Source: Escherichia coli
GTDB lineage: Bacteria > Pseudomonadota > Gammaproteobacteria > Enterobacterales > Enterobacteriaceae
Strand: one strand, 5' to 3'
DNA length: 64,000 nucleotides
Assembly (NCBI RefSeq): GCF_016026235.1
Contig: NZ_CP065613.1
Shown here: piece after piece, positions 1 to 64,000 of the stretch
How positions within the stretch are numbered: position 1 is the first letter of the stretch
How the letters are laid out: each line of letters begins with the position of its first letter
Made by a program: the position numbers and the translations under genes
The notes under the pieces: generated by a model
Databases searched by the model: none
Told to the model about the DNA's origin: nothing
What the model saw: the letters and a program-made list of their open reading frames with translations, nothing else

Positions 1-966
1 CATACCTTTGATTCTTTCCCATGAGCGGGAGGTGAATGTTTTTTCCAGCAAATCAGCTTTTGCGCGTTTGGCGTCGTTACTGGTGCCCCCATGGTGCTTG
101 TTGAGCAACTCGATAATTTCATCAAGTGCGATTTCTTTTGCACGCTTTTCTTTTAGCCATGTCGGTGTACCGTCGTTGGCAAATAATTCACTGTTATCCC
201 GTGAGGTATCGATGCCGAGGTGTTCACCTCCCAGGTTAAGAAACTCGATATGAGGAAGAAAGTTTTTAAATGTTGGGTTTGAAAATACCTGTCCATCAAT
301 ACGGGTGGAGCGATCTTTTAGTATTCTGGCGGTGCGCCACACCTGACCGGTTTCTATGTTCATTTGCTTCTCCATCTGGATCAGGATGGAGGGTTCATAA
401 CCGGTTTCTGTTTCTGCTTTCATTTTTATACCGGTTTTTGCCAACTGGCGTTTGCCATCATCACCTTCGAAAAAGTCATACTCATATCCTGCACGCCCGC
501 ACATAATAATGTGCGCCTGACTGTTAACAAATCGATCGGTAAAGCGTCGCCACTCCTGTTTGAGCCACGCCCAGTCTGAAAATTCCAGTCCTCGTTTACG
601 GTTTCGGCGTCTGGCATACTCGTCGCATAATCCGGTCCAGAAGTGACTGATGGAGTCGATGATCATTACGGAACCGCTGCTTTCCGCTTCATTAATGGCT
701 TCAAGCAGATCAACAAACGAGCGGGTTTTTGCCGTAAATAATTCGATATTTTCCGCATCAAAGCGGGGTTTAACCCAGTCAGAGCCTGTTTCTGTGTCCA
801 GAAACATTACCGGGCGGTTACCAGCTTCAATTCCCCGTTGCCGCATAAGCATTACCAGACCAATAGCCAGTTCGCTTGCTGTGTAGGTTTTGCCGTCGCC
901 AGCAAACCCCATAATTCCTGCTTTTAGATAGGCCTGTGTGTTTATTGCTCGTTGAAAAAGCGCCAT
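1..966 (-). CDS. P-loop ATPase, RecA-fold (AAA_24/Sak4-like phage ATPase); 3' end runs off the window
   Basis: Not in the ORF track because no stop lies inside the window. My translation from ATG 966 (SD GGAGGA upstream) is open for 322 codons to position 1: MALFQRAINTQAYLKAGIMGFAGDGKTYTASEL... It has Walker A GFAGDGKT and a Walker-B-like VMIIDSISHFW. Confidence 0.7.
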   Translation of the reverse strand, partial: MALFQRAINTQAYLKAGIMGFAGDGKTYTASELAIGLVMLMRQRGIEAGNRPVMFLDTETGSDWVKPRFDAENIELFTAKTRSFVDLLEAINEAESSGSVMIIDSISHFWTGLCDEYARRRNRKRGLEFSDWAWLKQEWRRFTDRFVNSQAHIIMCGRAGYEYDFFEGDDGKRQLAKTGIKMKAETETGYEPSILIQMEKQMNIETGQVWRTARILKDRSTRIDGQVFSNPTFKNFLPHIEFLNLGGEHLGIDTSRDNSELFANDGTPTWLKEKRAKEIALDEIIELLNKHHGGTSNDAKRAKADLLEKTFTSRSWERIKGM

Positions 967-971
967 AGATT

Positions 972-1271
972 TTAGTCCTCCAAATCAATATCAACCTGGT
1001 GGTGGGCAATGGTTTCAGCCATGTACCGGATGTGTTCTGCCATGCGCTCCTGAAACTCAACATCATCATCAAATGCGTGGCTGATTGCCTGTTTATTGGC
1101 ACCGTGGCGTTGCAAATGGTCGATGCAGAGCGATTCAAACAGGTGCTGAGGCAGACCTTTTTCCAGGTCGTCCGCCAGTTCCGTTTCTTTTTCTTCACGA
1201 ACGATCTGCTGGTAGTGGCGAGCCCATGCCATTTCTTCAATACGATCAAAAATCGGGTAAGCGCTCATCAC
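972..1271 (-). CDS. gam: Gam-like host nuclease (RecBCD) inhibitor
   Basis: 99 aa, roughly three-quarters identical by eye to the lambda-type Gam at 56348-56644. Shared strings include [20 protein letters not shown] and [28 protein letters not shown]. Confidence 0.8.
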
Positions 1272-3204
1272 TGGTCACTCCAAAATTTTCAAGCTTGTTG
1301 GCAATCATCATTGCGATGTCAGGGATTGCAGGCGCATAGGCTATGCACGCAGGATTCGCACATAAACCGTAAACCGCCGCAATCAACACCTGTTTTTTCC
1401 AGTTGAGTTCATCTTCGCCAGTTTCATTATTGCTATCATTATGCTGATCGCTGCCAGCGTTCTCCGGTAACAAATCATCAGCTTTTTCCGTTTTCTTCGG
1501 CTCTTCTTCCTGTGCTTCATCTGGTTTTTTTTCGTCAAAAGTTTCCTGATAAGTTGCGTCTCCCATCACCGCGCCACAGTCAGGGCAGTTATCCTCGCCA
1601 GTCTGATTGCAGGGTGTTCCCTCCTCCGGTTCGCTGTTCTGGTGCTGTTTATCTTCAGTCTGTCGCACTTCATTTTCCGTTTTTTTGACTTCATTTGAGG
1701 AGATATGATGACCGGGAATCCATTTCGGATCATTCGGGTCGCTAATCCCTTCAACAAATTCTCCGCGAGAGGCAGCCAGTAATTTGTCTGCATCGACAGG
1801 ATTTTTGGGCGGAATGTTTTTCCGGGCTTCATGGAGTTCTGCCCGCAGTTCCTGATATTTCGCATCAACAGCATTTACCTGTGACTGAGCATCCAGCGGC
1901 TGCGTGTCCTGATGATGTTCAGTTGCATCCGGTTCCACTGTTTCAGCCGTTGCCTGTTCATCTGCCATTGCGCAAGATGGTTGCGGTTTTTCTTCATCAT
2001 CCTGTTTTCCTTCTTCTGTTACTCGCTGCGGCATCGGGGCAGAGGAGCGACCGCAGGCAATATCCACGATTTCCGGATCAGGGTTGGCATGATCGGTTTC
2101 AGTCAGTACTTTGTTCAGATATTCAGTGACGTGTGCGGGGATGACCTCGATCCCAATTGGTGCTTCTTTCACGGACGCAACCACGATGGCGCGGGAATAA
2201 TCCAGCCCGCCAGGCATGGTGATGAATTTGTCGCGGAAAACAGAAAAGGGTGGTTTATTTTCAGCGATAATTTCCTCAATGCGTTTAGCGTGTGCCGGAT
2301 GAAGGTTATAGATGTCCACGTCCATTGAACGGGCCAGTACGCCAGTGGCTACATCGCGCGTCAGTGACGTCAGATCGTGGACGAAACCTTCGCCGCGATC
2401 GGTGAGGTTCCCGCCGCCAGCATTAGCACCGGAAGTCGTGCGAGTGATGCGTGAAACACGATTCCCTTTTCGCCATTCTTTTGTCAGAAGACCGCGATCA
2501 ATGTGTTCGGTATCCAGCCAGGCTGAAATGAAATTCTTAAATTCATAGGGCTGATGTTTTTTCGTGATAGAGAAAACTGCCTTAATTGCATCAGTCAGGC
2601 GGAGCAGGGCGGCATTATCCAGAGTTGTCGGTTCTGCCATGCCGCGTATGGCCAACAGCAGATTCTGGACATAGCTGTTTTCCTGATCCATCTCAAGAGC
2701 AGTAATGTGTTTGCGTTGTTCACGGGTGGCATGATGCAGGTATTTCCGATCCCCGGCAGCATACGTAAAAATGTGCAGAAGACGCTGTGTGAACCGCAAA
2801 GTGGCTACAGAGACTTCGCAATCCTGGCAATCCTCGTGGGCGTCTGCCTGCGCGTTTTCTTCCTGGCCTCCCGCCAGTTCTTTGGTTTCTTGAGCATTAT
2901 CCTGGTGGTGAACGTCGTCTGGCGCTGCTCCCGGTTTTAGTTCCCATGTCATGGAGTCTTTGCTGAGTTGATAGCGTTCACTCCAGGTAAAATCGATCTC
3001 ACCTTCAGGGGGAAGGTCATTAACGACAGGAAAATTTGTGGCAACAGCTTTAAAATAGTTGCTCAGTTTTTTACCTGACTTAACGAGCAGATAGTCCAGA
3101 GTGGTGCTGGTCGATTCAAAATCGTCGCTTGCCCACAGGACGACGTCAGGTTCACCGGATGATTTTTTCGCTTTCCGTAACAGGAAGAGTGGTTTTGTGC
3201 TCAT
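1246..3204 (-). CDS. 652-aa early protein of unknown function (acidic low-complexity tracts, CPDCG motif near C-terminus)
   Basis: Long uninterrupted ORF in the same operon as gam and the ATPase. Its stop overlaps the gam start by 26 nt. I recognise no family. Confidence 0.6.
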
Positions 3205-3332
3205 TGTTTTTTAACCTCAACTCAGATTAAAATTACTGCGAGTGATGAATAAATGTCCCAGGTTCTTCACTCAGGCCTGCACACTGTGCAGGCTTTCTTT
3301 TTTTCAGATTTCACCTTTTAATTTCATTGCAA

Positions 3333-3578
3333 TCAGAGTTGCCAGAAATTCGGCTTTTTTTCTGCGGGCAGATTATTTCCGATGTAAACCAGGCACATTT
3401 TTGTGGCACCTTCAACAAGAGTTTTAAAGTTTCCTGATAGACCGTCGATATCAACCACAGTGAATGGGGTTTCTTTATTTTCTGTTTTAATTACGTAGCC
3501 AATATGCTTTCCTTCCAGGTAAACCTCGTGAACAATGTTATCAGTAGTTGCAACAGTGGCTTCATAATTGGTGTTCAT
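3333..3578 (-). CDS. hypothetical 81-aa protein
   Basis: I prefer the internal ATG at 3578 (MNTNYEAT...), which is preceded by a strong SD (AAGGAGAAAAAC). The track ORF extends to 3626. Confidence 0.55.
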   Translation of the reverse strand: MNTNYEATVATTDNIVHEVYLEGKHIGYVIKTENKETPFTVVDIDGLSGNFKTLVEGATKMCLVYIGNNLPAEKKPNFWQL

Positions 3579-3652
3579 GTTTTTCTCCTTAATTAAGGTT
3601 GAGCGAATCCCTGCCATTGCTGGCATAAATTCAGTTTCGAATAGTCAGTTAA

Positions 3653-3934
3653 TTAAAGTTCGTGTGCCATCTGGTCTTTTTCGGCGCAGATTTCACTACA
3701 ATATTTGCGTTTCTTTTTCCTCATCATGGTTCCGTGCATGTAAATAAGTTCAGCAGTGTAAGCCTTATCAGGGCTTACTTGTCTGTCACACAGGCCATAA
3801 GCACAGGGAATTAAATCGGGATCACCTTTCTGCTGGAGGGTTTTTTTGATTATCCATAACAATTTTTTGATTCCGGTGTGTGTTATGGTCTGCTGAGGTG
3901 CAGAGGTAAAACAATAATCAAGCATAGGGTTCAT
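3653..3934 (-). CDS. small Cys-containing protein (possible zinc ribbon), unknown function
   Basis: 93-aa ORF in operon context with a C..C...C...C pattern and a basic KKKRK tract. Confidence 0.5.
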   Translation of the reverse strand: MNPMLDYCFTSAPQQTITHTGIKKLLWIIKKTLQQKGDPDLIPCAYGLCDRQVSPDKAYTAELIYMHGTMMRKKKRKYCSEICAEKDQMAHEL

Positions 3935-3950
3935 ATCCGTAGCTCCATTT

Positions 3951-4505
3951 TTATTTTAAAGAAAGTAATTGTTCCACAGTCATATTTTTAATTGCGCCCC
4001 GGTTAACAAGAGTCCATCCCTGTTTTTCCAGATAAAACCGGAAAGTCTCCAGGGTACAGACCAGTGCGCCATCAGGAACGGTTTCGGTGAATTCGACATT
4101 GCCGAATTTGTCGAAGTGAACAACCAGAGTGCGACCATCACCCGGAATCATCTTGTCAGCAGGTGGGGTGTTATTCTGGCGCAGTTCGGCCTCCATGCGG
4201 TCGAACTCAGCAATGTAGGCTTCCTTGAATGCGGCGGCTTTTTTGCCAGTGAAGCCCATCATCAGGAAAACGAAGCCGTTTTTGGTGATTTGGTACATTG
4301 GGCGTTTTTCGCCTTTGGCGTCGGTATAGGTGACGGGCTTAAAATTAAGCCGGTTAAACTCCGGCGAGCATTCGAGAGTTTCGATCTTCTGAATAACGTT
4401 TTTGTGCATTTTCCGGAAGAACTTCGCAACCGCAACAGACGTAGTGACAGCGCGACCATTTTCGATGGTTACGTCAGGGTGAGAAAGGGTAAGGATAGTA
4501 GCCAT
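3951..4505 (-). CDS. rha: Rha-family phage regulatory protein (antirepressor-like)
   Basis: MATILTLSHPDVTIENGRAVTTSVAVAKFFRKMHKNVIQKIE...YQITKNGFVFLMMGFTGKKAAAFKEAYIAEFDRME matches the Phage_pRha pattern from memory. I place the start at ATG 4505 (SD GAGG at 4514-4517) rather than track start 4799, because the upstream 98 codons overlap a terminator and a structured RNA. Confidence 0.75.
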   Translation of the reverse strand: MATILTLSHPDVTIENGRAVTTSVAVAKFFRKMHKNVIQKIETLECSPEFNRLNFKPVTYTDAKGEKRPMYQITKNGFVFLMMGFTGKKAAAFKEAYIAEFDRMEAELRQNNTPPADKMIPGDGRTLVVHFDKFGNVEFTETVPDGALVCTLETFRFYLEKQGWTLVNRGAIKNMTVEQLLSLK

Positions 4506-4559
4506 GATGGCAGCCTCGATAGTCAGTTTAAATAACTCACCACCAGAGGTAGCAATCTC

Positions 4560-4640
4560 ATGGGTGGTGAGACGCACAGGGTTGCTACAACCGGTGACTA
4601 CCGAAACCGGCCAGCCTTGCGGCTGCCCTGCACGCCCCAC
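4560..4640 (-). ncRNA. candidate C4-type (P1/P7 c4-like) antisense RNA upstream of rha; ends approximate
   Basis: On the minus strand, GUAGCAA (4582-4588) and CUCACCACC (4563-4571) are complementary, in the same 5'-3' order, to UUGCUAC (4549-4555) and GGUGGUGAG (4536-4544). The targets lie just upstream of the rha SD/ATG. The region is GC-rich and hairpin-rich and is preceded by a terminator. No covariance model was run. Confidence 0.4.
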
Positions 4641-4670
4641 CATAATCTGAATGTGGCTGTGCTTGACGCA

Positions 4671-4694
4671 TAAAAAAACCGCCTGAGCGCGGTT
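4671..4694 (-). terminator. intrinsic terminator (minus strand)
   Basis: Minus strand reads AACCGC-GCTCAG-GCGGTT followed by TTTTTTA. Confidence 0.5.
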
Positions 4695-4821
4695 ATGCGC
4701 AGTAGTCATCGTCGGGGTAGCAATCCCGGCCCCCGTTTTATGAGGTGCAGGTGCACTATAATTCCACCCGTTCTGGTTTTCAATAGCTACATTCAACATT
4801 TTCTCTCACCTTTCATCACCG

Positions 4822-4976
4822 AAGTGAATTTTGTGATGCGGTGCCTGGTGCCTCCAGGTGACGTTAACCAGTTAACAATTACAGTCGGCTTTCCCACCCA
4901 AACCAATAAGGACTAACATGACTTTTAACTGTGCCGCGTGCGCTTAGCCGCATTCACCGCATCACAAAATTCACTT
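4822..4976. repeat. perfect 22-bp inverted repeat pair flanking a 111-bp spacer
   Basis: AAGTGAATTTTGTGATGCGGTG at 4822-4843 is the exact reverse complement of 4955-4976. The spacer contains smaller palindromes (CCTGGTGCCTCCAGG; GTTAACCAGTTAAC). Confidence 0.9.
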
Positions 4977-5206
4977 TAAAAAGGGCGGACATCAGCCAGC
5001 AATTAAACCGATGCCGCCAACTGGTACTTCACACAGCAATGTCGTTATTTACAACCGGAAGCGCACTCCCACCATTTAAATTTCACAGACAAGACCGACT
5101 CTTTATGGATACCGGAAATGCGCCTTCGTGTTGTGCCCGGTTTTATTTCACCACCTCCGGGCTTTGGTGGTATCTTTACTGAAGTTCTCACACAACCAGT
5201 AAGGAA

Positions 5207-5503
5207 ATGAATATGCCAACGTATCTCGCCAGAGTAGAACTATATAATGCTGAGCCAGAGGATTACGAAGGGCTTCATAAATATATGCTCTCACTAGGAT
5301 TCAGGAGAACGATCCCCCATGGAGATGGTTCGTATAATCAACTCCCGGACGGAACTTATGTTTCCGAAAAGGGCGGTGATATTTATCAAATTCGCAGCCA
5401 GATATCTGACTATGCAGACCGACTATCCGGGTATCGCGCGTCTGTTTTTGTTTGCGAATTCAGTCAATGCGCATGGTATTTATACCCCGCCAAGACCCGG
5501 TGA
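5207..5503 (+). CDS. hypothetical 96-98-aa protein, lone plus-strand gene in a minus-strand region
   Basis: ORF with SD AAGGA; start at ATG 5207 or 5213. It converges on and overlaps the 3' end of 5480-5692. No family recognised with confidence. Confidence 0.5.
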   Translation: MNMPTYLARVELYNAEPEDYEGLHKYMLSLGFRRTIPHGDGSYNQLPDGTYVSEKGGDIYQIRSQISDYADRLSGYRASVFVCEFSQCAWYLYPAKTR

Positions 5504-5692
5504 ATATCCTGCACGGCCTTCTGCTTTGTAGAAGGCTTCTTCGCTATCATAATCGCCAGATTCCAGCGCTTCTTTAGCCAGCCAGATGCGTGCCCCAGTG
5601 CCTGCATTTGGCTCCAGTTGCTGGAGGCGTTTTGCATCTTCTGGGAGTAGAGCGATAACGTGTTTTAATTCTGTCTCGTTCATTTTACTCAC
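5480..5692 (-). CDS. small YdfB/YdfC-like prophage protein
   Basis: 70-aa ORF immediately downstream of the ydfA-like gene, in the same order as Qin ydfABC. The similarity is from memory only. Confidence 0.45.
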   Translation of the reverse strand: MSKMNETELKHVIALLPEDAKRLQQLEPNAGTGARIWLAKEALESGDYDSEEAFYKAEGRAGYSPGLGGV

Positions 5693-5840
5693 CTGAATGT
5701 CTTCCCAACCAACGACGTGCGCCAGCTTCGGTTTTAAACGTTTTGCTTTTGGTATACGTCATGGCGGTGAATGTGCCGTCCTGGTTGGGGAACACGCCGT
5801 ACACCAGAGATTCGTTGTTGCCAAGATCGATAGTATTCAT
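5685..5840 (-). CDS. ydfA: YdfA-like (DUF1391) small protein
   Basis: Internal ATG 5840 gives 51 aa, MNTIDLGNNESLVYGVFPNQDGTFTAMTYTKSKTFKTEAGARRWLGRHSGE. This is near-identical to Qin YdfA as I remember it. Confidence 0.7.
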   Translation of the reverse strand: MNTIDLGNNESLVYGVFPNQDGTFTAMTYTKSKTFKTEAGARRWLGRHSGE

Positions 5841-6042
5841 GTTGACCCCATTTCCCCTTAACGCCGGGGTAGCGGAACTGTTTGCTGAGAACACCGTGCG
5901 GTGTCTTGATGAATGAAATTTAGAATAACCTAAGATGGGCGGCCAAGATTTTTATGTAGAAAAACCTAAGTTTTTTGATGTAAAAAACACAAGTGTTTGA
6001 AAGTTTGTGCTTTTTATTACAGGGTGTGGAGAAAAAAGGGGA

Positions 6043-6450
6043 TTATTTGTTTGCGCTTCTTTTGCGAGCTTTGAGTAGTTCTTCAAAAAGTTTGTTGAAA
6101 TTTTCAACTCGAGCACGCATCTCTGACAACAGGGCCTTTTGCTCTGACTCAGGCAGTGCGTCGAACAGTTGAAGTAACTCTTTTTGATCTTCTGTCAGAA
6201 TGGCTGGCTGATTATCCGGGATCGGTTCGCCTGGTTGTTTATCTTCATCCCCAAAAAGAAGCCAAGTCGGTGAGCACTGAAGCGCTTGGCTCAGTGCGAA
6301 TAATCTTTTCCCCGCCGGCTGTGTTTCATCTCTTTCCCATTGAGAAATTGTTACGTGAGCCACTTTGACCAGCTTACCTAATGCGGCCTGAGACAGTTTT
6401 AATTTTTTACGCCTATGTAAGAGGCGAGCACCGAAGGTTTCGTTTTTCAT
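6043..6450 (-). CDS. dicA: DicA-like HTH (XRE) prophage repressor, no S24 peptidase domain
   Basis: 135 aa with HTH LSQAALGKLVKVAHVTISQWERDET. The C-terminus LFALSQALQCSPTWLLFGDEDKQP...MRARVENFNKLFEELLKARKR parallels E. coli DicA. Confidence 0.85.
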   Translation of the reverse strand: MKNETFGARLLHRRKKLKLSQAALGKLVKVAHVTISQWERDETQPAGKRLFALSQALQCSPTWLLFGDEDKQPGEPIPDNQPAILTEDQKELLQLFDALPESEQKALLSEMRARVENFNKLFEELLKARKRSANK

Positions 6451-6526
6451 ATTAGGGAATTCTAATTTTTCTTGACTTAGGTTTCTCTACGATCTAGTTT
6501 CCTTAGGAAAATCTAAGGAGCTCGAT
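6451..6526. promoter_or_regulatory. divergent dicA/dicC control region: palindromic operators and a sigma70 promoter for the rightward operon
   Basis: Palindromes ATTAGggaattCTAAT (6451-6466) and CCTTAGgaaaatCTAAGG (6501-6518). TTGACT (6472-6477) is followed after 17 bp by TAGTTT (6495-6500), reading toward dicC. Confidence 0.5.
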
Positions 6527-6754
6527 ATGTTGAAAATTGATGCTATAGCGTTTTTTGGCAGCAAAACAAAGCTTGCCAATGCCGCAGGAGTTAGGCTGGC
6601 AAGCATTGCTGCATGGGGGGAACTGGTTCCTGAAGGTCGCGCGATGCGCCTGCAAGAGGCATCTGGCGGGGAACTTCAGTACGACCCCAAAGTTTATGAC
6701 GAATATCGTAAGGCAAAACGACCTGGGAAGGTGATTCATGAAAATCAGGCATGA
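6527..6754 (+). CDS. dicC: DicC-like Cro-type regulator
   Basis: 75 aa. FGSKTKLANAAGVRLASIAAWGELVPEGRAMRLQEASGGELQYDPKVYDEYRK closely matches DicC from memory. Confidence 0.8.
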   Translation: MLKIDAIAFFGSKTKLANAAGVRLASIAAWGELVPEGRAMRLQEASGGELQYDPKVYDEYRKAKRPGKVIHENQA

Positions 6755-7160
6755 GCACATCGAATCAGTGCTGTTAGCCCTGGCAGCCGAAAAAGGGCAG
6801 GCGTGGGTCGCTAACGCAATTACTGAAGAATATCTGCGGCAGGGGGGCGGCGAATTGTCTCTGGTACCAGGCAAGGACTGGAACAATCAGCAGAATATCT
6901 ATCACCGTTGGTTGAAAGGTGAAACGAAAGCGCAAAGGGAAAAAATTCAGAAACTGATCCCTGTGGTTCTGGCAATTCTTCCGCGTGAGCTGCGTCACCG
7001 ACTCTGTATCTTCGATACCCTGGAACGCCGTGCATTACTGGCGGCGCAGGAAGCGTTGAGTACGGCAATTGATGCGCATGATGATGCTGTCCAGGCCGTT
7101 TACCGGAAAGCACATTTCAGCGGTGGTGGGTCGCCCGGCGATTCTGTCGTAGTGCATTGA
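6738..7160 (+). CDS. ydaT: YdaT-like protein (CII-position regulator/toxic protein family)
   Basis: 140 aa, directly after the cro-like gene as in Rac ydaS-ydaT. Family assignment is from memory. Confidence 0.65.
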   Translation: MKIRHEHIESVLLALAAEKGQAWVANAITEEYLRQGGGELSLVPGKDWNNQQNIYHRWLKGETKAQREKIQKLIPVVLAILPRELRHRLCIFDTLERRALLAAQEALSTAIDAHDDAVQAVYRKAHFSGGGSPGDSVVVH

Positions 7161-7237
7161 TTGAAATTAATCGTGCCGGATTGTTTTGTTCGGTATCAGT
7201 TAAATGTAACGCTGCGAGCGTTACAAGGTGAAAACAA

Positions 7238-8026
7238 ATGGCTTCAAACTGGATAAAGCTCGAGGTTATTACGCCGGATAAGCCGGAAATATTCAGGCTT
7301 GCTGAGATTCTGAATATTGATCCAGATGCCGCATTAGGGAAGGTTATTCGCTTCTGGGCATGGGCGGATCAACAAATGATAGACGGTAATGCAGATTGTA
7401 ACGCTCGCGGCGTTACAAAAAGTGCAATAGATCGCATCACTTTTATGTCTGGTTTTGCTGATGCGTTAATTCAGGTTGGATGGCTGGTCGAAAATGACGG
7501 TGGGCTTTCTCTACCTAACTTTGAACGTCATAACGGAAAAAGCTCTAAAAAACGGGCGGTTACAAACGAGCGAGTAACAAAAATACGCGAACTGAAACGA
7601 AAAGGTAACGCTGCCAGCGTTACACAAACGGATCAAAAAGCGTTACCAGAGGAAGAGGAAGAGGAAGATCTAAATACTGATCTCCCCCTAAATCCCCCTC
7701 GCCAAAAACGAGCGTCTAAAAAATTCGAGCCGGAGGCTATTGAGCTGCCCGATTGGTTGCCGGAAACACTCTGGCATGAGTGGGTCCGGTTCAGACAGGC
7801 ATTGCGAAAACCGATTCGAACGGAGCAGGGCGCTAACGGGGCGATACGGGAACTGGAAAAATTCCGTCAGCAGGGTTTTACACCTGAGCAGGTGATTCGA
7901 CACAGCATCGCCAATGAATACCAGGGCCTGTTCGCGCCGAAAGGTGTTCGGCCTGAGACGTTGCTCCGACAGGTTAACACCGTCTCGTTGCCGGACAGTG
8001 CGATCCCGCCAGGCTTCAGGGGGTAA
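7238..8026 (+). CDS. replication initiation / replisome-organiser protein (lambda O functional analogue)
   Basis: 262 aa, positioned directly upstream of the DnaC-like loader. It has an acidic EEEEEED linker between two domains. Confidence 0.55.
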   Translation: MASNWIKLEVITPDKPEIFRLAEILNIDPDAALGKVIRFWAWADQQMIDGNADCNARGVTKSAIDRITFMSGFADALIQVGWLVENDGGLSLPNFERHNGKSSKKRAVTNERVTKIRELKRKGNAASVTQTDQKALPEEEEEEDLNTDLPLNPPRQKRASKKFEPEAIELPDWLPETLWHEWVRFRQALRKPIRTEQGANGAIRELEKFRQQGFTPEQVIRHSIANEYQGLFAPKGVRPETLLRQVNTVSLPDSAIPPGFRG

Positions 8027-8032
8027 CGGACC

Positions 8033-8779
8033 ATGAAAAATATTGCGACAGGCGGCGTTCTGGAACGCATCCGCCGACTGACCCCGCCACATGTAACCGC
8101 CCCATTCAGAACGGTAGCGGAGTGGCGCGAGTGGCAACTTGCTGAAGGCCAGAAACGTAGCGAGGAGATCAACCGCCTGAATCGCCAGTTGCGGGTGGAA
8201 AAAATTCTGAATCGCTCAGGCATCCAGCCGTTGCACCGTAAATGCTCGTTTGCGAATTACCAGGTGCAGAACGACGGCCAGCGATACGCGTTAAGCCAGG
8301 CGAAATCCATCGCCGATGAACTGATGACCGGGTGTACAAATTTTGCGTTCAGCGGAAAACCTGGTACCGGGAAGAATCACTTAGCGGCAGCTATCGGGAA
8401 TCGCCTGCTGAAAGACGGTCAGACAGTGATTGTGGTTACCGTGGCTGATGTTATGAGCGCCCTGCACGCCAGCTATGACGACGGGCAGTCAGGCGAAAAA
8501 TTTTTGCGGGAGCTGTGCGAAGTGGATCTGCTGGTTCTTGATGAAATTGGCATTCAGCGCGAGACGAAAAACGAGCAGGTGGTGCTGCACCAGATTGTTG
8601 ATCGCCGGACAGCGTCGATGCGCAGCGTGGGGATGCTGACAAACCTGAACTATGAGGTGATGAAAACATTGCTCGGCGAGCGGGTGATGGATCGCATGGT
8701 CATGAACGGCGGGCGCTGGGTGAATTTTAACTGGGAGAGCTGGCGTCCGAATGTTAGCCATTCGAGGGTTGTTAAGTAG
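8033..8779 (+). CDS. DnaC/IstB-like AAA+ helicase loader
   Basis: Walker A GKPGTGKNHLAAAIG, Walker B LLVLDEIG; 248 aa. Confidence 0.85.
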   Translation: MKNIATGGVLERIRRLTPPHVTAPFRTVAEWREWQLAEGQKRSEEINRLNRQLRVEKILNRSGIQPLHRKCSFANYQVQNDGQRYALSQAKSIADELMTGCTNFAFSGKPGTGKNHLAAAIGNRLLKDGQTVIVVTVADVMSALHASYDDGQSGEKFLRELCEVDLLVLDEIGIQRETKNEQVVLHQIVDRRTASMRSVGMLTNLNYEVMKTLLGERVMDRMVMNGGRWVNFNWESWRPNVSHSRVVK

Positions 8780-8793
8780 TTTCAGGAGGATTT

Positions 8794-9216
8794 ATGGCGA
8801 AACCTTTTACTCCCGAACAGCGGGAAGAACTGAAGACGCGAATTGTGGAACTCGTGCATCAGGACGGTCGGGTCACGATTCGGCAGTTGTCAGATGAAAC
8901 AGGTATCAGTCGTGCGTCTGTCGGTCGCTTATGCATGGAACTGGTCGCAAGTGGTGATGTATATAATTCTGGCTACGGCTTATTCCCGTCTGAACAGGCT
9001 CGCAAGGACTGGCAAAGCGCCCGCAAAAAACTCTCGAGAGTAAAGGTGAGGAAACCGGTTGTTGTTGATCCGGACCTTATCTGGTCATTACCTGACGGAG
9101 AAATACGCCGCTACGACAGGCGCCTGAATATAATCTGTCGCGAGTGCCGGAAGAGCGAAGCTATGCAGCGTGTACTGGCTTTCTATCAGGGTAATTTTCA
9201 GGAGGCGATACTGTGA
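8794..9216 (+). CDS. hypothetical protein with probable winged-HTH N-terminus
   Basis: 140-aa ORF with an SD. RQLSDETGISRASVGRLCMELVASG looks HTH-like. Confidence 0.5.
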   Translation: MAKPFTPEQREELKTRIVELVHQDGRVTIRQLSDETGISRASVGRLCMELVASGDVYNSGYGLFPSEQARKDWQSARKKLSRVKVRKPVVVDPDLIWSLPDGEIRRYDRRLNIICRECRKSEAMQRVLAFYQGNFQEAIL

Positions 9217-9273
9217 ATGAAATTAGCTATCAGGCTTCAATTACCGCTGGCATTCGCATCAAAGGAGAGGAGC

Positions 9274-9630
9274 ATGGAAATAAAACCAGAAGATGAGTTA
9301 AGCAATATCGTTTTATTTCCGATAAAAGAGGATGACCCTCGTAATCAGGTTAATTTTCTTTATGAGCCATCGGAAAGACCATATTGCCATCACGCCTCTG
9401 TACGGGTTGACGAAAAAGAGCGTCAGGTCCGCTGTAAAATCTGCGGTGCGGTTGTGGAGCCGTTTGACTGGATGCTCTCTGTGGCAAAAAGAGAAACCAG
9501 ACTGGCAGATGATGTAAGGCTATTGCGCCAGGAGGAACAGGAAAGGCGGAGAAATATAGAAAAGCTGATACAGATTGAGCGTAACGCGAAAGCGCGGATA
9601 CGCAGGGCGACAAAATCCAGAACTGAATAA
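9274..9630 (+). CDS. hypothetical 118-aa protein (CxxC zinc-ribbon-like + coiled coil)
   Basis: ATG 9274 follows SD AAAGGAGAGG; the track start 9217 is less likely. Contains CHHASVRVDEKERQVRCKICG. Confidence 0.5.
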   Translation: MEIKPEDELSNIVLFPIKEDDPRNQVNFLYEPSERPYCHHASVRVDEKERQVRCKICGAVVEPFDWMLSVAKRETRLADDVRLLRQEEQERRRNIEKLIQIERNAKARIRRATKSRTE

Positions 9631-9777
9631 TTAAATTTAGCACTGTTAAAAATTTAATCCTTAACCGGAGGGATTTCTGCACCCTCAAATCATCAGGAGA
9701 CCGCCCGAAAGGGCGGGGAGCAGTCACACATCTGTTTCCGATAGCCCCGTTCTAATGCTACACTCTTTGATATTTTT

Positions 9778-10464
9778 ATGACCCCAATAAACATATTTAT
9801 GACAGTTGCTGATTTCAAACGGCCCAAATTGGAGCTCCCAAACGGGGCAAACAAACTACTACTGCACTCTTGCTGTGCTCCATGTTCCGGTGAGGTGATG
9901 GAGGCGCTTCAGGCCTCGGGAATCGACTACACCATCTTTTTCTACAACCCGAACATTCATCCTCAGAAAGAGTATTTAATTCGTAAGGATGAGAATATTC
10001 GCTTTGCTGAACAACACGGCGTGCCGTTTATTGATGCTGATTACGACACAGACAACTGGTTTGAACGAGCCAAAGGAATGGAATGGGAGCCCGAACGAGG
10101 GATCCGTTGCACCATGTGTTTTGACATGCGTTTTGAGCGGACAGCGCTGTACGCCGCTGAAAATGGTTTCAGTGTGATCAGCAGTTCACTGGGCATTTCA
10201 CGCTGGAAAAATATGCAGCAGGTTAACGACTGTGGGCGGCGAGCCGTCGCGCATTATCCGGGCATGGTGTACTGGGATTATAACTGGCGCAAGCAGGGCG
10301 GCTCGTCCCGTATGATTGAAATCAGCAAGCGCGAAAAATTCTATCAGCAGGAATATTGTGGCTGTGTGTATTCTCTGCGCGATACCAATCTACACCGCAA
10401 ATCTCAGGGACGCCCTCTTATCAAAATTGGTCAACTCCACTACGGTAAAGAAGAGAAGGAGTGA
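9778..10464 (+). CDS. queH: QueH-type epoxyqueuosine reductase (DUF208)
   Basis: 228 aa with HSCCAPCS and EYCGCVYS cysteine motifs and the overall DUF208 pattern, from memory. Confidence 0.75.
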
Positions 10465-10691
10465 TTTTATGGGGCACCTTTCTGATTGATTTCATATTGG
10501 CGAGGTAAGTAGAATGACTGCGGGTGCTTGAGGCTATCTGCTTCAGGCATGAACACCAAAAGGCAGATAGAGAAAAGCCCCAGTTAACATTACGCGTCCG
10601 GCAAGACGCTTAACATTAATCTGAGGCCAATTTCATGCTTTGCACATGTAGGTTAGCCTCTTACATGCCGAAAGGCAAGGAGAAGCAGGCT

Positions 10692-10847
10692 ATGAAGCAG
10701 CAAAAGGCGATGTTAATCGCCCTGATCGTCATCTGTTTAACCGTCATAGTGACGGCACTGGTAACGAGGAAAGACCTCTGTGAGGTACGAATCCGAACCG
10801 GCCAGACGGAGGTCGCTGTCTTCGTAGACTACGAATCCAGGAAGTAA
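10692..10847 (+). CDS. hok: Hok/Gef-family type I membrane toxin (in-frame upstream extension from 10635 corresponds to Mok)
   Basis: MKQQKAMLIALIVICLTVIVTALVTRKDLCEVRIRTGQTEVAVFVDYESRK (51 aa). The 70-aa track ORF mirrors MokC/HokC organisation. I did not map the Sok antisense RNA. Confidence 0.85.
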   Translation: MKQQKAMLIALIVICLTVIVTALVTRKDLCEVRIRTGQTEVAVFVDYESRK

Positions 10848-10922
10848 GAGTGACCGGGCGGGGAGCTGATCCCATCCCCGCCCACCTCTGATGTGTCAGG
10901 CATCCTCAACGCACCCGCACTT

Positions 10923-10968
10923 AACCCGCCCATCGCTGTGATCTCTCAGCGTTTCGGCGGGTTTTTTG
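10923..10968 (+). terminator. hok mRNA 3' stem-loop / intrinsic terminator
   Basis: CCCGCC (10925-10930) pairs with GGCGGG (10956-10961). There is an inner CGCTG/CAGCG stem, followed by TTTTTT. Confidence 0.6.
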
Positions 10969-11096
10969 TTGTTTATTTCCGGTGAATTTGATTCGCGCAC
11001 CTTCGCAGATAGAATCGACTCACTTAAGTAGCGCGCAGGGAGAAGAGGGATGGACCCCGAACAGGGGAGAGCTATTTATCTGGAAGGATTCTGAAG

Positions 11097-11384
11097 ATGA
11101 AAATCGAAGAATTGCGTGAAATTTTTAGTGAAAATGGCCTCTATGCTGTGCGCGTTGAGAATGGAGCGATTGTCAGCCATTGCCGCATTAGATGTTTGCA
11201 ATCTCAACAAAGGAAGAGCGGTGCTGTGTTATTTTATTTTTGTAATGGACTTCTGACGGACGGTTTTATTTTGCGTGAGGACGAATTTGTCACATCATTA
11301 CGGGTTTTGAAAGAGATTGGTTTTAAGGCTGGTTTTCTGCTTTTGCTGAAGAATAAACTCATCTACAATCTTGAGCAGGATTGA
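11097..11384 (+). CDS. hypothetical 95-aa protein
   Basis: ORF only; no family recognised. Confidence 0.4.
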   Translation: MKIEELREIFSENGLYAVRVENGAIVSHCRIRCLQSQQRKSGAVLFYFCNGLLTDGFILREDEFVTSLRVLKEIGFKAGFLLLLKNKLIYNLEQD

Positions 11385-11422
11385 ACTCCTGCTGTGTAAC
11401 ACCGTGCCACCGGAGAAAGCCG

Positions 11423-12022
11423 ATGGCACATATACAACTGGTCAAACAAACCTCTTCCGGATTACTTCTCCCGGCGACGCCGGAGAGTTGCGATTTTCTG
11501 CATCAAATCAAAATAGGTGAGTGGATACACGCAGACTTTAAGCGTGTGCGTAACTACGCATTCCACAAGCGTTTTTTCAAACTCCTGCAACTGGGTTTCG
11601 ATTACTGGACTCCGGTCGGTGGGGCGATCACGCCTCGCGAACGAAAACTGGTGTCCGGTTTCGTTGATTACCTGTGTGAATCAGTAGGCCGGGAACATAC
11701 GCCAGCTCTGAGCGAAGCCGCAGAGCAATATCTGAATACAGTTGCGACACGCAGAACCCGTGATACGGCATTGCTAAAGTCGTTTGAGGCTTTCCGCGAG
11801 TGGGTAGCCATTCAGGCCGGATTTTACACCGAGCATTTTTATCCGGACGGTAGCCGTGGGTGTCGGGCGAAATCTATCGCGTTTGCGAATATGGACGAAA
11901 CCGAGTTTCAGCAGGTTTATAAATCTGTACTGAATGTGCTGTGGAACTGGATTCTGTTCCGTAAATTTTCCTCTCCGGAACAAGTCGAAAATGTGGCCGC
12001 GCAGCTGCTGGAGTTTGCGTAA
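11423..12022 (+). CDS. DUF1367-family nin-region protein
   Basis: ATG 11423 follows SD GGAGAAAG. MAHIQLVKQTSSGLLLPATPESCDFL... Family assignment from memory. Confidence 0.65.
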   Translation: MAHIQLVKQTSSGLLLPATPESCDFLHQIKIGEWIHADFKRVRNYAFHKRFFKLLQLGFDYWTPVGGAITPRERKLVSGFVDYLCESVGREHTPALSEAAEQYLNTVATRRTRDTALLKSFEAFREWVAIQAGFYTEHFYPDGSRGCRAKSIAFANMDETEFQQVYKSVLNVLWNWILFRKFSSPEQVENVAAQLLEFA

Positions 12023-12312
12023 TGGTGGATTTACTTAAAGCGGCGCGGGGGCAGATGTGCACCGTCAGAATTCCTGGCTACTGCAATCACGATCCGGAAA
12101 CGTCTGTGCTGGCGCATTACCGACTGGCGGGAACGTGCGGAACAGCGATAAAGCCACACGATATGCAGGCAGCGATTGCCTGTAGCTCGTGCCACGATTT
12201 AATCGACGGGCGGGTAAAAACCAGCGATTACACCAAAGAAGAATTACGCCTGATGCATGCAGAAGGTGTTTTTCGCACACAAGAAATCTGGAGAAAGGAG
12301 GGATATTTATGA
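12022..12312 (+). CDS. DUF1364 / YbcO-like putative nuclease
   Basis: 96 aa with a Cys/His pattern (CTVRIPGYCNHDPE...ACSSCHDLIDG). Start overlaps the upstream stop (TAATG). Confidence 0.7.
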   Translation: MVDLLKAARGQMCTVRIPGYCNHDPETSVLAHYRLAGTCGTAIKPHDMQAAIACSSCHDLIDGRVKTSDYTKEELRLMHAEGVFRTQEIWRKEGYL

Positions 12313-12863
12313 TTTACCCAACGAATACAGGAAAAAGCGGAGAACACCTTCGTCTCACCACGCTGGAAAGTGTCTGGATTCAGGGAAAACTACGTATGTG
12401 GGGGCGCTGGTCGTATATTGGTGGCGGTAAGACGGGGAATATGTTTAACCTGATGTTGACCTCTAAAAAGCTGACAAAAACGGCAATTAACGAGGCGCTC
12501 CGGAGGATGAAAAAAGCAGGTCTGAACAAGTCTGAACTTGAGGCTTTTTTGCGGGATATGATTAACGGTAAGCAAAAGAGCTGGCTGGCGCATTGTACTG
12601 ATGCAGAGGCGTTATGTATTGATCGGGTCATAAGTGAGGTGCTGGCAGAGCATCCAGGATTGATTAGCGTCCTTCGGCAACGGTATGAGGGGCGGGGGAT
12701 GACCAAACGCAAAATGGCTGAACTGCTGAATGATGCACACCCGAAATGGAGTTTAAGAACCTGTGAAAGACGCATTGAGCATTGGCTAAAGGTGGCAGAA
12801 TTTATTTTGTACAAACCAATGGTTATGGCTTTTGGTATAGAGAAAAAAGTTATTGCTTTTTGA
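12309..12863 (+). CDS. putative late-gene antiterminator (Q-position protein)
   Basis: 184 aa. ATG 12309 overlaps the upstream stop. Located immediately upstream of a short terminated leader, the tRNAs and the lysis genes. The call rests on position plus vague family memory; it is not lambda Q. Confidence 0.5.
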   Translation: MIYPTNTGKSGEHLRLTTLESVWIQGKLRMWGRWSYIGGGKTGNMFNLMLTSKKLTKTAINEALRRMKKAGLNKSELEAFLRDMINGKQKSWLAHCTDAEALCIDRVISEVLAEHPGLISVLRQRYEGRGMTKRKMAELLNDAHPKWSLRTCERRIEHWLKVAEFILYKPMVMAFGIEKKVIAF

Positions 12864-12940
12864 CGTAAAAACTGCTTCAATTCTTGTACGCTTCGCAAAG
12901 CTGTACCGCGAGGCGAATAGCAGACATGGACATTTGAAAG

Positions 12941-12965
12941 AGCCCGCTTTATGCGGGTTTTTTTA
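12941..12965 (+). terminator. intrinsic terminator just downstream of the Q-like gene (tR'-like)
   Basis: CCCGC (12943-12947), loop TTTAT, GCGGG (12953-12957), then a T-run. I could not identify a convincing pR'. Confidence 0.6.
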
Positions 12966-13052
12966 TACCTGAAAAACGGCACAGGACGTTAAACGTGCTG
13001 GTGGTCAGATGAGTTTGCAGATGTGATGACATATGGTTATTATTCTGCCTCC

Positions 13053-13129
13053 GGCCCTTTAGCTCAGTTGGTCAGAGCGAGCGACTCATAATCGCCAGGT
13101 CGCTGGTTCAAGTCCAGCAAGGGCCACCA
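13053..13129 (+). tRNA. ileZ: tRNA with CAU anticodon, ileX/ileZ-like (tRNA-Ile2, lysidine-dependent, AUA) rather than Met
   Basis: 77 nt. Acceptor GGCCCTT/AAGGGCC, anticodon loop CTCATAA, T-loop GGTTCAAGTCC, encoded CCA. The body resembles E. coli ileX from memory. Confidence 0.85.
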
Positions 13130-13130
13130 A

Positions 13131-13207
13131 CCACCACTAGCTCATCCGGATAGAGCATCAACCTTCTAAGTTGACGGTGCGAGGTTCGAGTCCTCGGTGG
13201 TGGGCCA
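13131..13207 (+). tRNA. argN: tRNA-Arg (UCU; AGA/AGG)
   Basis: 77 nt. Acceptor CCACCAC/GTGGTGG, D-arm GCTC/GAGC, anticodon stem TCAAC/GTTGA with loop CTTCTAA, T-arm CGAGG-TTCGAGT-CCTCG, then G-CCA. Confidence 0.9.
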
Positions 13208-13209
13208 GC

Positions 13210-13285
<76 letters not shown>

Positions 13286-13288
13286 TAT

Positions 13289-13363
<75 letters not shown>

Positions 13364-13976
13364 GCGAGATTTGAGACGAAGGTTGTTATTTGCACTGACA
13401 CAATATTGTGTGGGAATGTCTGACTCCTTACCATCTCCTGTTCTGTGATGTTGTTTTGTTGCAGTTCCAGTGCTCTTTTTTCAGCACCAGAATGGTGCAT
13501 TGTCGGTCAGGTTACGTAGTGAACCTCTGGCAGGGGACTGATAATGCATCATTCTGGTGTTGTAAATATCTCTTCGGACAACTTACAAAATATTCTAAGC
13601 AAACCCCGGGAACACACTCTTAACTGCCTTGGCTGGCGGTTTTTTGTACAGTGCTCGGTATGTGTGAGCTGGAAATCAGATTTTGCATGGACTGGAATCA
13701 TGCTGTTATTTAGGGGCGAAGAACTGGCTTTTTCTTCCGCCTTCTCACCAGTAATGATTAGAAAAATAATGAAATGCCCCCTCCGGGGAGGAGGACCGTA
13801 GAAAAAAGGACCCGCCAGCAAAAACATTGGGGATGAACAGCTTTCGCTACTCAGATTGCTGGCGGGTAAAGTTCCTCATGAATTAAGAATGCTACGCGAT
13901 CTTTTTTAATGGAAATGAAAATTATTGTCAATTAGACGTGCGTGTTTTTTCATACAATATTGGTAAAGGTGATTCA

Positions 13977-14007
13977 GGCCATCAGAGTTTTGCTGATGGC
14001 CTTTTTT
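13977..14007 (+). terminator. strong intrinsic terminator immediately upstream of the lysis cassette
   Basis: GGCCATCAG-agttttg-CTGATGGCC followed by TTTTTT. Confidence 0.7.
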
Positions 14008-14042
14008 CTTTCCGATAGCACAGGTCTGTCGGGGGGCGGGAT

Positions 14043-14258
14043 ATGTATCAGATGGAAAAAATATCAACAGGCATTGCCTACGGCACCTCCGCCGGCAGTG
14101 CCGGCTACTGGTTTTTGCAGTGGTTGGATCAGGTCAGTCCATCACAGTGGGCTGCGATTGGTGTGCTGGGAAGTCTGCTTCTGGGGCTTCTGACTTATCT
14201 GACGAATCTGTATTTCAAAATAAGAGAAGATAAGCGTAAGGCTGCGAGAGGTGAATAA
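14043..14258 (+). CDS. S: phage-21-type pinholin (S21-like), dual-start M1/M4
   Basis: 71 aa. [38 protein letters not shown]...[13 protein letters not shown] is near-identical to S21 from memory. Confidence 0.85.
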
Positions 14259-14755
14259 TGTCGCCATCATTACGCAAGGCTGTTGCAGTTGCTATTGGTG
14301 GCGGGGCTGTTGCTATAGCATCTGTGTTAATCACTGGCCCAGGTGGTAACGATGGTCTGGAAGGTGTCAGCTACATACCATACAAAGATATCATTGGTGT
14401 ATGGACTGTATGTCACGGACACACCGGAAAAGACATCATGCCTGGTAAAACGTATACCGAAGCAGAATGCAAAGCTCTCCTGAATAAAGACCTTGCCACT
14501 GTCGCCAGACAAATTAACCCGTACATCAAAGTCGATATACCGGAAACAACGCGCGGCGCTCTTTACTCGTTCGTTTACAACGTGGGCGCTGGCAATTTCA
14601 GAACATCGACGCTTCTTCGCAAAATAAACCAGGGCGATATCAAAGGCGCATGTGACCAGCTACGTCGCTGGACATATGCTGGCGGTAAGCAATGGAAAGG
14701 GCTGATGACCCGTCGTGAGATTGAGCGTGAAGTCTGTTTGTGGGGGCAGCAATGA
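14258..14755 (+). CDS. R: SAR endolysin (R21-like lysozyme)
   Basis: 165 aa with an N-terminal signal-anchor-release segment [20 protein letters not shown]. The remainder matches R21 from memory. Confidence 0.85.
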
Positions 14756-15222
14756 GCAGAGTCACCGCGATTATCTCCGCTCTGGTTATCTGCATCATCG
14801 TCTGCCTGTCATGGGCTGTTAATCATTACCGTGATAACGCCATTACCTACAAAGAGCAGCGCGACAAAAACGCAAGAGAACTGAAGCTGGCGAACGCAAC
14901 CATTACTGACATGCAGCAGCGCCAGCGTGCTGCTGATGCACTCGATGCTAAATACACGAAGGAGTTAGCCAATGCGAAAGCTGAAAATGATGCTCTTCGG
15001 CGCAAGCTTGATAATGGTGGTTGGGTGCTCGTCAAAGGAAAATGCCCTGTGCCATCCTCAGCCGAAACCTCCAGCGCCTCCGGCATGGGCAATGATGCCA
15101 CCGTCGAACTCTCTCCAGTTGCTGGACGAAACGTTCTCGGTATCCGGGACGGAATCATCAGCGACCAGACAGCATTGAGAATGCTTCAGGAGTACATCAG
15201 GATCCAATGCCTTGGGGGGTAG
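14752..15222 (+). CDS. Rz: i-spanin Rz
   Basis: ATGA overlap with the R stop. N-terminal TMD ([18 protein letters not shown]) plus a coiled-coil periplasmic domain. Confidence 0.8.
14972..15178 (+). CDS. Rz1: o-spanin Rz1 (lipoprotein) embedded in Rz in the +1 frame
   Basis: Signal sequence plus lipobox LIMVVGC, a Pro-rich mature part ([11 protein letters not shown]), fully inside Rz. Confidence 0.7.
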
Positions 15223-15310
15223 CGGTAATTTTACTCATTATCCTTCAAATCAGATTCTGTTGTCAGAGGAATGGGGGAAGCTGGATTCGCAAGAGCTTTT
15301 TATGGGCAGT

Positions 15311-15820
15311 TTAGCTAAAAAAAGGCAACACGAAGCTAAAACTACCAACATAAAGTGCTGACCAGCTAGCAGCTGAAATCAGACTCACTGTATACACTTT
15401 CACTGGATGAAGTTGCAACATTCCTGCCACCAAAGGAGCAATATAACGCAGCACGGCGATAAAGCGCGAAGTGAAAAGTATTGACACAGAGTTATTTTGC
15501 AACTGAAGGCGAACCCGTTCTATTGTATTGGAACGGCTCGATATTATACATGCAAGTTGAGGGATATGCCCAATTATTATACCAAGATGGTAATTAACGA
15601 TAGTACCGCACCATGCGCCACTCATGACCGTGATTCCAGCTTCCCATGGTGAAAGAGTCGTCTTGCTGACTGTAATTACAGTGGCCATCATAATTGATGC
15701 TGGTGGCAATATCGCCGAAATGAGTAAAGTGGATTTTGTGAACGCTATTATAAAAAGAAGCCCCCATAGGCGATATGGATGAAGTACAAAATAGTTCATC
15801 AAAGCATTTATCCACTCCAT
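15311..15820 (-). CDS. DedA/SNARE-associated-family inner-membrane protein (moron on opposite strand)
   Basis: 169 aa from ATG 15820 (SD AAGGAAAG), with several TMDs. SRFIAVLRYIAPLVAGMLQLHP resembles the DedA signature. AT-rich relative to its neighbours by eye. Confidence 0.6.
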   Translation of the reverse strand: MEWINALMNYFVLHPYRLWGLLFIIAFTKSTLLISAILPPASIMMATVITVSKTTLSPWEAGITVMSGAWCGTIVNYHLGIIIGHIPQLACIISSRSNTIERVRLQLQNNSVSILFTSRFIAVLRYIAPLVAGMLQLHPVKVYTVSLISAASWSALYVGSFSFVLPFFS

Positions 15821-16017
15821 CAATGTCTTTCCTTCTGTGAATTTTTCTTTGCTATTTAACCGTGATACGACTTAATTTAGGCTTAAACACCTTACATTTA
15901 CAAGGTACTCCTGTGGGGGGCCCTGCCACGGAGCGTCGCAGGAGTGAGTGATGAGGAAGAATTAAAGCAACCTATTGTGACAGGCAGCGATAACAGTAAA
16001 TCACAGGAAGCATAATC

Positions 16018-16782
16018 ATGGCAAAACCGGACTGGGAGGCCATCGAATCGGCATACCGGGCCGGAGTCCTTAGCCTCCGTGATATAGGCGAGAAATACGG
16101 CGTTACAGAAGGGGCTATCAGGAAGAGGGCCAAAAAGCTTGGTTGGGCACGCAGTGGCGGTACGCAGGTTTGCAAAAATGGTACGCAAAAAAGGAAAGTG
16201 CGTACCAGCAGAAAGCCTGCCATTACTGGCCTTACACAAAAAAGTACGCAACTAAAAACAGAATCTACACCGGATACGAAACCGATACGCGGAATGCGTA
16301 CCGATCCCCCGACTAACCCATTCCAACCCGGTAACCAGCAGGCATTAAAACACGGTGGTTATGCCCGTCGCCTTCTGCTCAAAGATGAGGTGATAGAGGA
16401 CGCTAAAGCGTTGACGCTCGAGGACGAATTATTTCGCCTTCGTGCTAACAACCTTGTCGCTGCAGAGAATATTGGCCGGTGGTTGGTGTCGCTGGAAGAT
16501 GCTAATGGGGACCAGGAAAGGAAGATGCTGATTGAAAATATCAGCGCCGCCGAGAAAGCAATGATGCGCAATACAGTTCGTATTGAGTCCATCGTTGGCA
16601 CGCTTGCGACGGTAGGAAAAATATTTGCTGATACAGCCTACCGCAAGGCCGCCACTGATAAGGTGTCTCTGGAGGCTGATCGTCTTCGCCGTGATGCAGG
16701 TATTGATGATGGCAATGGAGAGCGTGACCTCAATGACTTCTACTCTGACATCCAAACCGACGCTGAATCCGGCTTTACGTAG
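16018..16782 (+). CDS. terS: terminase small subunit
   Basis: N-terminal HTH (LSLRDIGEKYGVTEGAIRKRAKKLGW), located directly upstream of the large subunit. Confidence 0.7.
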   Translation: MAKPDWEAIESAYRAGVLSLRDIGEKYGVTEGAIRKRAKKLGWARSGGTQVCKNGTQKRKVRTSRKPAITGLTQKSTQLKTESTPDTKPIRGMRTDPPTNPFQPGNQQALKHGGYARRLLLKDEVIEDAKALTLEDELFRLRANNLVAAENIGRWLVSLEDANGDQERKMLIENISAAEKAMMRNTVRIESIVGTLATVGKIFADTAYRKAATDKVSLEADRLRRDAGIDDGNGERDLNDFYSDIQTDAESGFT

Positions 16783-18136
16783 TTTCTGGACTATGCGGGC
16801 ACGTAACAAAGTGCTTTATGGTGGTCGGTCATCGTCAAAATCATGGGATGCCGCTGGCATTGCCATATTTCTGTCGAATAAATACACCCTGCGTTTTTGT
16901 TGTGCCCGTCAGATCCAGAATAAAATCGAAGAGTCGGTGTATACCCTGCTCAAAATTCAGATAGACAGGTTTGGTCTGCGGCACCGTTTCCGTATTCTGA
17001 ACAACAAAATCATAAACCGGGTTACTGGCTCGGAATTTGTTTTTTATGGATTATGGCGCAACATCGAAGAAATTAAGTCACTGGAGGGGATCGATGTGTT
17101 GTGGCTGGAAGAAGCCCACGCACTGACGGAATACCAGTGGAAAATTCTGGAGCCAACGATCCGTAAAGAGGGTTCGGAATGCTGGTTCATATTCAACCCC
17201 GGACTTGTTACTGATTTCGTCTGGCGCAACTTCGTTGTTGATCCGCCCGAAGGCACTCTCATCCGCAAAATTAACTATGACGAAAATCCGTTTCTGTCTG
17301 ACACCATGCTTAAGGTTATCGACGCGGCGCGACGCCGTGATCCGGATGGTTTTAAACATGTGTATGAGGGCGTTCCGGAGTCTGATGATGATGCGGCAAT
17401 CATCAAACTGTCTTGGATAGAAGCCGCAGTGGATGCGCACAAAACGTTAAATTTCGAACCCAGTGGAAGAAAGCGTATTGGCTTTGACGTGGCTGACAGT
17501 GGTACAGATAAGTGCGCTAACGTTTACCGTCACGGATCCGTTGTTTTCTGGGCCGACGAATGGAAGGCCAAAGAAGATGAATTACTGAAGAGCTGCCAGC
17601 GTACTTATCAGGCGGCGCTGGAGCGTGAAGCAGATATTGTTTACGACTCTATCGGTGTTGGTGCGTCTGCCGGTGCTAAATTCTCTGAAATTAACGCTGA
17701 CCGGAAGAGCGAGAACGCATACGCGCGACGTGTGAATTACCAGAGGTTTAACGCCGGTGCTGGTGTGCATGAGCCAGATGACGAGTACAACGGCATCCCC
17801 AACAAAGACTTTTTCGCAAATCTTAAGGCTCAGGCATGGTGGCTGGTGGCTGACCGTTTCAGAAATACGTTTAACGCCATTAACAACGGAGAACAGTATC
17901 CTGTGGATGAGCTGATCAGCATAGATTCTCGTTGTCCGTTGCTTGAAAAGCTGAAACTGGAACTGACAACACCTCATCGTGATTTCGACCGTAACGGACG
18001 TGTGATGGTCGAAAGTAAAAAAGCCCTCGCAAAACGCGAGATACCGTCACCAAACGTTGCTGATGCATTCATTATGGCCTTCGCGCCAATCGATACATCG
18101 CTGGATATCTGGGAACAGCTGGGGAGACAGGCCTGA
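16733..18136 (+). CDS. terL: terminase large subunit (PBSX/Terminase_3-like)
   Basis: Walker-A-like GGRSSSKSWD and nuclease-domain acidic motifs. The start is uncertain (16715/16733); the track start 16625 overlaps terS too far. Confidence 0.8.
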   Translation: MTSTLTSKPTLNPALRSFWTMRARNKVLYGGRSSSKSWDAAGIAIFLSNKYTLRFCCARQIQNKIEESVYTLLKIQIDRFGLRHRFRILNNKIINRVTGSEFVFYGLWRNIEEIKSLEGIDVLWLEEAHALTEYQWKILEPTIRKEGSECWFIFNPGLVTDFVWRNFVVDPPEGTLIRKINYDENPFLSDTMLKVIDAARRRDPDGFKHVYEGVPESDDDAAIIKLSWIEAAVDAHKTLNFEPSGRKRIGFDVADSGTDKCANVYRHGSVVFWADEWKAKEDELLKSCQRTYQAALEREADIVYDSIGVGASAGAKFSEINADRKSENAYARRVNYQRFNAGAGVHEPDDEYNGIPNKDFFANLKAQAWWLVADRFRNTFNAINNGEQYPVDELISIDSRCPLLEKLKLELTTPHRDFDRNGRVMVESKKALAKREIPSPNVADAFIMAFAPIDTSLDIWEQLGRQA

Positions 18137-19602
18137 TGGCACGAAACAAACAAGCCCTGCGGCGAACTGTGCAGGCCACAGCTGATGGTTATGAGAATTT
18201 TATTGCCCGCGTAGGGATGCAGACACCTAACCAGCACTCAGCATCCACCTACCGGGCTAATTTCACCAGTCGTAACCGCATGCTGGTGGAATGGTCCTAT
18301 CGTTCATCCTGGATCATCGGCGAAGCAGTCGATGCTATCCCGGATGATATGACCCGCAAAGGCATTCGCATCACTTCGGAAATTGATGCAAAAGATCGTG
18401 GCATTCTCGAATCACAACTGGATGAGTTGCAAATCTGGGATGCGCTGAATGACGTGCTGAAATGGTCGCGCCTCTACGGCGGCGCGGTGGGTTTCATCAT
18501 GATTGAGGGGCAGGCACCAATGACCCCGCTGCGACCCGAAACCATCGGTAAGGGCAAGTTTAAGGGGATTCTCCCGCTCGACCGCTGGATGGTCGACCCG
18601 GCACTGACCCGCCGCATTAAAGATATGGGGCCGGACCTGGGTAAACCTGAGTTTTACGATGTGGTGACCACAGCAACGGGAATTCCTGCCTGGCGCATTC
18701 ATCACAGTCGCCTGATTCGCTTTGATGGCGTCACGTTGCCATTTCAGCAGAAGATGACCGAGAACGAATGGGGAATGTCGGTTGTAGAGCGTATCTGGGA
18801 TCGTCTTACCGCGTTCGACAGCGCTACTGTCGGCGCGGCGCAGCTGGTCTACAAGGCGCATTTGCGTACCTACAGCGTGGAGAAGCTACGCGAGCTTATC
18901 GCACTTGGTGGTCCTGCGTATGAAGCGTTGCTGAAGAATATCGACCTGATTCGACAGTTCCAGAGTAATGAAGGCATGACGCTCATGGACTCGCGGGATA
19001 AGTTTGAAACCCATCAGTACAGCTTCAGTGGTCTGGATGACATCCTTTCGCAGTTTGCAGAACAGATTAGTGGCGCTGTTGGTATCCCACTGGTGCGGTT
19101 GTTCGGACAGTCCCCGAAAGGATTTTCTACCGGTGATGCAGACCTTGCCAACTATTACGATCGCATCAGTTCGTTGCAGGAGAGGCGTTTACGTCTTCCG
19201 GTGCGGCGGATACTGGACATCATGCATCGTTCGGAACTTGGCAAGCCGCTGCCGGACGATTTCACGTTTGAGTTTAACCCGCTCTGGCAAATGTCTGATG
19301 TCGATCGCTCAACGGTGGCGTTAAACACCACCAACGCAATCAGTACGGCGCTGGGTGATGGTCTGATGACACTGAAAGCCGCTATGACTGATTTGCGAGA
19401 AAATTCTGACGTAACCGGCATCGGGGCATCCATTACCGACGAGGACATCGAGAATGCCGAAGATGAAGCGCCGCCCGGCATCGGCGAACCTGATGACGAA
19501 CCGCAGGAGCCGTCAGGCGGAAATCCGGTATCGAACCAGCCTACGCAGGATAGCGAGGGCGGTCGGAGACATCGTAAATGGTCGCTACGATGGTTCAAAT
19601 GA
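18136..19602 (+). CDS. portal protein (DUF1073-type)
   Basis: 488 aa. ATGA overlap with terL; acidic C-terminus. Confidence 0.8.
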   Translation: MARNKQALRRTVQATADGYENFIARVGMQTPNQHSASTYRANFTSRNRMLVEWSYRSSWIIGEAVDAIPDDMTRKGIRITSEIDAKDRGILESQLDELQIWDALNDVLKWSRLYGGAVGFIMIEGQAPMTPLRPETIGKGKFKGILPLDRWMVDPALTRRIKDMGPDLGKPEFYDVVTTATGIPAWRIHHSRLIRFDGVTLPFQQKMTENEWGMSVVERIWDRLTAFDSATVGAAQLVYKAHLRTYSVEKLRELIALGGPAYEALLKNIDLIRQFQSNEGMTLMDSRDKFETHQYSFSGLDDILSQFAEQISGAVGIPLVRLFGQSPKGFSTGDADLANYYDRISSLQERRLRLPVRRILDIMHRSELGKPLPDDFTFEFNPLWQMSDVDRSTVALNTTNAISTALGDGLMTLKAAMTDLRENSDVTGIGASITDEDIENAEDEAPPGIGEPDDEPQEPSGGNPVSNQPTQDSEGGRRHRKWSLRWFK

Positions 19603-20236
19603 CAGTATCACGGAAATTATTGCGGCGCTGGAGCGTTACAGTGAAATCATCACCCCCTGGGCGACAAAGGTCGCGGAAAACTTTACTGCGGACCTAACCC
19701 GGCAGAACGAGAAAGTTTGGCGGCAACACAGCAAGAACATCAGTCGCGAGCTCCGCAATCTTGTGGAAAGCGCTCCTGTGGGCCAGGTGATGCAATCCAT
19801 CATCGCCGAACAGGTCAAGTACATCAAATCTCTGCCTCTCGAGGCCGCAGACAGGGTGTACGACATCCAGAACAAAGCGATAGAGGCTGTTGTCACCGGT
19901 GGTCGGGCGGAGCAGTTTGCTAAAGAGATTGCATCTACCGGCGATGTTGCTAAGTCTAGGGCCGATCTGATTGCCCGAACGGAACTGGGAAGAGCAACGG
20001 GCGCGCTGGATATGGCCCGAGCGATAGCTATTGGCTCGGATGGTTATATTTGGCGTACAGCCGATGATGGCGATGTCCGAGATTCCCACGATCACATGAA
20101 AGGTAAATTCGTCCGCTGGGATTCACCTCCAACTTTGGACGGCATGACCGGCCACGCGGGCGAGCTGCCAAACTGCCGCTGCTATAAAGAGATCGTGTTT
20201 GTTCGCGTTCCATTCGCAATGAAAAGGGCAGCATAA
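19454..20236 (+). CDS. Mu F / SPP1 gp7-like minor head (morphogenesis) protein
   Basis: The C-terminal region ARTELGRA...WRTADDGDVRDSHDHMKGKFVRWD...PNCRCY is typical of the family. The start is uncertain (19454/19463/19493). Confidence 0.7.
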   Translation: MPKMKRRPASANLMTNRRSRQAEIRYRTSLRRIARAVGDIVNGRYDGSNDSITEIIAALERYSEIITPWATKVAENFTADLTRQNEKVWRQHSKNISRELRNLVESAPVGQVMQSIIAEQVKYIKSLPLEAADRVYDIQNKAIEAVVTGGRAEQFAKEIASTGDVAKSRADLIARTELGRATGALDMARAIAIGSDGYIWRTADDGDVRDSHDHMKGKFVRWDSPPTLDGMTGHAGELPNCRCYKEIVFVRVPFAMKRAA

Positions 20237-20239
20237 CCC

Positions 20240-21460
20240 ATGAAATACTTTTTTGAGACCAGGCTCGGGGAAACCCGATACCGCCTGGCTGACGGCTCGT
20301 TGCTGTGCAAAGACGTGCCGATAGGACGAACAGGTAAGCAGCTCTATGGTGCTGATGACCTGCCAAAACTGAAACCCGATAAGTTCGGTGAAATAGTCGT
20401 CACGCGTTCTCCTGAGCAGGTATTCCATCCGGCCACGCTTGCCTCATTCGAAGGGATGAGCATCACGATCCTGCATCCTGAAGATGAAAACGGGAATGTG
20501 CGGCTGGTAAATCCCGAGAACTGGAAAGAGCTTGCTGTCGGGCACCTCCAGAATGTCCGGCGCGGGACGGGTGAGCAGTCTGATTTGATGCTGGCTGACC
20601 TTATCGTCAAAGACGAAAGCGCCATTCAGCTTATCGAAGATGGCCTGCGCGAAGTGTCGTGCGGCTATGACGCGGAGTACGAGCAGACCGAGCCAGGTAA
20701 AGCCGAGCAGGTCGATATTACCGGAAACCATGTGGCTCTTGTCCCTAAAGGCAGAGCCGGAAATCGTTGTGCAATTGGAGACAGAGACACAATGGCAAAT
20801 CAAAAGAAAAACTGGTGGAACCGCATGCGTGCGGCCATCAAGACAGGAGATGCCGACACCATGAACGAACTGGTGGAGTCGGCTCCCGCATCGGTTACAG
20901 GAGATGAGGGGGATTTGCCGCAGGGCGTTAATCTCAACATCAACCTGTCCCCGCAGCAACCACTACCGGACAAAGCACCAGAGATGGGCGGAGATCCAAC
21001 CGGCGACAGTGATGATGACCTCAAAACATTACTGAAAGCCCTGCTGGCTAAGCTGGAAAGAAATGCCACGGGCGATAACGATAATAAGCCTGACGATAAT
21101 CCGACCGGTGACGGCGAGGACGATGAAGAGGAAACCACGATTACTGGTGACTCAGCCTGGCGTGCCGAAGTTATCGTTCCGGGTATCGATCTGAGCCGTA
21201 AGATGAAACCGACCGCGTTCAAACGCGAGGTTCTGGCTTCTGCTGACAAAACGCTGGTTCGCCAGATAGTCGGTGATGCGGATATCCGCAAATTACCGAA
21301 ACAATCGGTCGACATGGCGTTTAATGCCGTGTCTGAGGTTGCCAAAGGGCGAAACACCCGCGCCACCACCGGCGATGCACAGCGCCTAAACATGGGCATG
21401 ACCAGTATCGCTTCCCTGAACAAACAAAACGCTGAATTCTGGGCAAGCCGTAAAGGGTAA
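20240..21460 (+). CDS. prohead scaffold/protease-like protein (DUF2213-type)
   Basis: 406 aa between the head-morphogenesis and capsid genes, with an acidic low-complexity middle. Confidence 0.55.
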   Translation: MKYFFETRLGETRYRLADGSLLCKDVPIGRTGKQLYGADDLPKLKPDKFGEIVVTRSPEQVFHPATLASFEGMSITILHPEDENGNVRLVNPENWKELAVGHLQNVRRGTGEQSDLMLADLIVKDESAIQLIEDGLREVSCGYDAEYEQTEPGKAEQVDITGNHVALVPKGRAGNRCAIGDRDTMANQKKNWWNRMRAAIKTGDADTMNELVESAPASVTGDEGDLPQGVNLNINLSPQQPLPDKAPEMGGDPTGDSDDDLKTLLKALLAKLERNATGDNDNKPDDNPTGDGEDDEEETTITGDSAWRAEVIVPGIDLSRKMKPTAFKREVLASADKTLVRQIVGDADIRKLPKQSVDMAFNAVSEVAKGRNTRATTGDAQRLNMGMTSIASLNKQNAEFWASRKG

Positions 21461-21463
21461 AAA

Positions 21464-21970
21464 ATGAATAATGTATTTCTGTACCGGATGCCTGTTGGCA
21501 TTGCCGGGGCTGTCTCTCGCCCGCAGGACTTAACCGTCGAACCGGTGGTCCTTAAATCCGATAACGCCTTCGCTGCCTATGGCCTGGCTGGTAAATACGA
21601 TGATGACGGTTTTTTCGTGCCGCTGGCAGATGGTGATACCGCAGACAAGGTGAAGGGGATCTACGTGCGCCCTTATCCGACCACGTCGCAGCCGGACATG
21701 GTTCGCCAGGTGGGAACAGGCAAGAACTTCCCGGGCGACGCCATGAAGCGTGGCTACGTGACCGTTAATCTCGGTTCTGATTTTGATGCCAGCACTATCA
21801 AAAAAGGCGATCCGGTATACGTTGTCGTCTCCACTGATGAATCCATCAAAGTGCCGCTGGGTGGATTCATGTCCACGTCAGTCAGTGGCAAAAACGTGGT
21901 GCTGACCAACGCTGAATTCACAGGTGCCGGTGATGCTGACGGCAATGCAGAAATTTCCTGGAAGATTTAA
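21464..21970 (+). CDS. head structural/decoration-like protein
   Basis: 168 aa immediately upstream of the major capsid gene. The call is positional. Confidence 0.45.
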   Translation: MNNVFLYRMPVGIAGAVSRPQDLTVEPVVLKSDNAFAAYGLAGKYDDDGFFVPLADGDTADKVKGIYVRPYPTTSQPDMVRQVGTGKNFPGDAMKRGYVTVNLGSDFDASTIKKGDPVYVVVSTDESIKVPLGGFMSTSVSGKNVVLTNAEFTGAGDADGNAEISWKI

Positions 21971-21981
21971 GGAACAGACGA

Positions 21982-22923
21982 ATGATTACTTTTGATCAGG
22001 CAACCGTTGACAGCTCTGGTGCCTTTCTCATCGGGGAGCTGGAGCGACTCGACCAGACGCTGAACCTGCCACTGGTGGGGTACACCTGGAGCCGCGATAT
22101 TCAACTGCGTGAAGACGTCTCCATCGCAGATGACATTTCCAGCTGGACGAATACCAGCTTCGCCGCTGCGGGTACTGGCGCAAATCCGAATGGAAAAAAC
22201 TGGGTAGGCAAAGACTCAACCGCTATTGCTGGCGTGAACGTGGATATCGGCAAATCCGGTAACCCGCTGAACCTGTGGGGGATGGAACTTGGCTGGACGG
22301 TCATAGAATTGCAGGCTGCTCAGCAGGTCGGCCGCCCGATTGATACGCAGAAGTATGACGGTATGCAACTGAAATGGCAGATGGATAACGATGAACAGGT
22401 ATATGTTGGCGATTCCGCATTAAACCTGAAAGGCCTTGTTACCCTGGACGGCGTGCCTGTCAACAACGCTGCCAAAACGTGGGCAACCTCAACACCGGAC
22501 GAAATCCGCGCAAGCATTAACCAGGTGCTGTCTGATGCGTGGGCCGCTTCTGGTTACTCTGTGGTTCCGCGTGATTTGCTGATCCCGCCTGAGCAGTTTG
22601 CTCTGTTGTCCAGCATCATCGTTTCATCTGCAGGTAACCAGTCCCTGTTGACGTACCTTCAGACCAACACCATCAGCTATCACCAGAACGGTGTTCCGCT
22701 GAATATCCGCGCGGTTAAATGGCTGAAAGGCCGTGGTGTGGGGAATAAGGATCGCATGGTTGCGTACACCAACGATAAAAAATACGTCCGCTACCCGCTG
22801 GTTCCGCTTCAGAGCGTGCCGGTGCAGTATCGCGGTCTGTATCAGATCGTCACTTACTACGGCAAGCTGGGTGCAGTCGAGCCAGTGTACAAAGAAACCA
22901 TTTCGTACGTTGATGGCATTTAA
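21982..22923 (+). CDS. major capsid protein
   Basis: 313 aa. Position, size and vague DUF2184-like similarity. Confidence 0.65.
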   Translation: MITFDQATVDSSGAFLIGELERLDQTLNLPLVGYTWSRDIQLREDVSIADDISSWTNTSFAAAGTGANPNGKNWVGKDSTAIAGVNVDIGKSGNPLNLWGMELGWTVIELQAAQQVGRPIDTQKYDGMQLKWQMDNDEQVYVGDSALNLKGLVTLDGVPVNNAAKTWATSTPDEIRASINQVLSDAWAASGYSVVPRDLLIPPEQFALLSSIIVSSAGNQSLLTYLQTNTISYHQNGVPLNIRAVKWLKGRGVGNKDRMVAYTNDKKYVRYPLVPLQSVPVQYRGLYQIVTYYGKLGAVEPVYKETISYVDGI

Positions 22924-22964
22924 CAGCCATATGGCCCCCTGGCGGGGCCATTAAGGATGACCCG

Positions 22965-23186
22965 ATGGCAAAAAATAATGCAGTAATACACGTACATACC
23001 CCGTTTGTGCTCACGCTTCCCGACGGTTCGCGGCGCGAGTTTGTTAAAGGCCGTCATGCAGTGGAGGAAGACGTTGCCACGCACTGGTTCACTCGTGCGC
23101 ACGCGGAAGTATCCGTTGGCAAAGCCACAGACGCGCGTAACGAGGTAAAAAATGCCAAAGAATCAAAGTCTGCCAGCGGTAAGTGA
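22965..23186 (+). CDS. hypothetical 73-aa head-module protein
   Basis: ORF in operon context only. Confidence 0.4.
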
Positions 23187-23559
23187 TTTTCGCCGCGACT
23201 TCCCGCAGTTTGCTGACCCTGCCAAATATCCCGAAGCGCAAATCCAGTTTCGTCTGAATCTGGCCGATGAACTGCTGAGCGAAAACGTCACCGAAAAAAA
23301 GTTGTTTCCGTACTTTGCCGGATTGTTCGTTGCGCACTACATGACGCTCTGGGCGGCAGACAGCCGGGCGATGCTGGCTGGTGGTCCGGGCGGTTCAACC
23401 AATGGTGTTCAGTCCTCAAAGTCCGTGGATAAGGTAAGCGTCAGTTATGACACCAGCGCGACGCTGAATCCTGATGCAGGTTTCTGGAATAACACCCGAT
23501 ATGGCGCTGAATTTTATCAGTTGATCACGATGTTCGGTGCAGGCGGTCGCCAGCTATGA
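23152..23559 (+). CDS. head-tail connector/adaptor (DUF4054-like)
   Basis: 135 aa. Position plus family memory. Confidence 0.5.
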
Positions 23560-24109
23560 GTTTCAAAAGCGGTGTAACAACGAGGGTGGATAACGCTCAG
23601 GCCATTCTGGATGCGCTCAGGTCGTTAACCAAAAAAGATGTGCTGGTCGGCATCCCTTCGGAAGACAGCGAGCGGGATGATGTTCCGTTTGGTAATGCGG
23701 GCATCGGTTACCTCAACGAATACGGCTCACCGGCGCAAAACATCCCGCCACGACCTCACCTGGTCCCCGGCGTTAAATCGGTAGAAGAACAGACAGTGCC
23801 GCAGCTCAAAGCAGCGGCGCAGGCTGCGCTTGATGGTAATGCGGCGGGTGCGGAAAGAGCGCTCAACCGTGCCGGAACGCTGGCCGCTAATGGCGTCAGG
23901 CGTTACATGACCATTACCGGCTTTACGCCGCTTGCTGACAGTACTGTTGAAGCCCGGGCTCGTCGGGGCGCAAGGGGGCAACACTGGAACTTGCCCGGCG
24001 TGCTGCTGGCGAATCTCCGGGAACCGAACTGGCGAAACCATTAATTGACACCGGGCAATATCGCAGAGCGATTACCCATGTTGTGAGGGATAAAGATGCC
24101 GACTCTTGA
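23556..24109 (+). pseudogene. HK97 gp10 / Mu G-like head-tail joining protein with an apparent -1 frameshift in a G-run (~23964-23968)
   Basis: Frame A (23556-24044) ends in an atypical tail ...RGARGQHWNLPGVLLANLREPNWRNH. The -1 frame is open from 23951. It encodes ...GRKGATLELARRAAGESPGTELAKPLIDTGQYRRAITHVVRDKDADS, with a stop at 24107-24109 overlapping the next ATG at 24096. That is the family-typical C-terminus and gene junction. Confidence 0.5.
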
Positions 24110-24485
24110 TGTAACAGATGTGCTTTTTGACCCCGATTTTTGCGACTTCAATTTGTGGGTAACACGCCGTGTGCAAACGGTGGATGAGGATGGGATCGGC
24201 AGCGACAGCGAAGTTAAAAAGCAGTTTGCCGGAGTCGTTACTGTTGATCGCTCTCTGGAAAACCGTCGTATGCAGGCCGGGCAGGTAATCAGTGGTGCAA
24301 TTCTGATTGTGACGACTGAGCGACTGACGCAGGGACAGACTGGCCGTGATGCCGATATCGTGACGTATCAGGGCCGTGATTATCGTGTGACTTTCGTCGA
24401 CCCGTATACAGCGTATGGTGCCGGATTCGTTCAGGCGCATTGTGAGTTGCTGCCGTTTGATGGGGGAATTCCGGTTGAGCAATAA
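24096..24485 (+). CDS. neck/tail-completion protein (unknown family)
   Basis: 129-aa ORF in the morphogenesis operon. Confidence 0.45.
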   Translation: MPTLDVTDVLFDPDFCDFNLWVTRRVQTVDEDGIGSDSEVKKQFAGVVTVDRSLENRRMQAGQVISGAILIVTTERLTQGQTGRDADIVTYQGRDYRVTFVDPYTAYGAGFVQAHCELLPFDGGIPVEQ

Positions 24486-25023
24486 CACCAGCACAGAGCG
24501 CGGATGGCTGATACCAACCAGTGGCGATCCGGATTATGACGAAGCGCTCGACAGGCTGTTAAGCCAGTGGATGCGTAACGTTTCCGGTCTGTCTGCCGGG
24601 ATGGTTCGTCCGCGCTGGCAGAAAGAGCAGCCGCCACTGCTACCGGCTGAAACGAGCTGGTGTGCGTTTGGGGTTATCGGATGGTCAGGTGATGACAGTC
24701 CGGCATTCACCAGACAGACCGATGATGGCTCTCAGCTCTGGCGGCATGAAACGATTGAGTGTATGGCTTCGTTTTATGGTCCGGCGGGGATGGTGTATGC
24801 GTCCCGGTTTCGTGACGGTATATCTGTGCCGCAGAACAATGCAGCACTGAATGCGCTGGGGCTGTCTCTTGGCGATTACACAGGTCTGACTCCCTTCCCT
24901 GAACTTATTAATCAGCAATGGGTCCGCCGCTACGATATGACGGTGCGTCTGCGCCGGAAGGTTGTGCGCGAGTACGGTATTAAATCGCTGGTGGAAGCAC
25001 CAGTCATCTTTTTCGGAGATTAA
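24460..25023 (+). CDS. tail-completion protein (unknown family)
   Basis: ORF in operon. The start is uncertain (24415/24460). Confidence 0.45.
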   Translation: MGEFRLSNNTSTERGWLIPTSGDPDYDEALDRLLSQWMRNVSGLSAGMVRPRWQKEQPPLLPAETSWCAFGVIGWSGDDSPAFTRQTDDGSQLWRHETIECMASFYGPAGMVYASRFRDGISVPQNNAALNALGLSLGDYTGLTPFPELINQQWVRRYDMTVRLRRKVVREYGIKSLVEAPVIFFGD

Positions 25024-25026
25024 GCT

Positions 25027-26172
25027 ATGGCACAGGGCTTGCCTGTATCAAACGTTGTTAATGTTGATGTGATCATGTCGCCGCGTGCAGCATCAGGGCG
25101 AAATTTTGGTGCATTACTCATTCTCGGCCCGTCCACAATCATTCCGGTAAGTGAGCGCATTCGCCGTTATTCTGCTGCGGAAGATATTGGAAAAGATTTT
25201 GGCGTGGAATCACCAGAATATAAGGCTGCGCAGGTGTTTTTCTCACAATCACCGAAACCTCAGGAGGTTTTTGTTGGTCGTTGGGTGAAAACGAAGGGAG
25301 ACAGCGAACAGGCCACGCCTGAGACGCTGGAGCAGGCTGTGAATGCCATGCTTGATTATACTTCATGGTATGGGCTGGGGATTGCAGACGATGCAGATAT
25401 TCCGGATGCAGACTGGCTGAAAGTGGCTGCGGCGATCGAATCCTCTTCTGTAAGCCGTATTCTGGCGATTACGACAAGCGATGAGAAATGCCTGCAGACT
25501 GCATCCAGCGATGATTTGGCATCAAAACTGAAAACCGCCGGATATTCACGCAGTTTTATTCAGTATTCATCGGGTAATAAATACGCTGCGTTATCTGCAT
25601 TTGGCCGGGCATTCACGGTTAATTTCAATGGCAGTAATACCGCGATTACGCTCAAGTTTAAGCAGGAGCCGGGTGTCGGGTATGAAACACTGACAGTCAG
25701 CCAGGCATCGGCACTTGATGCAAAAAACTGCAATGTATTCGTGTACTACCAGAATGATACGGCTATCCTCCAGCAGGGAGTGATGGCTAACGGCGATTTC
25801 TTTGATGAACGCCACGGCCTGGACTGGTTACAGAATTATGTGCAGACCAACCTCTATAACCTGCTTTATACCAGCACCACGAAAGTACCCCAGAGTGAAG
25901 CCGGTATTACCCGACTGTTATCAAGTGTTGAAAAATCACTGGATCAGGCCGTTCAGAATGGACTGATTGCTCCGGGCGTATGGAACGGTGGCGACCTTGG
26001 TCAGTTGTCATCAGGTGACACGCTGCCCAAAGGTTATTACGTATACGCCCAGCCGCTGGATGAACAGGCACAATCAGAACGTGAAGCCCGTAAGGCTCCG
26101 GTGATTCAGGCTGCAATAAAACTTGCAGGCGCGGTTCATTACGCTGACGTACAGATTAACGTTGTTCGCTAA
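25027..26172 (+). CDS. tail sheath protein (DUF3383-type)
   Basis: 381 aa, followed by a tube-sized gene, chaperone and tape measure. Family from memory. Confidence 0.6.
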
Positions 26173-26182
26173 GGGGAAGTGA

Positions 26183-26623
26183 ATGTCTACCTATTCTTTT
26201 ATGGATGTCACTGCGACGCTGACCGGGCCGACCGGTTCGATTGACCTCGGGTACGGTTCGGCAAGTTCTGAAGAGGGGATTGTGGTTGCGATGGGCGGTC
26301 CTAAAAACACCATGACCATCGGTGCTGATGGCGAAGTGATGCACAGTCTCCATGCAGATAAAAGCGGGACGATTACCGTTAACCTTCTGAAGACATCACC
26401 GACAAATAAAAAATTGTCGCTGGCGTATAACGCACAGAGCCAGTCTTCTGCCACATGGGGGAATAACGTTATTGTGATCCGAAACAAGGTCAGCGGCGAC
26501 ATCATCACGGCACGCAGTGTTGCGTTCCAGAAACAACCGGATAACGCCAACGCTAAAACCGGTAATACGATGCCGTGGGTGCTTGACTGCGGCAAGATTG
26601 ACCAGGTTCTCGGGGAGTTTTAA
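26183..26623 (+). CDS. tail tube protein (DUF3277-type)
   Basis: 146 aa. Position and size. Confidence 0.55.
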   Translation: MSTYSFMDVTATLTGPTGSIDLGYGSASSEEGIVVAMGGPKNTMTIGADGEVMHSLHADKSGTITVNLLKTSPTNKKLSLAYNAQSQSSATWGNNVIVIRNKVSGDIITARSVAFQKQPDNANAKTGNTMPWVLDCGKIDQVLGEF

Positions 26624-26626
26624 TAC

Positions 26627-27079
26627 ATGGAATTCGAAATCAAAGGCGTGAAATATCGCGCGGCAAAACTCAGCGTTTTTGACCAGCTGAAAGTGACCCG
26701 CAAACTTCTGCCGGTGCTGGCAGGAATGATGTCAGATTTCGGGAGCATTCGCTCCCGTTTGCCTGCTGACGGCAAAATAGACACCGTGAAATTCGAGCAG
26801 TTAAAACCGGTGTTTGAAACCATGCTCCCGCGTATCGCTGAGGAACTGTCTTCCCTGACCGAAGATGACACCAGTGCAATTATTCATCCCTGTCTTGCGG
26901 TGGTGTCGCGGCGTCATATGGACGGATGGGTGCCGGTATTTACCCAGGGCGAACTGATGTTTGATGATATTGACCTGCTGGTCATGCTGCAGCTGGTGGC
27001 GCGGGTGGTCGCCGATTCGCTAGGAAATTTTTTGCAAGGACACCCTACCAAAGAGACGCCCATCCCGCCAGCGGAATAA
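26627..27079 (+). CDS. tail assembly chaperone (G-like short form)
   Basis: 150 aa directly upstream of the tape-measure gene. Confidence 0.6.
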   Translation: MEFEIKGVKYRAAKLSVFDQLKVTRKLLPVLAGMMSDFGSIRSRLPADGKIDTVKFEQLKPVFETMLPRIAEELSSLTEDDTSAIIHPCLAVVSRRHMDGWVPVFTQGELMFDDIDLLVMLQLVARVVADSLGNFLQGHPTKETPIPPAE

Positions 27080-27276
27080 CCTTCAATAGCCTGCCGGGTG
27101 GTGAAGATTTTATTCTTCGTCCGGCGCTTGCCTTCCATATTGACCAGAAAGATCTTAACAGTGGTGCGGTAGATCTCTGTCGCATCGCGCTTCTTAATGA
27201 CTACCTTGATATGTGCGAGGACAACGATGTCCGGGTAGAAAAATGGAGAGAGGATAATGAACGCCGAGACTATTAA
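26627..27276 (+). CDS. tail assembly chaperone, -1 frameshift-extended form (GT-like)
   Basis: Slippery heptamer A_AAT_TTT (27025-27031) in the zero frame. The -1 frame has no ATG and stays open for ~80 further codons (...FNSLPGGEDFILRPALAFHIDQKDL...) to TAA 27274-27276, overlapping the TMP start. Confidence 0.45.
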
Positions 27277-29209
27277 AGATTTCCTCGTCTCGCTTGGCTT
27301 CAGTGTGGATGATGCAGGAGCGAAAAAGTTCGGTTCTGTCCTCGCCGGTACAACTGCAAATGTCATCAAAATGGGGCTGGCTGTTGAAGGAGCTGCGCTG
27401 TCCGTGGTGGCCTTCACGGCTAAGATCGCCTCCGGTCTGGATAATCTTTACTGGGCGTCACAGCGCACCGGCGCGACAGTCCAGGGAATTCAGTCTATTG
27501 GCTATGCGGTTTCGCAGGTTGGCGGCAGCGTGGACGCTGCGCGATCTTCTCTGGAAAGCCTCTCCCGGTTTATTCGTAACAATCCCGGTGCAGAAGGCTT
27601 TCTGAATCGCCTGGGCGTACAGACCCGTGATGCCAGCGGTAACATGCGTGACATGGCCGCTATTTTTACTGGTGTAGGCCAGAAGCTCAGCGGTATGCCG
27701 TATTACCGGGCTAACCAGTATGCGCAGATGCTGGGCATTGACGAAAATACCCTTATGGCTATGCGTCGCGGAGTGGGGCAGTTCAGCGCTCAGTATTCAG
27801 AAATGGTGAAAGCGATCGGATTTAATGCCGATCAGGCTGCCTTATCGTCAAACCGGTTTATGACCTCGCTGAAATCGCTCGGTGAAATGGCCGGGATGGC
27901 GCGGGACAAAATCGGATCGAATCTTGCGGACGGACTGGCGGGGCAGATTGATAACCTGCGCAAAAAGATAATTGAAAATTTTCCCAAAATTGAAGTCACC
28001 ATCACAAAGGTCATAAAGGGGATCCTCTGGCTGGGTGAGATAGTCGGGCGGGGTGCATTCCGGATAGTCGATGGTGTCGGAGATATCATCGAGTGGTGGG
28101 GGAAACTGGATGCCGAAACGAAAACCCTGATAGAGGTTATCGGCGGTCTGGTTGTCGCCATGCGGATACTTAACTCTACTTTCTGGATGTCACCTATAGG
28201 GCTGATTACCGGTCTGATCGTGGCTCTCGGTCTCTTGTGGGAAGACTACAAAACATGGAAAGAAGGCGGTAACAGTCTTATCGACTGGGAAAAATGGCAA
28301 CCAGCAATAGATAAAGCGAAGGATGCGATCACCTGGCTTCGTGATCACCTTCTGGAACTAAAAGATGGTGTTGGCGGCTGGCAAAATGCACTGGAAATCC
28401 TCGGTACATTCATCGCGGGTGTCTGGGTATCCAAGGTTCTGGGGGCTTTCGGGAAAATATCAGGTTTGCTGGTCCCGCCGTGGTTAAAAGGCTGGATGGC
28501 TTATGCTGCGTATTTGTACTCTGATCGCGAAAATATTGGTGCCAGTGCGAAGTCATCCTGGGATTACACGAAACAAAATATTGGAGGTTCATTGCGCTGG
28601 CTTGGCATTGATACCGATTTTGGTCGTAATCCTCATACCGTAAAAGGCGCAAATATTCAGTCAGATATTCCAGGTGCTGAGCCGGAACAACATGCGCAGT
28701 CTACGAAGCGTACTTTAGCCGATCGGAATAACAATCCAGGGAATATTCGCCCGGTGAGCGGTAAAGGGTTCCGGTTTTTCGAATCAGCTCTTGAGGGCTG
28801 GGAGGCGATGAAAAACCAGCTCATGCGTTACTTTACTGGGAAAACAACCGGACGGGCATTACAGACTATTCAGGATATTGTCAGTACCTGGGCCCCGGCA
28901 GGTGATAACAACGATCCGAAAAAGTATGCACAGGATGTTGCGAAATGGATGGGAGTATCACCGAATGCAATATTGAATCTTACAGATCCCCGGACTATGG
29001 GAGCATTGATGCAGTCGATGGCGCGCAAAGAAGGTTATTCAAACTGGAACAGCCCGCTGGCGTATCAGGCCGCCGCTGGCAACCTTAACCAGCAGACTGT
29101 TATAAATGTTCATGGAGTTAACAACCCTCAGGAGGCGGCTAATCTGATCGCTGACAAGCAGGGGGCTGTAAATGCCAGGGCGGTACAGCAATTGAAAGGA
29201 CCTGCGTAA
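27257..29209 (+). CDS. tape measure protein
   Basis: 650 aa, helical with a TM-like central segment, in the expected position. The function of the C-terminal ~150 aa globular domain (NNNPGNIRP...) is unknown. Confidence 0.8.
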   Translation: MNAETIKDFLVSLGFSVDDAGAKKFGSVLAGTTANVIKMGLAVEGAALSVVAFTAKIASGLDNLYWASQRTGATVQGIQSIGYAVSQVGGSVDAARSSLESLSRFIRNNPGAEGFLNRLGVQTRDASGNMRDMAAIFTGVGQKLSGMPYYRANQYAQMLGIDENTLMAMRRGVGQFSAQYSEMVKAIGFNADQAALSSNRFMTSLKSLGEMAGMARDKIGSNLADGLAGQIDNLRKKIIENFPKIEVTITKVIKGILWLGEIVGRGAFRIVDGVGDIIEWWGKLDAETKTLIEVIGGLVVAMRILNSTFWMSPIGLITGLIVALGLLWEDYKTWKEGGNSLIDWEKWQPAIDKAKDAITWLRDHLLELKDGVGGWQNALEILGTFIAGVWVSKVLGAFGKISGLLVPPWLKGWMAYAAYLYSDRENIGASAKSSWDYTKQNIGGSLRWLGIDTDFGRNPHTVKGANIQSDIPGAEPEQHAQSTKRTLADRNNNPGNIRPVSGKGFRFFESALEGWEAMKNQLMRYFTGKTTGRALQTIQDIVSTWAPAGDNNDPKKYAQDVAKWMGVSPNAILNLTDPRTMGALMQSMARKEGYSNWNSPLAYQAAAGNLNQQTVINVHGVNNPQEAANLIADKQGAVNARAVQQLKGPA

Positions 29210-29859
29210 TGGACTTTTTATCTGTTTTACTGCAGCAGCGAACCCGCTCAATAGGAATCATTATTCCTGATGTGGTTATTACCGAAAAGCACACTGACGC
29301 CTTGGAAATTACGGAACATCCGGTTGAACAGCCCACGAATGCTGGTGCCAGTGGTGAGGGCGCTGGTTACATATCAGAACACGCATTCAGGCGCCCTTCT
29401 GAGGTTGTGATGGAAACCGGTTTTTCCGGAGGCGGATCGCTGCTTGATTTTGCCAGTAACCTGACTGCTACCAGTTTACTGGGGCTGAGCCCGAAAGAAC
29501 TGTATCAGGAACTGCTTAACTTGCAGCGGAATCGTATTCCTTTCGATGTGACAACCGGCAAGCGTATTTACAACAATATGTTGATAAAAACGCTGGAGGT
29601 CACGACCGATAAGAGTAGTGAAAATGTGCTTCTGGCGACACTTACCCTCAGGGAAGTAATTATTACCTCCACGCAGTCAGTCAGGGTTGCCCCGAAAAAC
29701 AATATGACCGAGGGAGTCGGAACGTCTGCTGTGCAGAATACAGGCACCAAAACAACGGTGCCGCCGAATAATTCCATTCTGAAATCGCTGCCACAGATGG
29801 CGCAAGAAGGTATCTCCACTGTTGATGGGTATTTGAGCAATTTATTTCTGGGAAGGTGA
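29209..29859 (+). CDS. tail/baseplate structural protein
   Basis: 216 aa. ATG overlaps the TMP stop. The call is positional. Confidence 0.45.
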   Translation: MDFLSVLLQQRTRSIGIIIPDVVITEKHTDALEITEHPVEQPTNAGASGEGAGYISEHAFRRPSEVVMETGFSGGGSLLDFASNLTATSLLGLSPKELYQELLNLQRNRIPFDVTTGKRIYNNMLIKTLEVTTDKSSENVLLATLTLREVIITSTQSVRVAPKNNMTEGVGTSAVQNTGTKTTVPPNNSILKSLPQMAQEGISTVDGYLSNLFLGR

Positions 29860-29862
29860 TTC

Positions 29863-30165
29863 ATGAAAGCCGTAGAAATCCCACTGGTTGCTGACAATCA
29901 GACTTTTGCCACCACAATTAACGGTTCGGTTTATCACCTGTCTGTCATCTGGCGAGGCGAGTGCTGGGTTCTGGATCTTGCTGACAGCAATGGCTCCGCC
30001 ATTATATCAGGTATACCGATGATTACGGGGGCTGACCTGCTGGCACAGTATCGATATATGGATCTGGGTTTTTCTCTGGTGGTGCTCTGCGACGTGGCAG
30101 GGCAGGAGAATCCGACGCAATTCGATCTTGGAACGCTCTCACACCTCTATGTTTTCACGGAGTAA
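29863..30165 (+). CDS. small baseplate-module protein
   Basis: 100-aa ORF in operon. Confidence 0.45.
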   Translation: MKAVEIPLVADNQTFATTINGSVYHLSVIWRGECWVLDLADSNGSAIISGIPMITGADLLAQYRYMDLGFSLVVLCDVAGQENPTQFDLGTLSHLYVFTE

Positions 30166-30167
30166 CA

Positions 30168-31208
30168 ATGTCGAAAAACTGGATGCGTCACTTTGAATTA
30201 TTGCTTGTTGATGATAAGGGCGACGGGATAAAAATTTCTGAGCTTAAAGTCACTTTCAATATTCAGAAAATGCCTGCGACCATATTTAATGGATTTGTTG
30301 GAAATTTTAAGGTTTATAACCTGTCTCCTACCACTCAGAACCGGATTATGCAGAAGGAGTTTTCGCGTATACAGGTTATTGCCGGATACAAGGGGCAACC
30401 GGATGCAGCAGGTAATTATCCTGATGAAAACGTTGGTATGATATTCAATGGAGATATCCGTTTTACTGTCACTGGTAAAGATAATGCCACAGACAGTTGG
30501 ATCATGTTGCAGTGTATTGACAGCTGGGAAGGCCACCTGAACGCAAGTGTGAAAACCACAGTGGCTGCTGGCTGGAAGTACAGCGATCTTTTCAGTCTGG
30601 GTATGAAATCATTCGAACCATATGGCATCGAATCCGGTGCAGTTCCTGACATGCCTGAAACGGTATTTCCCCGAGGTCGCGTTGTTTATCAAAACACATC
30701 AAGGTTGATGAATCATATCGCAGGGCAGTGTAAAGCTAACTGGTGGTATGAAAATAATCTGGTAAATATTGTTCCTGAAGATAAATATATTGGTGTTGCT
30801 ACGGTGTTGAATGCTAACACCGGGCTTATCAGTATGCCACAGCAGACGATGGGAGCTGGCGTAAATGTCAGATGTCTGATTAATCCAAATATTAAGCTCG
30901 GTGGGCTTATTCGTCTGGATCAGGCATCTGTATACCGTGCCTCTTTGAGTAATGACCAGGTAGCGAAATCGCCAGCACGACTGGATGAGTCTGAAAGCGA
31001 CGGTAATCTCTACGTTAACGGTCTGCCAGGCATGTCACAGCCTGCCAGCATTAATACTGACGGTGATTACATTGTGGGCAGCATTGATTATACTGGCGAC
31101 ACCCGAGGGCAGGCGTGGTATATGGACCTGCTTTGCCTGGCTAAAGGGAGTAAAAGTTTACTCACTCCTGATACGATAGCGAAAATAAGTGGGGTACCAA
31201 ATGCTTAA
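30168..31208 (+). CDS. baseplate hub-like protein (gpD/gp44-position)
   Basis: 346 aa. Position relative to the spike and wedge genes. Confidence 0.5.
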   Translation: MSKNWMRHFELLLVDDKGDGIKISELKVTFNIQKMPATIFNGFVGNFKVYNLSPTTQNRIMQKEFSRIQVIAGYKGQPDAAGNYPDENVGMIFNGDIRFTVTGKDNATDSWIMLQCIDSWEGHLNASVKTTVAAGWKYSDLFSLGMKSFEPYGIESGAVPDMPETVFPRGRVVYQNTSRLMNHIAGQCKANWWYENNLVNIVPEDKYIGVATVLNANTGLISMPQQTMGAGVNVRCLINPNIKLGGLIRLDQASVYRASLSNDQVAKSPARLDESESDGNLYVNGLPGMSQPASINTDGDYIVGSIDYTGDTRGQAWYMDLLCLAKGSKSLLTPDTIAKISGVPNA

Positions 31209-31443
31209 ATGGATCTTATTACTGGTATATTTTGTGACTTTGTCTTCTGTGGCTGCGGTAACATGCACCACTTCAAATACAGGAACAACTTACTGTACTG
31301 GTACAGACAGTAGTGGTTCTACAGTTAAAACAGAATCTTATACAACCAATACAGGTACTACGTATACCACAGGAACGATTAATGGGAGTGCAGTACATCG
31401 TGAATGCCAGGCGACCAATACTGGCACAACGTACTGTAATTAA
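31201..31443 (+). CDS. small secreted Thr/Gly/Cys-rich repeat protein (NTGTTY x3), moron
   Basis: MLKWILLLVYFVTLSSVAA signal peptide, then TSNTGTTYCTGT / TTNTGTTYTTGT / ATNTGTTYCN repeats. AT-rich (~37% GC in the first 60 nt, hand count). The ATG overlaps the hub gene stop. Confidence 0.55.
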   Translation: MLKWILLLVYFVTLSSVAAVTCTTSNTGTTYCTGTDSSGSTVKTESYTTNTGTTYTTGTINGSAVHRECQATNTGTTYCN

Positions 31444-31478
31444 TTTTTTTAAGAAATCAGCTATAAGAGACATTTGTA

Positions 31479-31820
31479 ATGAAGAAAATATTCCTTCTCG
31501 CAGTGTTGACTCCAACAATTTGTGTAGGTGGAACGCTGAATGATTTTTTTGGACTGCACACCTCACTGGCTGATAACTACATCATCAAGAGAGAGATCAC
31601 AAATAGGGCTGTTTCTAATGCGGCTATGGACGCTGTATCTAATGGTCGTGAGGCGGATTTTGGTGATGAGTTAATGAAAGAACATGGTGATAGTTATGGT
31701 GAAATAGCTCTGCGTCAACTCGCTTTCGAGTGCGGTTATTCTTTTTCCGATAGTGGCCAATCTCTTACGATTCTAAAAAAAGAAGAATGTAGATTGGTGC
31801 TATCTGAAAATAAGAAATGA
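31479..31820 (+). CDS. secreted/periplasmic 113-aa protein, moron
   Basis: MKKIFLLAVLTPTICVGG signal-like N-terminus; not a canonical lipobox. Followed by its own terminator. Confidence 0.55.
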   Translation: MKKIFLLAVLTPTICVGGTLNDFFGLHTSLADNYIIKREITNRAVSNAAMDAVSNGREADFGDELMKEHGDSYGEIALRQLAFECGYSFSDSGQSLTILKKEECRLVLSENKK

Positions 31821-31884
31821 GTTCGCTAAATTAACTTTTCACGGTAATTGCTTCTATCACCATGGAAAGAAAACTAGCTACATA

Positions 31885-31909
31885 AAACCCGCCTTCGAGT
31901 GGGTTTTTT
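31885..31909 (+). terminator. intrinsic terminator closing the two-gene moron
   Basis: AACCCGC-cttcga-GTGGGTT followed by TTTTT. Confidence 0.65.
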
Positions 31910-31928
31910 GCTTTCTGGAGGCATATGA

Positions 31929-32681
31929 ATGCCAGTTTCTTTAAGCGCTCAACTTGGTAGCAAAGAACAGGCCGATGTAAGACTTGCTGGCTCTGTCATG
32001 TCGGCGCTGCGTGTTTCTATGCCCGGCATCGTCCAGTCATTTGATCCGGACACGGTAACGGTAGTTGTTCAACCAGCGATTAAAGGCTATGAGCCAGACT
32101 CAAATGGAATCAACCAGTCGACGACATTACCCTTGCTGGTGGATGTGCCAGTGGTATTCCCGCGCGGCGGAGGCTGTACGTTGACTTTTCCGGTAAAAGC
32201 CGGGGATGAGTGTCTTGTCGTTTTTGCCGATCGTTGTATTGATTTCTGGTGGCAGAGTGGCGGGATACAGGAGCCGGTTGATGACAGAATGCATGATTTA
32301 TCGGATGCGTTTTGTATTGTAGGTCCCCAGTCGCAGGCGAGGAAGATTAGCGGTATTAATACCAGTGCCACACAGTTGCGTAGTGACGACGGCAGTACCT
32401 ATTTTGAGCTTAATCCTGATACCAGGAAAATTAAAATTGTCGCTCCGGGTGGTCTTGATGTGGTTGCCCCTCTGGCTGATTTTTCTGAGAAAGTAACCAT
32501 TCATGGCCTGTTAACCTGGATGGGTGGCATGGTGGGGTCTGTTGTTTCTGGTGTGGCTTCAAAAATCACTGGTGCTGTTGAGTTTTTGGGTAGCGTGAAG
32601 GCTAACGGCAAGCCAATCGATGATACGCACACTCATGGTGGTGTTCAGCGCGGTGGAAGCAATACCGACGGAGTAAACTGA
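31929..32681 (+). CDS. baseplate central spike (Mu gp45 / gpV-like)
   Basis: PGIVQSFDPDTVTVVVQPAIKG...VDVPVVFPRGGG...AGDECLVVFADRCID is the typical OB-fold spike N-domain pattern. Confidence 0.65.
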   Translation: MPVSLSAQLGSKEQADVRLAGSVMSALRVSMPGIVQSFDPDTVTVVVQPAIKGYEPDSNGINQSTTLPLLVDVPVVFPRGGGCTLTFPVKAGDECLVVFADRCIDFWWQSGGIQEPVDDRMHDLSDAFCIVGPQSQARKISGINTSATQLRSDDGSTYFELNPDTRKIKIVAPGGLDVVAPLADFSEKVTIHGLLTWMGGMVGSVVSGVASKITGAVEFLGSVKANGKPIDDTHTHGGVQRGGSNTDGVN

Positions 32682-33034
32682 TGCGATACAGACGTGAAGA
32701 CGCCGATGGCGATTACACCTTTGGCAGCGGTGATGACACCTGGCTGATTAACTCACCGGAGGCCGTGGCGCAGGCGGTAAAAACGCGATTCGAATTGTGG
32801 TATGGGCAATGGTTTCTCGACACCACCGAGGGGACTCCGTGGATCCAGTCCGTACTCGGTAAGCAGAAGCCGGAAACCTACAACCTGGCGATCCGTAAGC
32901 GCATCCTCGAAACGCGGGGCGTTAAATCAATCCTCTCTTTCAATACTACGGTGGATACCACGACCCGACGTGTCAGGTTTTCCACTGAAATCGACACTCT
33001 CTATGGAATAACGACTGTTACATCGGAGGCGTAA
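32681..33034 (+). CDS. baseplate wedge small subunit (gpW/gp25-position)
   Basis: 117 aa with ATGA overlap. The call is positional. Confidence 0.45.
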   Translation: MRYRREDADGDYTFGSGDDTWLINSPEAVAQAVKTRFELWYGQWFLDTTEGTPWIQSVLGKQKPETYNLAIRKRILETRGVKSILSFNTTVDTTTRRVRFSTEIDTLYGITTVTSEA

Positions 33035-34233
33035 TGGCTCTGAACCTTGATTCTCTCGGTTTATCTGCAAAGGTAACCGCGGAGGGGATCAGTGCGCCTG
33101 ATTATCAGACGATACTCAGCACCCTGATTAGCTATTTTCAGCAGATTTATGGTAGTGATGCCTACCTCGAACCGGACAGTAAAGACGGTCAGATGGTGGC
33201 TCTGATGGCGCTGGCGATTCATGATGCCAATAATATGGCTATAACTGTCTACAACTGTTTTTCACCGGCAACCGGCTATGGGGCTGCACTGACCAGTAAC
33301 GTGAAAATAAATGGTATTTCACGTAAAGGCGCGACGAACTCTACGGTTGATTTGCTTCTTACAGGAACAGCCGGAACAACCATCATTAATGGCAGCGTGA
33401 AAGATGGTAATAATGTGATATGGCGTTTGCCTGCGTCAGTGGTGGTCGGTGTGGATGGTACAGTGATGGCGACCGCAAGATGTTCCGTCAGTGGTGCAGT
33501 GGCGGCGCTGGCTGGAACTATCACTGAAATTAATACGCCAACCCGTGGCTGGGTTTCGGTAATTAATCCTGCTGCGGCTACTGTTGGCTCTCCGGCAGAA
33601 ACTGATGCTGAGTTACGTATCCGCCAGTCGCAAAGTGTTGCGTTGCCATCAATAACCCCATTTGAAGCACTGGATGGTGCTGTTTCTAATGTTGCCGGTG
33701 TAACCCGCCACAAACTCTATGAAAACGATACTGGTTCGGAGGACGGTAACGGGTTACCGCCACACTCTGTTGCTGTAATTGTGGATGGCGGTGATGTGAC
33801 GGATATTGCTCAGGCTATCAGAGGGAATAAAGGCCAGGGGACAGCCACTCACGGTACAACATCCGTTACGGTTCCGGATAAATACGGCAATCCCCATGTA
33901 ATCAAATTCTCGCGTTCCAGTGATGTGCCTGTTTATGCCCGGATTAAATTAAAAGTTTTTACGGGTTATACCTCACAGATAGGGCAGCAGATCCAGCAGG
34001 TTATTTCCGACTATATCAATAGTCTGACGATTGGTGATTCGGTCCTTTTAAGTCGCATTTACTCACCGGCGAATCTTGGCGTGGTGAGTGGCGGGAATGC
34101 ACGCTATTACGATATTCAGGAGCTGACGATTGGGAAATCCCCGGGGGCTTTGTCGTCATCAAACATTGATATCAGATACAACGAATCTGCGTCCTGTACC
34201 CCGGAAAATATCGTTATAACGGTGGAGTCATGA
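33034..34233 (+). CDS. baseplate J-like protein
   Basis: 399 aa. Position and family memory. Confidence 0.6.
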   Translation: MALNLDSLGLSAKVTAEGISAPDYQTILSTLISYFQQIYGSDAYLEPDSKDGQMVALMALAIHDANNMAITVYNCFSPATGYGAALTSNVKINGISRKGATNSTVDLLLTGTAGTTIINGSVKDGNNVIWRLPASVVVGVDGTVMATARCSVSGAVAALAGTITEINTPTRGWVSVINPAAATVGSPAETDAELRIRQSQSVALPSITPFEALDGAVSNVAGVTRHKLYENDTGSEDGNGLPPHSVAVIVDGGDVTDIAQAIRGNKGQGTATHGTTSVTVPDKYGNPHVIKFSRSSDVPVYARIKLKVFTGYTSQIGQQIQQVISDYINSLTIGDSVLLSRIYSPANLGVVSGGNARYYDIQELTIGKSPGALSSSNIDIRYNESASCTPENIVITVES

Positions 34234-34910
34234 GCAAATACACCGAACTAATCACGAACTACCACGCCACCAAACCTAAATTTCTTGCGCATGTTGATCT
34301 GATGACTCGGCCACTTATTGATGTTGCGGCTGCCACCAGAGGGCTGATTACTGCATTTGATATTGACTCTGCGGTTGGTGTGCAACTTGACATTCTGGGA
34401 TTGTGGATCGGACGTAGCCGTGTTGTCAGCCAGCCTATCTCAGGTGTCTATTTCAGCTGGGATACCGACGGGCTTGGATATGATCAGGGGGTATGGCAGG
34501 GACCATACGATCCTGATTCCGGATACATGTACCTCAGCGATGAAACTTATCGTGTCATTCTTAAAGCGAAGATTGCGATTAATAACTGGGATGGACGGAA
34601 TGATTCGCTTCCGGCAATTCTTGACGCTGCAACAGCAGGATCCGGGCTGCGAATGCAGATAGTCGATAATCAGGACATGACGATATCGGTCTGGGTCTTT
34701 CCTGATACTGATATTTCAGATGTATCGTGTGAGTTAATTGCGGCAATTAAACAGGGGTATCTCACAGTAAAAGCCGCCGGGGTATGGGCGGGTGGCATTG
34801 AAACACCTTCGGTGGAAACCCCATCGGAAGGCTCAAAATTTTTTGGTTTTGATATGGATAACGAATTCATCAGTGGTTTTGATGTAGGAGCATGGGGAGT
34901 ATTACTCTGA
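34230..34910 (+). CDS. baseplate/tail-fibre attachment protein (gpI / DUF2612-like)
   Basis: 226 aa with ATGA overlap. Confidence 0.5.
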   Translation: MSKYTELITNYHATKPKFLAHVDLMTRPLIDVAAATRGLITAFDIDSAVGVQLDILGLWIGRSRVVSQPISGVYFSWDTDGLGYDQGVWQGPYDPDSGYMYLSDETYRVILKAKIAINNWDGRNDSLPAILDAATAGSGLRMQIVDNQDMTISVWVFPDTDISDVSCELIAAIKQGYLTVKAAGVWAGGIETPSVETPSEGSKFFGFDMDNEFISGFDVGAWGVLL

Positions 34911-36166
34911 TGGCGAAAAATGACTTTAAAGCGTTTGCAACGGGTAAAAATGCCAATGTTATGTCGCAGGAGGAATGGGAAGCGTTGCCTGCGCTTTTAT
35001 CCGGATTTACAGCAGGGAAAGCATCCAGTGCGCAAGTCAATAAGGTTATTCGGCAGGCCAGCTTTATTGCTGCAGCTCTGGCCCAGTTTGTAAGTGACAA
35101 AACGCAACGGGATGTGCTTGATAATGGTGATCTGCCCGGTTTTGTTGAATTGCTGGGATCGGGGTTTGCTGTTGAATACCTGAGCCGCAAGAATCCGTTT
35201 GGCGATATCAAATCGGATGGCACGGTGAAAACGGCTCTCGAAAACCTTGGTTTACAGGAAACGGTAAACAAGGCTGGTAACGCTGTCCAAAAGACAGGCG
35301 ATACCTTGTCCGGTGGACTTACTTTTGAAAACGACTCAATCCTCGCCTGGATTCGGAATACTGACTGGGCAAAGATTGGTTTTAAAAATGATGCCGACAG
35401 CGATACTGATTCATACATGTGGTTTGAAACAGGTGACAACGGCAATGAGTATTTCAAATGGAGACACCGCCTCGCTGGCGGCCAGCTCAAAGAGCTGATG
35501 AATCTTAAATGGGATTCACTAAATATTCTGGTTAATGCCGTCATTAATGGTTGCCTTGGCATTGGTACGACGAATGCGTTAGGTGGAAATTCAATTGCTT
35601 TCGGGGATAACGATACCGGCCTGAAACAGAACGGCGATGGTCTGCTGGATGTTTATGCGAATGGACAGCATGTATTTCGTTTTCAGAATGGCGTGGCTAT
35701 TGCTTTTAAGAATATTCAGGCCGGAACTGCCAGAAAATTCACGTTATCCAGCGCCAACAACTCCACGAAAAATGCAGCGTTTTGTTTGTGGGGTAATCCA
35801 TCCAGGCCTGTTGTTGCAGAGCTTGGTGATGATTCAGGCTGGCATTTTTTCAGCCAGAGGAATACAGATAACAGCATCACGTTCGCCGTAAACGGACAGG
35901 TAATTCCGTTAAATTACGGAAACTTCGATGCCCGCTATAAACATCGAACTGAGGGGGTACAGGATGTGCGATATGGCCATGAAATGTATTACGGCCCCGG
36001 CAGTAACACCGTTTCGTGGACATTTCGCGCACCTTCGGGACACGGGCTGTCAGGGGTAAAGATATCGGATACCCACCGTAACTCAGCGGATAACGTTGAC
36101 GGTGTGTATTACCGACCGCTGCAAAAACTGATTAATGGTACCTGGTATAACGTGGCGAGCGTTTAA
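34910..36166 (+). CDS. tail fibre protein 1
   Basis: MAKNDFKAFATGKNANVMSQEEWEALPALLSGFTAGKASSAQVNKVIRQASFIAAALAQF is the conserved fibre N-terminus seen in P2 H/Mu S-type fibres. ATG 34910 overlaps the upstream TGA. Confidence 0.8.
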   Translation: MAKNDFKAFATGKNANVMSQEEWEALPALLSGFTAGKASSAQVNKVIRQASFIAAALAQFVSDKTQRDVLDNGDLPGFVELLGSGFAVEYLSRKNPFGDIKSDGTVKTALENLGLQETVNKAGNAVQKTGDTLSGGLTFENDSILAWIRNTDWAKIGFKNDADSDTDSYMWFETGDNGNEYFKWRHRLAGGQLKELMNLKWDSLNILVNAVINGCLGIGTTNALGGNSIAFGDNDTGLKQNGDGLLDVYANGQHVFRFQNGVAIAFKNIQAGTARKFTLSSANNSTKNAAFCLWGNPSRPVVAELGDDSGWHFFSQRNTDNSITFAVNGQVIPLNYGNFDARYKHRTEGVQDVRYGHEMYYGPGSNTVSWTFRAPSGHGLSGVKISDTHRNSADNVDGVYYRPLQKLINGTWYNVASV

Positions 36167-36168
36167 TT

Positions 36169-36714
36169 ATGTTACATTTAAAAAATATTACAGCGGGTAA
36201 TCCAAAAACTGTTGAGCAATATCAGATGACAAAACGATATTCGGTCACCTGGCTTTTTTCGGAAGACGACAAAAACTGGTATGAAGAACTGAAGAATTTC
36301 GCCAGCGACACAATAAAAATAGCTTACACCGGAGACGGTCGTGTGGTGTGGGTCGGTAAGGATGTGACAGGCATCGAGCCACGCAATGCCAGTGTTATTG
36401 AAGTTCCTGATATTACCGCTAACCGACGGATTACCGCGCCGGGTTACTGGTTTTACCGCAATGATGAATTTGTCTTTGACTACAGACTCAAAGCGGAAGA
36501 TGAGCGTGATGCCCTTCTGGCTCAGGTCAGTGCCCGGACAGGGGAATGGGAAGAAGACCTGCTGCTGGGGTTAATCAGCGACGAAGATAAAGAAAAGCTG
36601 AAAGCCTGTCGTATTTACGCGAAATCACTGCAGGCGATGGATTTCAGCGCCATCACTGATAAATCCTCATACAACGCCATTGAATGGCCCGTCTCTCCGG
36701 AAGGTTCTTCCTGA
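36169..36714 (+). CDS. tfa: tail fibre assembly chaperone 1
   Basis: 181 aa directly after the fibre gene. The C-terminus ...EDKEKLKACRIYAKSLQAMDFSAITD...IEWPVSP is typical of Tfa. Confidence 0.75.
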   Translation: MLHLKNITAGNPKTVEQYQMTKRYSVTWLFSEDDKNWYEELKNFASDTIKIAYTGDGRVVWVGKDVTGIEPRNASVIEVPDITANRRITAPGYWFYRNDEFVFDYRLKAEDERDALLAQVSARTGEWEEDLLLGLISDEDKEKLKACRIYAKSLQAMDFSAITDKSSYNAIEWPVSPEGSS

Positions 36715-36737
36715 TTTAATTTATCGCGAGAAAAACA

Positions 36738-38006
36738 ATGTCTGTAGTGATATCAGGTGCGCTGACTGATGGCGCAGGTATCCCCATGTCCGGATACCAT
36801 ATTATTCTGAAATCCCGGGTAAACACCCCGGAAGTGGTTATGCACACTGTTGCTGATGTGATGACAGGAAACGATGGTGAATACTGTTTCCATGCGCGGA
36901 CTGGAAAATATGGTGTGTATCTGAAACAGGACTGGCGCAACGAGTACAACGTTGGCGACATTGCTGTATATGAGGACTCAAAGCCCGGCACGCTGAATGA
37001 CTTTCTGATTGCTCCTGATGAGGGCGACCTGAAACCGGATGTCGTCAAACGCTTTGAGGAAATGGTGGCGCAGGCGCAGCAGAGCGCCGGGGCCGCAGCC
37101 GGAAACGCACAGCAGACGGCGCAGGATGTGGCGGCAGCCGCAGGTTATGCCCGCGCAGCAGAACAGGCCAAAAATGACATTGATGCTGCGCTGACCGGCA
37201 CTCTGAAAACGGCTAACCATCTGTCTGAAATCGCAGCAGCAGGCGAAAAGGCACAACAGAAGTCCCGGGATAATCTGGGGCTGAAAAGTGCAGCCACGAT
37301 GGAAGCACAGAGCGACATTTACGACCGGACAAAAGGCCGTCTGGCGATACCCGGCGCATTCGGCTTTGGGCGTGCTTTTCTGCCTGAAGATGTTATCCGT
37401 TTTGACACTAAGAGTGATTTCCTGGCCTGGGTAAGGAATGCGCTGCCAGGTGAATATTCCGTTGCTGGCCCCTACGACATCATCATACCCGACACACGGT
37501 TTGAAGGGGTGCTCAGCATCCGGTGGACTGATGCACGCCCTGAGACAACAGAACCGCGGTACAGAGCCAAATCCCTTACTTTTTACGGCATTAACGGCCC
37601 CATTTATCACACCCGCTACTGCTACTGGCCCATATCCAGACTGACTGGCTGGGTGAAAATAAATATAACCACAGAAGATATTATTTACAGAATCGTGGCG
37701 AGCTCTGTCCGCAACAGATGGGGAGACCCTGACATTGGCGGGCTGATTATTGCTGCGTACCAGGGAGAAGCTGACGGTGATAAAGTCATCAGACTTGTCA
37801 GGGGGCAGTCATACAGAGGCTCACGACTGGGACCGGTGGGGATTTCAGTGCCCAGTACTCCCACCGGAACGTATATAGCATCCCCACAATTTTTCATTAC
37901 GGGATGTTCAGAGCATTCATTACCGGGGTCATATTGCGCCCTGTCCGGGGTGCCGGATGCACATGTCTCTGGCGCAATGCCCGGGCTTTTTATTCGCACA
38001 TCGTGA
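36738..38006 (+). CDS. tail fibre protein 2 (prophage tail-fibre N-terminal domain, Stf-like)
   Basis: MSVVISGALTDGAGIPMSGYHIILKSRVNTPEVV... N-domain plus an Ala/Gln-rich coiled region typical of side tail fibres. Confidence 0.7.
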   Translation: MSVVISGALTDGAGIPMSGYHIILKSRVNTPEVVMHTVADVMTGNDGEYCFHARTGKYGVYLKQDWRNEYNVGDIAVYEDSKPGTLNDFLIAPDEGDLKPDVVKRFEEMVAQAQQSAGAAAGNAQQTAQDVAAAAGYARAAEQAKNDIDAALTGTLKTANHLSEIAAAGEKAQQKSRDNLGLKSAATMEAQSDIYDRTKGRLAIPGAFGFGRAFLPEDVIRFDTKSDFLAWVRNALPGEYSVAGPYDIIIPDTRFEGVLSIRWTDARPETTEPRYRAKSLTFYGINGPIYHTRYCYWPISRLTGWVKINITTEDIIYRIVASSVRNRWGDPDIGGLIIAAYQGEADGDKVIRLVRGQSYRGSRLGPVGISVPSTPTGTYIASPQFFITGCSEHSLPGSYCALSGVPDAHVSGAMPGLFIRTS

Positions 38007-38016
38007 GGAATGCACC

Positions 38017-38580
38017 GTGGAAATTAAAAAAATCATTAATCCCCGTTATACCGAAAGTGGCGCAGTAGACTGTGACGTTTTTTTTGACGACAGGGACCAG
38101 GCAGTTCCCTACACAGCCACCGCTGATGATGTCGCACCGACGGGTCAGCAAATCTGGCAGGAACTGCAAAGTGGCAAATGGGGTGAGATAGCCCCATTCA
38201 CTGTGACACCAGAAATGCTGGAAGCGGCCAGAGAGGCCAGACGTCAGGAAATTGAAGCATGGCGCACAGAACAGGAGGCGAAGCCGTTCACGTTTGAATG
38301 GAACGGTCGTATCTGGAATGCTGGCCCCGACTCACTGGGCCGCCTGTCCCCGGTAGTCATGCTGGCAAAATCTGTCACAGCACAAACACATATGGCGTGG
38401 AGCGATGCCGATAATCAGCAGGTGAAACTGTCGATGCCGGAACTGGAAGAACTGGCGGCAGCAATGGTGCAGGCGCAGGTCGATCGCAACGATGAGATTT
38501 ATCGCCGTCAGCGTGAAATGAAAGAGGAGCTGAGCGGTCTGGATGATTTGGCTTCAATTCGGGCGTTTGACGTTGAGTAA
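38017..38580 (+). CDS. tail fibre assembly-like protein 2 (GTG start)
   Basis: GTG 38017 lies 6 nt after SD GAGGAA. 187 aa with a Tfa-like C-terminal helix region. The track start 37957 overlaps the fibre gene by 50 nt. Confidence 0.55.
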
Positions 38581-38696
38581 TGAATAAGCCGCAACTGGCG
38601 GAATCACAGAAGACCGCTTTGCTTACCGAAGCGGAGTCTGTCATCCGGCCGCCGGGGCGTGCTGTCAGGCTGAACAGGGAAACGGATGAATCCGGG

Positions 38697-38723
38697 GAGG
38701 CCCGGGGGCGGGCCTCTGTTTTT
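38697..38723 (+). terminator. late-operon intrinsic terminator
   Basis: GAGGCCCG-gggg-CGGGCCTC followed by TGTTTTT. Confidence 0.7.
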
Positions 38724-38759
38724 CCGGAGTCAGTCCGGTCTGTGGTTTATGCGATGTGA

Positions 38760-40586
38760 TTATGAATGGTGCAGTTGTGAGCCGTTTTCAGGCAATCGCA
38801 GGGCCAGTACCTCGTCAGTCAGCTGACGGTAAATCTGCTGTTCAGTCTCACGCATCACCTGTGCACCGGCTTCCCTCTCCGCATCCGCATCACCGCTCAG
38901 ACCTGATGCTTTCAGCCGGTCAGCCACCCTCTGAGGGTACTCATTCTCCAGCATCTCATATTTCTGCTCTTCTGCCAGCGCCCAGCGGTCAGCTTCCGTA
39001 CGCTTCAGTACAGCATGCCATGGTCCCCAGAGGGAGAACCAGTCCGTAAATTCATTCTCTTCACGGCTTCTGACCATGGCTTCGGCAGTGCGGAGGTCAT
39101 TTGCTGTCACTCCCGACACGCCATAGAAACGCATTTCCTTCACGGCAGTGGAGAGCTGAAGTTTCTCTGCGAGCATGGTCTGGAAGGCCAGGTAGACTTC
39201 TATCTCATCCACAAAATGGAGAGTTCTGACTTTATCCCGGGCAATGTCCTCCAGAATTTCGAGGCGGAACATTTCCCTGCCCAGGGAGAGCAGAGCGCCG
39301 GTATCATTATCGAAAAGGCCTTCTGATGCCTGATGGACCAGGAGGGTTTTCCGGAGATTGTTCCATGTGAGCGCGACACGGTCCTCACAGCTCTCAGTGG
39401 CATCAGCAGCAACAGCGAAAGACTGCTGTCGAAGCTCCGCAGAGGCACTGAGTTTTTCCAGCCATGCAGCGACCTGTTCACGGAATCCGGAGGTATTGCG
39501 TGCAGAGACGGTATCGGAAAGGCGGTCAAGGAACGCGGAGAATGCCCGGGAATTCTCCTCGGTGGAAAAAGAAGTCCATTGTGTAGAAACCTCCCGACGA
39601 TCTGCTTCAGGAAACCAGGCTGCCACAGTTTCGGGAAGAGGGGGGATCTGAAAGTTCTGCCCCCCTTCAGTGATGACTCTGATATGGCGCGAATGTAAAT
39701 TTTGCGGCAACATCTGGCGTAAAAACAGTCTGTTTTGGTCTGACAGGGAAATACGAAACTGAGGCCCGTTAAAATTTGGAACCGAAGTTTGCTGTATTAA
39801 GAATAGCAGAGTTTGATCTGATAAGGGGTTATTTGCAATCTCAATAGTTATATGAGGATCTAAACGAAAAAGATTTGTCGGGATTGTAGTTATTTGGTTG
39901 TTTTCAAAATAAAAAAATCTTCTCATGATAATATTTTCTTGGATGTTTGGTAAGTTGCTTAATCTATTGCTATATGCAAAAAGAAGTTGCAGTCTCCTAG
40001 GTAAAGGGGGCAGTTCAGTAAGATGGTTGTGCGCAACCTTAAGTATCTTAAGATTAGAAGGCAGAGATGGAAGAGTTTGCAGTTCGTTGTTCCTAACCTC
40101 AAGTTTTTTTAAATTCAAGGGTAATGAAGGCAGTGTGGATAACCTATTATACTCTGCGCTTAGTGATTTGATGGTGTCTGGTAATAACGGCAGATTCTCT
40201 AATTGATTTTCGGACACATCCAAAGTTATTAGATAATGTGGTAATGCAGATATATGTGTTAAGAAATTATCTCTTGCAATAAGTTCTTTAATATTTTCAG
40301 GTAAATCAGTAAGGATGGTTAATTTATTACAGCTCACATCAAGCTTTTTAATGCAAGCAGGGAGTACAGGTAACGAGGAAAGCGCCAAGGCTCGCAGGTC
40401 CAGTTTATGCCCCTTAGAGGTAAGACATGCACGAAGTCTTCTTACCGCCTCAGTACGCTGTTCTTCCGGTAACCCCTGTTTCTCCCAATCATCCCATTCG
40501 GACAAATAATGGTTGGGGGATGTAATTGTGCTGATATGTGGAAATAAACAGGATGAAATATTTCTGAGCATATTAATTTCTCGCAT
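38760..40586 (-). CDS. ipaH: IpaH-family type III effector: N-terminal LRR domain + C-terminal novel E3 ubiquitin ligase (NEL) domain
   Basis: The C-terminal ~300 aa (FSAFLDRLSDTVSARNTSGFREQVAAWLEKLSASAELRQQSFAVAADATESCEDRVALTWNNLRK...LHHS) match the invariant IpaH NEL domain, including the catalytic Cys region. The N-half has LxxLPxLPxxL repeats and is markedly AT-rich. A likely alternative start is ATG 40571 (MLRNISS...). Confidence 0.95.
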   Translation of the reverse strand: MREINMLRNISSCLFPHISTITSPNHYLSEWDDWEKQGLPEEQRTEAVRRLRACLTSKGHKLDLRALALSSLPVLPACIKKLDVSCNKLTILTDLPENIKELIARDNFLTHISALPHYLITLDVSENQLENLPLLPDTIKSLSAEYNRLSTLPSLPLNLKKLEVRNNELQTLPSLPSNLKILKVAHNHLTELPPLPRRLQLLFAYSNRLSNLPNIQENIIMRRFFYFENNQITTIPTNLFRLDPHITIEIANNPLSDQTLLFLIQQTSVPNFNGPQFRISLSDQNRLFLRQMLPQNLHSRHIRVITEGGQNFQIPPLPETVAAWFPEADRREVSTQWTSFSTEENSRAFSAFLDRLSDTVSARNTSGFREQVAAWLEKLSASAELRQQSFAVAADATESCEDRVALTWNNLRKTLLVHQASEGLFDNDTGALLSLGREMFRLEILEDIARDKVRTLHFVDEIEVYLAFQTMLAEKLQLSTAVKEMRFYGVSGVTANDLRTAEAMVRSREENEFTDWFSLWGPWHAVLKRTEADRWALAEEQKYEMLENEYPQRVADRLKASGLSGDADAEREAGAQVMRETEQQIYRQLTDEVLALRLPENGSQLHHS

Positions 40587-40935
40587 ATGGATATGGAATT
40601 AGATTGTGAATAAATTGTATTTAATGTATCTCTCCTAATGAGGAGGGTGTTTCAGAATATTCGCCATAAGGGAATGAGTGTTATATCATGCTTTCTACCC
40701 TGGTAAGTATATTTGCTTTTTTCGTATATTTGGTTCATCTTTTTTTGATGTTTTACATATTCACAATGCAGAGGATTTATACCAGAAGACATTAGTCTTG
40801 AGTAAGATACTACAACATCTCCAACTATTTTAGCCAGCCTGACTACTTGACTTGGTAATATTCGTTGCTAATAATCATGTATAAAATAAGCTTATATACA
40901 TAGTAACTTCAGCAAAGGATTTAGTAATGATCCAA

Positions 40936-40978
40936 ATCATATCTCAATGTACTGTTTTTTTCTTTAAAAAAACAGTAC
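40936..40978 (-). promoter_or_regulatory. candidate MxiE-box promoter reading toward ipaH
   Basis: The minus strand at 40978-40962 reads GTACTGTTTTTTTAAAG versus the remembered MxiE-box consensus GTATCGTTTTTTTANAG (15/17). TATGAT (40941-40936) lies exactly 20 nt downstream, matching the -49/-33 box and -10 geometry. It sits ~340-360 nt upstream of the ipaH ATG. Confidence 0.45.
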
Positions 40979-41076
40979 ATTCTATTTTATAATGACTGTG
41001 TATTCCCATGGAAGGAGATCACCCAATTCTCCCCCCCGACTTTTGACGCAGTGTCTTGTTAACAGGGGGATTTACC

Positions 41077-41208
41077 ATGCTTATTGGCTATGTACGCGTA
41101 TCAACAAATGACCAGAATACCGATCTACAACGTAATGCGTTTATTTGTGCCGGAAGTGAGTTGATTGTTGAGCGAATGGGAAGTTGGCCAGAAGTTGTTA
41201 TGGCATAG
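41077..41208 (+). pseudogene. pin: N-terminal fragment of a Hin/Pin/Gin-type serine DNA invertase
   Basis: MLIGYVRVSTNDQNTDLQRNAFICAG... contains the catalytic-Ser motif YVRVST. It then diverges and stops after 43 codons; full-length invertases are ~190 aa. Confidence 0.7.
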
Positions 41209-41458
41209 TGTTTACGGTCGTTAATACAGGTAAACAAAAGCGGGGAGAGTCATACTCCCTGAATAGTCGCGAAAATATCTGTGGCATTGTCAAATTCGTG
41301 TCGGTGACTAATATTTTAGTAATATGCCATTCGAAATGGAGTGCTAACTTATTGATTTAATTGATGTGCGATATTGTATTTTATCGTGTTTTGTTGTCTG
41401 TTTTTTATCCAGTAAGTGTTGTTATGTGTATGAAAGATAAGGGATTTATCATTTTTGA

Positions 41459-42463
<1,005 letters not shown>

Positions 42464-42503
42464 CCGCTGATTTACCCGGCGCAGTCTCTCCTGCGCCGGT
42501 GTA

Positions 42504-43457
42504 TTAACCTATTTCCTGTAACGCATGTCTCTGGCGTTCGACGATATTGGTCCACAAATTGTCTTTATCGTCAGTCCACAAATTAATCAGCAAGGCAAAA
42601 AAGCGTTCTGCTGCCGGAGAAAGCACGGCATCTTTGCGGCGAATAATCCCCAATGTCCGACGTATAACGGGTTCCACCAGTGGGATACCAATAATCGAAG
42701 AATAGGGCGCATGGGGCATTGCCAGACCAGGAAGCGCTGAAATCCCCAGTCCTGCCTCCACCAGTCCTAATGACGTCGAAAGATGACGCACTTCGTAAAA
42801 CCAGTCCAGCTTCCAGGGCTTGTCGGCTAGCTGTTGTTCTATCAACAGTCGGTTGCCGCTGGAGGAGCGTACGCCAATCATTTTGTAACCCACTAACTCC
42901 TGCCATTCTACAAGCTGCTTTTTAGCCAATGGATGGTCACGCCGACAGGCCAGCACGAACGGCTCGTTGACCAGTGGGGTAAAATCAATGGATGAATTTG
43001 TGACGTTGTTCATGTTTATGCCAAAGTCTGATTCGTTACACAGCACCGATTCCATGCAATTATTCGTGCCTTGTTCCAGAATCCGCACTTTAATATTGGG
43101 ATACAGCTCATTAAATTTACCGATTGCCAGCGGTAAAAAATAAAATACTGCGGTCGGAATACACGCTAACGTCACCATACCACGATGATAAGCATTCATA
43201 TCACGAATATTAAAAAGCGTTTCATCGAATTTCTTTATTAATTCCCGCGCCTCCGGGAGCAACCTTTTTCCTGCTTTTGTTAACGTAACCTTGCGAGTTG
43301 TACGCTCAAATAGTTGAATATGTAAATCTTCCTCCATCTTTTTTATTCTTCGCGTTAATGCAGGTTGCGTAATGTTTAGTAATTTAGCGGCATTGTTAAA
43401 TGAACTGGACTCTGCCAGTATGACAAATGCCTTCATACTTGATAATTCATGCTTCAT
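42504..43457 (-). CDS. ybhD: LysR-family transcriptional regulator YbhD
   Basis: 317 aa from ATG 43457 (MKHELSSMKAFVILAE...) with an HTH. Divergent from ybhH, as in K-12. Confidence 0.9.
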   Translation of the reverse strand: MKHELSSMKAFVILAESSSFNNAAKLLNITQPALTRRIKKMEEDLHIQLFERTTRKVTLTKAGKRLLPEARELIKKFDETLFNIRDMNAYHRGMVTLACIPTAVFYFLPLAIGKFNELYPNIKVRILEQGTNNCMESVLCNESDFGINMNNVTNSSIDFTPLVNEPFVLACRRDHPLAKKQLVEWQELVGYKMIGVRSSSGNRLLIEQQLADKPWKLDWFYEVRHLSTSLGLVEAGLGISALPGLAMPHAPYSSIIGIPLVEPVIRRTLGIIRRKDAVLSPAAERFFALLINLWTDDKDNLWTNIVERQRHALQEIG

Positions 43458-43640
43458 TATTACTCCGGAAAATGGAAGCGTTGATTTTGGGTGGCTGGCC
43501 CTTAAAAATTTTAACTGCATTTAGCCAACTTAAATTAATGAAAAAATGTTATTAATCGTTGAGCTAAAGTCATTAGAGATGCTTTGCCCTTAATGTAACC
43601 ATATCGCAATAAGTTATGTTTTTAAATTGAGGGCATTATT

Positions 43641-44693
43641 ATGAAAAAAATACCCTGCGTGATGATGCGAGGTGGAACCTCGAGGGGCGCGTTCCTGTTA
43701 GCGGAACATTTACCCGAAGATCAAACGCAGCGCGATAAAATATTGATGGCAATTATGGGTTCCGGTAACGATCTGGAAATTGACGGTATTGGCGGCGGTA
43801 ATCCGCTGACCAGTAAAGTCGCCATTATTAGCCGCTCCAGCGATCCGCGTGCAGATGTCGATTATCTGTTTGCTCAAGTTATCGTCCATGAGCAACGTGT
43901 CGATACCACGCCTAACTGCGGCAATATGCTGTCTGGCGTTGGGGCATTCGCCATTGAAAATGGTTTGATTGCAGCGACTTCGCCAGTTACCCGCGTACGT
44001 ATCCGCAACGTCAATACGGGTACGTTCATCGAAGCTGATGTGCAAACGCCAAATGGTGTTGTCGAGTACGAGGGTAGCGCCAGAATTGACGGCGTACCGG
44101 GTACTGCCGCACCGGTTGCGCTCACTTTCCTGAATGCCGCCGGAACGAAAACCGGAAAAATCTTCCCAACGGATAATCAGATTGATTATTTTGACGATGT
44201 CCCGGTGACCTGTATCGATATGGCGATGCCAGTTGTCATTATTCCGGCTGAATATCTGGGAAAAACAGGTTATGAATTACCGGCGGAACTGGATGCCGAC
44301 AAAGCATTATTAGCCCGCATTGAATCTATCCGTCTACAAGCGGGTAAAGCAATGGGCTTAGGTGATGTCAGTAATATGGTTATCCCTAAACCTGTGCTTA
44401 TTTCTCCAGCGCAGAAAGGCGGGGCAATTAATGTGCGTTATTTTATGCCGCATTCTTGCCATCGCGCGCTGGCGATAACCGGTGCTATTGCTATTTCCAG
44501 TAGTTGTGCATTGGAAGGCACCGTCACCCGACAAATCGTCCCTTCTGTAGGATATGGCAATATCAATATTGAACACCCCAGTGGTGCGCTCGACGTTCAT
44601 TTAAGTAATGAAGGTCAGGATGCCACGACGTTACGCGCATCTGTTATTCGGACGACCAGAAAAATATTTTCCGGTGAAGTTTATCTTCCCTGA
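43641..44693 (+). CDS. ybhH: PrpF-family isomerase-like protein YbhH
   Basis: 350 aa. Synteny and sequence memory. Confidence 0.9.
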   Translation: MKKIPCVMMRGGTSRGAFLLAEHLPEDQTQRDKILMAIMGSGNDLEIDGIGGGNPLTSKVAIISRSSDPRADVDYLFAQVIVHEQRVDTTPNCGNMLSGVGAFAIENGLIAATSPVTRVRIRNVNTGTFIEADVQTPNGVVEYEGSARIDGVPGTAAPVALTFLNAAGTKTGKIFPTDNQIDYFDDVPVTCIDMAMPVVIIPAEYLGKTGYELPAELDADKALLARIESIRLQAGKAMGLGDVSNMVIPKPVLISPAQKGGAINVRYFMPHSCHRALAITGAIAISSSCALEGTVTRQIVPSVGYGNINIEHPSGALDVHLSNEGQDATTLRASVIRTTRKIFSGEVYLP

Positions 44694-44768
44694 AAAAATT
44701 CGTTGTCAGGATAAGGACAATCAATAAAGGACTTCTGTATGAGTCATACAGAAAGAACAGGATTTTAA

Positions 44769-46202
44769 ATGAATAAGAAATCGTTATGGAAGCTAATTCT
44801 GATATTAGCGATCCCATGTATTATTGGCTTTATGCCAGCTCCGGCAGGATTAAGCGAACTGGCGTGGGTGCTTTTTGGTATTTACCTGGCGGCCATTGTG
44901 GGGCTGGTTATCAAGCCTTTCCCGGAACCTGTCGTACTGTTAATTGCCGTTGCTGCCTCCATGGTGGTGGTCGGTAACTTATCCGACGGTGCGTTTAAGA
45001 CCACCGCCGTATTAAGCGGTTACTCTTCAGGTACTACCTGGCTGGTGTTCTCGGCGTTTACCTTAAGCGCCGCATTTGTGACCACCGGTTTAGGTAAACG
45101 TATTGCCTATCTGCTGATTGGTAAAATCGGTAACACCACGCTGGGTCTGGGTTACGTTACGGTATTCCTCGATCTGGTATTGGCTCCGGCAACACCGTCT
45201 AACACCGCGCGTGCGGGCGGCATTGTGTTACCGATCATCAACAGCGTGGCGGTGGCTTTGGGGTCCGAACCGGAAAAAAGTCCGCGTCGTGTCGGACATT
45301 ACCTGATGATGTCCATTTACATGGTCACCAAAACCACCAGCTATATGTTCTTTACCGCAATGGCGGGGAACATTCTGGCGCTGAAAATGATCAACGACAT
45401 TCTGCACCTGCAAATTAGCTGGGGTGGATGGGCGCTGGCCTCCGGATTGCCGGGCATCATTATGCTGCTGGTCACCCCGCTGGTGATTTACACCATGTAT
45501 CCACCAGAAATTAAGAAGGTGGATAACAAAACCATCGCTAAAGCGGGTCTTGCCGAACTGGGACCGATGAAAATCCGCGAAAAAATGCTGCTCGGTGTCT
45601 TTGTGCTGGCGCTGCTGGGCTGGATTTTCAGTAAGTCTCTGGGGGTTGATGAATCTTCAGTGGCTATTGTTGTTATGGCGACCATGCTGCTGCTGGGTAT
45701 CGTTACCTGGGAAGACGTGGTTAAAAATAAAGGCGGCTGGAATACCTTAATCTGGTACGGCGGTATTATCGGCTTAAGTTCCTTATTATCGAAAGTTAAA
45801 TTCTTCGAATGGTTAGCTGAAGTCTTTAAAAATAACCTGGCATTTGATGGTCACGGAAACGTTGCTTTCTTCGTTATTATTTTCCTCAGCATCATCGTGC
45901 GTTATTTCTTCGCTTCCGGTAGTGCCTATATCGTTGCTATGTTACCGGTATTTGCCATGCTGGCGAACGTCTCCGGCGCACCGTTAATGTTAACCGCGCT
46001 GGCACTGTTGTTCTCCAACTCCTATGGCGGCATGGTTACTCACTATGGCGGCGCGGCAGGTCCGGTCATCTTTGGCGTGGGTTATAACGATATTAAATCC
46101 TGGTGGTTGGTCGGTGCGGTACTGACGATATTAACCTTCCTGGTGCATATCACCCTCGGAGTGTGGTGGTGGAATATGCTGATCGGCTGGAACATGCTGT
46201 AA
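44769..46202 (+). CDS. ybhI: DASS-family (divalent anion:Na+ symporter-like) transporter YbhI
   Basis: 477 aa, polytopic membrane protein. Synteny. Confidence 0.9.
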   Translation: MNKKSLWKLILILAIPCIIGFMPAPAGLSELAWVLFGIYLAAIVGLVIKPFPEPVVLLIAVAASMVVVGNLSDGAFKTTAVLSGYSSGTTWLVFSAFTLSAAFVTTGLGKRIAYLLIGKIGNTTLGLGYVTVFLDLVLAPATPSNTARAGGIVLPIINSVAVALGSEPEKSPRRVGHYLMMSIYMVTKTTSYMFFTAMAGNILALKMINDILHLQISWGGWALASGLPGIIMLLVTPLVIYTMYPPEIKKVDNKTIAKAGLAELGPMKIREKMLLGVFVLALLGWIFSKSLGVDESSVAIVVMATMLLLGIVTWEDVVKNKGGWNTLIWYGGIIGLSSLLSKVKFFEWLAEVFKNNLAFDGHGNVAFFVIIFLSIIVRYFFASGSAYIVAMLPVFAMLANVSGAPLMLTALALLFSNSYGGMVTHYGGAAGPVIFGVGYNDIKSWWLVGAVLTILTFLVHITLGVWWWNMLIGWNML

Positions 46203-46203
46203 A

Positions 46204-46330
46204 TATACTCGTCATACTTCAAGTTGCATGTGCTGAGTCTGCGTTCGCTCACCCCAGTCACTTACTTATGTAAGCTCCTGGGGATTCACTCGCTTGTCGC
46301 CTTCCTGCAACTCGAATTATTTAGAGTATA
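46204..46330. repeat. ERIC (IRU) element, 127 bp
   Basis: Contains ATGTAAGCTCCTGGGGATTCAC (ERIC1R primer sequence) and CGCTCACCCCAGTCACTTACTT (reverse complement of ERIC2). Termini are TATACTC...GAGTATA. Confidence 0.9.
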
Positions 46331-46384
46331 TCCATTTATTATCTTTCTGCGCACTTCACGGTGCGCAGATATCTGGAGCATTTA

Positions 46385-48646
46385 ATGATCAAGTTATCTG
46401 AAAAAGGCGTGTTTCTCGCCAGTAATAACGAAATAATTGCCGAAGAACATTTCACCGGCGAAATTAAAAAAGAAGAAGCCAAAAAAGGCACTATTGCCTG
46501 GTCTATTCTCTCTTCTCATAATACGTCCGGAAATATGGATAAACTTAAAATTAAGTTTGATTCATTAGCCTCTCACGATATTACCTTTGTTGGTATTGTA
46601 CAGACCGCTAAAGCGTCCGGTATGGAACGTTTCCCGCTGCCGTATGTGCTGACCAACTGCCATAACTCACTTTGCGCCGTCGGCGGCACCATTAACGGTG
46701 ATGACCATGTTTTTGGTTTATCGGCGGCCCAGCGTTATGGCGGTATTTTTGTGCCTCCGCATATTGCGGTCATCCATCAATATATGCGTGAAATGATGGC
46801 AGGCGGCGGCAAAATGATCCTCGGGTCAGACAGCCACACCCGTTACGGTGCATTAGGGACAATGGCAGTCGGTGAGGGCGGCGGTGAATTGGTAAAACAG
46901 CTGCTTAATGACACCTGGGATATCGACTATCCGGGAGTTATTGCGGTGCATCTGACCGGAAAACCAGCGCCGTATGTCGGGCCGCAGGATGTGGCGCTGG
47001 CTATCATCGGTGCCGTGTTCAAAAACGGCTACGTCAAAAACAAAGTGATGGAATTCGTAGGTCCCGGTGTTGCTGCGCTCTCTACCGATTTCCGTAACAG
47101 TGTTGACGTTATGACCACTGAAACGACCTGTTTAAGTTCTGTCTGGCAAACCGATGAAGAAGTGCATAACTGGCTGGCGCTGCACGGTCGCGGCCAGGAT
47201 TACTGCCAGCTTAACCCTCAACCGATGGCGTACTACGATGGCTGCATCAGCGTTGATTTAAGCGCCATCAAACCAATGATTGCGCTGCCGTTCCACCCGA
47301 GCAACGTGTATGAAATCGACACACTGAACCAGAACCTGACCGACATTCTGCGTGAGATTGAAATTGAGTCCGAACGCGTGGCGCACGGTAAAGCCAAACT
47401 CTCGCTGCTGGACAAAGTGGAAAATGGTCGCCTGAAAGTGCAGCAGGGGATTATCGCGGGCTGTTCTGGCGGTAACTACGAAAACGTTATCGCGGCGGCG
47501 AATGCACTGCGCGGTCAATCCTGTGGCAATGACACCTTCTCGTTAGCGGTTTACCCGTCATCACAGCCAGTATTTATGGATTTAGCCAAAAAAGGTGTGG
47601 TAGCAGATTTGATTGGCGCAGGCGCAATCATCAGAACCGCGTTCTGCGGCCCATGCTTTGGCGCGGGCGATACGCCAATCAACAACGGTTTAAGTATTCG
47701 CCACACCACGCGTAACTTCCCGAACCGCGAAGGCTCTAAGCCAGCTAATGGGCAGATGTCAGCGGTGGCGTTGATGGACGCTCGTTCTATCGCTGCGACT
47801 GCGGCAAACGGTGGCTATTTAACTTCTGCCAGCGAACTCGATTGCTGGGACAACGTGCCGGAGTACGCCTTCGATGTAACGCCGTATAAAAACCGTGTTT
47901 ATCAGGGCTTTGTGAAAGGGGCAACTCAGCAACCGCTGATTTACGGACCGAACATTAAAGACTGGCCGGAATTAGGTGCGCTGACTGACAATATCGTCCT
48001 CAAAGTGTGCTCGAAGATCCTCGACGAAGTGACCACCACCGACGAATTGATTCCTTCCGGTGAAACCTCTTCTTATCGTTCAAATCCGATTGGTCTGGCG
48101 GAGTTTACCCTGTCTCGCCGCGATCCCGGTTATGTTGGCAGAAGTAAAGCGACTGCTGAGCTGGAAAATCAGCGTCTGGCGGGGAATGTCAGCGAGCTGA
48201 CAGAGGTGTTTGCGCGCATTAAGCAGATTGCTGGTCAGGAGCATATTGATCCGCTGCAAACTGAAATTGGCAGCATGGTCTATGCGGTGAAACCAGGCGA
48301 TGGTTCTGCGCGTGAACAGGCGGCGAGCTGCCAGCGTGTGATTGGCGGTTTGGCGAATATTGCCGAGGAGTACGCGACTAAACGCTACCGTTCTAACGTC
48401 ATCAACTGGGGGATGTTACCGCTGCAGATGGCGGAAGTGCCAACCTTTGAAGTGGGGGATTACATTTACATCCCTGGCATTAAAGCGGCGCTGGATAATC
48501 CGGGTAGGACGTTTAAAGGTTATGTGATCCATGAAGATGCGCCGGTAACGGAAATTACGCTCTATATGGAAAGTCTGACTGCTGAAGAGCGCGAGATTAT
48601 CAAGGCGGGTAGTTTGATTAACTTCAATAAAAACCGTCAGATGTAA
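46385..48646 (+). CDS. ybhJ: aconitase-family protein YbhJ
   Basis: 753 aa from ATG 46385 ([10 protein letters not shown]...). Synteny with K-12. Confidence 0.9.
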
Positions 48647-48660
48647 AAAGCGCCATGTGA

Positions 48661-48864
48661 ATGTAGGTCGCATTCGGCACTTATTGTCGGATGCGATGCT
48701 TGCGCATCTTATCCGACCTACGAATCGCATCGAATCTGTAGGCCAGATAAGGCATTTACGCAGCATCCGGCACTTATTGTCGGATGCGATGCTGGCGCAT
48801 CTTATCCGACCTACAAATCGCATCGAACCGTAGGCCGGATAAGGTGTTTACGCCGCATCCGGCA
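48661..48864. repeat. REP/BIME cluster (at least four REP units in alternating orientation; ~94-bp tandem duplication)
   Basis: Units of the form TCGGATGCGATGCT.GCGCATCTTATCCGACCTAC and inverse GTAGGCC.GATAAGG...GCATCCGGCA. The 60-nt block at 48674-48733 recurs at 48768-48827 with 2 mismatches. Confidence 0.9.
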
Positions 48865-48879
48865 AATAGTTAATAGCTC

Positions 48880-50163
48880 TTACTTCTTCGCCTCTGCAAC
48901 CACTTTGCTACCCACGCCGCGGTTATTGTATTCCCACATGCGGTTGTAGTTAGTGTCATTCAGATTGCGCTGTATTTCGTCGCTATCGTCAACGCTGCCG
49001 GTATTACCCGCAAACGGACGATTAGAGATCACCGCATCGCCCCACGGTTTAACCGTGTTAAAACCTTCGTTGATGGCGCTATCACGGATCACCACCTGAC
49101 CGTTGGTATTGGCATCAACATCCAGCGAGCGGCCCAGTTGCGCCACGCCATCACCGGAAGCATTGAAACGGCTGTTTACGGCGAGGAAACCGTAATAGAT
49201 GTTGGACAGCGTAGCCGGTGCAAACACATACGCTTCTTGCTGAGTACGTGAGTTCACCACGCGGAATTCGGTGTTATCGAACACCACTGCACCGCGACCA
49301 GAAACGATATCCACATCCCCTTCAATATAGCTGTTGGTCACCAGCGTACGTGGCTGACGATTGGTTTCCAGACGGTTCTGCACACCGCTGTTGGTGACAA
49401 AGAAGGTGTTCTGACGACCGAGAATGTTAACGTTGTTAATCTGTACCTGGTCACCATCAGTACGCAGTGCCACCGCCGGATGGTTACCTGCATCTACGCT
49501 ATCGCCCAGCGTGTTTTCGATGGTCAGATTTTGCAGTTGCAGGCCATTGTTTTGTGACCAGAAGACCGCAGAACAGAGAACACCGATACTGTCGCTGCGT
49601 TTGCTCTGGCAGCTATCGTACATATACCACGCTGGTTTACCTGGCATATATTTGCCGCGCGGGTTGACGTCGTGACGCCAGTCGGCAGGGCTCATGCCAC
49701 CATCAAGGGAAAGCCCAATCTTCACATCAATCGGTTTTTCACCTGTACCGTACAGAGTAATTCCACCCGGAGCGGCAGGGACATATACCGTTCCCTGATA
49801 CTCACCAGGCATCACGGCAATATACTGGCGCTTGTTGGTACGCTTGATAATTGCCGCATCTACCGCCGCCTGAATCGTGGTATGCGTTACACCTTGAGTG
49901 CCCGCCGGGCCGACAACAAAGTCAGGTTGCGCAGGCAGGGTAATCGGGGACGGATTCCACGCTGCAGCACCTGGTGTCAGGGATGCAAAATAGTGTTGAG
50001 CATCGAAATTCTGCGCTTCTTTTGCCGACAGAATCGGGCGAGAAGAGGTACCAGGCGCAGTTTGATCAGAAGGACGTTGATCGGGTGGTGTTGAGCTACA
50101 GGCGGTCAGCGTCACGCCAAAAGCCAATGCCAGCGCCAGACGGGAAACTGAAAATGTGTTCAC
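48880..50163 (-). CDS. ybhC: pectinesterase-like outer-membrane lipoprotein YbhC
   Basis: 427 aa with lipobox LTAC at the N-terminus. Synteny; this is the last gene before attB-lambda in K-12. Confidence 0.9.
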   Translation of the reverse strand: MNTFSVSRLALALAFGVTLTACSSTPPDQRPSDQTAPGTSSRPILSAKEAQNFDAQHYFASLTPGAAAWNPSPITLPAQPDFVVGPAGTQGVTHTTIQAAVDAAIIKRTNKRQYIAVMPGEYQGTVYVPAAPGGITLYGTGEKPIDVKIGLSLDGGMSPADWRHDVNPRGKYMPGKPAWYMYDSCQSKRSDSIGVLCSAVFWSQNNGLQLQNLTIENTLGDSVDAGNHPAVALRTDGDQVQINNVNILGRQNTFFVTNSGVQNRLETNRQPRTLVTNSYIEGDVDIVSGRGAVVFDNTEFRVVNSRTQQEAYVFAPATLSNIYYGFLAVNSRFNASGDGVAQLGRSLDVDANTNGQVVIRDSAINEGFNTVKPWGDAVISNRPFAGNTGSVDDSDEIQRNLNDTNYNRMWEYNNRGVGSKVVAEAKK

Positions 50164-50194
50164 AGGTTGCTCCGGGCTATGAAATAGAAAAATG

Positions 50195-50296
50195 AATCTG
50201 TTGAAGCCTGCTTTTTATACTAAGTTGGCATTATAAAAAAGCATTGCTTATCAATTTGTTGCAACGAACAGGTCATTATCAGTCAAAATAAAATCA
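50195..50296. other. attL: attL (BOP') of lambda: bacterial B arm, common core, phage P' arm
   Basis: TGAAGCCTGCTTTTTATACTAAGTTGGCATTATAAAAAAGCATTGCTTATCAATTTGTTGCAACGAACAGGTCA.TATCAGTCAAAATAAAATCATTATTTG matches lambda attP P' arm and E. coli attB B arm from memory. The core at 50210-50223 has five Ts where canonical GCTTTTTTATACTAA has six. Confidence 0.9.
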
Positions 50297-51367
50297 TTAT
50301 TTGATTTCAATTTTGTCCCACTCCCTGCCTCTGTCATCACGATACTGTGATGCCATGGTGTCCGACTTGTGCCCGAGAAGATGTTGAGCAAACTTATCGC
50401 TTATCTGCTTCTCATAGAGTCTTGCAGACAAACTGCGCAACTCGTGAAAGGTAGGTGGATCCCCTTCGAAGGAAAGACCTGATGCTTTTCGTGCGCGCAT
50501 AAAATACCTTGATACTGTGCCGGATGAAAGCGGTTCACGACGAGTAGATGCAATTATGGTTTCTCCGCCAAGAATCTCTTTGCATTTATCAAGTGTTTCC
50601 TTCATTGATATCCCGAGAGCATCAACATGCAATGTTGTAGGGATGGCAATTTTTACGCCTGTTTTGCTTTGCTCGACATAAAGATATCCATCTACGATAT
50701 CAGACCACTTCATTTCGCATAAATCACCAACTCGTTGCCCGGTAACAACAGCCAGTTCCATTGCAAGTCTGAGCCAACATGGTGATGATTCTGCTGCTTG
50801 ATAAATTTTCAGGTATTCGTCAGCCGTAAGTCTTGATCTCCTTACCTCTGATTTTGCTGCGCGAGTGGCAGCGACCGGGTTTGTTGTTATATGGCCTTCA
50901 GCTATTGCCTCTCGGAATGCATCGCTCAGTGTTGATCTGATTAACTTGGCTGATGCCGCCTTGCCCTCGTCTATGTATCCATTGAGCATTGCCGCAATTT
51001 CTTTTGTGGTGATGTCTTCAAGTGGAGCATCAGGCAGCCCCCTCCTTATTGCTTTAATTTTGCTCATGTAATTTATGAGTGTCTTCTGCTTGATTCCTCT
51101 GCTGGCGAGGATTTTTTCGTAGCGATCAAGCCATGAATGTAACGTAACAGAATTATCACTGTTGATTCTCGCTGTCAGAGGCTTGTGTTTGTGTCCTGAA
51201 AATAACTCAATGTTGGCCTGTATAGCTTCAGTGATTGCGATTCGCCTGTCTCGGCCTAATCCAAACTCTTTACCCGTCCTTGGGTCCCTGTAGCAGTAAT
51301 ATCCATTGTTTCTTATATAAAGGTTAGGGGGTAAATCCCGGCGCTCATGACTTCGCCTTCTTCCCAT
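50297..51367 (-). CDS. int: lambda integrase
   Basis: 356 aa, MGRRRSHERRDLPPNLYIRNNGYYCYRDPRTGKEFGLGRDRRIAITEAIQANIELFSG... Essentially lambda Int. Confidence 0.97.
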   Translation of the reverse strand: MGRRRSHERRDLPPNLYIRNNGYYCYRDPRTGKEFGLGRDRRIAITEAIQANIELFSGHKHKPLTARINSDNSVTLHSWLDRYEKILASRGIKQKTLINYMSKIKAIRRGLPDAPLEDITTKEIAAMLNGYIDEGKAASAKLIRSTLSDAFREAIAEGHITTNPVAATRAAKSEVRRSRLTADEYLKIYQAAESSPCWLRLAMELAVVTGQRVGDLCEMKWSDIVDGYLYVEQSKTGVKIAIPTTLHVDALGISMKETLDKCKEILGGETIIASTRREPLSSGTVSRYFMRARKASGLSFEGDPPTFHELRSLSARLYEKQISDKFAQHLLGHKSDTMASQYRDDRGREWDKIEIK

Positions 51368-51563
51368 TTCTGATCCTCTTCAAAAGGCTACCTGTTACTG
51401 GTCGATTTAAGTCAACCTTTACCGCTGATTCGTGGAACAAATACTCTCTTCCATCCTTAACCGGAGGAGGGAATATCCTGCACTCGCGTACCCATCGACG
51501 AACTGTTTCAAGGCTCCTTGGGCGTCGCTGGCGTGCGTTCCACTCCTGAAGTGTCAAGTACAT
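51345..51563 (-). CDS. xis: lambda excisionase
   Basis: 72 aa, MYLTLQEWNARQRRPRSLETVRRWVRECRIFPPPVKDGREYLFHESAVKVDLNRP... Overlaps the int start as in lambda. Confidence 0.95.
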   Translation of the reverse strand: MYLTLQEWNARQRRPRSLETVRRWVRECRIFPPPVKDGREYLFHESAVKVDLNRPVTGSLLKRIRNGKKAKS

Positions 51564-51615
51564 CGCAAAGTCTCCGCAATTACTCGCAAGGGAGCGAGTA
51601 TTGGTTTATTTTCTC

Positions 51616-51642
51616 CAACAAAAAAGGAGCCGAAGCTCCTTT
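51616..51642 (-). terminator. intrinsic terminator between orf207 and xis
   Basis: Minus strand: AGGAGC-ttcg-GCTCCT followed by TTTTTGTT. Confidence 0.6.
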
Positions 51643-51647
51643 GATGA

Positions 51648-52271
51648 TTAAAATTCGAATTGTCTCGCCCGAAGGCTTTTCAGCATTGGTTTTGCCCGTT
51701 CGAAAAGGGCGCTTGCTTGGTCAAGTCGTGTCGCCTCCCTTAGCAGTACATCTCTGTTTTTCGTCACCGTGTAAAAAGTTTCAAACGCGATGTCATACAG
51801 CTTGCTCGTGTATGATGAGTTCAGTTCCTTCAATATCGGGTACAGACGTTTGCAGATGTCCTGCGCATTCTCCATCTGTACCTGCATATAGCAAAGGAGG
51901 ATGATTTCTTCGTCTGTGAATTGCTGCGCTGGTTGCATGCTGCGAAGTTTCTTTTCGCACTCGATGAAGTATCGGCGTATCTGGCGGCCTTTTTCGTTAC
52001 GCTCGACCATCGCCGTTTCTTTGGCTGTATCGAGGGTGAGGTGATAGTCTTTGCTACGGCGATCGCCTCCACGTCCTTTGATCCCCCTGTTTTGGTGAAC
52101 CAAAATGTAATCGACATCAACGGCAAAGCCGTATTCTGTTATGCGATTTTTAATCCATGTAGAGAAGTCACGACGTACTTCCAAAAATTCGTGTAAATCA
52201 CGGGCATTAACGAGAAGAGTTGTTTCGTTGGATATAGTGCCGTTGAATACGGGGATGAGTTGACTGGTCAT
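51648..52271 (-). CDS. AntA/AntB-type antirepressor-like protein
   Basis: 207 aa. The N-terminus IPVFNGTISNETTLLVNARDLHEFLEVRRDFSTWIKNRITEYGFAVDVDY resembles the AntA domain. Confidence 0.6.
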   Translation of the reverse strand: MTSQLIPVFNGTISNETTLLVNARDLHEFLEVRRDFSTWIKNRITEYGFAVDVDYILVHQNRGIKGRGGDRRSKDYHLTLDTAKETAMVERNEKGRQIRRYFIECEKKLRSMQPAQQFTDEEIILLCYMQVQMENAQDICKRLYPILKELNSSYTSKLYDIAFETFYTVTKNRDVLLREATRLDQASALFERAKPMLKSLRARQFEF

Positions 52272-52592
52272 TTTTATGTCCTTTGCATTTGTTCAGATAG
52301 CCCTGTGTTCAGCAGGGCGGTCAGGTACTTGAACACCGTGCAAAGTCGGCCCGTATCCTTAACCTTTCGGCTGTTTTTCGGTATACGCGCTACCCGACCA
52401 TATCTGAAAAATGGACATAAAAAATCCGCATGACTGACGGGTGCGGTTTCCGCTTTGCAAGGTGTGTTCAGCACCATGAAGCGGAATATAGCCCCGTTAA
52501 TGCGGTGTTGTCAAATCATGTAGGCCTTATCTTGCTGTAAGCCGCGCCATTCGGGCTTTTCCCCACATTTGGGGAAAACTATCTTGTCAAAA

Positions 52593-53375
52593 TCATGCAG
52601 CCTTTCGCCCTCCTTCGATGAGTTCCTCTATTTTGTGCACTCCAGCCTCGTTGTACCGAAATGTTTCAACCTGCTTGTCATTGTGCGCCGATTTGTCGAT
52701 GAACCACTTCCCGTACTTTTCTGTTTTGAGCATGTAGGTGTTGGCTATGCGTCCTACCTTGTTGGCTGAAATACCGTAGCGCTGGCCGACTTCCGTAGCA
52801 GAGTAGTAGTGCTCTGAGATAGCTGGCAGAGGTACAACATCGCGACCAACAATCGGGTTGAACACTCCAGCTACTGCTGCCTGCTTTGATTCTGAGGACA
52901 GATTCGGGAACATATTCACCAGTCGATCCGCCACGTTCAAAGCTATTTCCATGGTTCGCGCACGGTCTAGGCTACTTTCTGGTTGCGGTACTGGTTGAGG
53001 ATGGTTGGCAACCTTTTCGCGCTGATTGAAGTAGCCGTCCTCCAGTTTTTCGAACACGTCCCATGCCTGATCCGTTTCGAGCATCTTCGCGTGACGGGCG
53101 GCTCCGCGCTCTGTCCAGAGGATGAGGTGGCGTGCATTTGGGGCAATTTTCACAAAGTAGTTTAAAGCTACTTTGTGTTTTAGCGCGCGCAGCTCGTCAC
53201 CAACGACCTTGTAGAAGTGTACCCCCTCAACAAAGCGCGACTTGTTTTCATGATGGTTTTGCCGGATGCGCACAACATCCGTTCCGTACAACTGCGCCAA
53301 TAGTTCGCTGGTGATGACGTTGGTTTGTTTGTAGGTGATTGGTGAAAGTGTTTCAACAGAAATTTGAGCATTCAT
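52593..53375 (-). CDS. ORF6N/KilA-N-like DNA-binding domain protein (antirepressor-like)
   Basis: 260 aa. The N-terminus ITYKQTNVITSELLAQLYGTDVVRIRQNHHENKSRFVEGVHFYKV resembles the ORF6N domain. Confidence 0.55.
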   Translation of the reverse strand: MNAQISVETLSPITYKQTNVITSELLAQLYGTDVVRIRQNHHENKSRFVEGVHFYKVVGDELRALKHKVALNYFVKIAPNARHLILWTERGAARHAKMLETDQAWDVFEKLEDGYFNQREKVANHPQPVPQPESSLDRARTMEIALNVADRLVNMFPNLSSESKQAAVAGVFNPIVGRDVVPLPAISEHYYSATEVGQRYGISANKVGRIANTYMLKTEKYGKWFIDKSAHNDKQVETFRYNEAGVHKIEELIEGGRKAA

Positions 53376-53440
53376 AGCGTCCTCACATTGGCTTTTGCAT
53401 TGAAGAAAGCTTGACGGTGAACTCGCCGTAACGAGTTCAG

Positions 53441-53470
53441 ATAAAAGAAATCCCCGCGAGTGCGAGGATT
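53441..53470 (-). terminator. intrinsic terminator after the DUF551 gene
   Basis: Minus strand: AATCCTCGC-actc-GCGGGGATT (one mismatch) followed by TCTTTTAT. Confidence 0.5.
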
Positions 53471-53499
53471 GTTATTTACCTTTGACGGCAAGTTGCAGG

Positions 53500-54030
53500 T
53501 TAGCCACGGTTAACCTCCTGCGGCGGTTCTGGTAGCTGCATCCAGTGGGTTACCTCTTTGAGATACAGGTCTTCGCCATCACCGTCATCCCAAGTGGGAT
53601 TGCCATCATTAAACCAGTCGCCATATACGCCGACCTGAGTGTTGGGGATGTTTGGTGGGTAGTTGTTTTTAAAGTCAGCTGCTAACACATAGCATTGTCG
53701 CTCTCCCATTTCTGGCATTCGCTCACTACAGCTTATCCAGGCATCCGGAGTTACCGGCACTGGCTGGGCGGTATAAAGCGGTGTTATATCTGCCCGAAAA
53801 TTACATGCTTTATGCAGCCGCACCCACCGTTCGACTTCTGCTTTGTCAGAATACATACCAGTGAACGTGTTATATTCACGGTCAATTTGCGTGAAGGTTA
53901 CCTTCCACGCCACCGGCTCTGCTGTCAGCGATGCCAGAGCAATTTCATAAGCACGGCGTTCAACATTGTCTCGCACATCCAAACTGCTGATACGCTCTTT
54001 GATTTCTTTAATCAGTTCTTTGTCGTTCAC
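53500..54030 (-). CDS. DUF551-domain protein
   Basis: The C-terminus WISCSERMPE...THWMQLPEPP is the DUF551 signature from memory. Confidence 0.65.
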   Translation of the reverse strand: MNDKELIKEIKERISSLDVRDNVERRAYEIALASLTAEPVAWKVTFTQIDREYNTFTGMYSDKAEVERWVRLHKACNFRADITPLYTAQPVPVTPDAWISCSERMPEMGERQCYVLAADFKNNYPPNIPNTQVGVYGDWFNDGNPTWDDGDGEDLYLKEVTHWMQLPEPPQEVNRG

Positions 54031-54102
54031 TTATGCCTCCGATTCCCGGATGTCACCCAAATCAACGCTACAATGCCAACCAGTGCAACGAGCGCAAAAC
54101 TA

Positions 54103-54606
54103 TCAAGCATCTCCAACCTCTTTAACGGTAACTGTCTGTGCCTCCAGTTCTGCTATGCGCTTTTCTGAGGCTTCAAGTAACGCCTGCTTATCGCGTAGCG
54201 CTTCTTCCAGTTCAGCAACATGGCATTCACTATCAATAAGGTTGTTCTCTGCTGCTTCCAGCTCAACACGCAACTTCCCTACCGTTAGCGCAATTTCCTC
54301 GTTCTCCTGATCGCGGCTTTTGATGTATTGCAGGTTTCTTTCCCGTTCATCCAGTAGTGCCAGCGCAACATTTGGATTAAAAGCAGCAATAAATTCAGCG
54401 TTTGCATAAGCCTGAACATCTGTTTCAACCAGGCAGTTAACATGACATTCCGCAATCACACCACCGGGTTCTCCTTTCCATTTTTGACAAACAAAAACTC
54501 CTGTTATATTCCCATGCTGATTGCCCGATGTATGCCCTACGATGTAGCTCCCTTTCGTTGCCTTTTCTGCCGCATCACGCAGTGCCTGATAATTAATTTC
54601 GCTCAC
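54103..54606 (-). CDS. Ead/Ea22-like protein (GTG start)
   Basis: 167 aa with a C-terminal coiled coil. Family from memory. The start GTG overlaps the upstream TGA. Confidence 0.6.
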   Translation of the reverse strand: MSEINYQALRDAAEKATKGSYIVGHTSGNQHGNITGVFVCQKWKGEPGGVIAECHVNCLVETDVQAYANAEFIAAFNPNVALALLDERERNLQYIKSRDQENEEIALTVGKLRVELEAAENNLIDSECHVAELEEALRDKQALLEASEKRIAELEAQTVTVKEVGDA

Positions 54607-54728
54607 TTCGAACCTCTCTGTTTACTGATAAGCTCCAGATCTGCATTAAGCGCAGCAAAAATCTCTGGTGGTGTGCGCCAGCTGTCGCGATGTTCGGCAG
54701 GAGTATTGCTTCCGGTGAAATCAGTCAT
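54603..54728 (-). pseudogene. 41-codon ORF resembling only the N-terminus of a phage Dam-type N6-adenine methyltransferase
   Basis: [41 protein letters not shown]. The W.TP..(I/L)F.AL(N/D)AEF motif is present but the catalytic part is absent. Translationally coupled on both sides (ATGA/GTGA overlaps). Confidence 0.35.
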
Positions 54729-54883
54729 ACAGCCCCCCGTTTATTATTTATCTCCTCAGCCAGCCGCTGTGCTTTCAGTGGATTTCTGATAACAGAAAGG
54801 CCGGGAAATACCCAGCCTCGCTTTGTAACGGAGTAGATGAAAGTGATCGCACCTACCCGGATATTATCGCGAGGATGCTTCAT
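54725..54883 (-). CDS. lambda orf60a-like small protein
   Basis: [52 protein letters not shown] (52 aa). ATGA overlap with the exo stop. Below the track size cut-off. Confidence 0.6.
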
Positions 54884-55560
54884 CGCCATTGCTCCCCAAA
54901 TACAAAACCAATTTCAGCCAGTGCCTCGTCCATTTTTTCGATGAACTCCGGCACCATCTCGTCAAAATTCGCCATGTACCTTTCATCCCGCTCAACCACG
55001 ACATAATGCAGGCCTTCACGCTTCATGCGCGGGTCATAGTTGGCAAAGTACCAGGCATCTTTTCGCGTCACCCACATGCTGTACTGCACCTGGGCCATGT
55101 AAGCCGACTTTATGGCCTCGAAACCACCGAGCCGGAACTTCATGAAATCCCGGGAGGTAAACGGGCATTTCAGCTCAAGGCCATTGCCGTCACTGCATAA
55201 ACCATCGGGAGAGCAGGCGGTGCGCATACTTTCGTCGCGATAGATGATCGGGGATTCAGTAACATTCACGCCGGAAGTGAATTCAAACAGAGTTCTGGCG
55301 TCGTTCTCGTACTGTTTTCCCCATGCCAGCGCCTTAGCATTAACTTCCGGAGCCACACCGGTGCAAACCTCAGCCAGCAGGGTGTGGAAGTAGGACATTT
55401 TCATGTCAGGCCACTTCTTTCCTGAGCGGGGCTTTGCTATCACGTTGTGAACTTCTGAAGCGGTGATGACGCCGAGCCGTAATTTGTGCCACGCATCATC
55501 TCCCTGCTCGATAGCTCTCACGTCGATCCCGGTACGCTGCAGGATAATGTCCGGTGTCAT
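54880..55560 (-). CDS. exo: lambda exonuclease (Red alpha)
   Basis: 226 aa, [65 protein letters not shown]... = lambda Exo. Confidence 0.97.
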
Positions 55561-56342
55561 GCTGCCACCTTCTGTTCAGTGGCTTTTTGTTTCAGGAATC
55601 CAAGAGCTTTCACTGCTTCGGCCTGTGTCAGTTCTGACGATGCGCGAATGTCGCGGCGAAATATCTGGGAACAGAGCGGCAATAAGTCGTCATCCCATGT
55701 TTTATCCAGGGCGATCAGCAGAGTGTTAATCTCCTGCATGGTTTCATCGTTAACCGGAGTGATGTCGCGTTCCGGCTGACGTTCTGCAGTGTATGCGGTA
55801 TTTTCGACAATGCGCTCGGCTTCATCCTTGTCATAGATACCAGCAAATCCGAAGGCGAGACGGGCACACTGAATCATGGCTTTATGACGTAACATCCGTT
55901 TGGGATGCGACTGCCACGGTCCGGTGATTTCTCTGCCTTCGCGGGTTTTGAATGGTTCGCGGCGGCATTCATCCATCCACTCGGTAACGCAGATCGGATG
56001 ATTGCGGTCCTTGCGGTAAATCCGGCATGTGCAGGATTCATTGTCCTGCTCAAAGTCCATACCATCAAACTGCTGGTTTTCATTGATGATGCGGGACCAG
56101 CCATCAACGCCCACCACCGGAACGATGCCGTTCTGCTTATCAGGGAAGGCGTAAATTTCTTTCGTCCACGGATTAAGGCCGTACTGGTTGGCGACGATCA
56201 ACAATGCGATGAACTGCGCATCGCTGGCATCACCTTTAAATGCCGTCTGGCGAAGAGTGGTGATCAGTTCTTGTGGGTCGACAGAATCCATGTCGACACG
56301 TTCAGCCAGCTTCCCAGCCAGCGTTGCGAGTGCTGTACTCAT
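55557..56342 (-). CDS. bet: lambda Beta recombinase (Red beta)
   Basis: 261 aa, [66 protein letters not shown]... = lambda Bet. Confidence 0.97.
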
Positions 56343-56347
56343 CCGTT

Positions 56348-56644
56348 TTATACCTCTGAATCAATATCAACCTGGTGGTGAGCAATGGTTTCAACCATGT
56401 ACCGGATGTGTTCTGCCATGCGCTCCTGAAACTCAACATCGTCATCAAACGCACGGGTAATGGCTTTTTTGCTGGCCCCGTGGCGTTGCAAATGATCGAT
56501 GCATAGCGATTCAAACAGGTGCTGGGGCAGGCCTTTTTCCATGTCGTCTGCCAGTTCTGCCTCTTTCTCTTCACGGGCGAGCTGCTGGTAGTGACGCGCC
56601 CAGCTCTGAGCCTCAAGACGATCCTGAATGTAATAAGCGTTCAT
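56348..56644 (-). CDS. gam: lambda Gam (short form), RecBCD inhibitor
   Basis: 98 aa, [66 protein letters not shown]... Confidence 0.95.
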
Positions 56645-56719
56645 GGCTGAACTCCTGAAAATGGCTGTGAAAATATCGCCCGCGAAATGCCAGGCTGATT
56701 AGGAAAACAGGAAAGGGGG

Positions 56720-56863
56720 TTAGTGAATGCTTTTGCTTGATCTCAGTTTCAGTATTAATATCCATTTTTTATAAGCGTCGACGGCTTCACGAAACATCTT
56801 TTCATCGCCAATAGAAGTGGCGATAGTGAATTTAGTCTGGATAGCCATAAGTGTTTTATCCAT
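56720..56863 (-). CDS. kil: Kil (host cell-division inhibitor)
   Basis: The internal ATG 56863 gives 47 aa, [47 protein letters not shown], near-identical to lambda Kil. The track ORF is over-extended. Confidence 0.85.
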
Positions 56864-56996
56864 TTTTGGGAACTCCTGGCTGATTAAGTACGTCGATGAG
56901 TCGTTTCCATCCGTCACGTAATTTACGGGTGATTCGTTCAAGTAAAGATTCGGAAGGGCAGCCAGCAACAGGCCACCCTGCAATGGCATATTGCAT
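56856..56996 (-). CDS. cIII: CIII (FtsH inhibitor)
   Basis: Not in the track (46 aa). ATG 56996 follows [54 protein letters not shown] matches lambda CIII, with a shorter C-terminus. Confidence 0.85.
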   Translation of the reverse strand: MQYAIAGWPVAGCPSESLLERITRKLRDGWKRLIDVLNQPGVPKNG

Positions 56997-57101
56997 GGTG
57001 TGCTCCTTATTTACGCTTTAAATTGCTCCGTGTATTCACTCGTTGGAATGAATACACAGTGCAGTGTTTATTCTGTTGTTTATGCCAAAAATAAAGACCA
57101 A

Positions 57102-57725
57102 CTATGCGGCCTCGGAAGGAAGTCCAATCATCTTATTCAAATCTTCTACCCGTAAAGCAGGAAGTGCTGTACTTGCTTTATCTGCTTCTTTTGGTAGCAA
57201 TTCTTTGCTTTCAGGCCAAACTTCAATAAGTCGCTTAACTGTTGTGACTGAGTTCAAAGCAGCCCATACATTTGATTCGATATCCTTTTTCCTGGCTTTA
57301 AGTTTTTGTTGCAATGCGCAGATTTCATCAAACCTTTTTGTTATTTCGTGTTCTGCGCTAAACATGCATTTATCTCTGGTCGGAGTAGGGAGCAATATAT
57401 CTTCGCCGTTGCCGTCTTTCCCATATGAATACCATCCAACCCTTCTGCCAGATACAGTCAGATAAATTGAAGTAGAACGAACATCGCATGAGTAAAATGA
57501 ACATCCCATCTTTTCAAGTTCTTCACTTATAGCTACCAACTTGGATGATAACTGATCCACTTCCTCAGTTTTCTTCTTCCCGCCAAACGCAACAACTCTG
57601 GCGTCAAGTGCAAGCTGGTTCTTTAGCTTTGTTACTTCTTCAAGTTCAGTGAACACCCCGGACTTAATTAAAGCGTTGCGTGCTATTACTTCTTTTATTC
57701 TCGTTGTTAAGCGGATTGATGACAT
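57102..57725 (-). CDS. 207-aa protein of unknown function in the cIII-N accessory slot
   Basis: ATG 57725 follows SD GAGAGGA (MSSIRLTTRIKEVIARNALIK...). No family recognised with confidence. Confidence 0.6.
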   Translation of the reverse strand: MSSIRLTTRIKEVIARNALIKSGVFTELEEVTKLKNQLALDARVVAFGGKKKTEEVDQLSSKLVAISEELEKMGCSFYSCDVRSTSIYLTVSGRRVGWYSYGKDGNGEDILLPTPTRDKCMFSAEHEITKRFDEICALQQKLKARKKDIESNVWAALNSVTTVKRLIEVWPESKELLPKEADKASTALPALRVEDLNKMIGLPSEAA

Positions 57726-57786
57726 ATTAATTCCTCTCAAATAAGTGGTTTGCTGCCTGATTTCATTTTCTGGCGACCAACACAAG

Positions 57787-58170
57787 TCATCTTGCTGTCA
57801 GCTGTTTGGATTTCCTGTAGCCTGCCGCGTAAAGAGCTACGTTTGGAAGACATACACCAGTTTCTGGTTGCTTATGTCCAAACTCATTCGCGTACACAAT
57901 GGCCGCTCGCTCCAGATTGCGTCTGTATTCTTTCTGTTGCCAGATCACGTCCTGTGCCATGAACTTAATTGGCTTAGCGTCTTCTATGCGCTCAGGCGTT
58001 TCGTGAGTACCTTTAGCCTGAATCTGTGCTCTGCTTAGAGTAGGGCGGTGTAATACTTCTGAACTTATTGCTTCTTCGCGGGCCAGCACGCCGTTAGCTA
58101 ATGCCTTTGCCTTTAAACGCTCACGACGACGAGAACGTGAATTGCCTTTGAACTGAGTTCTGCGTGTCAT
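57787..58170 (-). CDS. N: N-type transcription antiterminator (P22 gp24 / 933W N family)
   Basis: 127 aa with an arginine-rich motif GNSRSRRRERLKAKALA near the N-terminus. The C-terminus VALYAAGYRKSKQLTAR is as in P22/Stx-phage N, from memory. Confidence 0.85.
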   Translation of the reverse strand: MTRRTQFKGNSRSRRRERLKAKALANGVLAREEAISSEVLHRPTLSRAQIQAKGTHETPERIEDAKPIKFMAQDVIWQQKEYRRNLERAAIVYANEFGHKQPETGVCLPNVALYAAGYRKSKQLTAR

Positions 58171-58335
58171 ATAGACCTCCTGATGAACTTTGGTGGTGTG
58201 GTAGGTGGGAGACCCATTTTGACCTGTTTCGGCCTACTTCAATTCGGCAATAGTCCCGCAGGCCTCGCCGCTTTACGTGCGACATATTCCCGTCCATGAA
58301 CCCTTCACCACACCCCAAAGTTCACTTTGGTTATT

Positions 58336-58350
58336 GCGCTTTGTCAGCGC
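58336..58350 (-). promoter_or_regulatory. nutL boxB-like hairpin
   Basis: The minus strand reads GCGCTGACAAAGCGC (5-bp stem, GACAA pentaloop), the P22-type boxB sequence as I remember it. It lies between OL and N. I found no convincing boxA. Confidence 0.55.
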
Positions 58351-58421
58351 CGTAGATTCATATTCGAATCGTTGTATATTCACCGCCCTGGTGAGTAGTG
58401 CGTCCTGCTGATGGCTTAAAG

Positions 58422-58504
58422 ATAACCTAGGTTATAGCGGTGGTCAATAACTTAATTTATGGATTCTGATAAATAAGTTATAAGTGATGGATAATAAAGG
58501 TATT
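58422..58504. promoter_or_regulatory. OL operator cluster / pL region
   Basis: ATAACctagGTTAT (58422-58435), ATAACttaaTTTAT (58447-58460), a 13-nt variant ATAAAtaaGTTAT (58469-58481) and ATAATaaagGTATT (58491-58504). Same half-sites as at OR. Confidence 0.6.
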
Positions 58505-58620
58505 TTATTTTTGTAAATGTTGCGGATTGGTCGGTATTGGAAGGGGGGCGCTGTATTGCTGGCGTGTTGGTTCGTGGTTTACCGCATTTGCGGCTGTTAA
58601 ATATGGGGGACGATCGCGAG

Positions 58621-58650
58621 GCAAAGAAAACCCGGCGCGGAAGCCGGGTT
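58621..58650 (-). terminator. intrinsic terminator closing the immunity-region transcript
   Basis: Minus strand: CCCGGC-ttccgc-GCCGGG followed by TTTTCTTTG. Confidence 0.7.
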
Positions 58651-58665
58651 TGAGATTTAGTTATT

Positions 58666-58800
58666 TTCAGCAGCTCGGATAAGAGCGGAAGTGCTGACGA
58701 ACATGTTCGAGCTCACCGAAACGTATGCGGCAGTAACTGCGCACATAAACCGGCTTGTCGTGTTCGTAGATGAAGTCATCGCGATTAACATCGTGAGCCA
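58666..58800 (-). CDS. 44-codon ORF of unknown function
   Basis: Not in the track. ATG 58800 lies 7 nt after SD AGGAGA. MAHDVNRDDFIYEHDKPVYVRSYCRIRFGELEHVRQHFRSYPSC. Followed by the terminator. Confidence 0.4.
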
Positions 58801-58949
58801 TAGCTTTTCTCCTGTTTTTGTATACAGCCTGTTTACCCGAACAGGTTGTAGTTTGTTGGGAGAACCGCTATCCTTGGCTTGCGGTTGCCAAGGGTGTAGC
58901 GGTAGGTAATCCTCCATACACTTCGGAAATACTGGATATATTTCCGACC

Positions 58950-58974
58950 CAAAAAGCCCCGTTCCCTCGGGGCT
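58950..58974 (-). terminator. intrinsic terminator directly after orf177
   Basis: Minus strand: AGCCCCG-agggaa-CGGGGCT followed by TTTTT, starting at the base after the stop codon. Confidence 0.7.
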
Positions 58975-59508
58975 TTATTCTTTTGTTCCGCCATCAATCA
59001 TCGCAAAAGATTCCACAATCAGACTGATACGCTTGGCTTCATCTTTTGTCAGGTCGCGAGGCAGGTTGCCAATGGTGACGATAAGATCTCCGCGCAATGG
59101 AATCGGCAGTTCAAATGTTTTTACACCAACCTGTACGTCAGCTACCGCCTTCTTCTTAGGTGCCATCTTTTTACGCTCCTTTTTTTTATTTACATCACCA
59201 ACTGACACATTAATCTCACCATTCTGGTAGGAGATAAATTTATCAATAGCACTTTGCATTCGGCTTTTGTATGCCTGCAAAGATGATTCAGAAGGTTTGC
59301 TTTCTGCTGAGTCTGCGTACGAACTTGCTAAGTTGGCAACGCTATAATCACGGATATCGGCATCGGTGAAATCCGACCCAAGAACAGTAAGAAGGCGCAG
59401 GGAAGAGTCACGGAGATTGCGGGCTGTAGCATCATTGACGATACCAAGCTCAGGAAGCATCTGTAAGAAGTCCTGAAATGCTTTGATGGTGTAGCTTTTG
59501 GTTTGCAT
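58975..59508 (-). CDS. 177-aa protein of unknown function (rexAB-slot cassette)
   Basis: Clean ORF with SD TGAGG. Helical N-half, a basic linker KKKERKKMAPKKK, and C-terminal ...FELPIPLRGDLIVTIGNLPRDLTKDEAKRISLIVESFAMI. No family recognised. Confidence 0.65.
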   Translation of the reverse strand: MQTKSYTIKAFQDFLQMLPELGIVNDATARNLRDSSLRLLTVLGSDFTDADIRDYSVANLASSYADSAESKPSESSLQAYKSRMQSAIDKFISYQNGEINVSVGDVNKKKERKKMAPKKKAVADVQVGVKTFELPIPLRGDLIVTIGNLPRDLTKDEAKRISLIVESFAMIDGGTKE

Positions 59509-59535
59509 AAAAAAGCCTCATACAGTTGATGAGAC

Positions 59536-59564
59536 AATACTAATTTGATCGTCAAAACAAATCA
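59536..59564 (-). promoter_or_regulatory. sigma70 promoter internal to the cassette (pLIT-like position), driving orf177
   Basis: Minus strand: TTGATT (59564-59559), 17-bp spacer, TAGTAT (59541-59536). A 10-bp palindrome AACGATCGTT lies just upstream. Confidence 0.5.
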
Positions 59565-59697
59565 AGACCCAAGAAACGATCGTTGATTCCTTTCTTTGTG
59601 ACAATACAGTCAAATCAAGTTTTACAAGGATTACTTTTCTTCGATTACATTAAAGGCCGCACTTCTGCGACCATCCATCACCAAAATGTCTCTTCAC

Positions 59698-60039
59698 TCA
59701 TCCGAAGAAGCAGCAATCCGGGTCAGCACGCACAAGCTCAAGCGCATCAGTCAGCGAAAGTTCAGTACTGTACTGATGCCATTTCATATCCTTCCGCATC
59801 CAATAGATTTTCCATCTATCCAGAGAACGTATGTACTTGATTCTTGCTGATGGCAGGATGTTTGTTTCACCTGGGTTGCCCTGCCACACGGGGCGCTGTT
59901 CGCCGATATCTATCGTTTGGTCATTGATGCTATAAACAATATCCAGTTCATTGCGGATATGTTCAGGCGGCCTTATGCTTTCAATGAATTGGTGAACTTC
60001 TTTTTTGACCGCTTGATATTCAAGGTCAGTGAACGCCAT
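59698..60039 (-). CDS. 113-aa protein, DUF3024-like (rexAB-slot cassette)
   Basis: SD GAGGAGGA begins 37 nt after the cI stop. The C-terminal pattern ...IKYIRSLDRWKIYWMRKDMKWHQY...CCFFG resembles DUF3024 from memory. Confidence 0.65.
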   Translation of the reverse strand: MAFTDLEYQAVKKEVHQFIESIRPPEHIRNELDIVYSINDQTIDIGEQRPVWQGNPGETNILPSARIKYIRSLDRWKIYWMRKDMKWHQYSTELSLTDALELVRADPDCCFFG

Positions 60040-60076
60040 CTATCCTCCTCACCCAAACGTTTCTTCAGGCCACTGG

Positions 60077-60784
60077 TTACCAGCTATGCGATGACCAGAA
60101 TACTCTGCCAATAATCCTTACGGTTTTATGAAATTCATCTCTATCCATTACTTCATCCGGGTACTCTTCGCGATTTATTGATCTGATTATCACCGATGTA
60201 GGAGTGGCGATTAATGTTTTTACTCGCAACAAATCAGACTGGCAAATAGCGTAGGTTTTACCATCTCTGATGGTGGTATCTTGTGTGTTAACACCAACAA
60301 CATCGCCATCGTGAAGAGTTGGTTCCATGCTTTGACCTGTTACCCTTACCAGCTTGGCAGAACTTTCAGTTACCCCCATCTTTTTCAGATAGTACTTTCT
60401 GAAAACCAAAGAGAACTCTGATGATTCTTCTATCTCGCAGCTACCGCTTCCAGCCGAAAGCGAAACGTTAAGAAGAGGCAATGCGACAAACTCGTCATCG
60501 TTTTTTTTAATGTCTTCCCATACCACAGCTTTTAAAGATGACTCACGGATATTGGATGGTTCTTCATGTGTACCATCCCTCATTTCACCAATACCAGAAC
60601 TAAGCCATTCAGGGCGTACTTTTAAAGCATTAGCTAACTCAACCATCTTGCGAGATCCGTTTGTTTTACCGGATGACATCTTCTGTATGGCTGGCTGAGA
60701 TATTCCAACCATGTCCGCAAGCTGTGATTGCGACACCCCTGCCGATCTCATGGCTGCATTTAGTCTTTCTGCGAATGTTTTCAT
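60077..60784 (-). CDS. cI: CI-type prophage repressor (N-terminal HTH + C-terminal S24/LexA-like autopeptidase)
   Basis: HTH VSQSQLADMVGISQPAIQKMSSG, an Ala-Gly cleavage-type site (LSAGSG), catalytic GQSMEPT and a downstream Lys (LRVKTL). I prefer ATG 60784 (MKTFAERL...) over track start 60814. Confidence 0.85.
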   Translation of the reverse strand: MKTFAERLNAAMRSAGVSQSQLADMVGISQPAIQKMSSGKTNGSRKMVELANALKVRPEWLSSGIGEMRDGTHEEPSNIRESSLKAVVWEDIKKNDDEFVALPLLNVSLSAGSGSCEIEESSEFSLVFRKYYLKKMGVTESSAKLVRVTGQSMEPTLHDGDVVGVNTQDTTIRDGKTYAICQSDLLRVKTLIATPTSVIIRSINREEYPDEVMDRDEFHKTVRIIGRVFWSSHSW

Positions 60785-60796
60785 ATCCACAAATCT

Positions 60797-60859
60797 ATAA
60801 CTACGGTTATCCAAAGTAAAATAATAAAGGTTATTGCTATCTTTTATAACTTGGGTTAT
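60797..60859. promoter_or_regulatory. OR tripartite operator (pRM/pR region)
   Basis: Three 14-bp sites with 24- and 25-bp centre spacing: ATAACtacgGTTAT (60797-60810), ATAATaaagGTTAT (60821-60834), ATAACttggGTTAT (60846-60859). Confidence 0.65.
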
Positions 60860-60895
60860 CCTTGGTTATAAGTAATGGCTGAAAGAGGTATGCTC

Positions 60896-61120
60896 ATGAA
60901 TTTAGTAATTCAACGAGCCTTGAAGATTGTCGGTAGTCAAAAGCGGCTTGCCGACAAGTGTGGTGTAACGCAGCCAGCAGTACACAAATGGCTGAAAGGC
61001 GGGCAGGTTTCTCCAGAGAAAGTTACCGCCATCGTTAACGCCACTGGAGGGCAGATCAAGGCTTACGAAATTCGCCCAGATTTACCACACCTGTTTCCAA
61101 AACCGAATCAGGCAGCATAA
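60896..61120 (+). CDS. cro: Cro-like HTH regulator
   Basis: ATG 60896 follows SD AGAGG. 74 aa, with HTH SQKRLADKCGVTQPAVHKWLKGG. Confidence 0.75.
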   Translation: MNLVIQRALKIVGSQKRLADKCGVTQPAVHKWLKGGQVSPEKVTAIVNATGGQIKAYEIRPDLPHLFPKPNQAA

Positions 61121-61258
61121 GTAACACCGCTATTTTCACAATGGGCATTCGTCCTACGTCGCTGACAAAGCGAGCCCCAAGATATCTGACCAACTAAGGC
61201 CATATGCGTTTCCACGCATAGCTTTCAACTAACTATTCACTATTGGAAATCTTAAGAA

Positions 61259-61558
61259 ATGGAACAAACAAGTTACAGCAAACTATCACAGCGCGACGTT
61301 GATCGTGCAGAAACAGATTTACTCATCAACCTGTCAACGCTTACCCAGCGCGGTCTGGCAAAGATGATTGGCTGTCATGAATCGAAGATAAGCAGAACGG
61401 ACTGGAGGTTTATTGCTTCGGTCTTGTGTGCTTTCGGAATGGCATCAGACATCAGTCCGATTAGCAGGGCTTTTAAGTATGCGATTGATGGACTCACCAA
61501 TAAAAAACGCCCAGTGTGCAAGACCGAGCGTTCTGAACAAATCCAGATGGAATTTTAA
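61259..61558 (+). CDS. cII: CII-like transcriptional activator
   Basis: 99 aa. The C-terminus TNKKRPVCKTERSEQIQMEF parallels lambda CII (TNKKRPAATERSEQIQMEF). HTH QRGLAKMIGCHESKISR. Confidence 0.8.
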   Translation: MEQTSYSKLSQRDVDRAETDLLINLSTLTQRGLAKMIGCHESKISRTDWRFIASVLCAFGMASDISPISRAFKYAIDGLTNKKRPVCKTERSEQIQMEF

Positions 61559-61580
61559 CAACATCCAACGAGGTAATTAT

Positions 61581-61724
61581 ATGCGAAAAACGCAGGAAAA
61601 TAAACGCGTTAATCACCGAAAAGATGTGCTACGTGACCAGTTTTATCAGGGGGTTAATCCAGAAATAGCTGTGCCACTGAGAGAAATACTTAACAGGTAC
61701 AAAACTTCGGAGAAGTCAAAATGA
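61581..61724 (+). CDS. 47-codon ORF of unknown function
   Basis: ATG 61581 follows SD GAGGTAA. ATGA overlap with the O-like gene start. Below the track cut-off. Confidence 0.4.
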   Translation: MRKTQENKRVNHRKDVLRDQFYQGVNPEIAVPLREILNRYKTSEKSK

Positions 61725-62030
61725 GCATGAATCTTATGGCTAAGGCCATGAATATAAAGGTTGGCAACCCACTGAGAAAACTGATTCTGATTAAACTTGC
61801 CGATAACGCCAATGATAATGGCGAATGCTGGCCTTTATATCAACATGTCGCTGACCAGTGTGAGGTGAGCAGATCGACAGTAAAAAGTCACATTAGGGCA
61901 CTGGAAGAGATGGGGCTTTTGAAAAGGGAATGCAGAAGAAAAGGAGAGCTTAACCAGTCAAACGTTTTTTATCTGACGCTGGATAATGCACAACAAATCC
62001 CACCAGAATCAGGTGGGGCAGGAGCTGCCC

Positions 62031-63486
62031 TAGGGGGTGCCCCTATTAAGTTGTCAAGCATGTTATGACCCCTGCGGGGTATAAAAAGTCCCGTCGCGCA
62101 TCATGGCGAACAGAACGTCGCAGCGTCGTCTCGCCAGGGCGATAAGCGCCTGATTGTGTCGTTTTCCCTGACTCATTTTGCGGGTGTAGTAAGCCCTGGA
62201 GAGCGGATCCCTGAGCGCGGCGAAGGCCGACAGGAACAACGCCCGTTTGAGAGCTTTATTACCCCGTCGCGAGGGATGCTCACCGCGTATTGACGAGCCG
62301 GATCGCCGAGTTACCGGCGCAAGGCCAGCATAAGCAGCGAGATGTGCGGCAGAGGCGAAGGCGCGGCAGGCGACCTCGGTGAGGAGTCTGGCTGCGGTCC
62401 TGACACCGACTCTGGGCATACTGGTCAGGACCGGGTAAAGAGGGTGAGCAAGAACTCGCTGTTCTACCTCAAGCGCCACCTCGTCTCTTTGCTTACGCAG
62501 CGTGATGAGCTGGAGTGCCAGACGTGGCAGTACTACGGCAGCGGCATTCGTGCCGGGAACGACGACGGTTTGTTCGGCCAGTGCCTGAGCTATGTCTGCT
62601 GCAAGGCGTTTACCCAGACGAGGCGCAAGTTTGCAGAGCTGGGCTGCCAGCTTCTTCTCACCCAGCGAAGCGAGTTTTTCTGGTGAGGGATATCGCTGGA
62701 GAAGATCGAGTACCGCCGGGTGCTCAAGTCTCGGACCGAGAACGCGCTCCAGTGCCGGATGTATCTGGGTCAGAAGGCCGCGGATACGGTTGCTGGCCTG
62801 CGTTGTCTGTGCGGCAAGATCATCATCGAAGCCGCAGAGCATGGAGAGTTCGGCGATTTGCTCGTCAGCCAGTTTCAGCGTGCGTAGCGCGTGAGGCAGG
62901 GTACGGGCAGCTTCGGCAATGATGGCAGCGTCACGAGCATCAGTTTTAGCTTCACCGGCGTGTAAGTCGGCTATGCGGCGCATGGCCAGTCCAGGGAGGT
63001 ATCCGACAAGGACTCCTTCTGAGCGGGCAACGGCGACAGGTAACGCACCGATGGTAGCTGGCTGATCAACAACCAGCAGTATCTGACCATGTTGTTTCAG
63101 GTCAGATATTAGCGACCTGAGTTTGTTTTCGTCGTTGGGTAATGCTTTATCGAACAGGCGTTTACCTGAACGATTAATGGCAACAGCGTGATGCGTATCT
63201 TTACCGACATCAACGCCGATAAAGACCTGGACGGATTCGTAATCGCTGGATTCGGTCATTCTGTCTCCCTTGTATATGGGTTAACCAGATAACCACGGGG
63301 AGCAGGTACCGGCATCCACGTTACAGACGGTCCCGGCAAAAGTGCCTGACCTGACCCCTATTAGCGGTTACCAGCGCCCCACCAGACCCGGTGACATCAC
63401 CCCCCGGATCATGGACGACTGGGGGCAGTAATCATGCCGGGTCTGGCTGGCTAACACCCCATTATAAGGGGTACGAATAAAGTAAC
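62031..63486 (-). mobile_element. IS110-family insertion sequence (~1.46 kb; ends inferred from the flanking 16-bp repeat)
   Basis: A single DEDD-type transposase gene. 227-bp 5' non-coding end, 32-bp 3' end, no terminal inverted repeats seen. Flanked by the identical 16-mers at 62015-62030 and 63487-63502. Confidence 0.8.
62063..63259 (-). CDS. IS110-family (DEDD) transposase/recombinase
   Basis: 398 aa. The N-terminus FIGVDVGKDTHHAVAI...AKTDARDA is DEDD_Tnp_IS110-like. The C-terminal ...VGVRTAARLLTEV...AAYAGLAPVTRRSGSSIRG is Transposase_20-like. Confidence 0.9.
   Translation of the reverse strand: MTESSDYESVQVFIGVDVGKDTHHAVAINRSGKRLFDKALPNDENKLRSLISDLKQHGQILLVVDQPATIGALPVAVARSEGVLVGYLPGLAMRRIADLHAGEAKTDARDAAIIAEAARTLPHALRTLKLADEQIAELSMLCGFDDDLAAQTTQASNRIRGLLTQIHPALERVLGPRLEHPAVLDLLQRYPSPEKLASLGEKKLAAQLCKLAPRLGKRLAADIAQALAEQTVVVPGTNAAAVVLPRLALQLITLRKQRDEVALEVEQRVLAHPLYPVLTSMPRVGVRTAARLLTEVACRAFASAAHLAAYAGLAPVTRRSGSSIRGEHPSRRGNKALKRALFLSAFAALRDPLSRAYYTRKMSQGKRHNQALIALARRRCDVLFAMMRDGTFYTPQGS

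Positions 63487-64000: not shown

Follow-up and report, generated by a model that had tools for sequence, protein, structure and literature searches.

The gene rha in the 64,000-nt stretch of Escherichia coli DNA analysed here (hereafter, the window) is annotated as a 282-aa ORF (3951–4799, minus strand), which raises the question of what the 98 codons at its 5' end are for. The original prediction was that only the downstream part is a Rha protein, and that the upstream codons cover a C4-type antisense-RNA module controlling it. Our analysis supports this through a full-length Rfam C4 match and co-variation of the pairing sites, and positions 4506–4783 on the minus strand are very probably an RNA-only control module before this prophage gene, of the type found in P1 immI, P4, N15 and Gifsy-1 IsrK. 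The module is a known kind of phage RNA control, ordinary and not new in type. Its parts, in order along the minus strand, are:

4755..4783, minus strand: sigma-70 promoter TTGAAA-17-TATAGT, 10/12 consensus matches, inside the annotated 282-aa ORF

4672..4748, minus strand: IsrK / c4-a1b1-type leader RNA (RF01394, 57.6 bits against a cut-off of 50, E 1e-9, model 1–77/77)

4672..4694, minus strand: IsrK intrinsic terminator, stem 4694–4677 plus a U7 run to 4672

4560..4647, minus strand: C4-type antisense RNA (RF01695, 75.7 bits against a cut-off of 45, E 5.5e-13, model 1–87/87)

4641..4643, minus strand: conserved AUG buried in the closing stem at the C4 5' end, 46 codons before rha and in its frame

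4506..4557, minus strand: hairpin within the rha leader (MFE −22.2 kcal/mol, z −4.66)

3951..4505, minus strand: rha coding sequence proper, 184 aa, start ATG 4505–4503, Shine–Dalgarno sequence (SD) 8 nt upstream

Both Rfam families that had been proposed as a check, C4 and IsrK, thus matched over their full length and above their cut-offs, and the related family RF03163 (c4-a1b1) matches the IsrK position in relatives. The IsrK leader consists of hairpin 1, hairpin 2, a single-stranded spacer and the intrinsic terminator, whereas C4 has a 17-bp closing stem, two hairpins and a 3' tail with an invariant CC. The promoter at 4783–4755 was the only promoter-like site within 4400–5300, and its predicted transcription start (~4748) coincides with position 1 of the isrK model. 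The isrK promoter and the repressor/cro intergenic region have no k-mer of at least 9 nt in common, and no shared operator was found. Inspection of the isrK promoter by eye revealed no LexA box; CTGTAATTGTTAACTG has no CAG half-site and is not kept in relatives.

To compare this arrangement across phages, we assembled 20 divergent loci, including P1-like, P4, N15, ST64B, Stx, Klebsiella and Vibrio phages; a Rha-protein search of genome contigs yielded 7 loci with little extra diversity, whereas the annotated phage collection gave far more. IsrK lies directly upstream of C4 in P4, N15, the P1-like RCS47 and all other loci, and the tandem precedes an antirepressor-type gene in 15/15 divergent loci, as well as being present in P4 and N15. 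A −35/17/−10 promoter is found at constant distance from IsrK +1 in 15/15 divergent loci, with unrelated promoter sequences. The C4 fold is likewise maintained: across 17 sequences, 99.3% of cells were paired (32–46% in slid controls), with compensatory changes on both sides in 15 of the 27 pairs.

Two exposed C4 elements, the loop of hairpin 2 and the junction, each have one complementary place in IsrK and one in the rha leader, and a further pair connects the C4 3' end with the leader. The sites are:

4717..4723, minus strand: site a1, UUGCUAC, in the loop of IsrK hairpin 2, complementary to the C4 junction

4700..4708, minus strand: second C4 target, UGACUACUG, in the IsrK spacer, complementary to the C4 hairpin-2 loop over 9 pairs (1 G-U)

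4595..4607, minus strand: C4 hairpin-2 loop site GUUUCGGUAGUCA, 13 contiguous pairs (3 G-U) with 4525–4513

4582..4588, minus strand: site a', GUAGCAA, at the C4 junction that separates hairpin 2 from the closing stem

4563..4571, minus strand: site b', CUCACCACC, in the 3' strand of the C4 closing stem and tail, with a 9-nt match to 4544–4536

4549..4555, minus strand: site a2, UUGCUAC, the target of the C4 junction in the rha leader

4536..4544, minus strand: site b2, GGUGGUGAG, on the rha leader, complementary to b' (4571–4563)

4513..4525, minus strand: mRNA target of the C4 loop, UGACUAUCGAGGC, containing the SD GAGG (4517–4514)

The original prediction had located a'/a2, b'/b2, the SD, the ATG, the third UUGCUAC and the terminator correctly on this strand. 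Both of its site pairs are present, but it missed the pairing closest to the SD, that of GUUUCGGUAGUCA with UGACUAUCGAGGC. The correspondence of these three pairs to a and b of P1 is tentative.

Across the divergent loci, changes in the loop of IsrK hairpin 2 are matched at the C4 junction and at the site that follows C4, defining at least 11 specificity classes that include UUGCUAC (here), CGUGGAAA, UUAGCAC and UUUGCAC. The a1–junction match is a perfect 7 nt in 18/20 loci and 6 nt in the other two (non-cognate mean, 4.8), and this pairing is found in at least 11 sequence classes; the a2–junction match is a perfect 7 nt in all 20 (10 nt in one). The C4 loop co-varies with its SD-region target in 20/20 loci (cognate 9.6, non-cognate 5.7), and its pairing with the spacer copy gave a cognate mean of 8.6 and a non-cognate one of 5.5. 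The compensatory changes sought by the earlier reading are present for the a pair in at least 11 classes. For the b pair, which has no copy in IsrK, they were found in P4, RCS47 and the locus L096; its 9-nt match was confirmed, but the pair is otherwise nearly invariant and its mRNA half also belongs to a hairpin sequestering the SD, which had been overlooked. These values come from scoring each site for contiguous complementarity, cognate against non-cognate. Whole-segment RNAduplex energies ranked the cognate IsrK first in 17/20 loci. For the downstream leader they were of no use, being dominated by GC-rich stems and the invariant b pair. A 7-nt match between GGCAGCC of C4 hairpin 1 and GGCUGCC of the leader was discarded as a coincidence, since hairpin 1 varies in relatives while GGCUGCC is constant.

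In the rha leader hairpin, the anti-SD CCUC (4549–4546) pairs with GAGG (4517–4514), and b2 (4544–4539) with ACUAUC (4523–4518). The probability of the SD being paired was 1.0 here and 0.88 on average, compared with 0.62 in controls, and exceeded the control in 20/20 loci. The rha SD is thus predicted to be sequestered by the leader even in the absence of C4, which we count against C4 pairing as the best explanation. RNAalifold missed this hairpin, as the MAFFT register was disrupted by the variable-length sites, and we relied on single-sequence folds and pairing probabilities. An alternative terminator-like hairpin between a2 and b2 (4555–4537) was not conserved in other classes.

Taken together with what is known from relatives, these features suggest the following scheme. 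Production of both C4 and rha mRNA would require read-through of the terminator at 4694–4672. Read-through transcripts would be processed by RNase P, as in P1, freeing C4, which could then pair with the rha leader in trans or in cis and stop ribosome binding; C4 may also promote premature termination, as in P4 and N15. By either route, the Rha regulator would be kept off in the lysogen. Terminated IsrK, bearing identical target sequences, would compete for C4. In Gifsy-1, IsrK unfolds C4 and permits translation from the AUG at the C4 5' end, whose counterpart in the window would be AUG 4643, in frame with rha; acting in trans, it switches on translation of orf45/anrP there, and AnrP in turn brings about prophage induction (PMC4825925). 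The level of Rha would be set by the IsrK:C4 balance, both RNAs coming from one promoter, and the sequence of the sites would determine cross-regulation among related prophages. The C4 precursor of P1 is reported to be processed by RNase P (PMC11143913). The features relevant to this enzyme that we could see here were an acceptor-like stem and the invariant 3' CC only, and release as a ~77-nt trans repressor is a candidate step modelled on P1.

The closest studied systems share much of this layout. Judging from the P1-like RCS47, P1/P7 immI has the same Rfam C4 family with an isrK/a1b1-type leader upstream, and its SD-AUG-GCUAC sequence is nearly identical to ours. As here, a single transcript carries both the antisense RNA and its targets, one target sits next to the SD of the gene that follows first, and a few nucleotides set the specificity, on which P1/P7 heteroimmunity rests (PMC6906374). 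P1 differs in carrying icd followed by ant1/2, where the window has a single 184-aa Rha-domain protein, and in being a C1-controlled plasmid prophage, where ours is integrated, lambdoid and Rac/Qin-like, and has a DicA-type repressor. Salmonella Gifsy-1 isrK-orf45 (STnc1160)-anrP also resembles this locus: its IsrK starts from a promoter of its own and ends at a leaky terminator, and is followed by a C4-like RNA with an AUG at its 5' end and then by an antirepressor-like gene; the a1–a' helix is shared as well. The Gifsy-1 helix was proven with compensatory mutations (PMC4825925), and we infer that the a1–junction helix here corresponds by position to its G28/G31–C162/C159 helix. In the published Gifsy-1 model, STnc1160 is given no role as a C4-type trans repressor, and downstream a2/SD targets are not considered. 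P4 (PLE-seqA-CI RNA/seqB-seqC) and the N15 anti-immunity locus (small processed RNA-antirepressor genes) have C4 and isrK in the same order and spacing, with two-site complementarity upstream and downstream; the SD-AUG context of P4 is identical to that of the window, although its module controls replication genes and not a putative antirepressor. The direction of control differs among these relatives (translation block in P1, termination in P4 and N15, activation by IsrK in Gifsy-1), which we also count against the best explanation, and at this locus the direction is read from the relatives' experiments.

Of the readings that compete with translational repression by C4, the strongest is that the module acts mainly through antisense-dependent premature termination, with C4 binding sites on the nascent RNA. 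The mechanism described for P4 and N15 is of this kind, and Rfam shows the identical isrK-terminator-C4 layout in both; P4 CI is described as terminating transcription through seqA and seqC (PMC4825925). Their hallmark, a leader terminator together with complementary sites on both sides of a CI/C4-type RNA, is found here, the terminator at 4694–4672 lying between the upstream target sites and C4. An effect of C4 on termination efficiency is a candidate by analogy. Pure termination would not need the loop target to overlap the SD, which it does in all loci. In P1, which has the type member of the family, C4 represses icd translation and in this way keeps the downstream genes icd and ant from being expressed. 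Its block of ant expression has been documented (PMC8198154). The two mechanisms are compatible and not mutually exclusive, and we regard termination as the main mode as a real possibility, though clearly less probable than not.

A second alternative, which we find rather unlikely, holds that the C4 fold is mainly an in-transcript structure hiding a leader ORF that starts at AUG 4643, with IsrK as the trans activator and C4 not acting as a diffusible repressor. Its basis is the genetics and biochemistry of Gifsy-1 described above, where orf45, starting at the C4 5' AUG, is translated and coupled to anrP (PMC4825925). Hfq binding and trans-activation of downstream translation are, for our IsrK, candidate traits taken from relatives. 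ATGG at the C4 5' end is invariant across loci, and the distance from this AUG to the gene's ATG is a multiple of 3 in 18/20 loci, with the frame open into the gene in 13/20. The open frame is a hint that the passage of ribosomes across the C4 gene is important, and an elongating ribosome would open the hairpin that locks the rha SD. The pure model of C4 blocking the SD leaves the open frame unexplained, which again counts against it, with the caveat that other frames are nearly stop-free in some loci and that the loci are not independent. Read from AUG 4643, the frame continues into rha without a stop (230 codons), in contrast to Gifsy-1, where the stop codon of orf45 and the start codon of anrP overlap (AUGA); no separate orf45-like ORF with such an overlap is present here, and in RCS47 the frame closes 18 nt before the gene start. 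Against this reading, the leader ORF stops inside C4 or far from the gene in 7/20 loci in which co-variation is equally strict, and the co-variation of a2 and the SD-adjacent targets with C4 is unexplained unless C4 pairs there. In addition, STnc1160/C4 accumulates as a separate stable RNA, and IsrK and STnc1160 are both abundant in lysogens (PMC7067206).

Antisense repression by C4 and a translated leader might also coexist. In the Rha/P4 clade the C4-AUG frame may be kept open and in register without amino-acid constraint, selection then acting on ribosome transit and not on a peptide. A second analogous module, a match to Rfam sRNA-Xcc1 (52311–52399), precedes the AntA antirepressor gene in the other prophage of the window, which thus holds both module types (isrK+C4 and sRNA-Xcc1). 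Rfam sRNA-Xcc1, which is unrelated to C4, looks like another family, hitherto unrecognised, that follows the a1b1/antisense/a2b2-at-SD logic before antirepressor genes. The combined proposal, that the C4 gene doubles as a translated leader in the Rha/P4 clade and that sRNA-Xcc1 is a second antisense family of like logic, is offered tentatively.

A third possibility is that the 282-aa ORF is real, consisting of an N-terminal 'Ash' domain (PF10554) fused to Rha, and that the RNA matches are incidental. The Pfam Phage_ASH model matches residues 14–108 well above its cut-off (E 4e-21, 75.8 bits, cut-off 26), the long form is in RefSeq as WP_000935589.1, mEp460, ST64B and cdtI have annotated long ORFs, and the module frame is stop-free in 45/49 close relatives and 13/20 divergent loci. 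Yet the 98 extra codons have no coding signature: divergence by codon position is flat (0.324/0.331/0.333), not the protein-like pattern that would have spoken for a fusion, whereas the adjacent rha shows a third-position excess (0.291/0.237/0.501). The Pfam Rha domain (Phage_pRha) covers only residues 119–203. Moreover, ATG 4799 is upstream of the module's own promoter and transcription start, and the frame contains one to seven stops in 7/20 loci, among them RCS47, so that it is closed in one third of them. Other frames of this GC-rich region are nearly stop-free too (0/3/0 stops in locus L093), RNA pairing accounts for all of the conservation, and the 'Ash' match is always coextensive with isrK, C4 and the leader. 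The namesake P4 'cI' CDS, an obsolete ORF, overlaps the CI RNA, which is produced from an untranslated transcript (PMC4825925). PF10554 thus appears to be the conceptual translation of isrK+C4 RNA genes, and we consider a genuine fusion very improbable. The SD and ATG of rha are kept in all loci, and where the upstream frame is closed in phages, depositors place the gene start at the equivalent ATG. The true rha start is therefore ATG 4505, and the 282-aa ORF over-extends a 184-aa Rha. Accordingly, RefSeq and many phage records contain 282–405-aa 'Rha/antirepressor' proteins whose N-terminus is a promoter and two RNA genes.

Finally, that the complementarities are chance matches in GC-rich sequence is refuted by site co-variation: a single 7-nt match is indeed common (718/2000 dinucleotide shuffles equal it for IsrK alone), but the 9-nt run by itself was reached in 20/2000, the three longest Watson–Crick antisense runs between C4 and the 57-nt leader total 23 nt, which 0/2000 shuffles reached, the three-way co-variation is strict through at least 11 classes, and the Rfam E-values are those listed above, leaving this explanation a negligible probability. 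The upstream UUGCUAC copy noted in the original prediction was accordingly not significant on the window alone; it is validated because it co-varies across loci, and is now refined as the IsrK hairpin-2 loop.

We therefore favour an RNA-only module in which C4 would control rha. The protein has a Phage_pRha domain and its relatives are annotated as Rha or antirepressor, which makes it a candidate antirepressor. As had been anticipated, the DicA-type repressor of this prophage (6043–6450) carries no autocleavage domain (no S24 domain in a domain search). Because the repressor lacks this self-cleavage domain, an RNA-gated Rha is a reasonable candidate for the induction route, by analogy with Gifsy-1, in which the homologous module drives prophage induction (PMC4825925), and the suggested bipartite immunity with an RNA-controlled induction switch is plausible. 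If the C4 gene does double as a translated leader, one promoter would yield a repressor RNA (C4), its competitor and activator (IsrK) and a structure-gated leader ORF. The three would make up a self-contained switch, with many heteroimmune classes defined by the sequences of its sites. Among 5426 complete E. coli genomes, 4641 contain DNA like this rha and module stretch, in a median of 2 copies and a maximum of 9. The co-varying sites, with their at least 11 classes, would predict which co-resident prophages, Stx phages included, share or escape antirepressor control.

The module ahead of the prophage gene rha (4506–4783, minus strand) has all the computable defining features of the C4 and IsrK/a1b1 families, and the locus is a further member of an already known kind of module. 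The original prediction had inferred a C4-type antisense RNA controlling rha from several short minus-strand elements. All of these were found at the coordinates it had assigned, and the Rfam scan gave the outcome it had foreseen, with both C4 and isrK matched over their full length.

Features of the rha module (motifs confirmed by sequence check)
4672–4748, minus strand: isrK (RF01394), full-length Rfam match, 57.6 bits (cut-off 50)
4723–4717, minus strand: third copy of UUGCUAC
4694–4677, minus strand: terminator hairpin, then U7 (from sequence)
4560–4647, minus strand: C4 (RF01695), full-length Rfam match, 75.7 bits (cut-off 45)
4588–4582, minus strand: GUAGCAA, C4 junction site
4571–4563, minus strand: CUCACCACC, B element of the original prediction
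4555–4549, minus strand: UUGCUAC, complement of GUAGCAA
4544–4536, minus strand: GGUGGUGAG, complement of CUCACCACC
4517–4514, minus strand: GAGG, Shine–Dalgarno (SD) of rha, 8 nt ahead of ATG 4505

The sole sigma-70-like promoter in 4400–5300 (TTGAAA-17-TATAGT, 4783–4755, minus strand) is predicted to initiate at isrK model position 1. Since RF03163 (‘a1, b1 targets of C4’; Rfam 15, C4 clan) overlaps the first two IsrK hairpins, we identify IsrK with the a1/b1 leader. When C4 was compared with the 57-nt leader in the window alone, the three longest antisense runs of Watson–Crick pairs added up to 23 nt, which none of 2000 dinucleotide shuffles reached. The window IsrK has an unremarkable single-sequence fold (z −0.83), and in its hairpin 1 (GGGGGC versus GGGUGC) a G at 4731, in place of the U of nearly all close relatives, leaves an A-G mismatch at what is otherwise an A-U pair.

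As relatives, we used 80 IMG/VR loci and 12 annotated phage loci at 69–75% identity (1720a-02, mEp460, ST64B, cdtI, two Stx phages, two Klebsiella phages, a P2-like phage, PhiR12_1, P1-like RCS47, and a Vibrio phage); an Arsenophonus locus, P4, and N15 completed the set. In every relative, isrK comes first and C4 second, ahead of the replication operon in P4 and of an antirepressor-type gene in the others. A −35/17/−10 promoter lies at a constant distance from IsrK +1 in all relatives compared, its sequences being unrelated. The C4 fold was 99.3% paired over 17 sequences, against 32–46% for slid controls, with changes on both sides in 15 of 27 pairs.

Three sites co-vary: the IsrK hairpin-2 loop, the C4 junction, and the site directly after C4. 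The junction classes comprise UUGCUAC (window), CGUGGAAA, UUAGCAC, UUUGCAC, UUGGCCU, UUGGCGU, UUCGCAG, UUGAGAC, UUGGAAC, UUAGUAC, and GUGAGAA. We scored contiguous pairing (run length, with half a point deducted for each G-U) within and across 20 divergent loci. The C4 junction scored 7.15 with its cognate downstream site versus 5.1 with non-cognate ones, and 7.05 versus 4.8 with IsrK. The GUAGCAA/UUGCUAC pair of the original prediction co-varies. Its second pair (4571–4563 with 4544–4536) is nearly invariant (8.35 cognate, 7.5 non-cognate) and has no partner in IsrK; compensatory changes were seen in P4, RCS47, and the relative L096. The prediction had missed a further pairing, as specific as that of the junction: the C4 hairpin-2 loop GUUUCGGUAGUCA (4607–4595) pairs with UGACUAUCGAGGC (4525–4513), which covers the rha SD, through 13 pairs including 3 G-U (9.6 cognate versus 5.7 non-cognate), and is also complementary to UGACUACUG in IsrK (4708–4700; 8.6 versus 5.5). 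Two viral contigs, L032 and L022, each carry two module copies ~1.5 kb apart. The L032 copies (1173–1526 and 2705–3042) belong to different classes, UUGCUAC and CGUGGAAA, so that one element holds heteroimmune modules side by side.

The isolated rha leader (4559–4503) folds at −22.2 kcal/mol (z −4.66) into a predicted hairpin in which CCUC (4549–4546) pairs with the SD, and b2, the mRNA half of the nearly invariant pair, with ACUAUC (4523–4518). At least two SD bases were paired with a pyrimidine-rich stretch in the minimum-energy fold of all 20 leaders, and SD paired probability averaged 0.88, versus 0.62 with the upstream part shuffled, exceeding the control in 20/20 loci. RNAalifold on the leader alignment did not recover this anti-SD hairpin, because the variable sites break the alignment register; the one helix it returned was a 4-bp GCCA/UGGC stem (4501–4511, minus strand) that encloses the rha start codon, with one pair changed from C-G to U-A in four loci.

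RefSeq annotates a 282-aa protein here (WP_000935589.1; ORF 3951–4799), which the original prediction had read as Rha from ATG 4505 fused to 98 extra codons; of this ORF, residues 119–203 alone match the Pfam Rha domain. A protein domain in codons 1–98 could be argued from a PF10554 match (residues 14–108, E 4e-21) and from a frame that is stop-free in 13/20 loci. However, the module's own promoter sits downstream of ATG 4799, and the frame has 1–7 stops in the other 7/20 loci. Among the 12 loci with an open frame, divergence by codon position is flat in the module (0.324/0.331/0.333), against 0.291/0.237/0.501 over the initial 330 nt of rha. In P4, the CDS labelled ‘cI gene product’ is a PF10554 member and overlaps the Rfam C4 match that is P4 CI RNA; P4 CI is described as an RNA processed out of an untranslated transcript (PMC4825925). 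On these grounds we rejected the domain and place the rha start at ATG 4505. In seven other phages, too, the PF10554 match is exactly translated isrK, C4, and leader. This ‘Ash protein family’ coincided with the translated module in every case examined, including the window (4505–4799, minus strand), P4 (8168–8584), and N15 (28082–28372); N15 gene 32 likewise overlaps a C4 match, and the translated module is also part of the 287–385-aa ‘Rha/antirepressor’ CDSs annotated in mEp460, ST64B, cdtI, and other phages.

An invariant C4 AUG (4643) lies a multiple of three from the gene ATG (4505 in the window) in 18/20 loci, at 132, 135, 138, or 141 nt, loci with in-frame stops included. In Gifsy-1, this AUG at the C4 5′ end starts orf45, whose translation is needed for coupled translation of anrP (PMC4825925); orf45 has its own stop there, whereas in the window the frame continues into rha. 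Selection for ribosome transit might keep the frame open, although in some loci stops are almost absent from alternative frames as well, and the loci, being related, are not independent.

The host element is an E. coli Rac/Qin-like prophage with the minus-strand order DicA-like HTH repressor, DUF1391, DicF-like and STnc100-like matches, module, rha, ydaE, and recE. The surroundings upstream of the module are reminiscent of the Qin dicB operon, rha occupying the position of dicB. Both RNA matches fall below the Rfam cut-offs (DicF-like, 4983–5033, minus strand, 28.6 bits against 48, containing a terminator-like hairpin at 5015–4988; STnc100-like, 4830–4971, minus strand, 34.1 against 47). DNA similar to a 1351-nt query of rha plus module was present in 4641 of 5426 complete E. 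coli genomes.

The comparisons establish the architecture, C4 fold, site specificity, and predicted SD sequestration. At this locus, read-through beyond 4672 would make C4, which would pair with the rha leader at 4555–4549 and 4525–4513 and leave rha untranslated; C4 may also impose termination, as described for P4 and N15. The terminated IsrK RNA, bearing the same targets, would compete for C4 or open it. In Gifsy-1, compensatory mutations proved a helix that by position would correspond to the IsrK-loop/C4-junction pairing, and IsrK activates orf45/anrP translation in trans, AnrP inducing the prophage (PMC4825925). Lysogens contain IsrK and STnc1160 in abundance (PMC7067206). In P1, which has icd-ant downstream instead of rha, RNase P accepts the C4 precursor as a substrate (PMC11143913), full ant repression requires C4 beside C1 repression of operon transcription (PMC8198154), and P1/P7 heteroimmunity has been traced to a few immI nucleotides (PMC6906374). 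The bipartite immunity originally proposed, a repressor plus an RNA-controlled antirepressor, is plausible, since the DicA-like repressor lacks an S24 domain. A search at the module promoter for an operator or LexA box tying it to the repressor or SOS found neither.

The other prophage of the window carries a second module (52255–52520, minus strand), in which a TTGACA-17-TATATT promoter is followed by a short terminated leader, sRNA-Xcc1, and an antirepressor gene.

Features of the second module
52311–52399, minus strand: sRNA-Xcc1 (Rfam, 68.3 bits)
51648–52271, minus strand: AntA/P22_AR_C antirepressor gene, after sRNA-Xcc1

CUUUGCA and GUGUUCA in sRNA-Xcc1 are complementary to UGAACAC (52470) and UGCAAAG (52459) in the leader and to downstream copies at 52311 and 52287, the UGCAAAG copy at 52287 abutting the SD. 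In four classes (L102–L105; Stx phages, phage 2851/P13374, Aaphi23) the three copies co-vary, always ahead of an Ant/Rha antirepressor gene. Judged from sequence, sRNA-Xcc1 looks like an analogue of C4 and a second RNA family with the same logic. We found no paper stating this; work on APSE phages records sRNA-Xcc1 merely as adjoining an ORF6N gene, and C4 and isrK pairs as adjoining antirepressor-like genes, with a′/b′ matching the upstream region (PMC7313666). The Arsenophonus locus (1059–1420) has an sRNA-Xcc1 match ~90 nt upstream of its isrK and C4 pair, with the upstream target present; it may be a remnant, as the downstream target is absent. Further Rfam matches above cut-off in the window were sok antitoxin RNA (10522–10697, plus strand, 117 bits), four clustered tRNAs (13053–13360, plus strand), naRNA4 (48741–48811, plus strand, 60.4 bits, barely over 59.5), and the lambda cIII thermoregulator (56951–57009, minus strand, 88.5 bits).

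For this known kind of module, the analysis contributes an annotation correction, the recognition of a Pfam artefact, a third site and an anti-SD hairpin, and a catalogue of specificity classes.

Follow-up and report, generated by a model that had tools for sequence, protein, structure and literature searches.

The hub-spike junction in the tail module of E217/Pam3-type temperate myoviruses is a dedicated accessory slot, and the cassette that fills it in the Escherichia coli DNA examined here recombines independently of every virion gene. In the window (the whole analyzed stretch of 64,000 nucleotides), the slot lies between a baseplate hub gene at 30168-31208 (Pfam E217_GP41; phrog_196 'baseplate hub', E 7e-79) and a baseplate spike gene at 31929-32681 (Pfam spike N-terminal domain, E 1e-44, and GpV Apex), both on the plus strand, as are all window features described below. 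The variable segment, with boundaries set by blastn, spans 31148-31885 and is non-homologous among prophages that are elsewhere 94-99% identical; within the ~18-kb structural module, the only non-homologous parts are this slot and the tail fibers. The hub gene is 99% identical to those of sister prophages through position 31147 and the match breaks thereafter (blastn), placing the ~20 terminal hub codons already inside the variable segment; the C-terminal tails of the hub vary from locus to locus. On the right, the border is a conserved terminator hairpin immediately 5' of the spike ribosome-binding site. An earlier note on this DNA had described an AT-rich island between hub and spike, which is real (GC 0.39 versus 0.51; 0.386 for the variable segment and 0.507 for the late operon), but had started it at 31189, whereas blastn places the start at 31148, within the hub gene. 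Judging from sequence and composition, the slot contents are accessory cargo and look acquired.

Hub and spike were never adjacent in the approximately 20 relatives examined, where the slot always held at least one gene; with no empty site among them, the idea that the genes were inserted into a junction left intact in related tail modules is not supported. The first slot position belongs in most relatives to a small secreted two-cysteine protein, family A (phrog_3443), whose gene is translationally coupled to the hub, while here this default occupant is replaced by gene 1, which belongs to a rare and unrelated family (family C). A small secreted protein adjoins the hub in E. coli, Klebsiella phages, Yersinia YP3, Pantoea, Yokenella, Hafnia, and Trabulsiella, and the slot of Burkholderia Magia is likewise filled, with the small secreted protein encoded on the opposite strand. 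The corresponding SEN34 protein, which is annotated without its N-terminus, is of the same family as the Yersinia YP3 slot protein, and the virulent relative E217 has the non-secreted gp42 in this position. Gene 2 (family B) is an independent second passenger, and further slot positions are optional. The slot cargo of sister prophages includes Phd/Doc, YafO, TPR plus HEPN-like, and DUF4282 proteins, and this neighboring cargo is of toxin-antitoxin or defense type.

Family A and gene 1 share their position, hub coupling, signal peptide, small size, and Cys pair, and in both a Cys lies 3-4 residues past the cleavage site. However, their mature parts are unrelated (hhalign aligns 22 columns only), and family A proteins are basic (pI 8-9) whereas the gene 1 protein is acidic (pI 5.4). 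Families A, B, and C are unrelated to one another: the alignment of the A and C profiles covers only the signal peptide and first Cys, and gene 2 was rejected as a family A paralogue when profile comparison aligned nothing between A and B. Some RefSeq records name family A 'STY1065/STY2022 family phage-derived protein'.

The tail type is common: of 5426 complete E. coli genomes, 284 carry its hub/spike backbone, and Salmonella, Klebsiella, Yersinia, Pantoea, and others have it too; the variable segment seen here is present in 6 of the 5426 genomes. The cassette assorts independently of the tape measure, hub, spike, and tail fibers. The same cassette (97.8% identical in BCE049 and ~92% in Salmonella L012) sits with unrelated fiber distal parts, and Br_190_kylling, which has a near-identical tape-measure C-terminus, hub, and spike, nevertheless carries family A in the slot. 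The two genes also assort independently of each other, since gene 1 lacks gene 2 as a companion in Yokenella, Hafnia, and three metagenome contigs, and in Pantoea and L014 gene 2 is accompanied by family A rather than by gene 1. The cassette is therefore not the two-gene module that it was first taken for, and a toxin-immunity pair was dropped as a candidate for the same reason. Between E. coli and Salmonella, dS is 0.09 for gene 1, 0.23 for gene 2, and 0.53 for the hub. The lower dS raised the possibility that the cassette was transferred more recently than the backbone; however, the cassette DNA identity of 91-95% equals that of the entire stretch running from the tape-measure C-terminus through gene 2, and separate transfer is not claimed. 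Of the six cassette-carrying E. coli genomes, three have one or the other gene disrupted by insertion sequence (IS) elements, which indicates no obvious host selection to retain the cassette.

At the right border of the slot, an intrinsic-terminator-like hairpin followed by a T-run occupies 31884-31913 (hairpin 31884-31907; folding energy -15.2 kcal/mol), ending 7 nt 5' of the spike Shine-Dalgarno sequence. The earlier note had credited the island with its own terminator, but 15 of the 17 relatives compared have the same hairpin ahead of the spike ribosome-binding site, regardless of cargo, and it is a conserved part of the backbone; in the hairpin alignment, 84% of cells are paired and three pairs are changed on both sides. 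The single plus-strand sigma-70-like match upstream of gene 1 (ATTACA-17-TATACT, 31066-31094; 9/12) was set aside as an unproven promoter candidate. It is a chance-level match (2 sigma-70-like sites found versus 4.8 expected by chance), and its -10 element, which amounts to a Tyr-Thr codon pair, is not conserved in Pantoea or YP3; the match is conserved no further than the coding sequence requires. No sigma-70-like site was found between gene 1 and gene 2. Because gene 1 is translationally coupled to the hub and no promoter was detected, late-operon expression is the only timing that the sequence indicates. The element hosting the slot is an E. coli/Shigella-type prophage that also carries an ipaH NEL E3 ligase effector gene and a Q-type antiterminator-like gene at 12189-12863 (Pfam DUF1133, E 4e-107, and Phage_antitermQ); presumably, as in lambdoid biology, antiterminated late transcription would pass through the hairpin at 31884.

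These features set the slot apart from the classical prophage morons (in the Hendrix/Juhala sense) reported from late operons by Juhala/Hendrix 2000 and Cumby 2012, such as lambda lom and bor and HK97 gp15. Like morons, the slot cargo consists of compositionally deviant extra genes between conserved tail genes, with a terminator after them, and it is absent or different in close relatives and has products that look envelope-targeted. The deviant base composition expected of a moron is present (GC 0.386 versus 0.507), but the flanking genes are not adjacent in the approximately 20 relatives. In addition, no promoter of its own was detected, the terminator is shared with the backbone at large, the site is occupied in every relative examined, and gene 1 is translationally coupled to the hub and replaces a default occupant instead of adding to it.

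Gene 1 (31201-31443) encodes 80 amino acids; its ATG overlaps the hub stop by 8 nt, and a GGGG Shine-Dalgarno sequence lies 6 nt 5' of it. The predicted signal peptide (31201-31254) has, by rule-based features, an n-region Lys, an 11-residue hydrophobic core (best 10-mer Kyte-Doolittle value 2.9), and a cleavage site S-V-A|A; the homologues checked always have Ala at -1 and a small residue at -3. The mature 62-aa peptide (31255-31440) has four invariant Cys arranged as two C-x9-C pairs. An AF2 model (pLDDT ~86) shows three consecutive beta-hairpins, each tipped by one repeat copy: NTGTTYC at 31276-31297, flanked by Cys22 and Cys32 (AF2 model); NTGTTYT at 31348-31369, where alignment places Tyr47 and Thr56 in the positions of the Cys pair; and NTGTTYC at 31417-31438, flanked by Cys69 and Cys79 (alignment). 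The NTGTTY copies are spaced by 72 and 69 nt, and the 11 codon changes that separate them are all synonymous (0 non-synonymous). The signal peptide, the four Cys, and the three copies stand as first noted from the sequence, while the description of the mature part as almost entirely repeats was overstated. Compared to the Salmonella copy, 7 of the 10 replacements fall within the signal peptide.

Homologues of gene 1 with invariant Cys and an intact signal peptide occur in at least six genera, and its distant relatives lie in non-tail mobile islands. Family C, as defined in this analysis, combines a signal peptide with an AXA site, a C-x8/9-C hairpin, a Cys-less middle hairpin, and a C-terminal C-x8/9-C hairpin, and in alignments gene 1 has all of these features; about 35 representative clusters were found. 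The hairpin tips are alike inside one protein and unlike across proteins, the repeat core being 68% identical within a protein and 33% between proteins. Gene 1 was not annotated or called by any pipeline or source checked, and its exact sequence was absent from 15 billion predicted proteins despite the presence of the exact gene 2 sequence on 182 contigs, which indicates that family C is under-counted. No Pfam match was obtained for gene 1 at E <= 0.01 and no named family was matched, in keeping with the initial impression that it is unlike any named family; on this sequence evidence, gene 1 is a member of an undescribed, unnamed family. The tandem ~23-aa hairpin units with a conserved turn Gly are structurally analogous to choline-binding or 'YG' cell-wall repeats and to the RCC1 blade, but gene 1 has no Pfam match to such hairpin repeat binders and consists of only three units, probably stapled by disulfides, with no propeller or solenoid. 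Its profile weakly matches RCC1-repeat proteins via 'sCaiTseGntYCWG'; a relationship to RCC1 was rejected, as the hairpin motif alone is shared and three ~23-aa units compare with seven ~50-aa blades.

Gene 2 (31479-31820) encodes 113 amino acids and has homologues; residues 1-113 match phrog_13007, a profile of 116 positions whose family function is in the unknown-function class (E 1.9e-38), and there was no Pfam match at E <= 0.01. The signal-like N-terminus suspected earlier does have the features of a Sec-type signal peptide (31479-31529), with two Lys followed by a hydrophobic core and C-V-G|G; the homologues have A-x-A|G in Pantoea and L014 and C-L-A|Q in Trabulsiella. Its 96-aa mature part is acidic and helical with two conserved Cys, and is modeled by AF2 as a helical bundle (pLDDT ~95 in the core). 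This core is highly conserved among homologues, and dN/dS relative to the Salmonella copy is 0.24. Homologues of both ORFs are conserved in other genera, and this conservation, the purely synonymous differences among the gene 1 repeat copies, and the gene 2 dN/dS value mark both as real genes. The opposite reading, in which one or both are non-functional remnants, could appeal to the failure of every annotation pipeline checked to call gene 1. It is nevertheless extremely unlikely: gene 1 is conserved in at least six genera, where its Cys are invariant and its signal peptide is intact, and it has a good Shine-Dalgarno sequence; its repeat copies show 11 synonymous changes but no non-synonymous one; and the gene 2 core is highly conserved.

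Both products look exported by a Sec-type route. Signal peptides were judged by rule (positive n-region, hydrophobic core, and small residues at -3/-1) rather than by SignalP, and small residues occupy -3/-1 of the proposed cleavage site in most homologues. Neither protein has a lipobox, and the proposed sites are of the signal peptidase I type; the two signal peptides contain a single Cys, C15 of gene 2, which follows P-T-I and is not shared by homologues. The mature parts contain no 19-mer hydrophobic enough for a membrane span. Both proteins would accordingly be expected to be cut by signal peptidase I and to be soluble in the periplasm, where they are probably disulfide-bonded, and they are not expected to be part of the virion. 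Searches of Pfam, NCBIfam, and PADLOC gave no meaningful match for either protein, the sole PHROGs match being phrog_13007 for gene 2, and neither protein matched Lom (Ail/Lom) or Bor in Pfam at E <= 0.01. Neither gene was found in 50,697 phage records (megablast, tblastn), a PDB sequence search with the family profiles found nothing, Rfam gave sub-threshold matches only, and a literature search returned nothing on the hub-spike slot or its protein families.

Taken from sequence features, a superinfection-exclusion or host-interaction role is plausible. Both proteins would work at the envelope of lysogens or infected cells, which is the least certain step of the proposal, most probably by interfering with the entry of other phages or other envelope-attacking agents; masking of the phage's own receptor is not part of it. 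In the gene 1 model, the three identical NTG-tipped hairpins on one beta-sheet would form a likely binding surface. The whole explanation, comprising the slot architecture, soluble periplasmic proteins, and an envelope or exclusion role, is put forward tentatively, as somewhat less probable than an even chance. The P1 Sim protein is processed at a signal peptide and blocks P1 infection after adsorption. Like Sim, both products appear to be exported, processed prophage proteins; however, Sim is larger and unrelated, and its genomic context differs. T4 Spackle (gp61.3) is a periplasmic inhibitor of the gp5 tail lysozyme (PMC7677548, PMC7650644), and demonstrates that a soluble periplasmic protein can mediate exclusion. 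Like the gene 1 and gene 2 proteins, as these are predicted from rule-based features, Spackle is a small phage protein that is exported by means of a cleavable signal peptide and is soluble in the periplasm, and its target is a tail-tip component of the incoming phage. The Spackle fold is absent from both proteins, and the failure of the cassette to co-vary with the tape-measure C-terminus is an indirect point against inhibition of the Spackle type. The same lack of co-variation weakened a candidate function as inhibitor of the phage's own tape-measure lytic transglycosylase, a domain present in the tape measure of this phage group (RefSeq name; Pfam SLT in Pantoea).

Several other explanations of the cassette must be weighed against an exclusion role. 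It is somewhat unlikely that the genes are lysogenic-conversion or host-fitness cargo unrelated to phages, acting in envelope physiology, colonization, or interbacterial competition. Independent assortment from all virion parts, the AT-rich and seemingly acquired segment, the presence of other host-directed cargo in the prophage (the ipaH NEL E3 ligase), and the location of distant gene 1 relatives in non-tail mobile islands are all consistent with such cargo, but across many genera the position beside the hub is fixed and translationally coupled, no promoter that could drive expression in the lysogen was found, and IS elements disrupt the cassette in several hosts. Coupling to the hub and the missing promoter speak for a helper of the phage's own lytic cycle, expressed from the late operon only, that would, for example, tune the envelope or peptidoglycan for lysis and egress or stop progeny from ejecting DNA into debris or cells already infected. 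Every temperate relative examined has its first slot position filled, and the tape measure of the group has a lytic-transglycosylase domain, which also agree with this possibility. However, a core helper should not be replaceable, and three unrelated families interchange; it should also co-vary with a virion partner, which the family A occupant of Br_190_kylling contradicts, and the virulent E217 has non-secreted gp42 there. A lytic-cycle helper is rather unlikely.

Masking of the phage's own receptor was the leading analogy of the earlier note. T5 Llp binds FhuA from the inner leaflet of the outer membrane (PMC9586334), and Llp and Cor are lipoproteins directed against the phage's own receptor (PMC9586334; bioRxiv 10.64898/2026.03.26.714494). 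Like these proteins, which block reinfection, the products described here are small, apparently envelope-targeted, and encoded among tail genes, and the slot and the tail fibers are the only two hypervariable loci of the structural module. In contrast to Llp and Cor, they have no lipobox (the gene 2 signal-peptide Cys is not conserved) and no coupling to fiber genes, the same cassette being paired with unrelated fiber distal parts in BCE049 and Salmonella. The missing lipobox and the independent assortment from fibers argue against masking in the style of Llp and Cor, to which there is moreover no similarity in sequence or fold, and the analogy appears quite improbable. Even less probable is that gene 1 encodes a secreted toxin, bacteriocin, or multi-copy signaling-peptide precursor with gene 2 as its immunity protein or partner. 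Its product is small, secreted, and Cys-containing, and the three copies of a member-specific short motif recall multi-core peptide precursors; however, gene 1 and gene 2 assort independently of each other, the leader is of the Sec and not of the double-glycine type, no gene for an exporter, a processing enzyme, or a receptor lies next to them, and AF2 confidently models the repeats as structural hairpins of one sheet. A class II microcin or bacteriocin is similarly disfavored by the Sec-type leader, the absence of an exporter from the slot, and the inconsistent linkage of gene 2.

If the cassette turned out to have no phage-related phenotype, it would be merely another pair of hypothetical prophage cargo genes. 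A much broader version of the exclusion proposal is improbable as a whole. Gene 1 would found an undescribed superfamily of Sec-exported, disulfide-stapled mini-proteins of 3-5 hairpins, carried by prophages and other mobile elements as 'programmable' periplasmic binders of periodic or threefold targets, such as an incoming trimeric tail-tip, a trimeric porin, or peptidoglycan strands. The first slot position would then be a hypervariable exclusion locus of temperate Enterobacterales myoviruses, filled by at least two unrelated families (family A and the gene 1 family) that do the same job. Hairpin tips that match inside each protein yet vary from one protein to the next are an unusual constraint, which could lead to a new small binding scaffold. 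Since the slot gathers toxin-antitoxin and HEPN-like cargo, it offers a practical hunting ground for new defense genes. Additionally, if the first slot position encodes exclusion or envelope-modifying factors, it would represent a previously unstudied, hypervariable periplasmic arms-race locus beside the fibers.

The cassette lies within the late structural operon (16018-38580, plus strand) of a lambdoid-regulated temperate myovirus prophage of the E. coli/Shigella type. Upstream of this operon are a Q-type antiterminator-like gene (12189-12863; DUF1133 and Phage_antitermQ) and the lysis genes, with four prophage tRNA genes between them (13053-13363; anticodons CAT, TCT, TGT and TCC). The end of the prophage carries an ipaH-type gene on the minus strand (38760-40586) with LRR_TTSS and NEL E3 ligase domains, a type III secretion effector whose presence suggests that the background is Shigella or enteroinvasive E. 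coli. The tail module, which is of the E217/Pam3 type, contains, in order, the tape measure protein (27257-29209), a Dit-like protein, the Pam3_gp18 plug, the hub (30168-31208), the spike (31929-32681), the sheath initiator and baseplate J. Throughout 25027-38580, the window is 98-100% identical to the prophage of E. coli VL40, whose integration site adjoins bio.

A GGGG Shine-Dalgarno sequence lies 6 nt ahead of gene 1 (31201-31443), and the overlap between the gene 1 ATG and the hub stop is 8 nt. As the earlier note had read from the sequence, its product has a signal peptide, four cysteines and three NTGTTY repeats. The signal peptide is of the Sec type and is most likely cleaved after Ala18 (S-V-A|A); the homologues checked all have this Ala and a small residue at -3. 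The mature peptide of 62 aa holds the three repeats and four invariant cysteines, arranged as two C-x9-C pairs. The repeat copies differ from one another by 11 synonymous and 0 non-synonymous changes; therefore, their sameness in the window is held at the protein level. Between E. coli and Salmonella, 7 of the 10 replacements in gene 1 fall in the signal peptide. This clustering, the synonymous-only repeat changes and the presence of homologues in five genera (Salmonella, Yokenella, Hafnia, Trabulsiella and Pantoea) indicate that the cassette ORFs are real genes.

A word-indexed protein search for gene 1 returned only five clusters, and a profile search of 1.84 billion representatives recovered approximately 35 clusters of 70-110-aa proteins built on the same plan: a signal peptide, a Cys-bracketed hairpin, a Cys-free hairpin and usually a second Cys-bracketed hairpin, with 4-5 hairpin units in some members. 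Hairpin cores from one protein share 68% identity, compared to 33% for cores from different proteins; examples are TNTGTTY, TDSWGTTR, TDALGTTR and ETPWGT, each present three times. An AF2 model of the mature protein (pLDDT about 86, built from 6 sequences only) shows three hairpins that together form a six-strand meander, every turn being N-T-G, and fold searches returned only generic beta-meander matches for it. The profile also weakly matched many stretches in each of several RCC1-repeat proteins (P0018, P0026, P0039, P0050 and P0063; E down to 4e-9) through the blade hairpin motif H-S-C-A-I-T-x-x-G-x-x-Y-C-W-G, which probably reflects convergence on a Cys/Thr/Gly hairpin. Distant gene 1 relatives (GC approximately 43-46%) at approximately 5500-6260 in comparison loci L021, L022 and L024 come immediately after a gene for a further small protein, secreted or membrane-bound. 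The islands around them carry genes for serine recombinases, AbiTii and an HNH endonuclease, and no tail module is recognisable there. In the RefSeq PGAP annotations checked (L001, L029, L030 and L012), gene 1 is unannotated in E. coli VL40, FDAARGOS_943 and BCE049 and uncalled in the Salmonella assembly. A collection of 15 billion predicted proteins lacks the exact gene 1 sequence but has that of gene 2 on 182 contigs; given that annotation misses gene 1, its apparent rarity is partly an artefact. Gene 1 is a member of an undescribed, unannotated mini-protein family.

Gene 2 (31479-31820) encodes a protein with two conserved cysteines and, in agreement with the signal-like N-terminus noticed earlier, a signal peptide. 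The cleavage site is C-V-G|G in the window, A-x-A|G in the homologues of Pantoea and locus L014, and C-L-A|Q in Trabulsiella. Profile comparison showed gene 2 to be unrelated to family A (phrog_3443, named the STY1065/STY2022 family in some RefSeq records), the 110-115-aa secreted two-Cys protein that sits beside the hub in most relatives and whose start overlaps the hub stop.

Of 5426 complete E. coli genomes, 284 have the hub/spike backbone and 6 have the window cassette. Homology to sister prophages, at 99%, extends to 31147, short of the hub stop by about 20 codons, and resumes at 31886; the variable segment between is indeed AT-rich (GC 0.386 versus 0.507 for the operon). The earlier note had regarded this segment as an insertion; however, the slot is occupied in every relative examined, and the window has gene 1 in place of family A at the first position. 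A profile comparison of gene 1 with family A aligned only the signal peptide and the first cysteine. Behind family A, relatives carry optional passengers, including DUF4282, Phd/Doc, a YafO-type toxin pair and a TPR-like (~250-266 aa) plus HEPN-like (~123-136 aa) pair (L006 1757-2928; L008 1821-2985; L003 5225-6366; L017 4077-4877). The latter pair has no Pfam match, its HEPN-like protein matches PADLOC HEPN_IX (E 1.7e-6), and phage YP3 carries only its first gene; the two genes are candidates for a toxin-antitoxin or defence system. Further cargo in sister prophages (L009 1751-2571; L012 6512-7332; L010 1919-2909; L007 1807-2046; L011 1838-2293, minus strand) comprises Phd/Doc(Fic), a YafO-type toxin with its upstream partner, a DUF4282 membrane protein and an unknown opposite-strand gene. 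The 40 nt 3' of gene 2 (31846-31885) are common to E. coli A41 (L006 2915-2954), where they flank the 3' side of an unrelated TPR-like plus HEPN-like cargo, and this sharing appears to be a relic of cassettes having been exchanged within the slot in the past.

An intrinsic-terminator-like hairpin with a T-run lies at 31884-31913, within the late operon and 7 nt before the spike Shine-Dalgarno sequence. The terminator proposed in the earlier note (here 31884-31909) is therefore present, but since homology returns at 31886 it is part of the conserved right flank rather than the island's own. In 15 of 17 aligned relatives, including Yokenella, Pantoea, Klebsiella phages and SEN34, the same structure stands a few bases 5' of the spike ribosome-binding site; 84% of the alignment cells are paired, and in three stem pairs both partners have changed. 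The hairpin is thus conserved across genera (equivalent site in L002-L017 and L020). By analogy with lambdoid biology, it would halt transcription not modified by Q before the spike, and late Q-modified transcription would pass through. The hairpin may shield the spike and the baseplate genes that follow it against transcription coming from the cargo, or it may serve as a recombination anchor for cassette exchange.

Gene 1 and gene 2 are not an obligate pair, contrary to the idea of a two-gene module. The window lineage has both, as does Salmonella, where Phd/Doc is present in addition. Gene 1 relatives stand alone in Yokenella; L003 and L004 combine them with the TPR-like plus HEPN-like pair, and Hafnia and L026 combine them with other genes. 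Trabulsiella and two contigs have them together with a secreted protein of 136 aa and a diverged relative of gene 2 (28% identity, E 4e-8). In Pantoea and L014, gene 2 relatives follow family A, and the gene 2 start overlaps the family A stop. IS elements interrupt the cassette in 3 of 6 E. coli carriers, with two IS1 copies in gene 1 of FDAARGOS_943 (L029 261-1968) and IS600 at or within gene 2 in VL7S7 and O121 201805972. In VL40 the cassette is intact, and the tape measure and baseplate J genes are cut by IS150 and IS2.

There are several potential explanations for the role of the cassette. Masking of the phage's own receptor in the manner of Llp or Cor, as suggested earlier, would place the cassette with the receptor-binding proteins, and an inhibitor tailored to the tail-tip enzymes of the same phage would place it with the tape measure and spike. 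From the capsid genes through to the wedge gene, the prophages of E. coli 8178 and Br_190_kylling match the window at 94-99% identity, with non-homologous stretches only in the slot and in the tail-fibre genes past the fibre N-terminus; the fibre genes beyond their first ~200 nt and the assembly genes (34892-38580) are non-homologous to those of sister prophages L031, L032 and L033. Br_190_kylling carries family A and Phd/Doc in its slot despite near-identity in the tape-measure C-terminus (98.6%), hub (98.7%) and spike (95.6%). Conversely, E. coli BCE049, whose prophage occupies a different chromosomal site, and Salmonella share the cassette (97.8% and about 92% identical) with unrelated distal fibre parts. 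The cassette therefore tracks neither fibres, tape measure nor spike, which argues against both explanations; gene 2 also has no lipobox.

The analysis as a whole establishes how the slot is built, that both proteins carry export signals and conserved cysteines, that the slot is hypervariable and that its contents assort independently. Both products would be soluble periplasmic proteins, probably disulfide-bonded, rather than virion parts. At the same position in the virulent Pseudomonas phage E217, gp42 (L025 12595-13128), whose gene separates those of hub gp41 and tip gp43, is missing from the virion proteins reported by cryo-EM (PMC10329688); it has no signal peptide, and among the relatives examined a secreted protein at this position occurs only in prophages and apparently temperate phages. 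No promoter was found at the cassette beyond one chance-level match, so the sequence itself indicates late expression only. Most speculatively, the two proteins might act on the envelope, hindering other phages or other envelope-attacking agents. Precedents are the periplasmic exclusion protein Spackle of T4 (PMC7677548, PMC7650644) and the inner-leaflet exclusion protein Llp of T5 (PMC9586334), and no homology of the cassette proteins to known exclusion proteins was found. This lack of homology, the failure to find a promoter and the IS interruptions in half of the E. coli carriers all count against such a role. The accessory, exported and unfamiliar nature of the pair proposed from the sequence was borne out, the gene 1 family having no Pfam model. 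Near-identical flanks around a hypervariable slot with defence and toxin-antitoxin cargo fit a role in an arms race, and the hub-spike slot is a familiar kind of locus holding an undescribed mini-protein family.

Follow-up and report, generated by a model that had tools for sequence, protein, structure and literature searches.

Two genes coding for antirepressor-like proteins, orf207 and orf260, lie next to each other in an Escherichia coli sequence (GCF_016026235.1, contig NZ_CP065613.1), of which a stretch of 64 kb, hereafter the window, was analyzed. The original prediction considered them two moron-like units, each separately terminated and with its own control sites, and pointed to short motifs repeated in the tract between them. 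This raises two questions: whether each gene is really a unit of its own, and what the repeated motifs are for. Judging by its resemblance to P1/P7 immI and to Gifsy-1, the tract is probably a self-contained antisense-RNA cassette for orf207, with an sRNA-Xcc1 RNA in the place of C4.

Two antirepressor-like genes

The genes and the hairpins around them are the following.

51648-52271, minus strand: orf207, antirepressor gene with AntA and P22_AR_C domains, the gene presumably controlled by the cassette
51613-51642, minus strand: terminator-like hairpin with T-run after orf207, before xis
52593-53375, minus strand: orf260, antirepressor-like gene with an N-terminal ORF6N domain
52557-52578, strand unassigned: palindromic hairpin (perfect, 9 bp) directly after the orf260 stop
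53439-53470, minus strand: terminator-like hairpin with T-rich tail in the interval between the DUF551 gene and orf260

As originally predicted, both proteins are antirepressor-like. In orf207, the AntA domain covers residues 21-92 (E 2e-26, 92.8 bits against a Pfam cut-off of 27) and the domain search of the C-terminal half recovered P22_AR_C at residues 115-178 (E 1.2e-9, 38.6 bits, cut-off 22.4), while the full-length protein matches phrog_377 (anti-repressor Ant, E 4e-90). By its domains orf207 is thus a candidate antirepressor, with a putative role in binding and inactivating a phage repressor. The ORF6N domain of orf260 is at residues 12-98 (E 7.4e-20, 71.5 bits, cut-off 27.8) and its full length matches phrog_1726 (anti-repressor, E 4e-91), its C-terminal half having no match in Pfam, NCBIfam or PDB. 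NCBIfam returned nothing for either protein, and the PDB sequence search with orf207 revealed no solved relative and nothing meaningful. ORF29 of P13374, a Rha-like gene guarded by IsrK and C4, was rejected as a homologue of orf260.

Terminators had been placed at both sites, and both exist as minus-strand hairpins with T-rich tails, with stems at 51642-51623 (8 pairs, tail TTTGTTGGAG) and 53470-53449 (9 pairs, tail TCTTTTATCT). In the 4 kb, however, 9 terminator-like sites were found against 4.5 expected, so the terminator pattern alone is weak evidence. Promoter and Rfam scans found no recognizable own promoter or RNA module upstream of orf260, and no canonical minus-strand terminator follows its stop, where the only hairpin present (52557-52578) lacks a U-tail on this strand. 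Many lambdoid and Stx phages also have the segment with this hairpin (query 9-91 matched). Since orf260 has neither a promoter of its own nor a canonical terminator after its stop, only orf207 looks self-contained, with the promoter at 52514-52485 and the terminator at 51642-51623. The idea of two separate units with their own control can be kept for orf207, but not for orf260.

A structured RNA in the intergenic tract

The gap between both genes (52272-52592) measures 321 bp and contains no protein gene, in agreement with the 320-bp non-coding tract described before. Nevertheless, it is not empty, because an RNA gene of the Rfam family RF02221 had been missed, and it holds a promoter and a terminator-like hairpin as well.

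52485-52514, minus strand: near-consensus sigma-70-type promoter (TTGACA, 18 bp, TATATT; 11 of 12 consensus positions), directed toward orf207
52419-52478, minus strand: predicted short leader RNA, functional counterpart of IsrK / c4-a1b1
52399-52311, minus strand: structured RNA of 89 nt, sRNA-Xcc1 (RF02221), found by covariance model
52279-52318, minus strand: predicted target region in the orf207 5' UTR with boxes a2 and b2, from the repeat finder and the comparison of relatives

The covariance match reaches 68.3 bits, above the gathering threshold of 53, and covers the whole model (1-87 of 87, E 2.8e-11 to 1.6e-12). The RNA has a 9-bp closing stem (52399-52391 with 52327-52319), a hairpin 1 with the large conserved internal loop AAUACAA, a hairpin 2 (52350-52335) and the tail GCCC. 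The loop of hairpin 2, named b', is CUUUGCA (52345-52339), and the 3' junction, named a', is GUGUUCA (52336-52330). The models for C4 (RF01695) and isrK/c4-a1b1 (RF01394) had no match in the tract at E <= 10 (341 nt, permissive filters), although they do match at 4560-4748 of the window and in the related loci L001, L074 and L075. The tract RNA therefore appears to be analogous to C4, or only very distantly related to it, and not a member of that family.

C4 is released from its precursor by RNase P. In the sRNA-Xcc1 cassettes, an acceptor-like closing stem is followed by a CC-rich tail, with C at the third tail position in 125 of 145, a pattern suggestive of excision from a precursor. By analogy with its homologues, the tract RNA would be a discrete stable species of about 88 nt.

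The promoter precedes the RNA by 86 nt and has a predicted start around 52478-52477. Of the 145 cassettes, 121 have a TTGACA-like hexamer 100-175 nt before the RNA, and the same GGGGCTATATT -10 region is shared by the IsrK-type module L074. The leader would contain a hairpin (52475-52461) in which GGUG and CACC enclose the loop CUGAACA and which holds the box a1 (UGAACAC, 52470-52464); the box b1 (UGCAAAG) follows at 52459-52453. Next to them is a terminator-like hairpin (CCGCA paired with UGCGG, 52446-52426) with six U at 52424-52419, where transcription would terminate, even though this terminator is weak, with a 5-bp stem and an 11-nt loop. Runs of at least five T are found at most 90 nt upstream of the RNA in 130 of the 145 cassettes.

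Repeated motifs and pairing inside the tract

The repeats described in the original prediction were all recovered. The whole 64 kb contain the exact 11-mer TGTGTTCAGCA only twice, at 52304-52314 and at 52463-52473; the related TGTTCAG is at 52290-52296, according to the repeat finder, and the inverted TTGAACA is at 52329-52335. The latter corresponds to a' of the RNA, which the repeat finder pairs (52330-52336) with 52464-52470 over 7 nt at 100%. A rough calculation of ours gives a probability of about 0.01 that 321 bp contain some 11-mer repeated exactly in direct orientation.

Read as transcript, one copy of the 11-mer (52463-52473) contains a1 in the leader, and the other (52304-52314) is a2, inside a hairpin of the orf207 5' UTR (52318-52300) whose arms GCCCUG and CAGGGC enclose CUGAACA. 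A second CUGAACA of this 5' UTR is at 52296-52290, followed by b2 (UGCAAAG, 52287-52281). This last box overlaps with the Shine-Dalgarno sequence AAGGA (52283-52279) upstream of the orf207 ATG at 52271. Each box type is thus present both in the leader and over the Shine-Dalgarno region of orf207. The complementarities were taken from an independent repeat finder: a' is complementary to UGAACAC and b' to UGCAAAG, with 7/7 for a' against a1 and for b' against b2, 13 nt at 92% for a'b' against b1a1, and 12 nt at 83% for a' against a2. The duplex between RNA and leader has -23.8 kcal/mol, against -11.9 +/- 2.9 in shuffles. In the window, the duplex between RNA and 5' UTR has -15.3 kcal/mol, but 15% of shuffles are equally good and it is not significant alone; for b2, the argument comes from the comparison of relatives.

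The 11-mers could be seen instead as DNA sites for a repressor or for KilA-N-like domains controlling moron-type promoters. An operator could be located where the upstream copy is, around +5 to +15 relative to the predicted promoter, and ORF6N and AntA are putative DNA-binding domains according to their Pfam descriptions. The second copy, however, falls within the 5' UTR, at a distance of 160 bp downstream from the promoter, and the boxes are direct repeats, not palindromes. We give this explanation very little credit, because the motifs lie in the transcript, show complementarity to the intervening RNA and change together with it in relatives, as described below, and because hairpin loops harbor two of the three copies of CUGAACA. 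The motifs therefore appear to be target boxes at the RNA level and not protein operators: the control sites proposed for them are supported, though of another kind.

Co-variation among relatives

Homologues of orf207 are preceded by 14 different loop variants. In 13 of them, b1 and b2 both match the loop, and b1 equals b2 in 12 of these. The loop, b1 and b2 are CUUUGCA, UGCAAAG and UGCAAAG in the window and CUUUCGA, UCGAAAG and UCGAAAG in the variant L011. A wider sample comprised 95 related cassettes of diverse phyla, all differing in their loops, where the longest run complementary to the loop only (at least 7 nt) was evaluated by permutations. Cognate runs were found upstream, in the leader, in 85 of 95, against 7% of non-cognate pairs (z 23.8), and downstream, in the Shine-Dalgarno region, in 50 of 95, against 3% (z 17.1), none of 10,000 permutations reaching either value. 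The b2 runs of relatives end 6-13 nt before the start codon, with a mode of 9 nt. For the repeat of TGTGTTCAGCA not being random, these comparative data seem a stronger argument than the chance estimate.

Some ways of measuring were abandoned. MAFFT and RNAalifold on 60 RNAs misaligned the closing stem (3 pairs only), so we used the Rfam model and anchored parsing; parsing each RNA by its minimum free energy was inconsistent (66 failures) and was replaced by a search for anchor and closing stem. A duplex-energy matrix with the whole hairpin 2 gave a weak downstream signal, as the conserved stems and the shared a' raise the scores of non-cognate pairs; hence the loop-only runs.

In about half of the wider cassettes, a1 and b1 are present and b2 at the Shine-Dalgarno is absent, as in the xanthomonad copies, which have no evident b2. 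A translational block cannot therefore be the only output of the family. It is possible, although doubtful, that the RNA acts as in P4 and N15, pairing mainly with a1/b1 in the nascent leader and shifting termination, thereby setting how much transcript reaches orf207, with the translational block being secondary. The cassettes with upstream boxes only speak for it, as do the position of a1/b1 immediately 5' of the terminator-like hairpin and the RNA-leader duplex being the strongest interaction; the CI RNA of P4 acts in this manner, and IsrK has been described as structurally homologous to P4 seqA (PMC4825925). Against this, b2 is placed exactly on the Shine-Dalgarno here and in 13 of the 14 E. 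coli-phage variants, which would be needless for control of termination. The two modes are not mutually exclusive.

The genes after the RNA are mostly of the antirepressor type, as far as their domains indicate. In 106 non-redundant downstream ORFs we found P22_AR_C (17), AntA (14), Phage_pRha (11), Bro-N (8), ORF6N (5), P22_AR_N (3) and KilA-N (3), in addition to the SymE toxin (4). An ORF preceded by a Shine-Dalgarno begins 43-59 nt after the RNA in 185 of 195 cases.

The SymE genes, along with the tandem arrays of the sRNA-Xcc1 RNA seen in Xylella and Haemophilus, would suit a toxin-antitoxin or abortive-infection module (BstA-like or similar to type I/III systems), in which the ant-like protein is toxic and the RNA its antitoxin. 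KilA-N proteins also include BstA. This is nonetheless unlikely for our locus: orf207 matches phage Ant families over its full length and no PADLOC defence model, orf260 has only weak PDC-S05 matches (E 8e-7) over its ORF6N domain, and the pairing at the ribosome binding site argues for a plain translational repressor. We found no evidence for the BstA-like role in exclusion or abortive infection that the original prediction had raised, and this part was left unsupported.

IsrK+C4 modules occupy the same position before orf207 homologues in L074 and L075, with the same logic of a' with a1/a2 and b' with b1/b2 and with b2 over the Shine-Dalgarno, which is why we read the tract as a c4-type control of the P1/P7 kind. 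The neighboring prophage in the window has its own IsrK+C4 module. Because its pairing sequences differ, no cross-regulation between both at the RNA level is expected.

Comparison with known systems

The c4-type layout of P1/P7 immI (c4-icd-ant), a same-strand RNA in the leader of an antirepressor gene, is found in the tract with the promoter at 52514-52485, the RNA at 52399-52311 and the orf207 ATG at 52271, all on the minus strand. As in c4, the RNA has a three-way junction formed by a closing stem and two hairpins, a CC-rich 3' tail, and a b' loop and a' junction complementary to boxes upstream (a1b1) and at the ribosome binding site (a2b2), and the specificity of the sRNA-Xcc1 cassettes likewise differs between phages. 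These shared features were verified on canonical modules in L001, L074, L075 and the other prophage of the window. On the other hand, the closing stem has 9 bp instead of the 17 bp of C4, and hairpin 1 contains the large AAUACAA internal loop; the proposed target is the ribosome binding site of ant itself and not an upstream icd-like ORF; and the a2 box is doubled, one copy in a hairpin loop and the other adjoining b2. In P22 immI, sar RNA, read from the opposite strand over the ribosome binding site of ant, blocks the translation of this gene. It is thus a true cis-antisense RNA, whereas the tract RNA lies on the strand of its target gene and would use short boxes for pairing, but both would be small RNAs directed against antirepressor translation.

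The Gifsy-1 module of Salmonella (IsrK-STnc1160/orf45-anrP; PMC4825925) shares the order of promoter, short terminated sRNA, read-through, processed stable RNA and antirepressor gene. Its read-through mRNA is translationally silent, as we propose here, and its short RNA, like our leader, has sequences complementary to the downstream RNA (PMC4825925). In Gifsy-1, however, translational coupling is required, as is translation of an ORF of 45 codons that overlaps the RNA, while no conserved upstream ORF across the RNA was found in the sRNA-Xcc1 cassettes; activation by the short RNA has been demonstrated in Gifsy-1 and would be expected here by analogy (PMC4825925). In P4 (CI RNA) and N15 (CA RNA; seqA-seqB-seqC), as proposed for the tract, a processed RNA pairs with boxes flanking its own gene in one untranslated leader and the upstream box adjoins a terminator, but the output in P4 is premature termination of transcription and in the tract the downstream box overlaps the Shine-Dalgarno. 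Experimental precedents exist for the c4 RNA of P1/P7 (reviewed in PMC12197685) and for IsrK/anrP and P4 CI (PMC4825925).

With these precedents in mind, we suggest the following mechanism for the tract. The strong promoter at 52514-52485 would produce a short leader with a1, in its hairpin loop, and b1, ending at the weak terminator. Read-through transcripts would pass through the 89-nt RNA into orf207, both being co-transcribed, and the RNA would be excised and accumulate. Its b' loop and a' junction would pair with a2 and b2 in the orf207 5' UTR and, as b2 overlaps the Shine-Dalgarno, translation of the antirepressor would be blocked and the lysogen kept stable. The same boxes in the leader could make it a decoy for the RNA (as IsrK in trans) or link termination in the leader to the amount of RNA (as in P4), and the hypervariable b' loop may give each phage a private specificity.

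Homologous copies

The tract RNA shares with Xanthomonas campestris sRNA-Xcc1 the covariance model (68.3 bits) and a size of 88-89 nt. Northern blot and end mapping/RACE show that the Xanthomonas homologue measures 88 nt (PMC2996969). In the literature it is described as a trans-acting and virulence-linked RNA, placed in an integron cassette upstream of symE, quite different from our reading. In phage 933W, a copy of the RNA is directly upstream of its Ant gene, with no ant gene in the int-exo region. An sRNA-Xcc1 of strain EDL933 had 40,293 RNA-seq reads with a ribosome coverage of 0.02, an abundance similar to that of CsrB or RNase P RNA (PMC5331693). We infer this to be the copy upstream of the 933W ant gene, as the published coordinate agrees with the older numbering and with the right end of 933W; the position 1392052 in NZ_CP008957 was rejected, since a hok gene is there. 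Also rejected as this element was the "microRNA-size" RNA 24B_1 of phi24B, said to repress ant, which maps to another locus, the lom region.

This abundance could fit a trans-acting (Hfq-type) sRNA with host or plant mRNAs as targets, the role proposed for Xanthomonas and Xylella; its adjacency to orf207 would then be incidental. Expression in Xanthomonas depends on HrpG/HrpX (PMC2996969), and targets have been published, which for Xanthomonas (PMC2996969) and for homologues including that of Xylella (PMC12189769) are predictions only. We consider this highly unlikely given the fixed 43-59 nt to the downstream ORF and the fact that the one segment of the RNA that is hypervariable changes along with the sequences flanking the RNA, since a conserved host target would need a conserved seed. 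In the literature that could be searched, we found neither a published function for the EDL933/933W RNA nor any mention linking sRNA-Xcc1 to c4-type control or to a/b boxes.

Biological meaning

By analogy, the tract most likely works like the c4 antisense RNA of P1, silencing an antirepressor. Beyond this locus, sRNA-Xcc1 may well be a second widespread c4-type lineage of immunity RNAs, guarding AntA, Rha, Bro, KilA-N and ORF6N antirepressors and SymE toxins, with the leader as an anti-antisense decoy. Each copy would be a programmable guard, its hypervariable loop fitting boxes both in the leader of the same cassette and at the ribosome binding site of the silenced gene. Its three RNA elements would set the threshold of antirepressor-driven induction, and co-resident prophages would form private RNA immunity groups.

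Antirepressors make lambdoid prophages, Shiga-toxin phages among them, leave lysogeny for lytic growth, and no SOS response is needed for this. An RNA gating them would therefore help to decide prophage stability and toxin release, which is relevant for Shiga-toxin phages as 933W has the same cassette before its ant gene. Reading sRNA-Xcc1 as a c4-type guard gives it a testable function and re-interprets the trans targets reported in plant pathogens, and the many natural loop/box pairs would be ready-made orthogonal translational repressors.

The prophage region and its two antirepressor genes

The tract lies on the minus strand of a lambdoid prophage adjoining ybhC, among genes arranged as gam, bet, exo, an Ead/Ea22-like gene, a DUF551 gene, orf260, orf207, xis and int. 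The following features were found around it:

51648-52271, minus: orf207, with AntA and P22_AR_C domains
52593-53375, minus: orf260, with an ORF6N domain
51642..51623, minus: terminator-like hairpin
53470..53449, minus: terminator-like hairpin

Both genes also have full-length matches to PHROG 'anti-repressor' families, in agreement with the original prediction, whose two cited terminators are the hairpins listed. Searches of the C-terminal halves returned P22_AR_C for orf207 and no relative in Pfam, NCBIfam or PDB for orf260. Scans upstream of orf260 for promoter-like sites and Rfam families were negative; the terminator alone precedes this gene, whose expression probably comes from antiterminated pL transcripts. 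The proposal that the genes are separate units rather than members of the pL operon thus holds for orf207, which has its own promoter, but not for orf260. A BstA-like or exclusion role found no support with defence-system models.

An sRNA-Xcc1 cassette between orf260 and orf207

The gap of 321 bp between the genes, predicted as a non-coding tract of about 320 bp, has the expected length but is occupied by an RNA gene with its promoter and leader. Read on the minus strand, it consists of promoter, leader, RNA and orf207 5' UTR, in this order:

52514-52485, minus: promoter TTGACA-18-TATATT, 11/12 match
52475-52461, minus: small leader hairpin GGUG[CUGAACA]CACC (loop box a1), sequence reading
52459-52453, minus: leader box UGCAAAG (b1), sequence reading
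52446-52419, minus: weak terminator-like hairpin CCGCA..UGCGG followed by U6, leader end
52399-52311, minus: 89-nt RNA, Rfam sRNA-Xcc1 (RF02221), covariance match
52318-52300, minus: orf207 5' UTR hairpin GCCCUG[CUGAACA]CAGGGC (loop box a2), sequence reading
52296-52290, minus: third CUGAACA, orf207 5' UTR
52287-52281, minus: UGCAAAG (b2), overlapping the Shine-Dalgarno (SD) AAGGA, 10 nt before the ATG at 52271

The promoter is the sole such site within 4 kb, and the RNA scores 68.3 bits (gathering score 53) over the whole model. The 11-mer TGTGTTCAGCA occurs, as predicted, at 52304-52314 and 52463-52473, being absent from the rest of the window, and a repeat finder also recovered the related TGTTCAG at 52290-52296 and the inverted copy, TTGAACA, at 52329-52335. 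Considering the anatomy of the tract, the two 11-mers are the loop plus stem of two hairpins flanking the RNA gene. The idea of own control sites was right in spirit, since local control sites exist at orf207, but these are RNA pairing boxes. In the leader terminator hairpin (52426-52446 and equivalents elsewhere), the loop CCCGUCAGU / CCCGAUAGC is conserved despite wholly different stem sequences, which suggests a role beyond termination.

Complementarity between the RNA and its flanks

The RNA carries 5'-CUUUGCA-CG-GUGUUCA-3', composed of the hairpin-2 loop (b', 52345-52339) and the 3' junction (a', 52336-52330). An independent repeat finder recovered full complementarity (7/7) of b' with b2 and of a' with a1, besides a'b' with b1a1 (13 nt, 92%) and a' with a2 (12 nt, 83%). 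The duplex of RNA and leader reaches -23.8 kcal/mol, against -11.9 +/- 2.9 for shuffled targets, while the two-site duplex with the orf207 5' UTR (-15.3 kcal/mol) is not significant alone in the shuffle comparison.

The RNA is enclosed by a long-range helix (52423-52401 / 52299-52271) made of two segments, 14 nt at 93% and 11 nt at 91%, which is also present in the minimum free energy fold (z -3.4). It would hide the orf207 SD and AUG within the unprocessed read-through RNA. The subgroup of loci with a GGAC-type SD keeps this helix (L077, L176 and, through G-U pairs, L001); the GGAGG subgroup does not.

Two further sets of sequences were observed. An 8-bp complementarity (52479-52486 / 52448-52455; UUCCGCUU / AAGCGGAA) would enclose a1 and b1; other variants show the corresponding CCGC...GCGG pairing, with GCGG nearly universal after b1. 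The leader, however, should lack the 5' arm, which falls between the -10 and the predicted start. The orf260 5' UTR (53376-53448, minus) contains AUCUGAAC ... AAUGCAAAAG, about 20 nt 5' of the orf260 SD, resembling imperfectly the a2/b2 boxes of orf207 (CUGAACA ... UGCAAAG). These may represent a remnant of such boxes or a second, weak target.

Co-variation at orf207 homologue loci

From 79 loci encoding orf207 homologues, 20 representatives were scanned with Rfam models. In 15 of them RF02221 ends about 40 nt 5' of the start codon, and two (L074 and L075) have a canonical pair of IsrK (RF01394) and C4 (RF01695) RNAs in the same position. No Rfam match above the gathering score was found in L007, L056 and L067. 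The latter two were parsed as the type of RNA present in L053, a locus scoring exactly at the gathering score, and the L007 group has the sequence just 5' of the start codon in common with L053.

Upstream of these homologues there are 14 different hairpin-2 loops. Both b1 and the SD-overlapping b2 match the loop in 13 variants (b1 and b2 being identical in 12 of these), with a weaker b2 in the 14th. L011, the window's closest relative, shows a coordinated swap at three sites: CUUUGCA is replaced by CUUUCGA in the loop, and UGCAAAG by UCGAAAG in both b1 and b2. In phage 933W, RF02221 (69.1 bits) is found immediately 5' of the Ant gene, accompanied by b1 and b2 boxes that match (CAAAUAAG), and its position agrees arithmetically with the published EDL933 sRNA-Xcc1 coordinate. 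A 100% identical tract, with no RNA feature in the RefSeq annotation, lies before an IS600-disrupted ant gene in E. coli FDAARGOS_943 (NZ_CP065615.1, 2037251-2039141).

A wider family of cassettes

Searching with the conserved hairpin-1 core, we recovered at least 120 further loci, the matches listed coming from Xanthomonadales, Neisseria, Pasteurellaceae, Enterobacterales, Azospirillum, Desulfovibrionaceae, Chitinophagaceae, Holophaga and others. Among the matches listed, an SD-preceded ORF starts 43-59 nt (median 48) past the closing stem in 185 of 195 parsed RNAs; b2 matches of at least 7 nt end 6-13 nt 5' of the start codon, most commonly 9 nt; and, in 145 cassettes, a T-run is present within the 90 nt 5' of the RNA in 130 and a TTGACA-like hexamer 100-175 nt upstream in 121. 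Loops were compared with their flanks in 95 listed cassettes with distinct loops:

Complementary runs of at least 7 nt between loop and flank (95 cassettes among the matches listed; 10,000 permutations)
Leader (upstream): cognate 85/95; non-cognate 7%; z 23.8; permutations reaching the observed value 0/10,000
SD region (downstream): cognate 50/95; non-cognate 3%; z 17.1; permutations reaching the observed value 0/10,000

Antirepressor-type Pfam domains dominate the 106 non-redundant downstream ORFs among the matches listed (P22_AR_C 17, AntA 14, Phage_pRha 11, Bro-N 8, ORF6N 5, P22_AR_N 3, KilA-N 3), together with SymE toxin (4) and a few HTH; many are small proteins without Pfam match.

About half of the listed sRNA-Xcc1 cassettes from diverse taxa have a1/b1 and lack b2 at the SD, so a termination-type output probably exists too. 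This group includes L081, L088, many Xanthomonadales loci and cassettes 5' of symE. Modules of leader and Xcc1 RNA also occur in tandem arrays, as in L089 (Haemophilus influenzae).

The 88-nt sRNA-Xcc1 was described in Xanthomonas (PMC2996969). Integron cassettes carry it in front of symE (PMC12444791), and in APSE phages it precedes an ORF6N gene (PMC7313666). In EDL933 its abundance is high, and ribosomes do not read it (PMC5331693). Xylella has tandem copies with predicted trans targets, five of them in Temecula1 with a spacing of about 381 bp (PMC12189769). A link between sRNA-Xcc1 and c4-type control was not found in the literature searched; the coverage of that literature is incomplete, so this is not proof of novelty.

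Comparison with C4 and IsrK

In P1/P7, c4 pairs around the ribosome-binding site and stops antirepressor synthesis, the basis of their heteroimmunity (PMC12197685); the c4 and c4-a1b1 motifs were defined by Weinberg et al. (PMC2864571). The Gifsy-1 isrK promoter gives a short terminated IsrK, a trans activator, and the translationally silent read-through isrK-orf45-anrP mRNA on which it acts, with STnc1160 as a stable processed RNA between isrK and anrP. IsrK is linked by the authors to P4 seqA and CI RNA (PMC4825925). In L001, L074 and L075, the C4 hairpin-2 loop is complementary to a box in the IsrK linker and to the SD box of the downstream gene, and the junction 3' of hairpin 2 to the loop of one IsrK hairpin and a box just past C4.

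The cassette has the same layout as IsrK plus C4, with a1 in a hairpin loop and b1 in the pre-terminator linker, followed by the RNA, by a hairpin holding a2 and by b2 over the SD. Like C4, its RNA is a three-way junction with a CC-rich tail past the closing stem. However, neither the C4 nor the isrK covariance model matches the tract, even at E <= 10, and Rfam assigns sRNA-Xcc1 to no clan. For these reasons we regard the cassette as a functional analogue or very distant relative of C4, not a member.

The other prophage of the window has canonical IsrK (4748-4672, 57.6 bits) and C4 (4647-4560, 75.7 bits) on the minus strand, before a Rha-like gene whose true start is at about 4504; the listed 282-aa ORF (3951-4799) over-extends across both RNAs. 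The pairing sequences of this IsrK and C4 module (a' GUAGCAA, b' UCGGUAGUC) are unlike those of the Xcc1 module, and the window therefore has two differently keyed RNA-guarded antirepressor genes. Further Rfam matches in the window are sok antitoxin RNA (10522-10697), a cluster of four tRNA genes (13053-13360), the REP-derived naRNA4 (48741-48811) and the lambda cIII thermoregulator (56951-57009).

Proposed mechanism

With this anatomy, these complementarities, their co-variation and the gene association, a c4-like antisense switch guarding orf207 is the mechanism that we consider most likely; transcription start, RNA processing, repression and leader role are inferred. The promoter would produce a short leader and, when transcription reads through, a precursor that includes both the RNA and orf207. 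The RNA would be cut out of this precursor and build up, and pairing of a' and b' with a2 and b2 would block the orf207 ribosome-binding site, consequently keeping the antirepressor silent in the lysogen. The leader, with the same boxes, may titrate the RNA, as IsrK would, or let the RNA affect leader termination in a P4-like manner. This would assign a mechanism to a widespread Rfam family, which gives the cassette moderate interest beyond the window, as a known kind of system built on another RNA.
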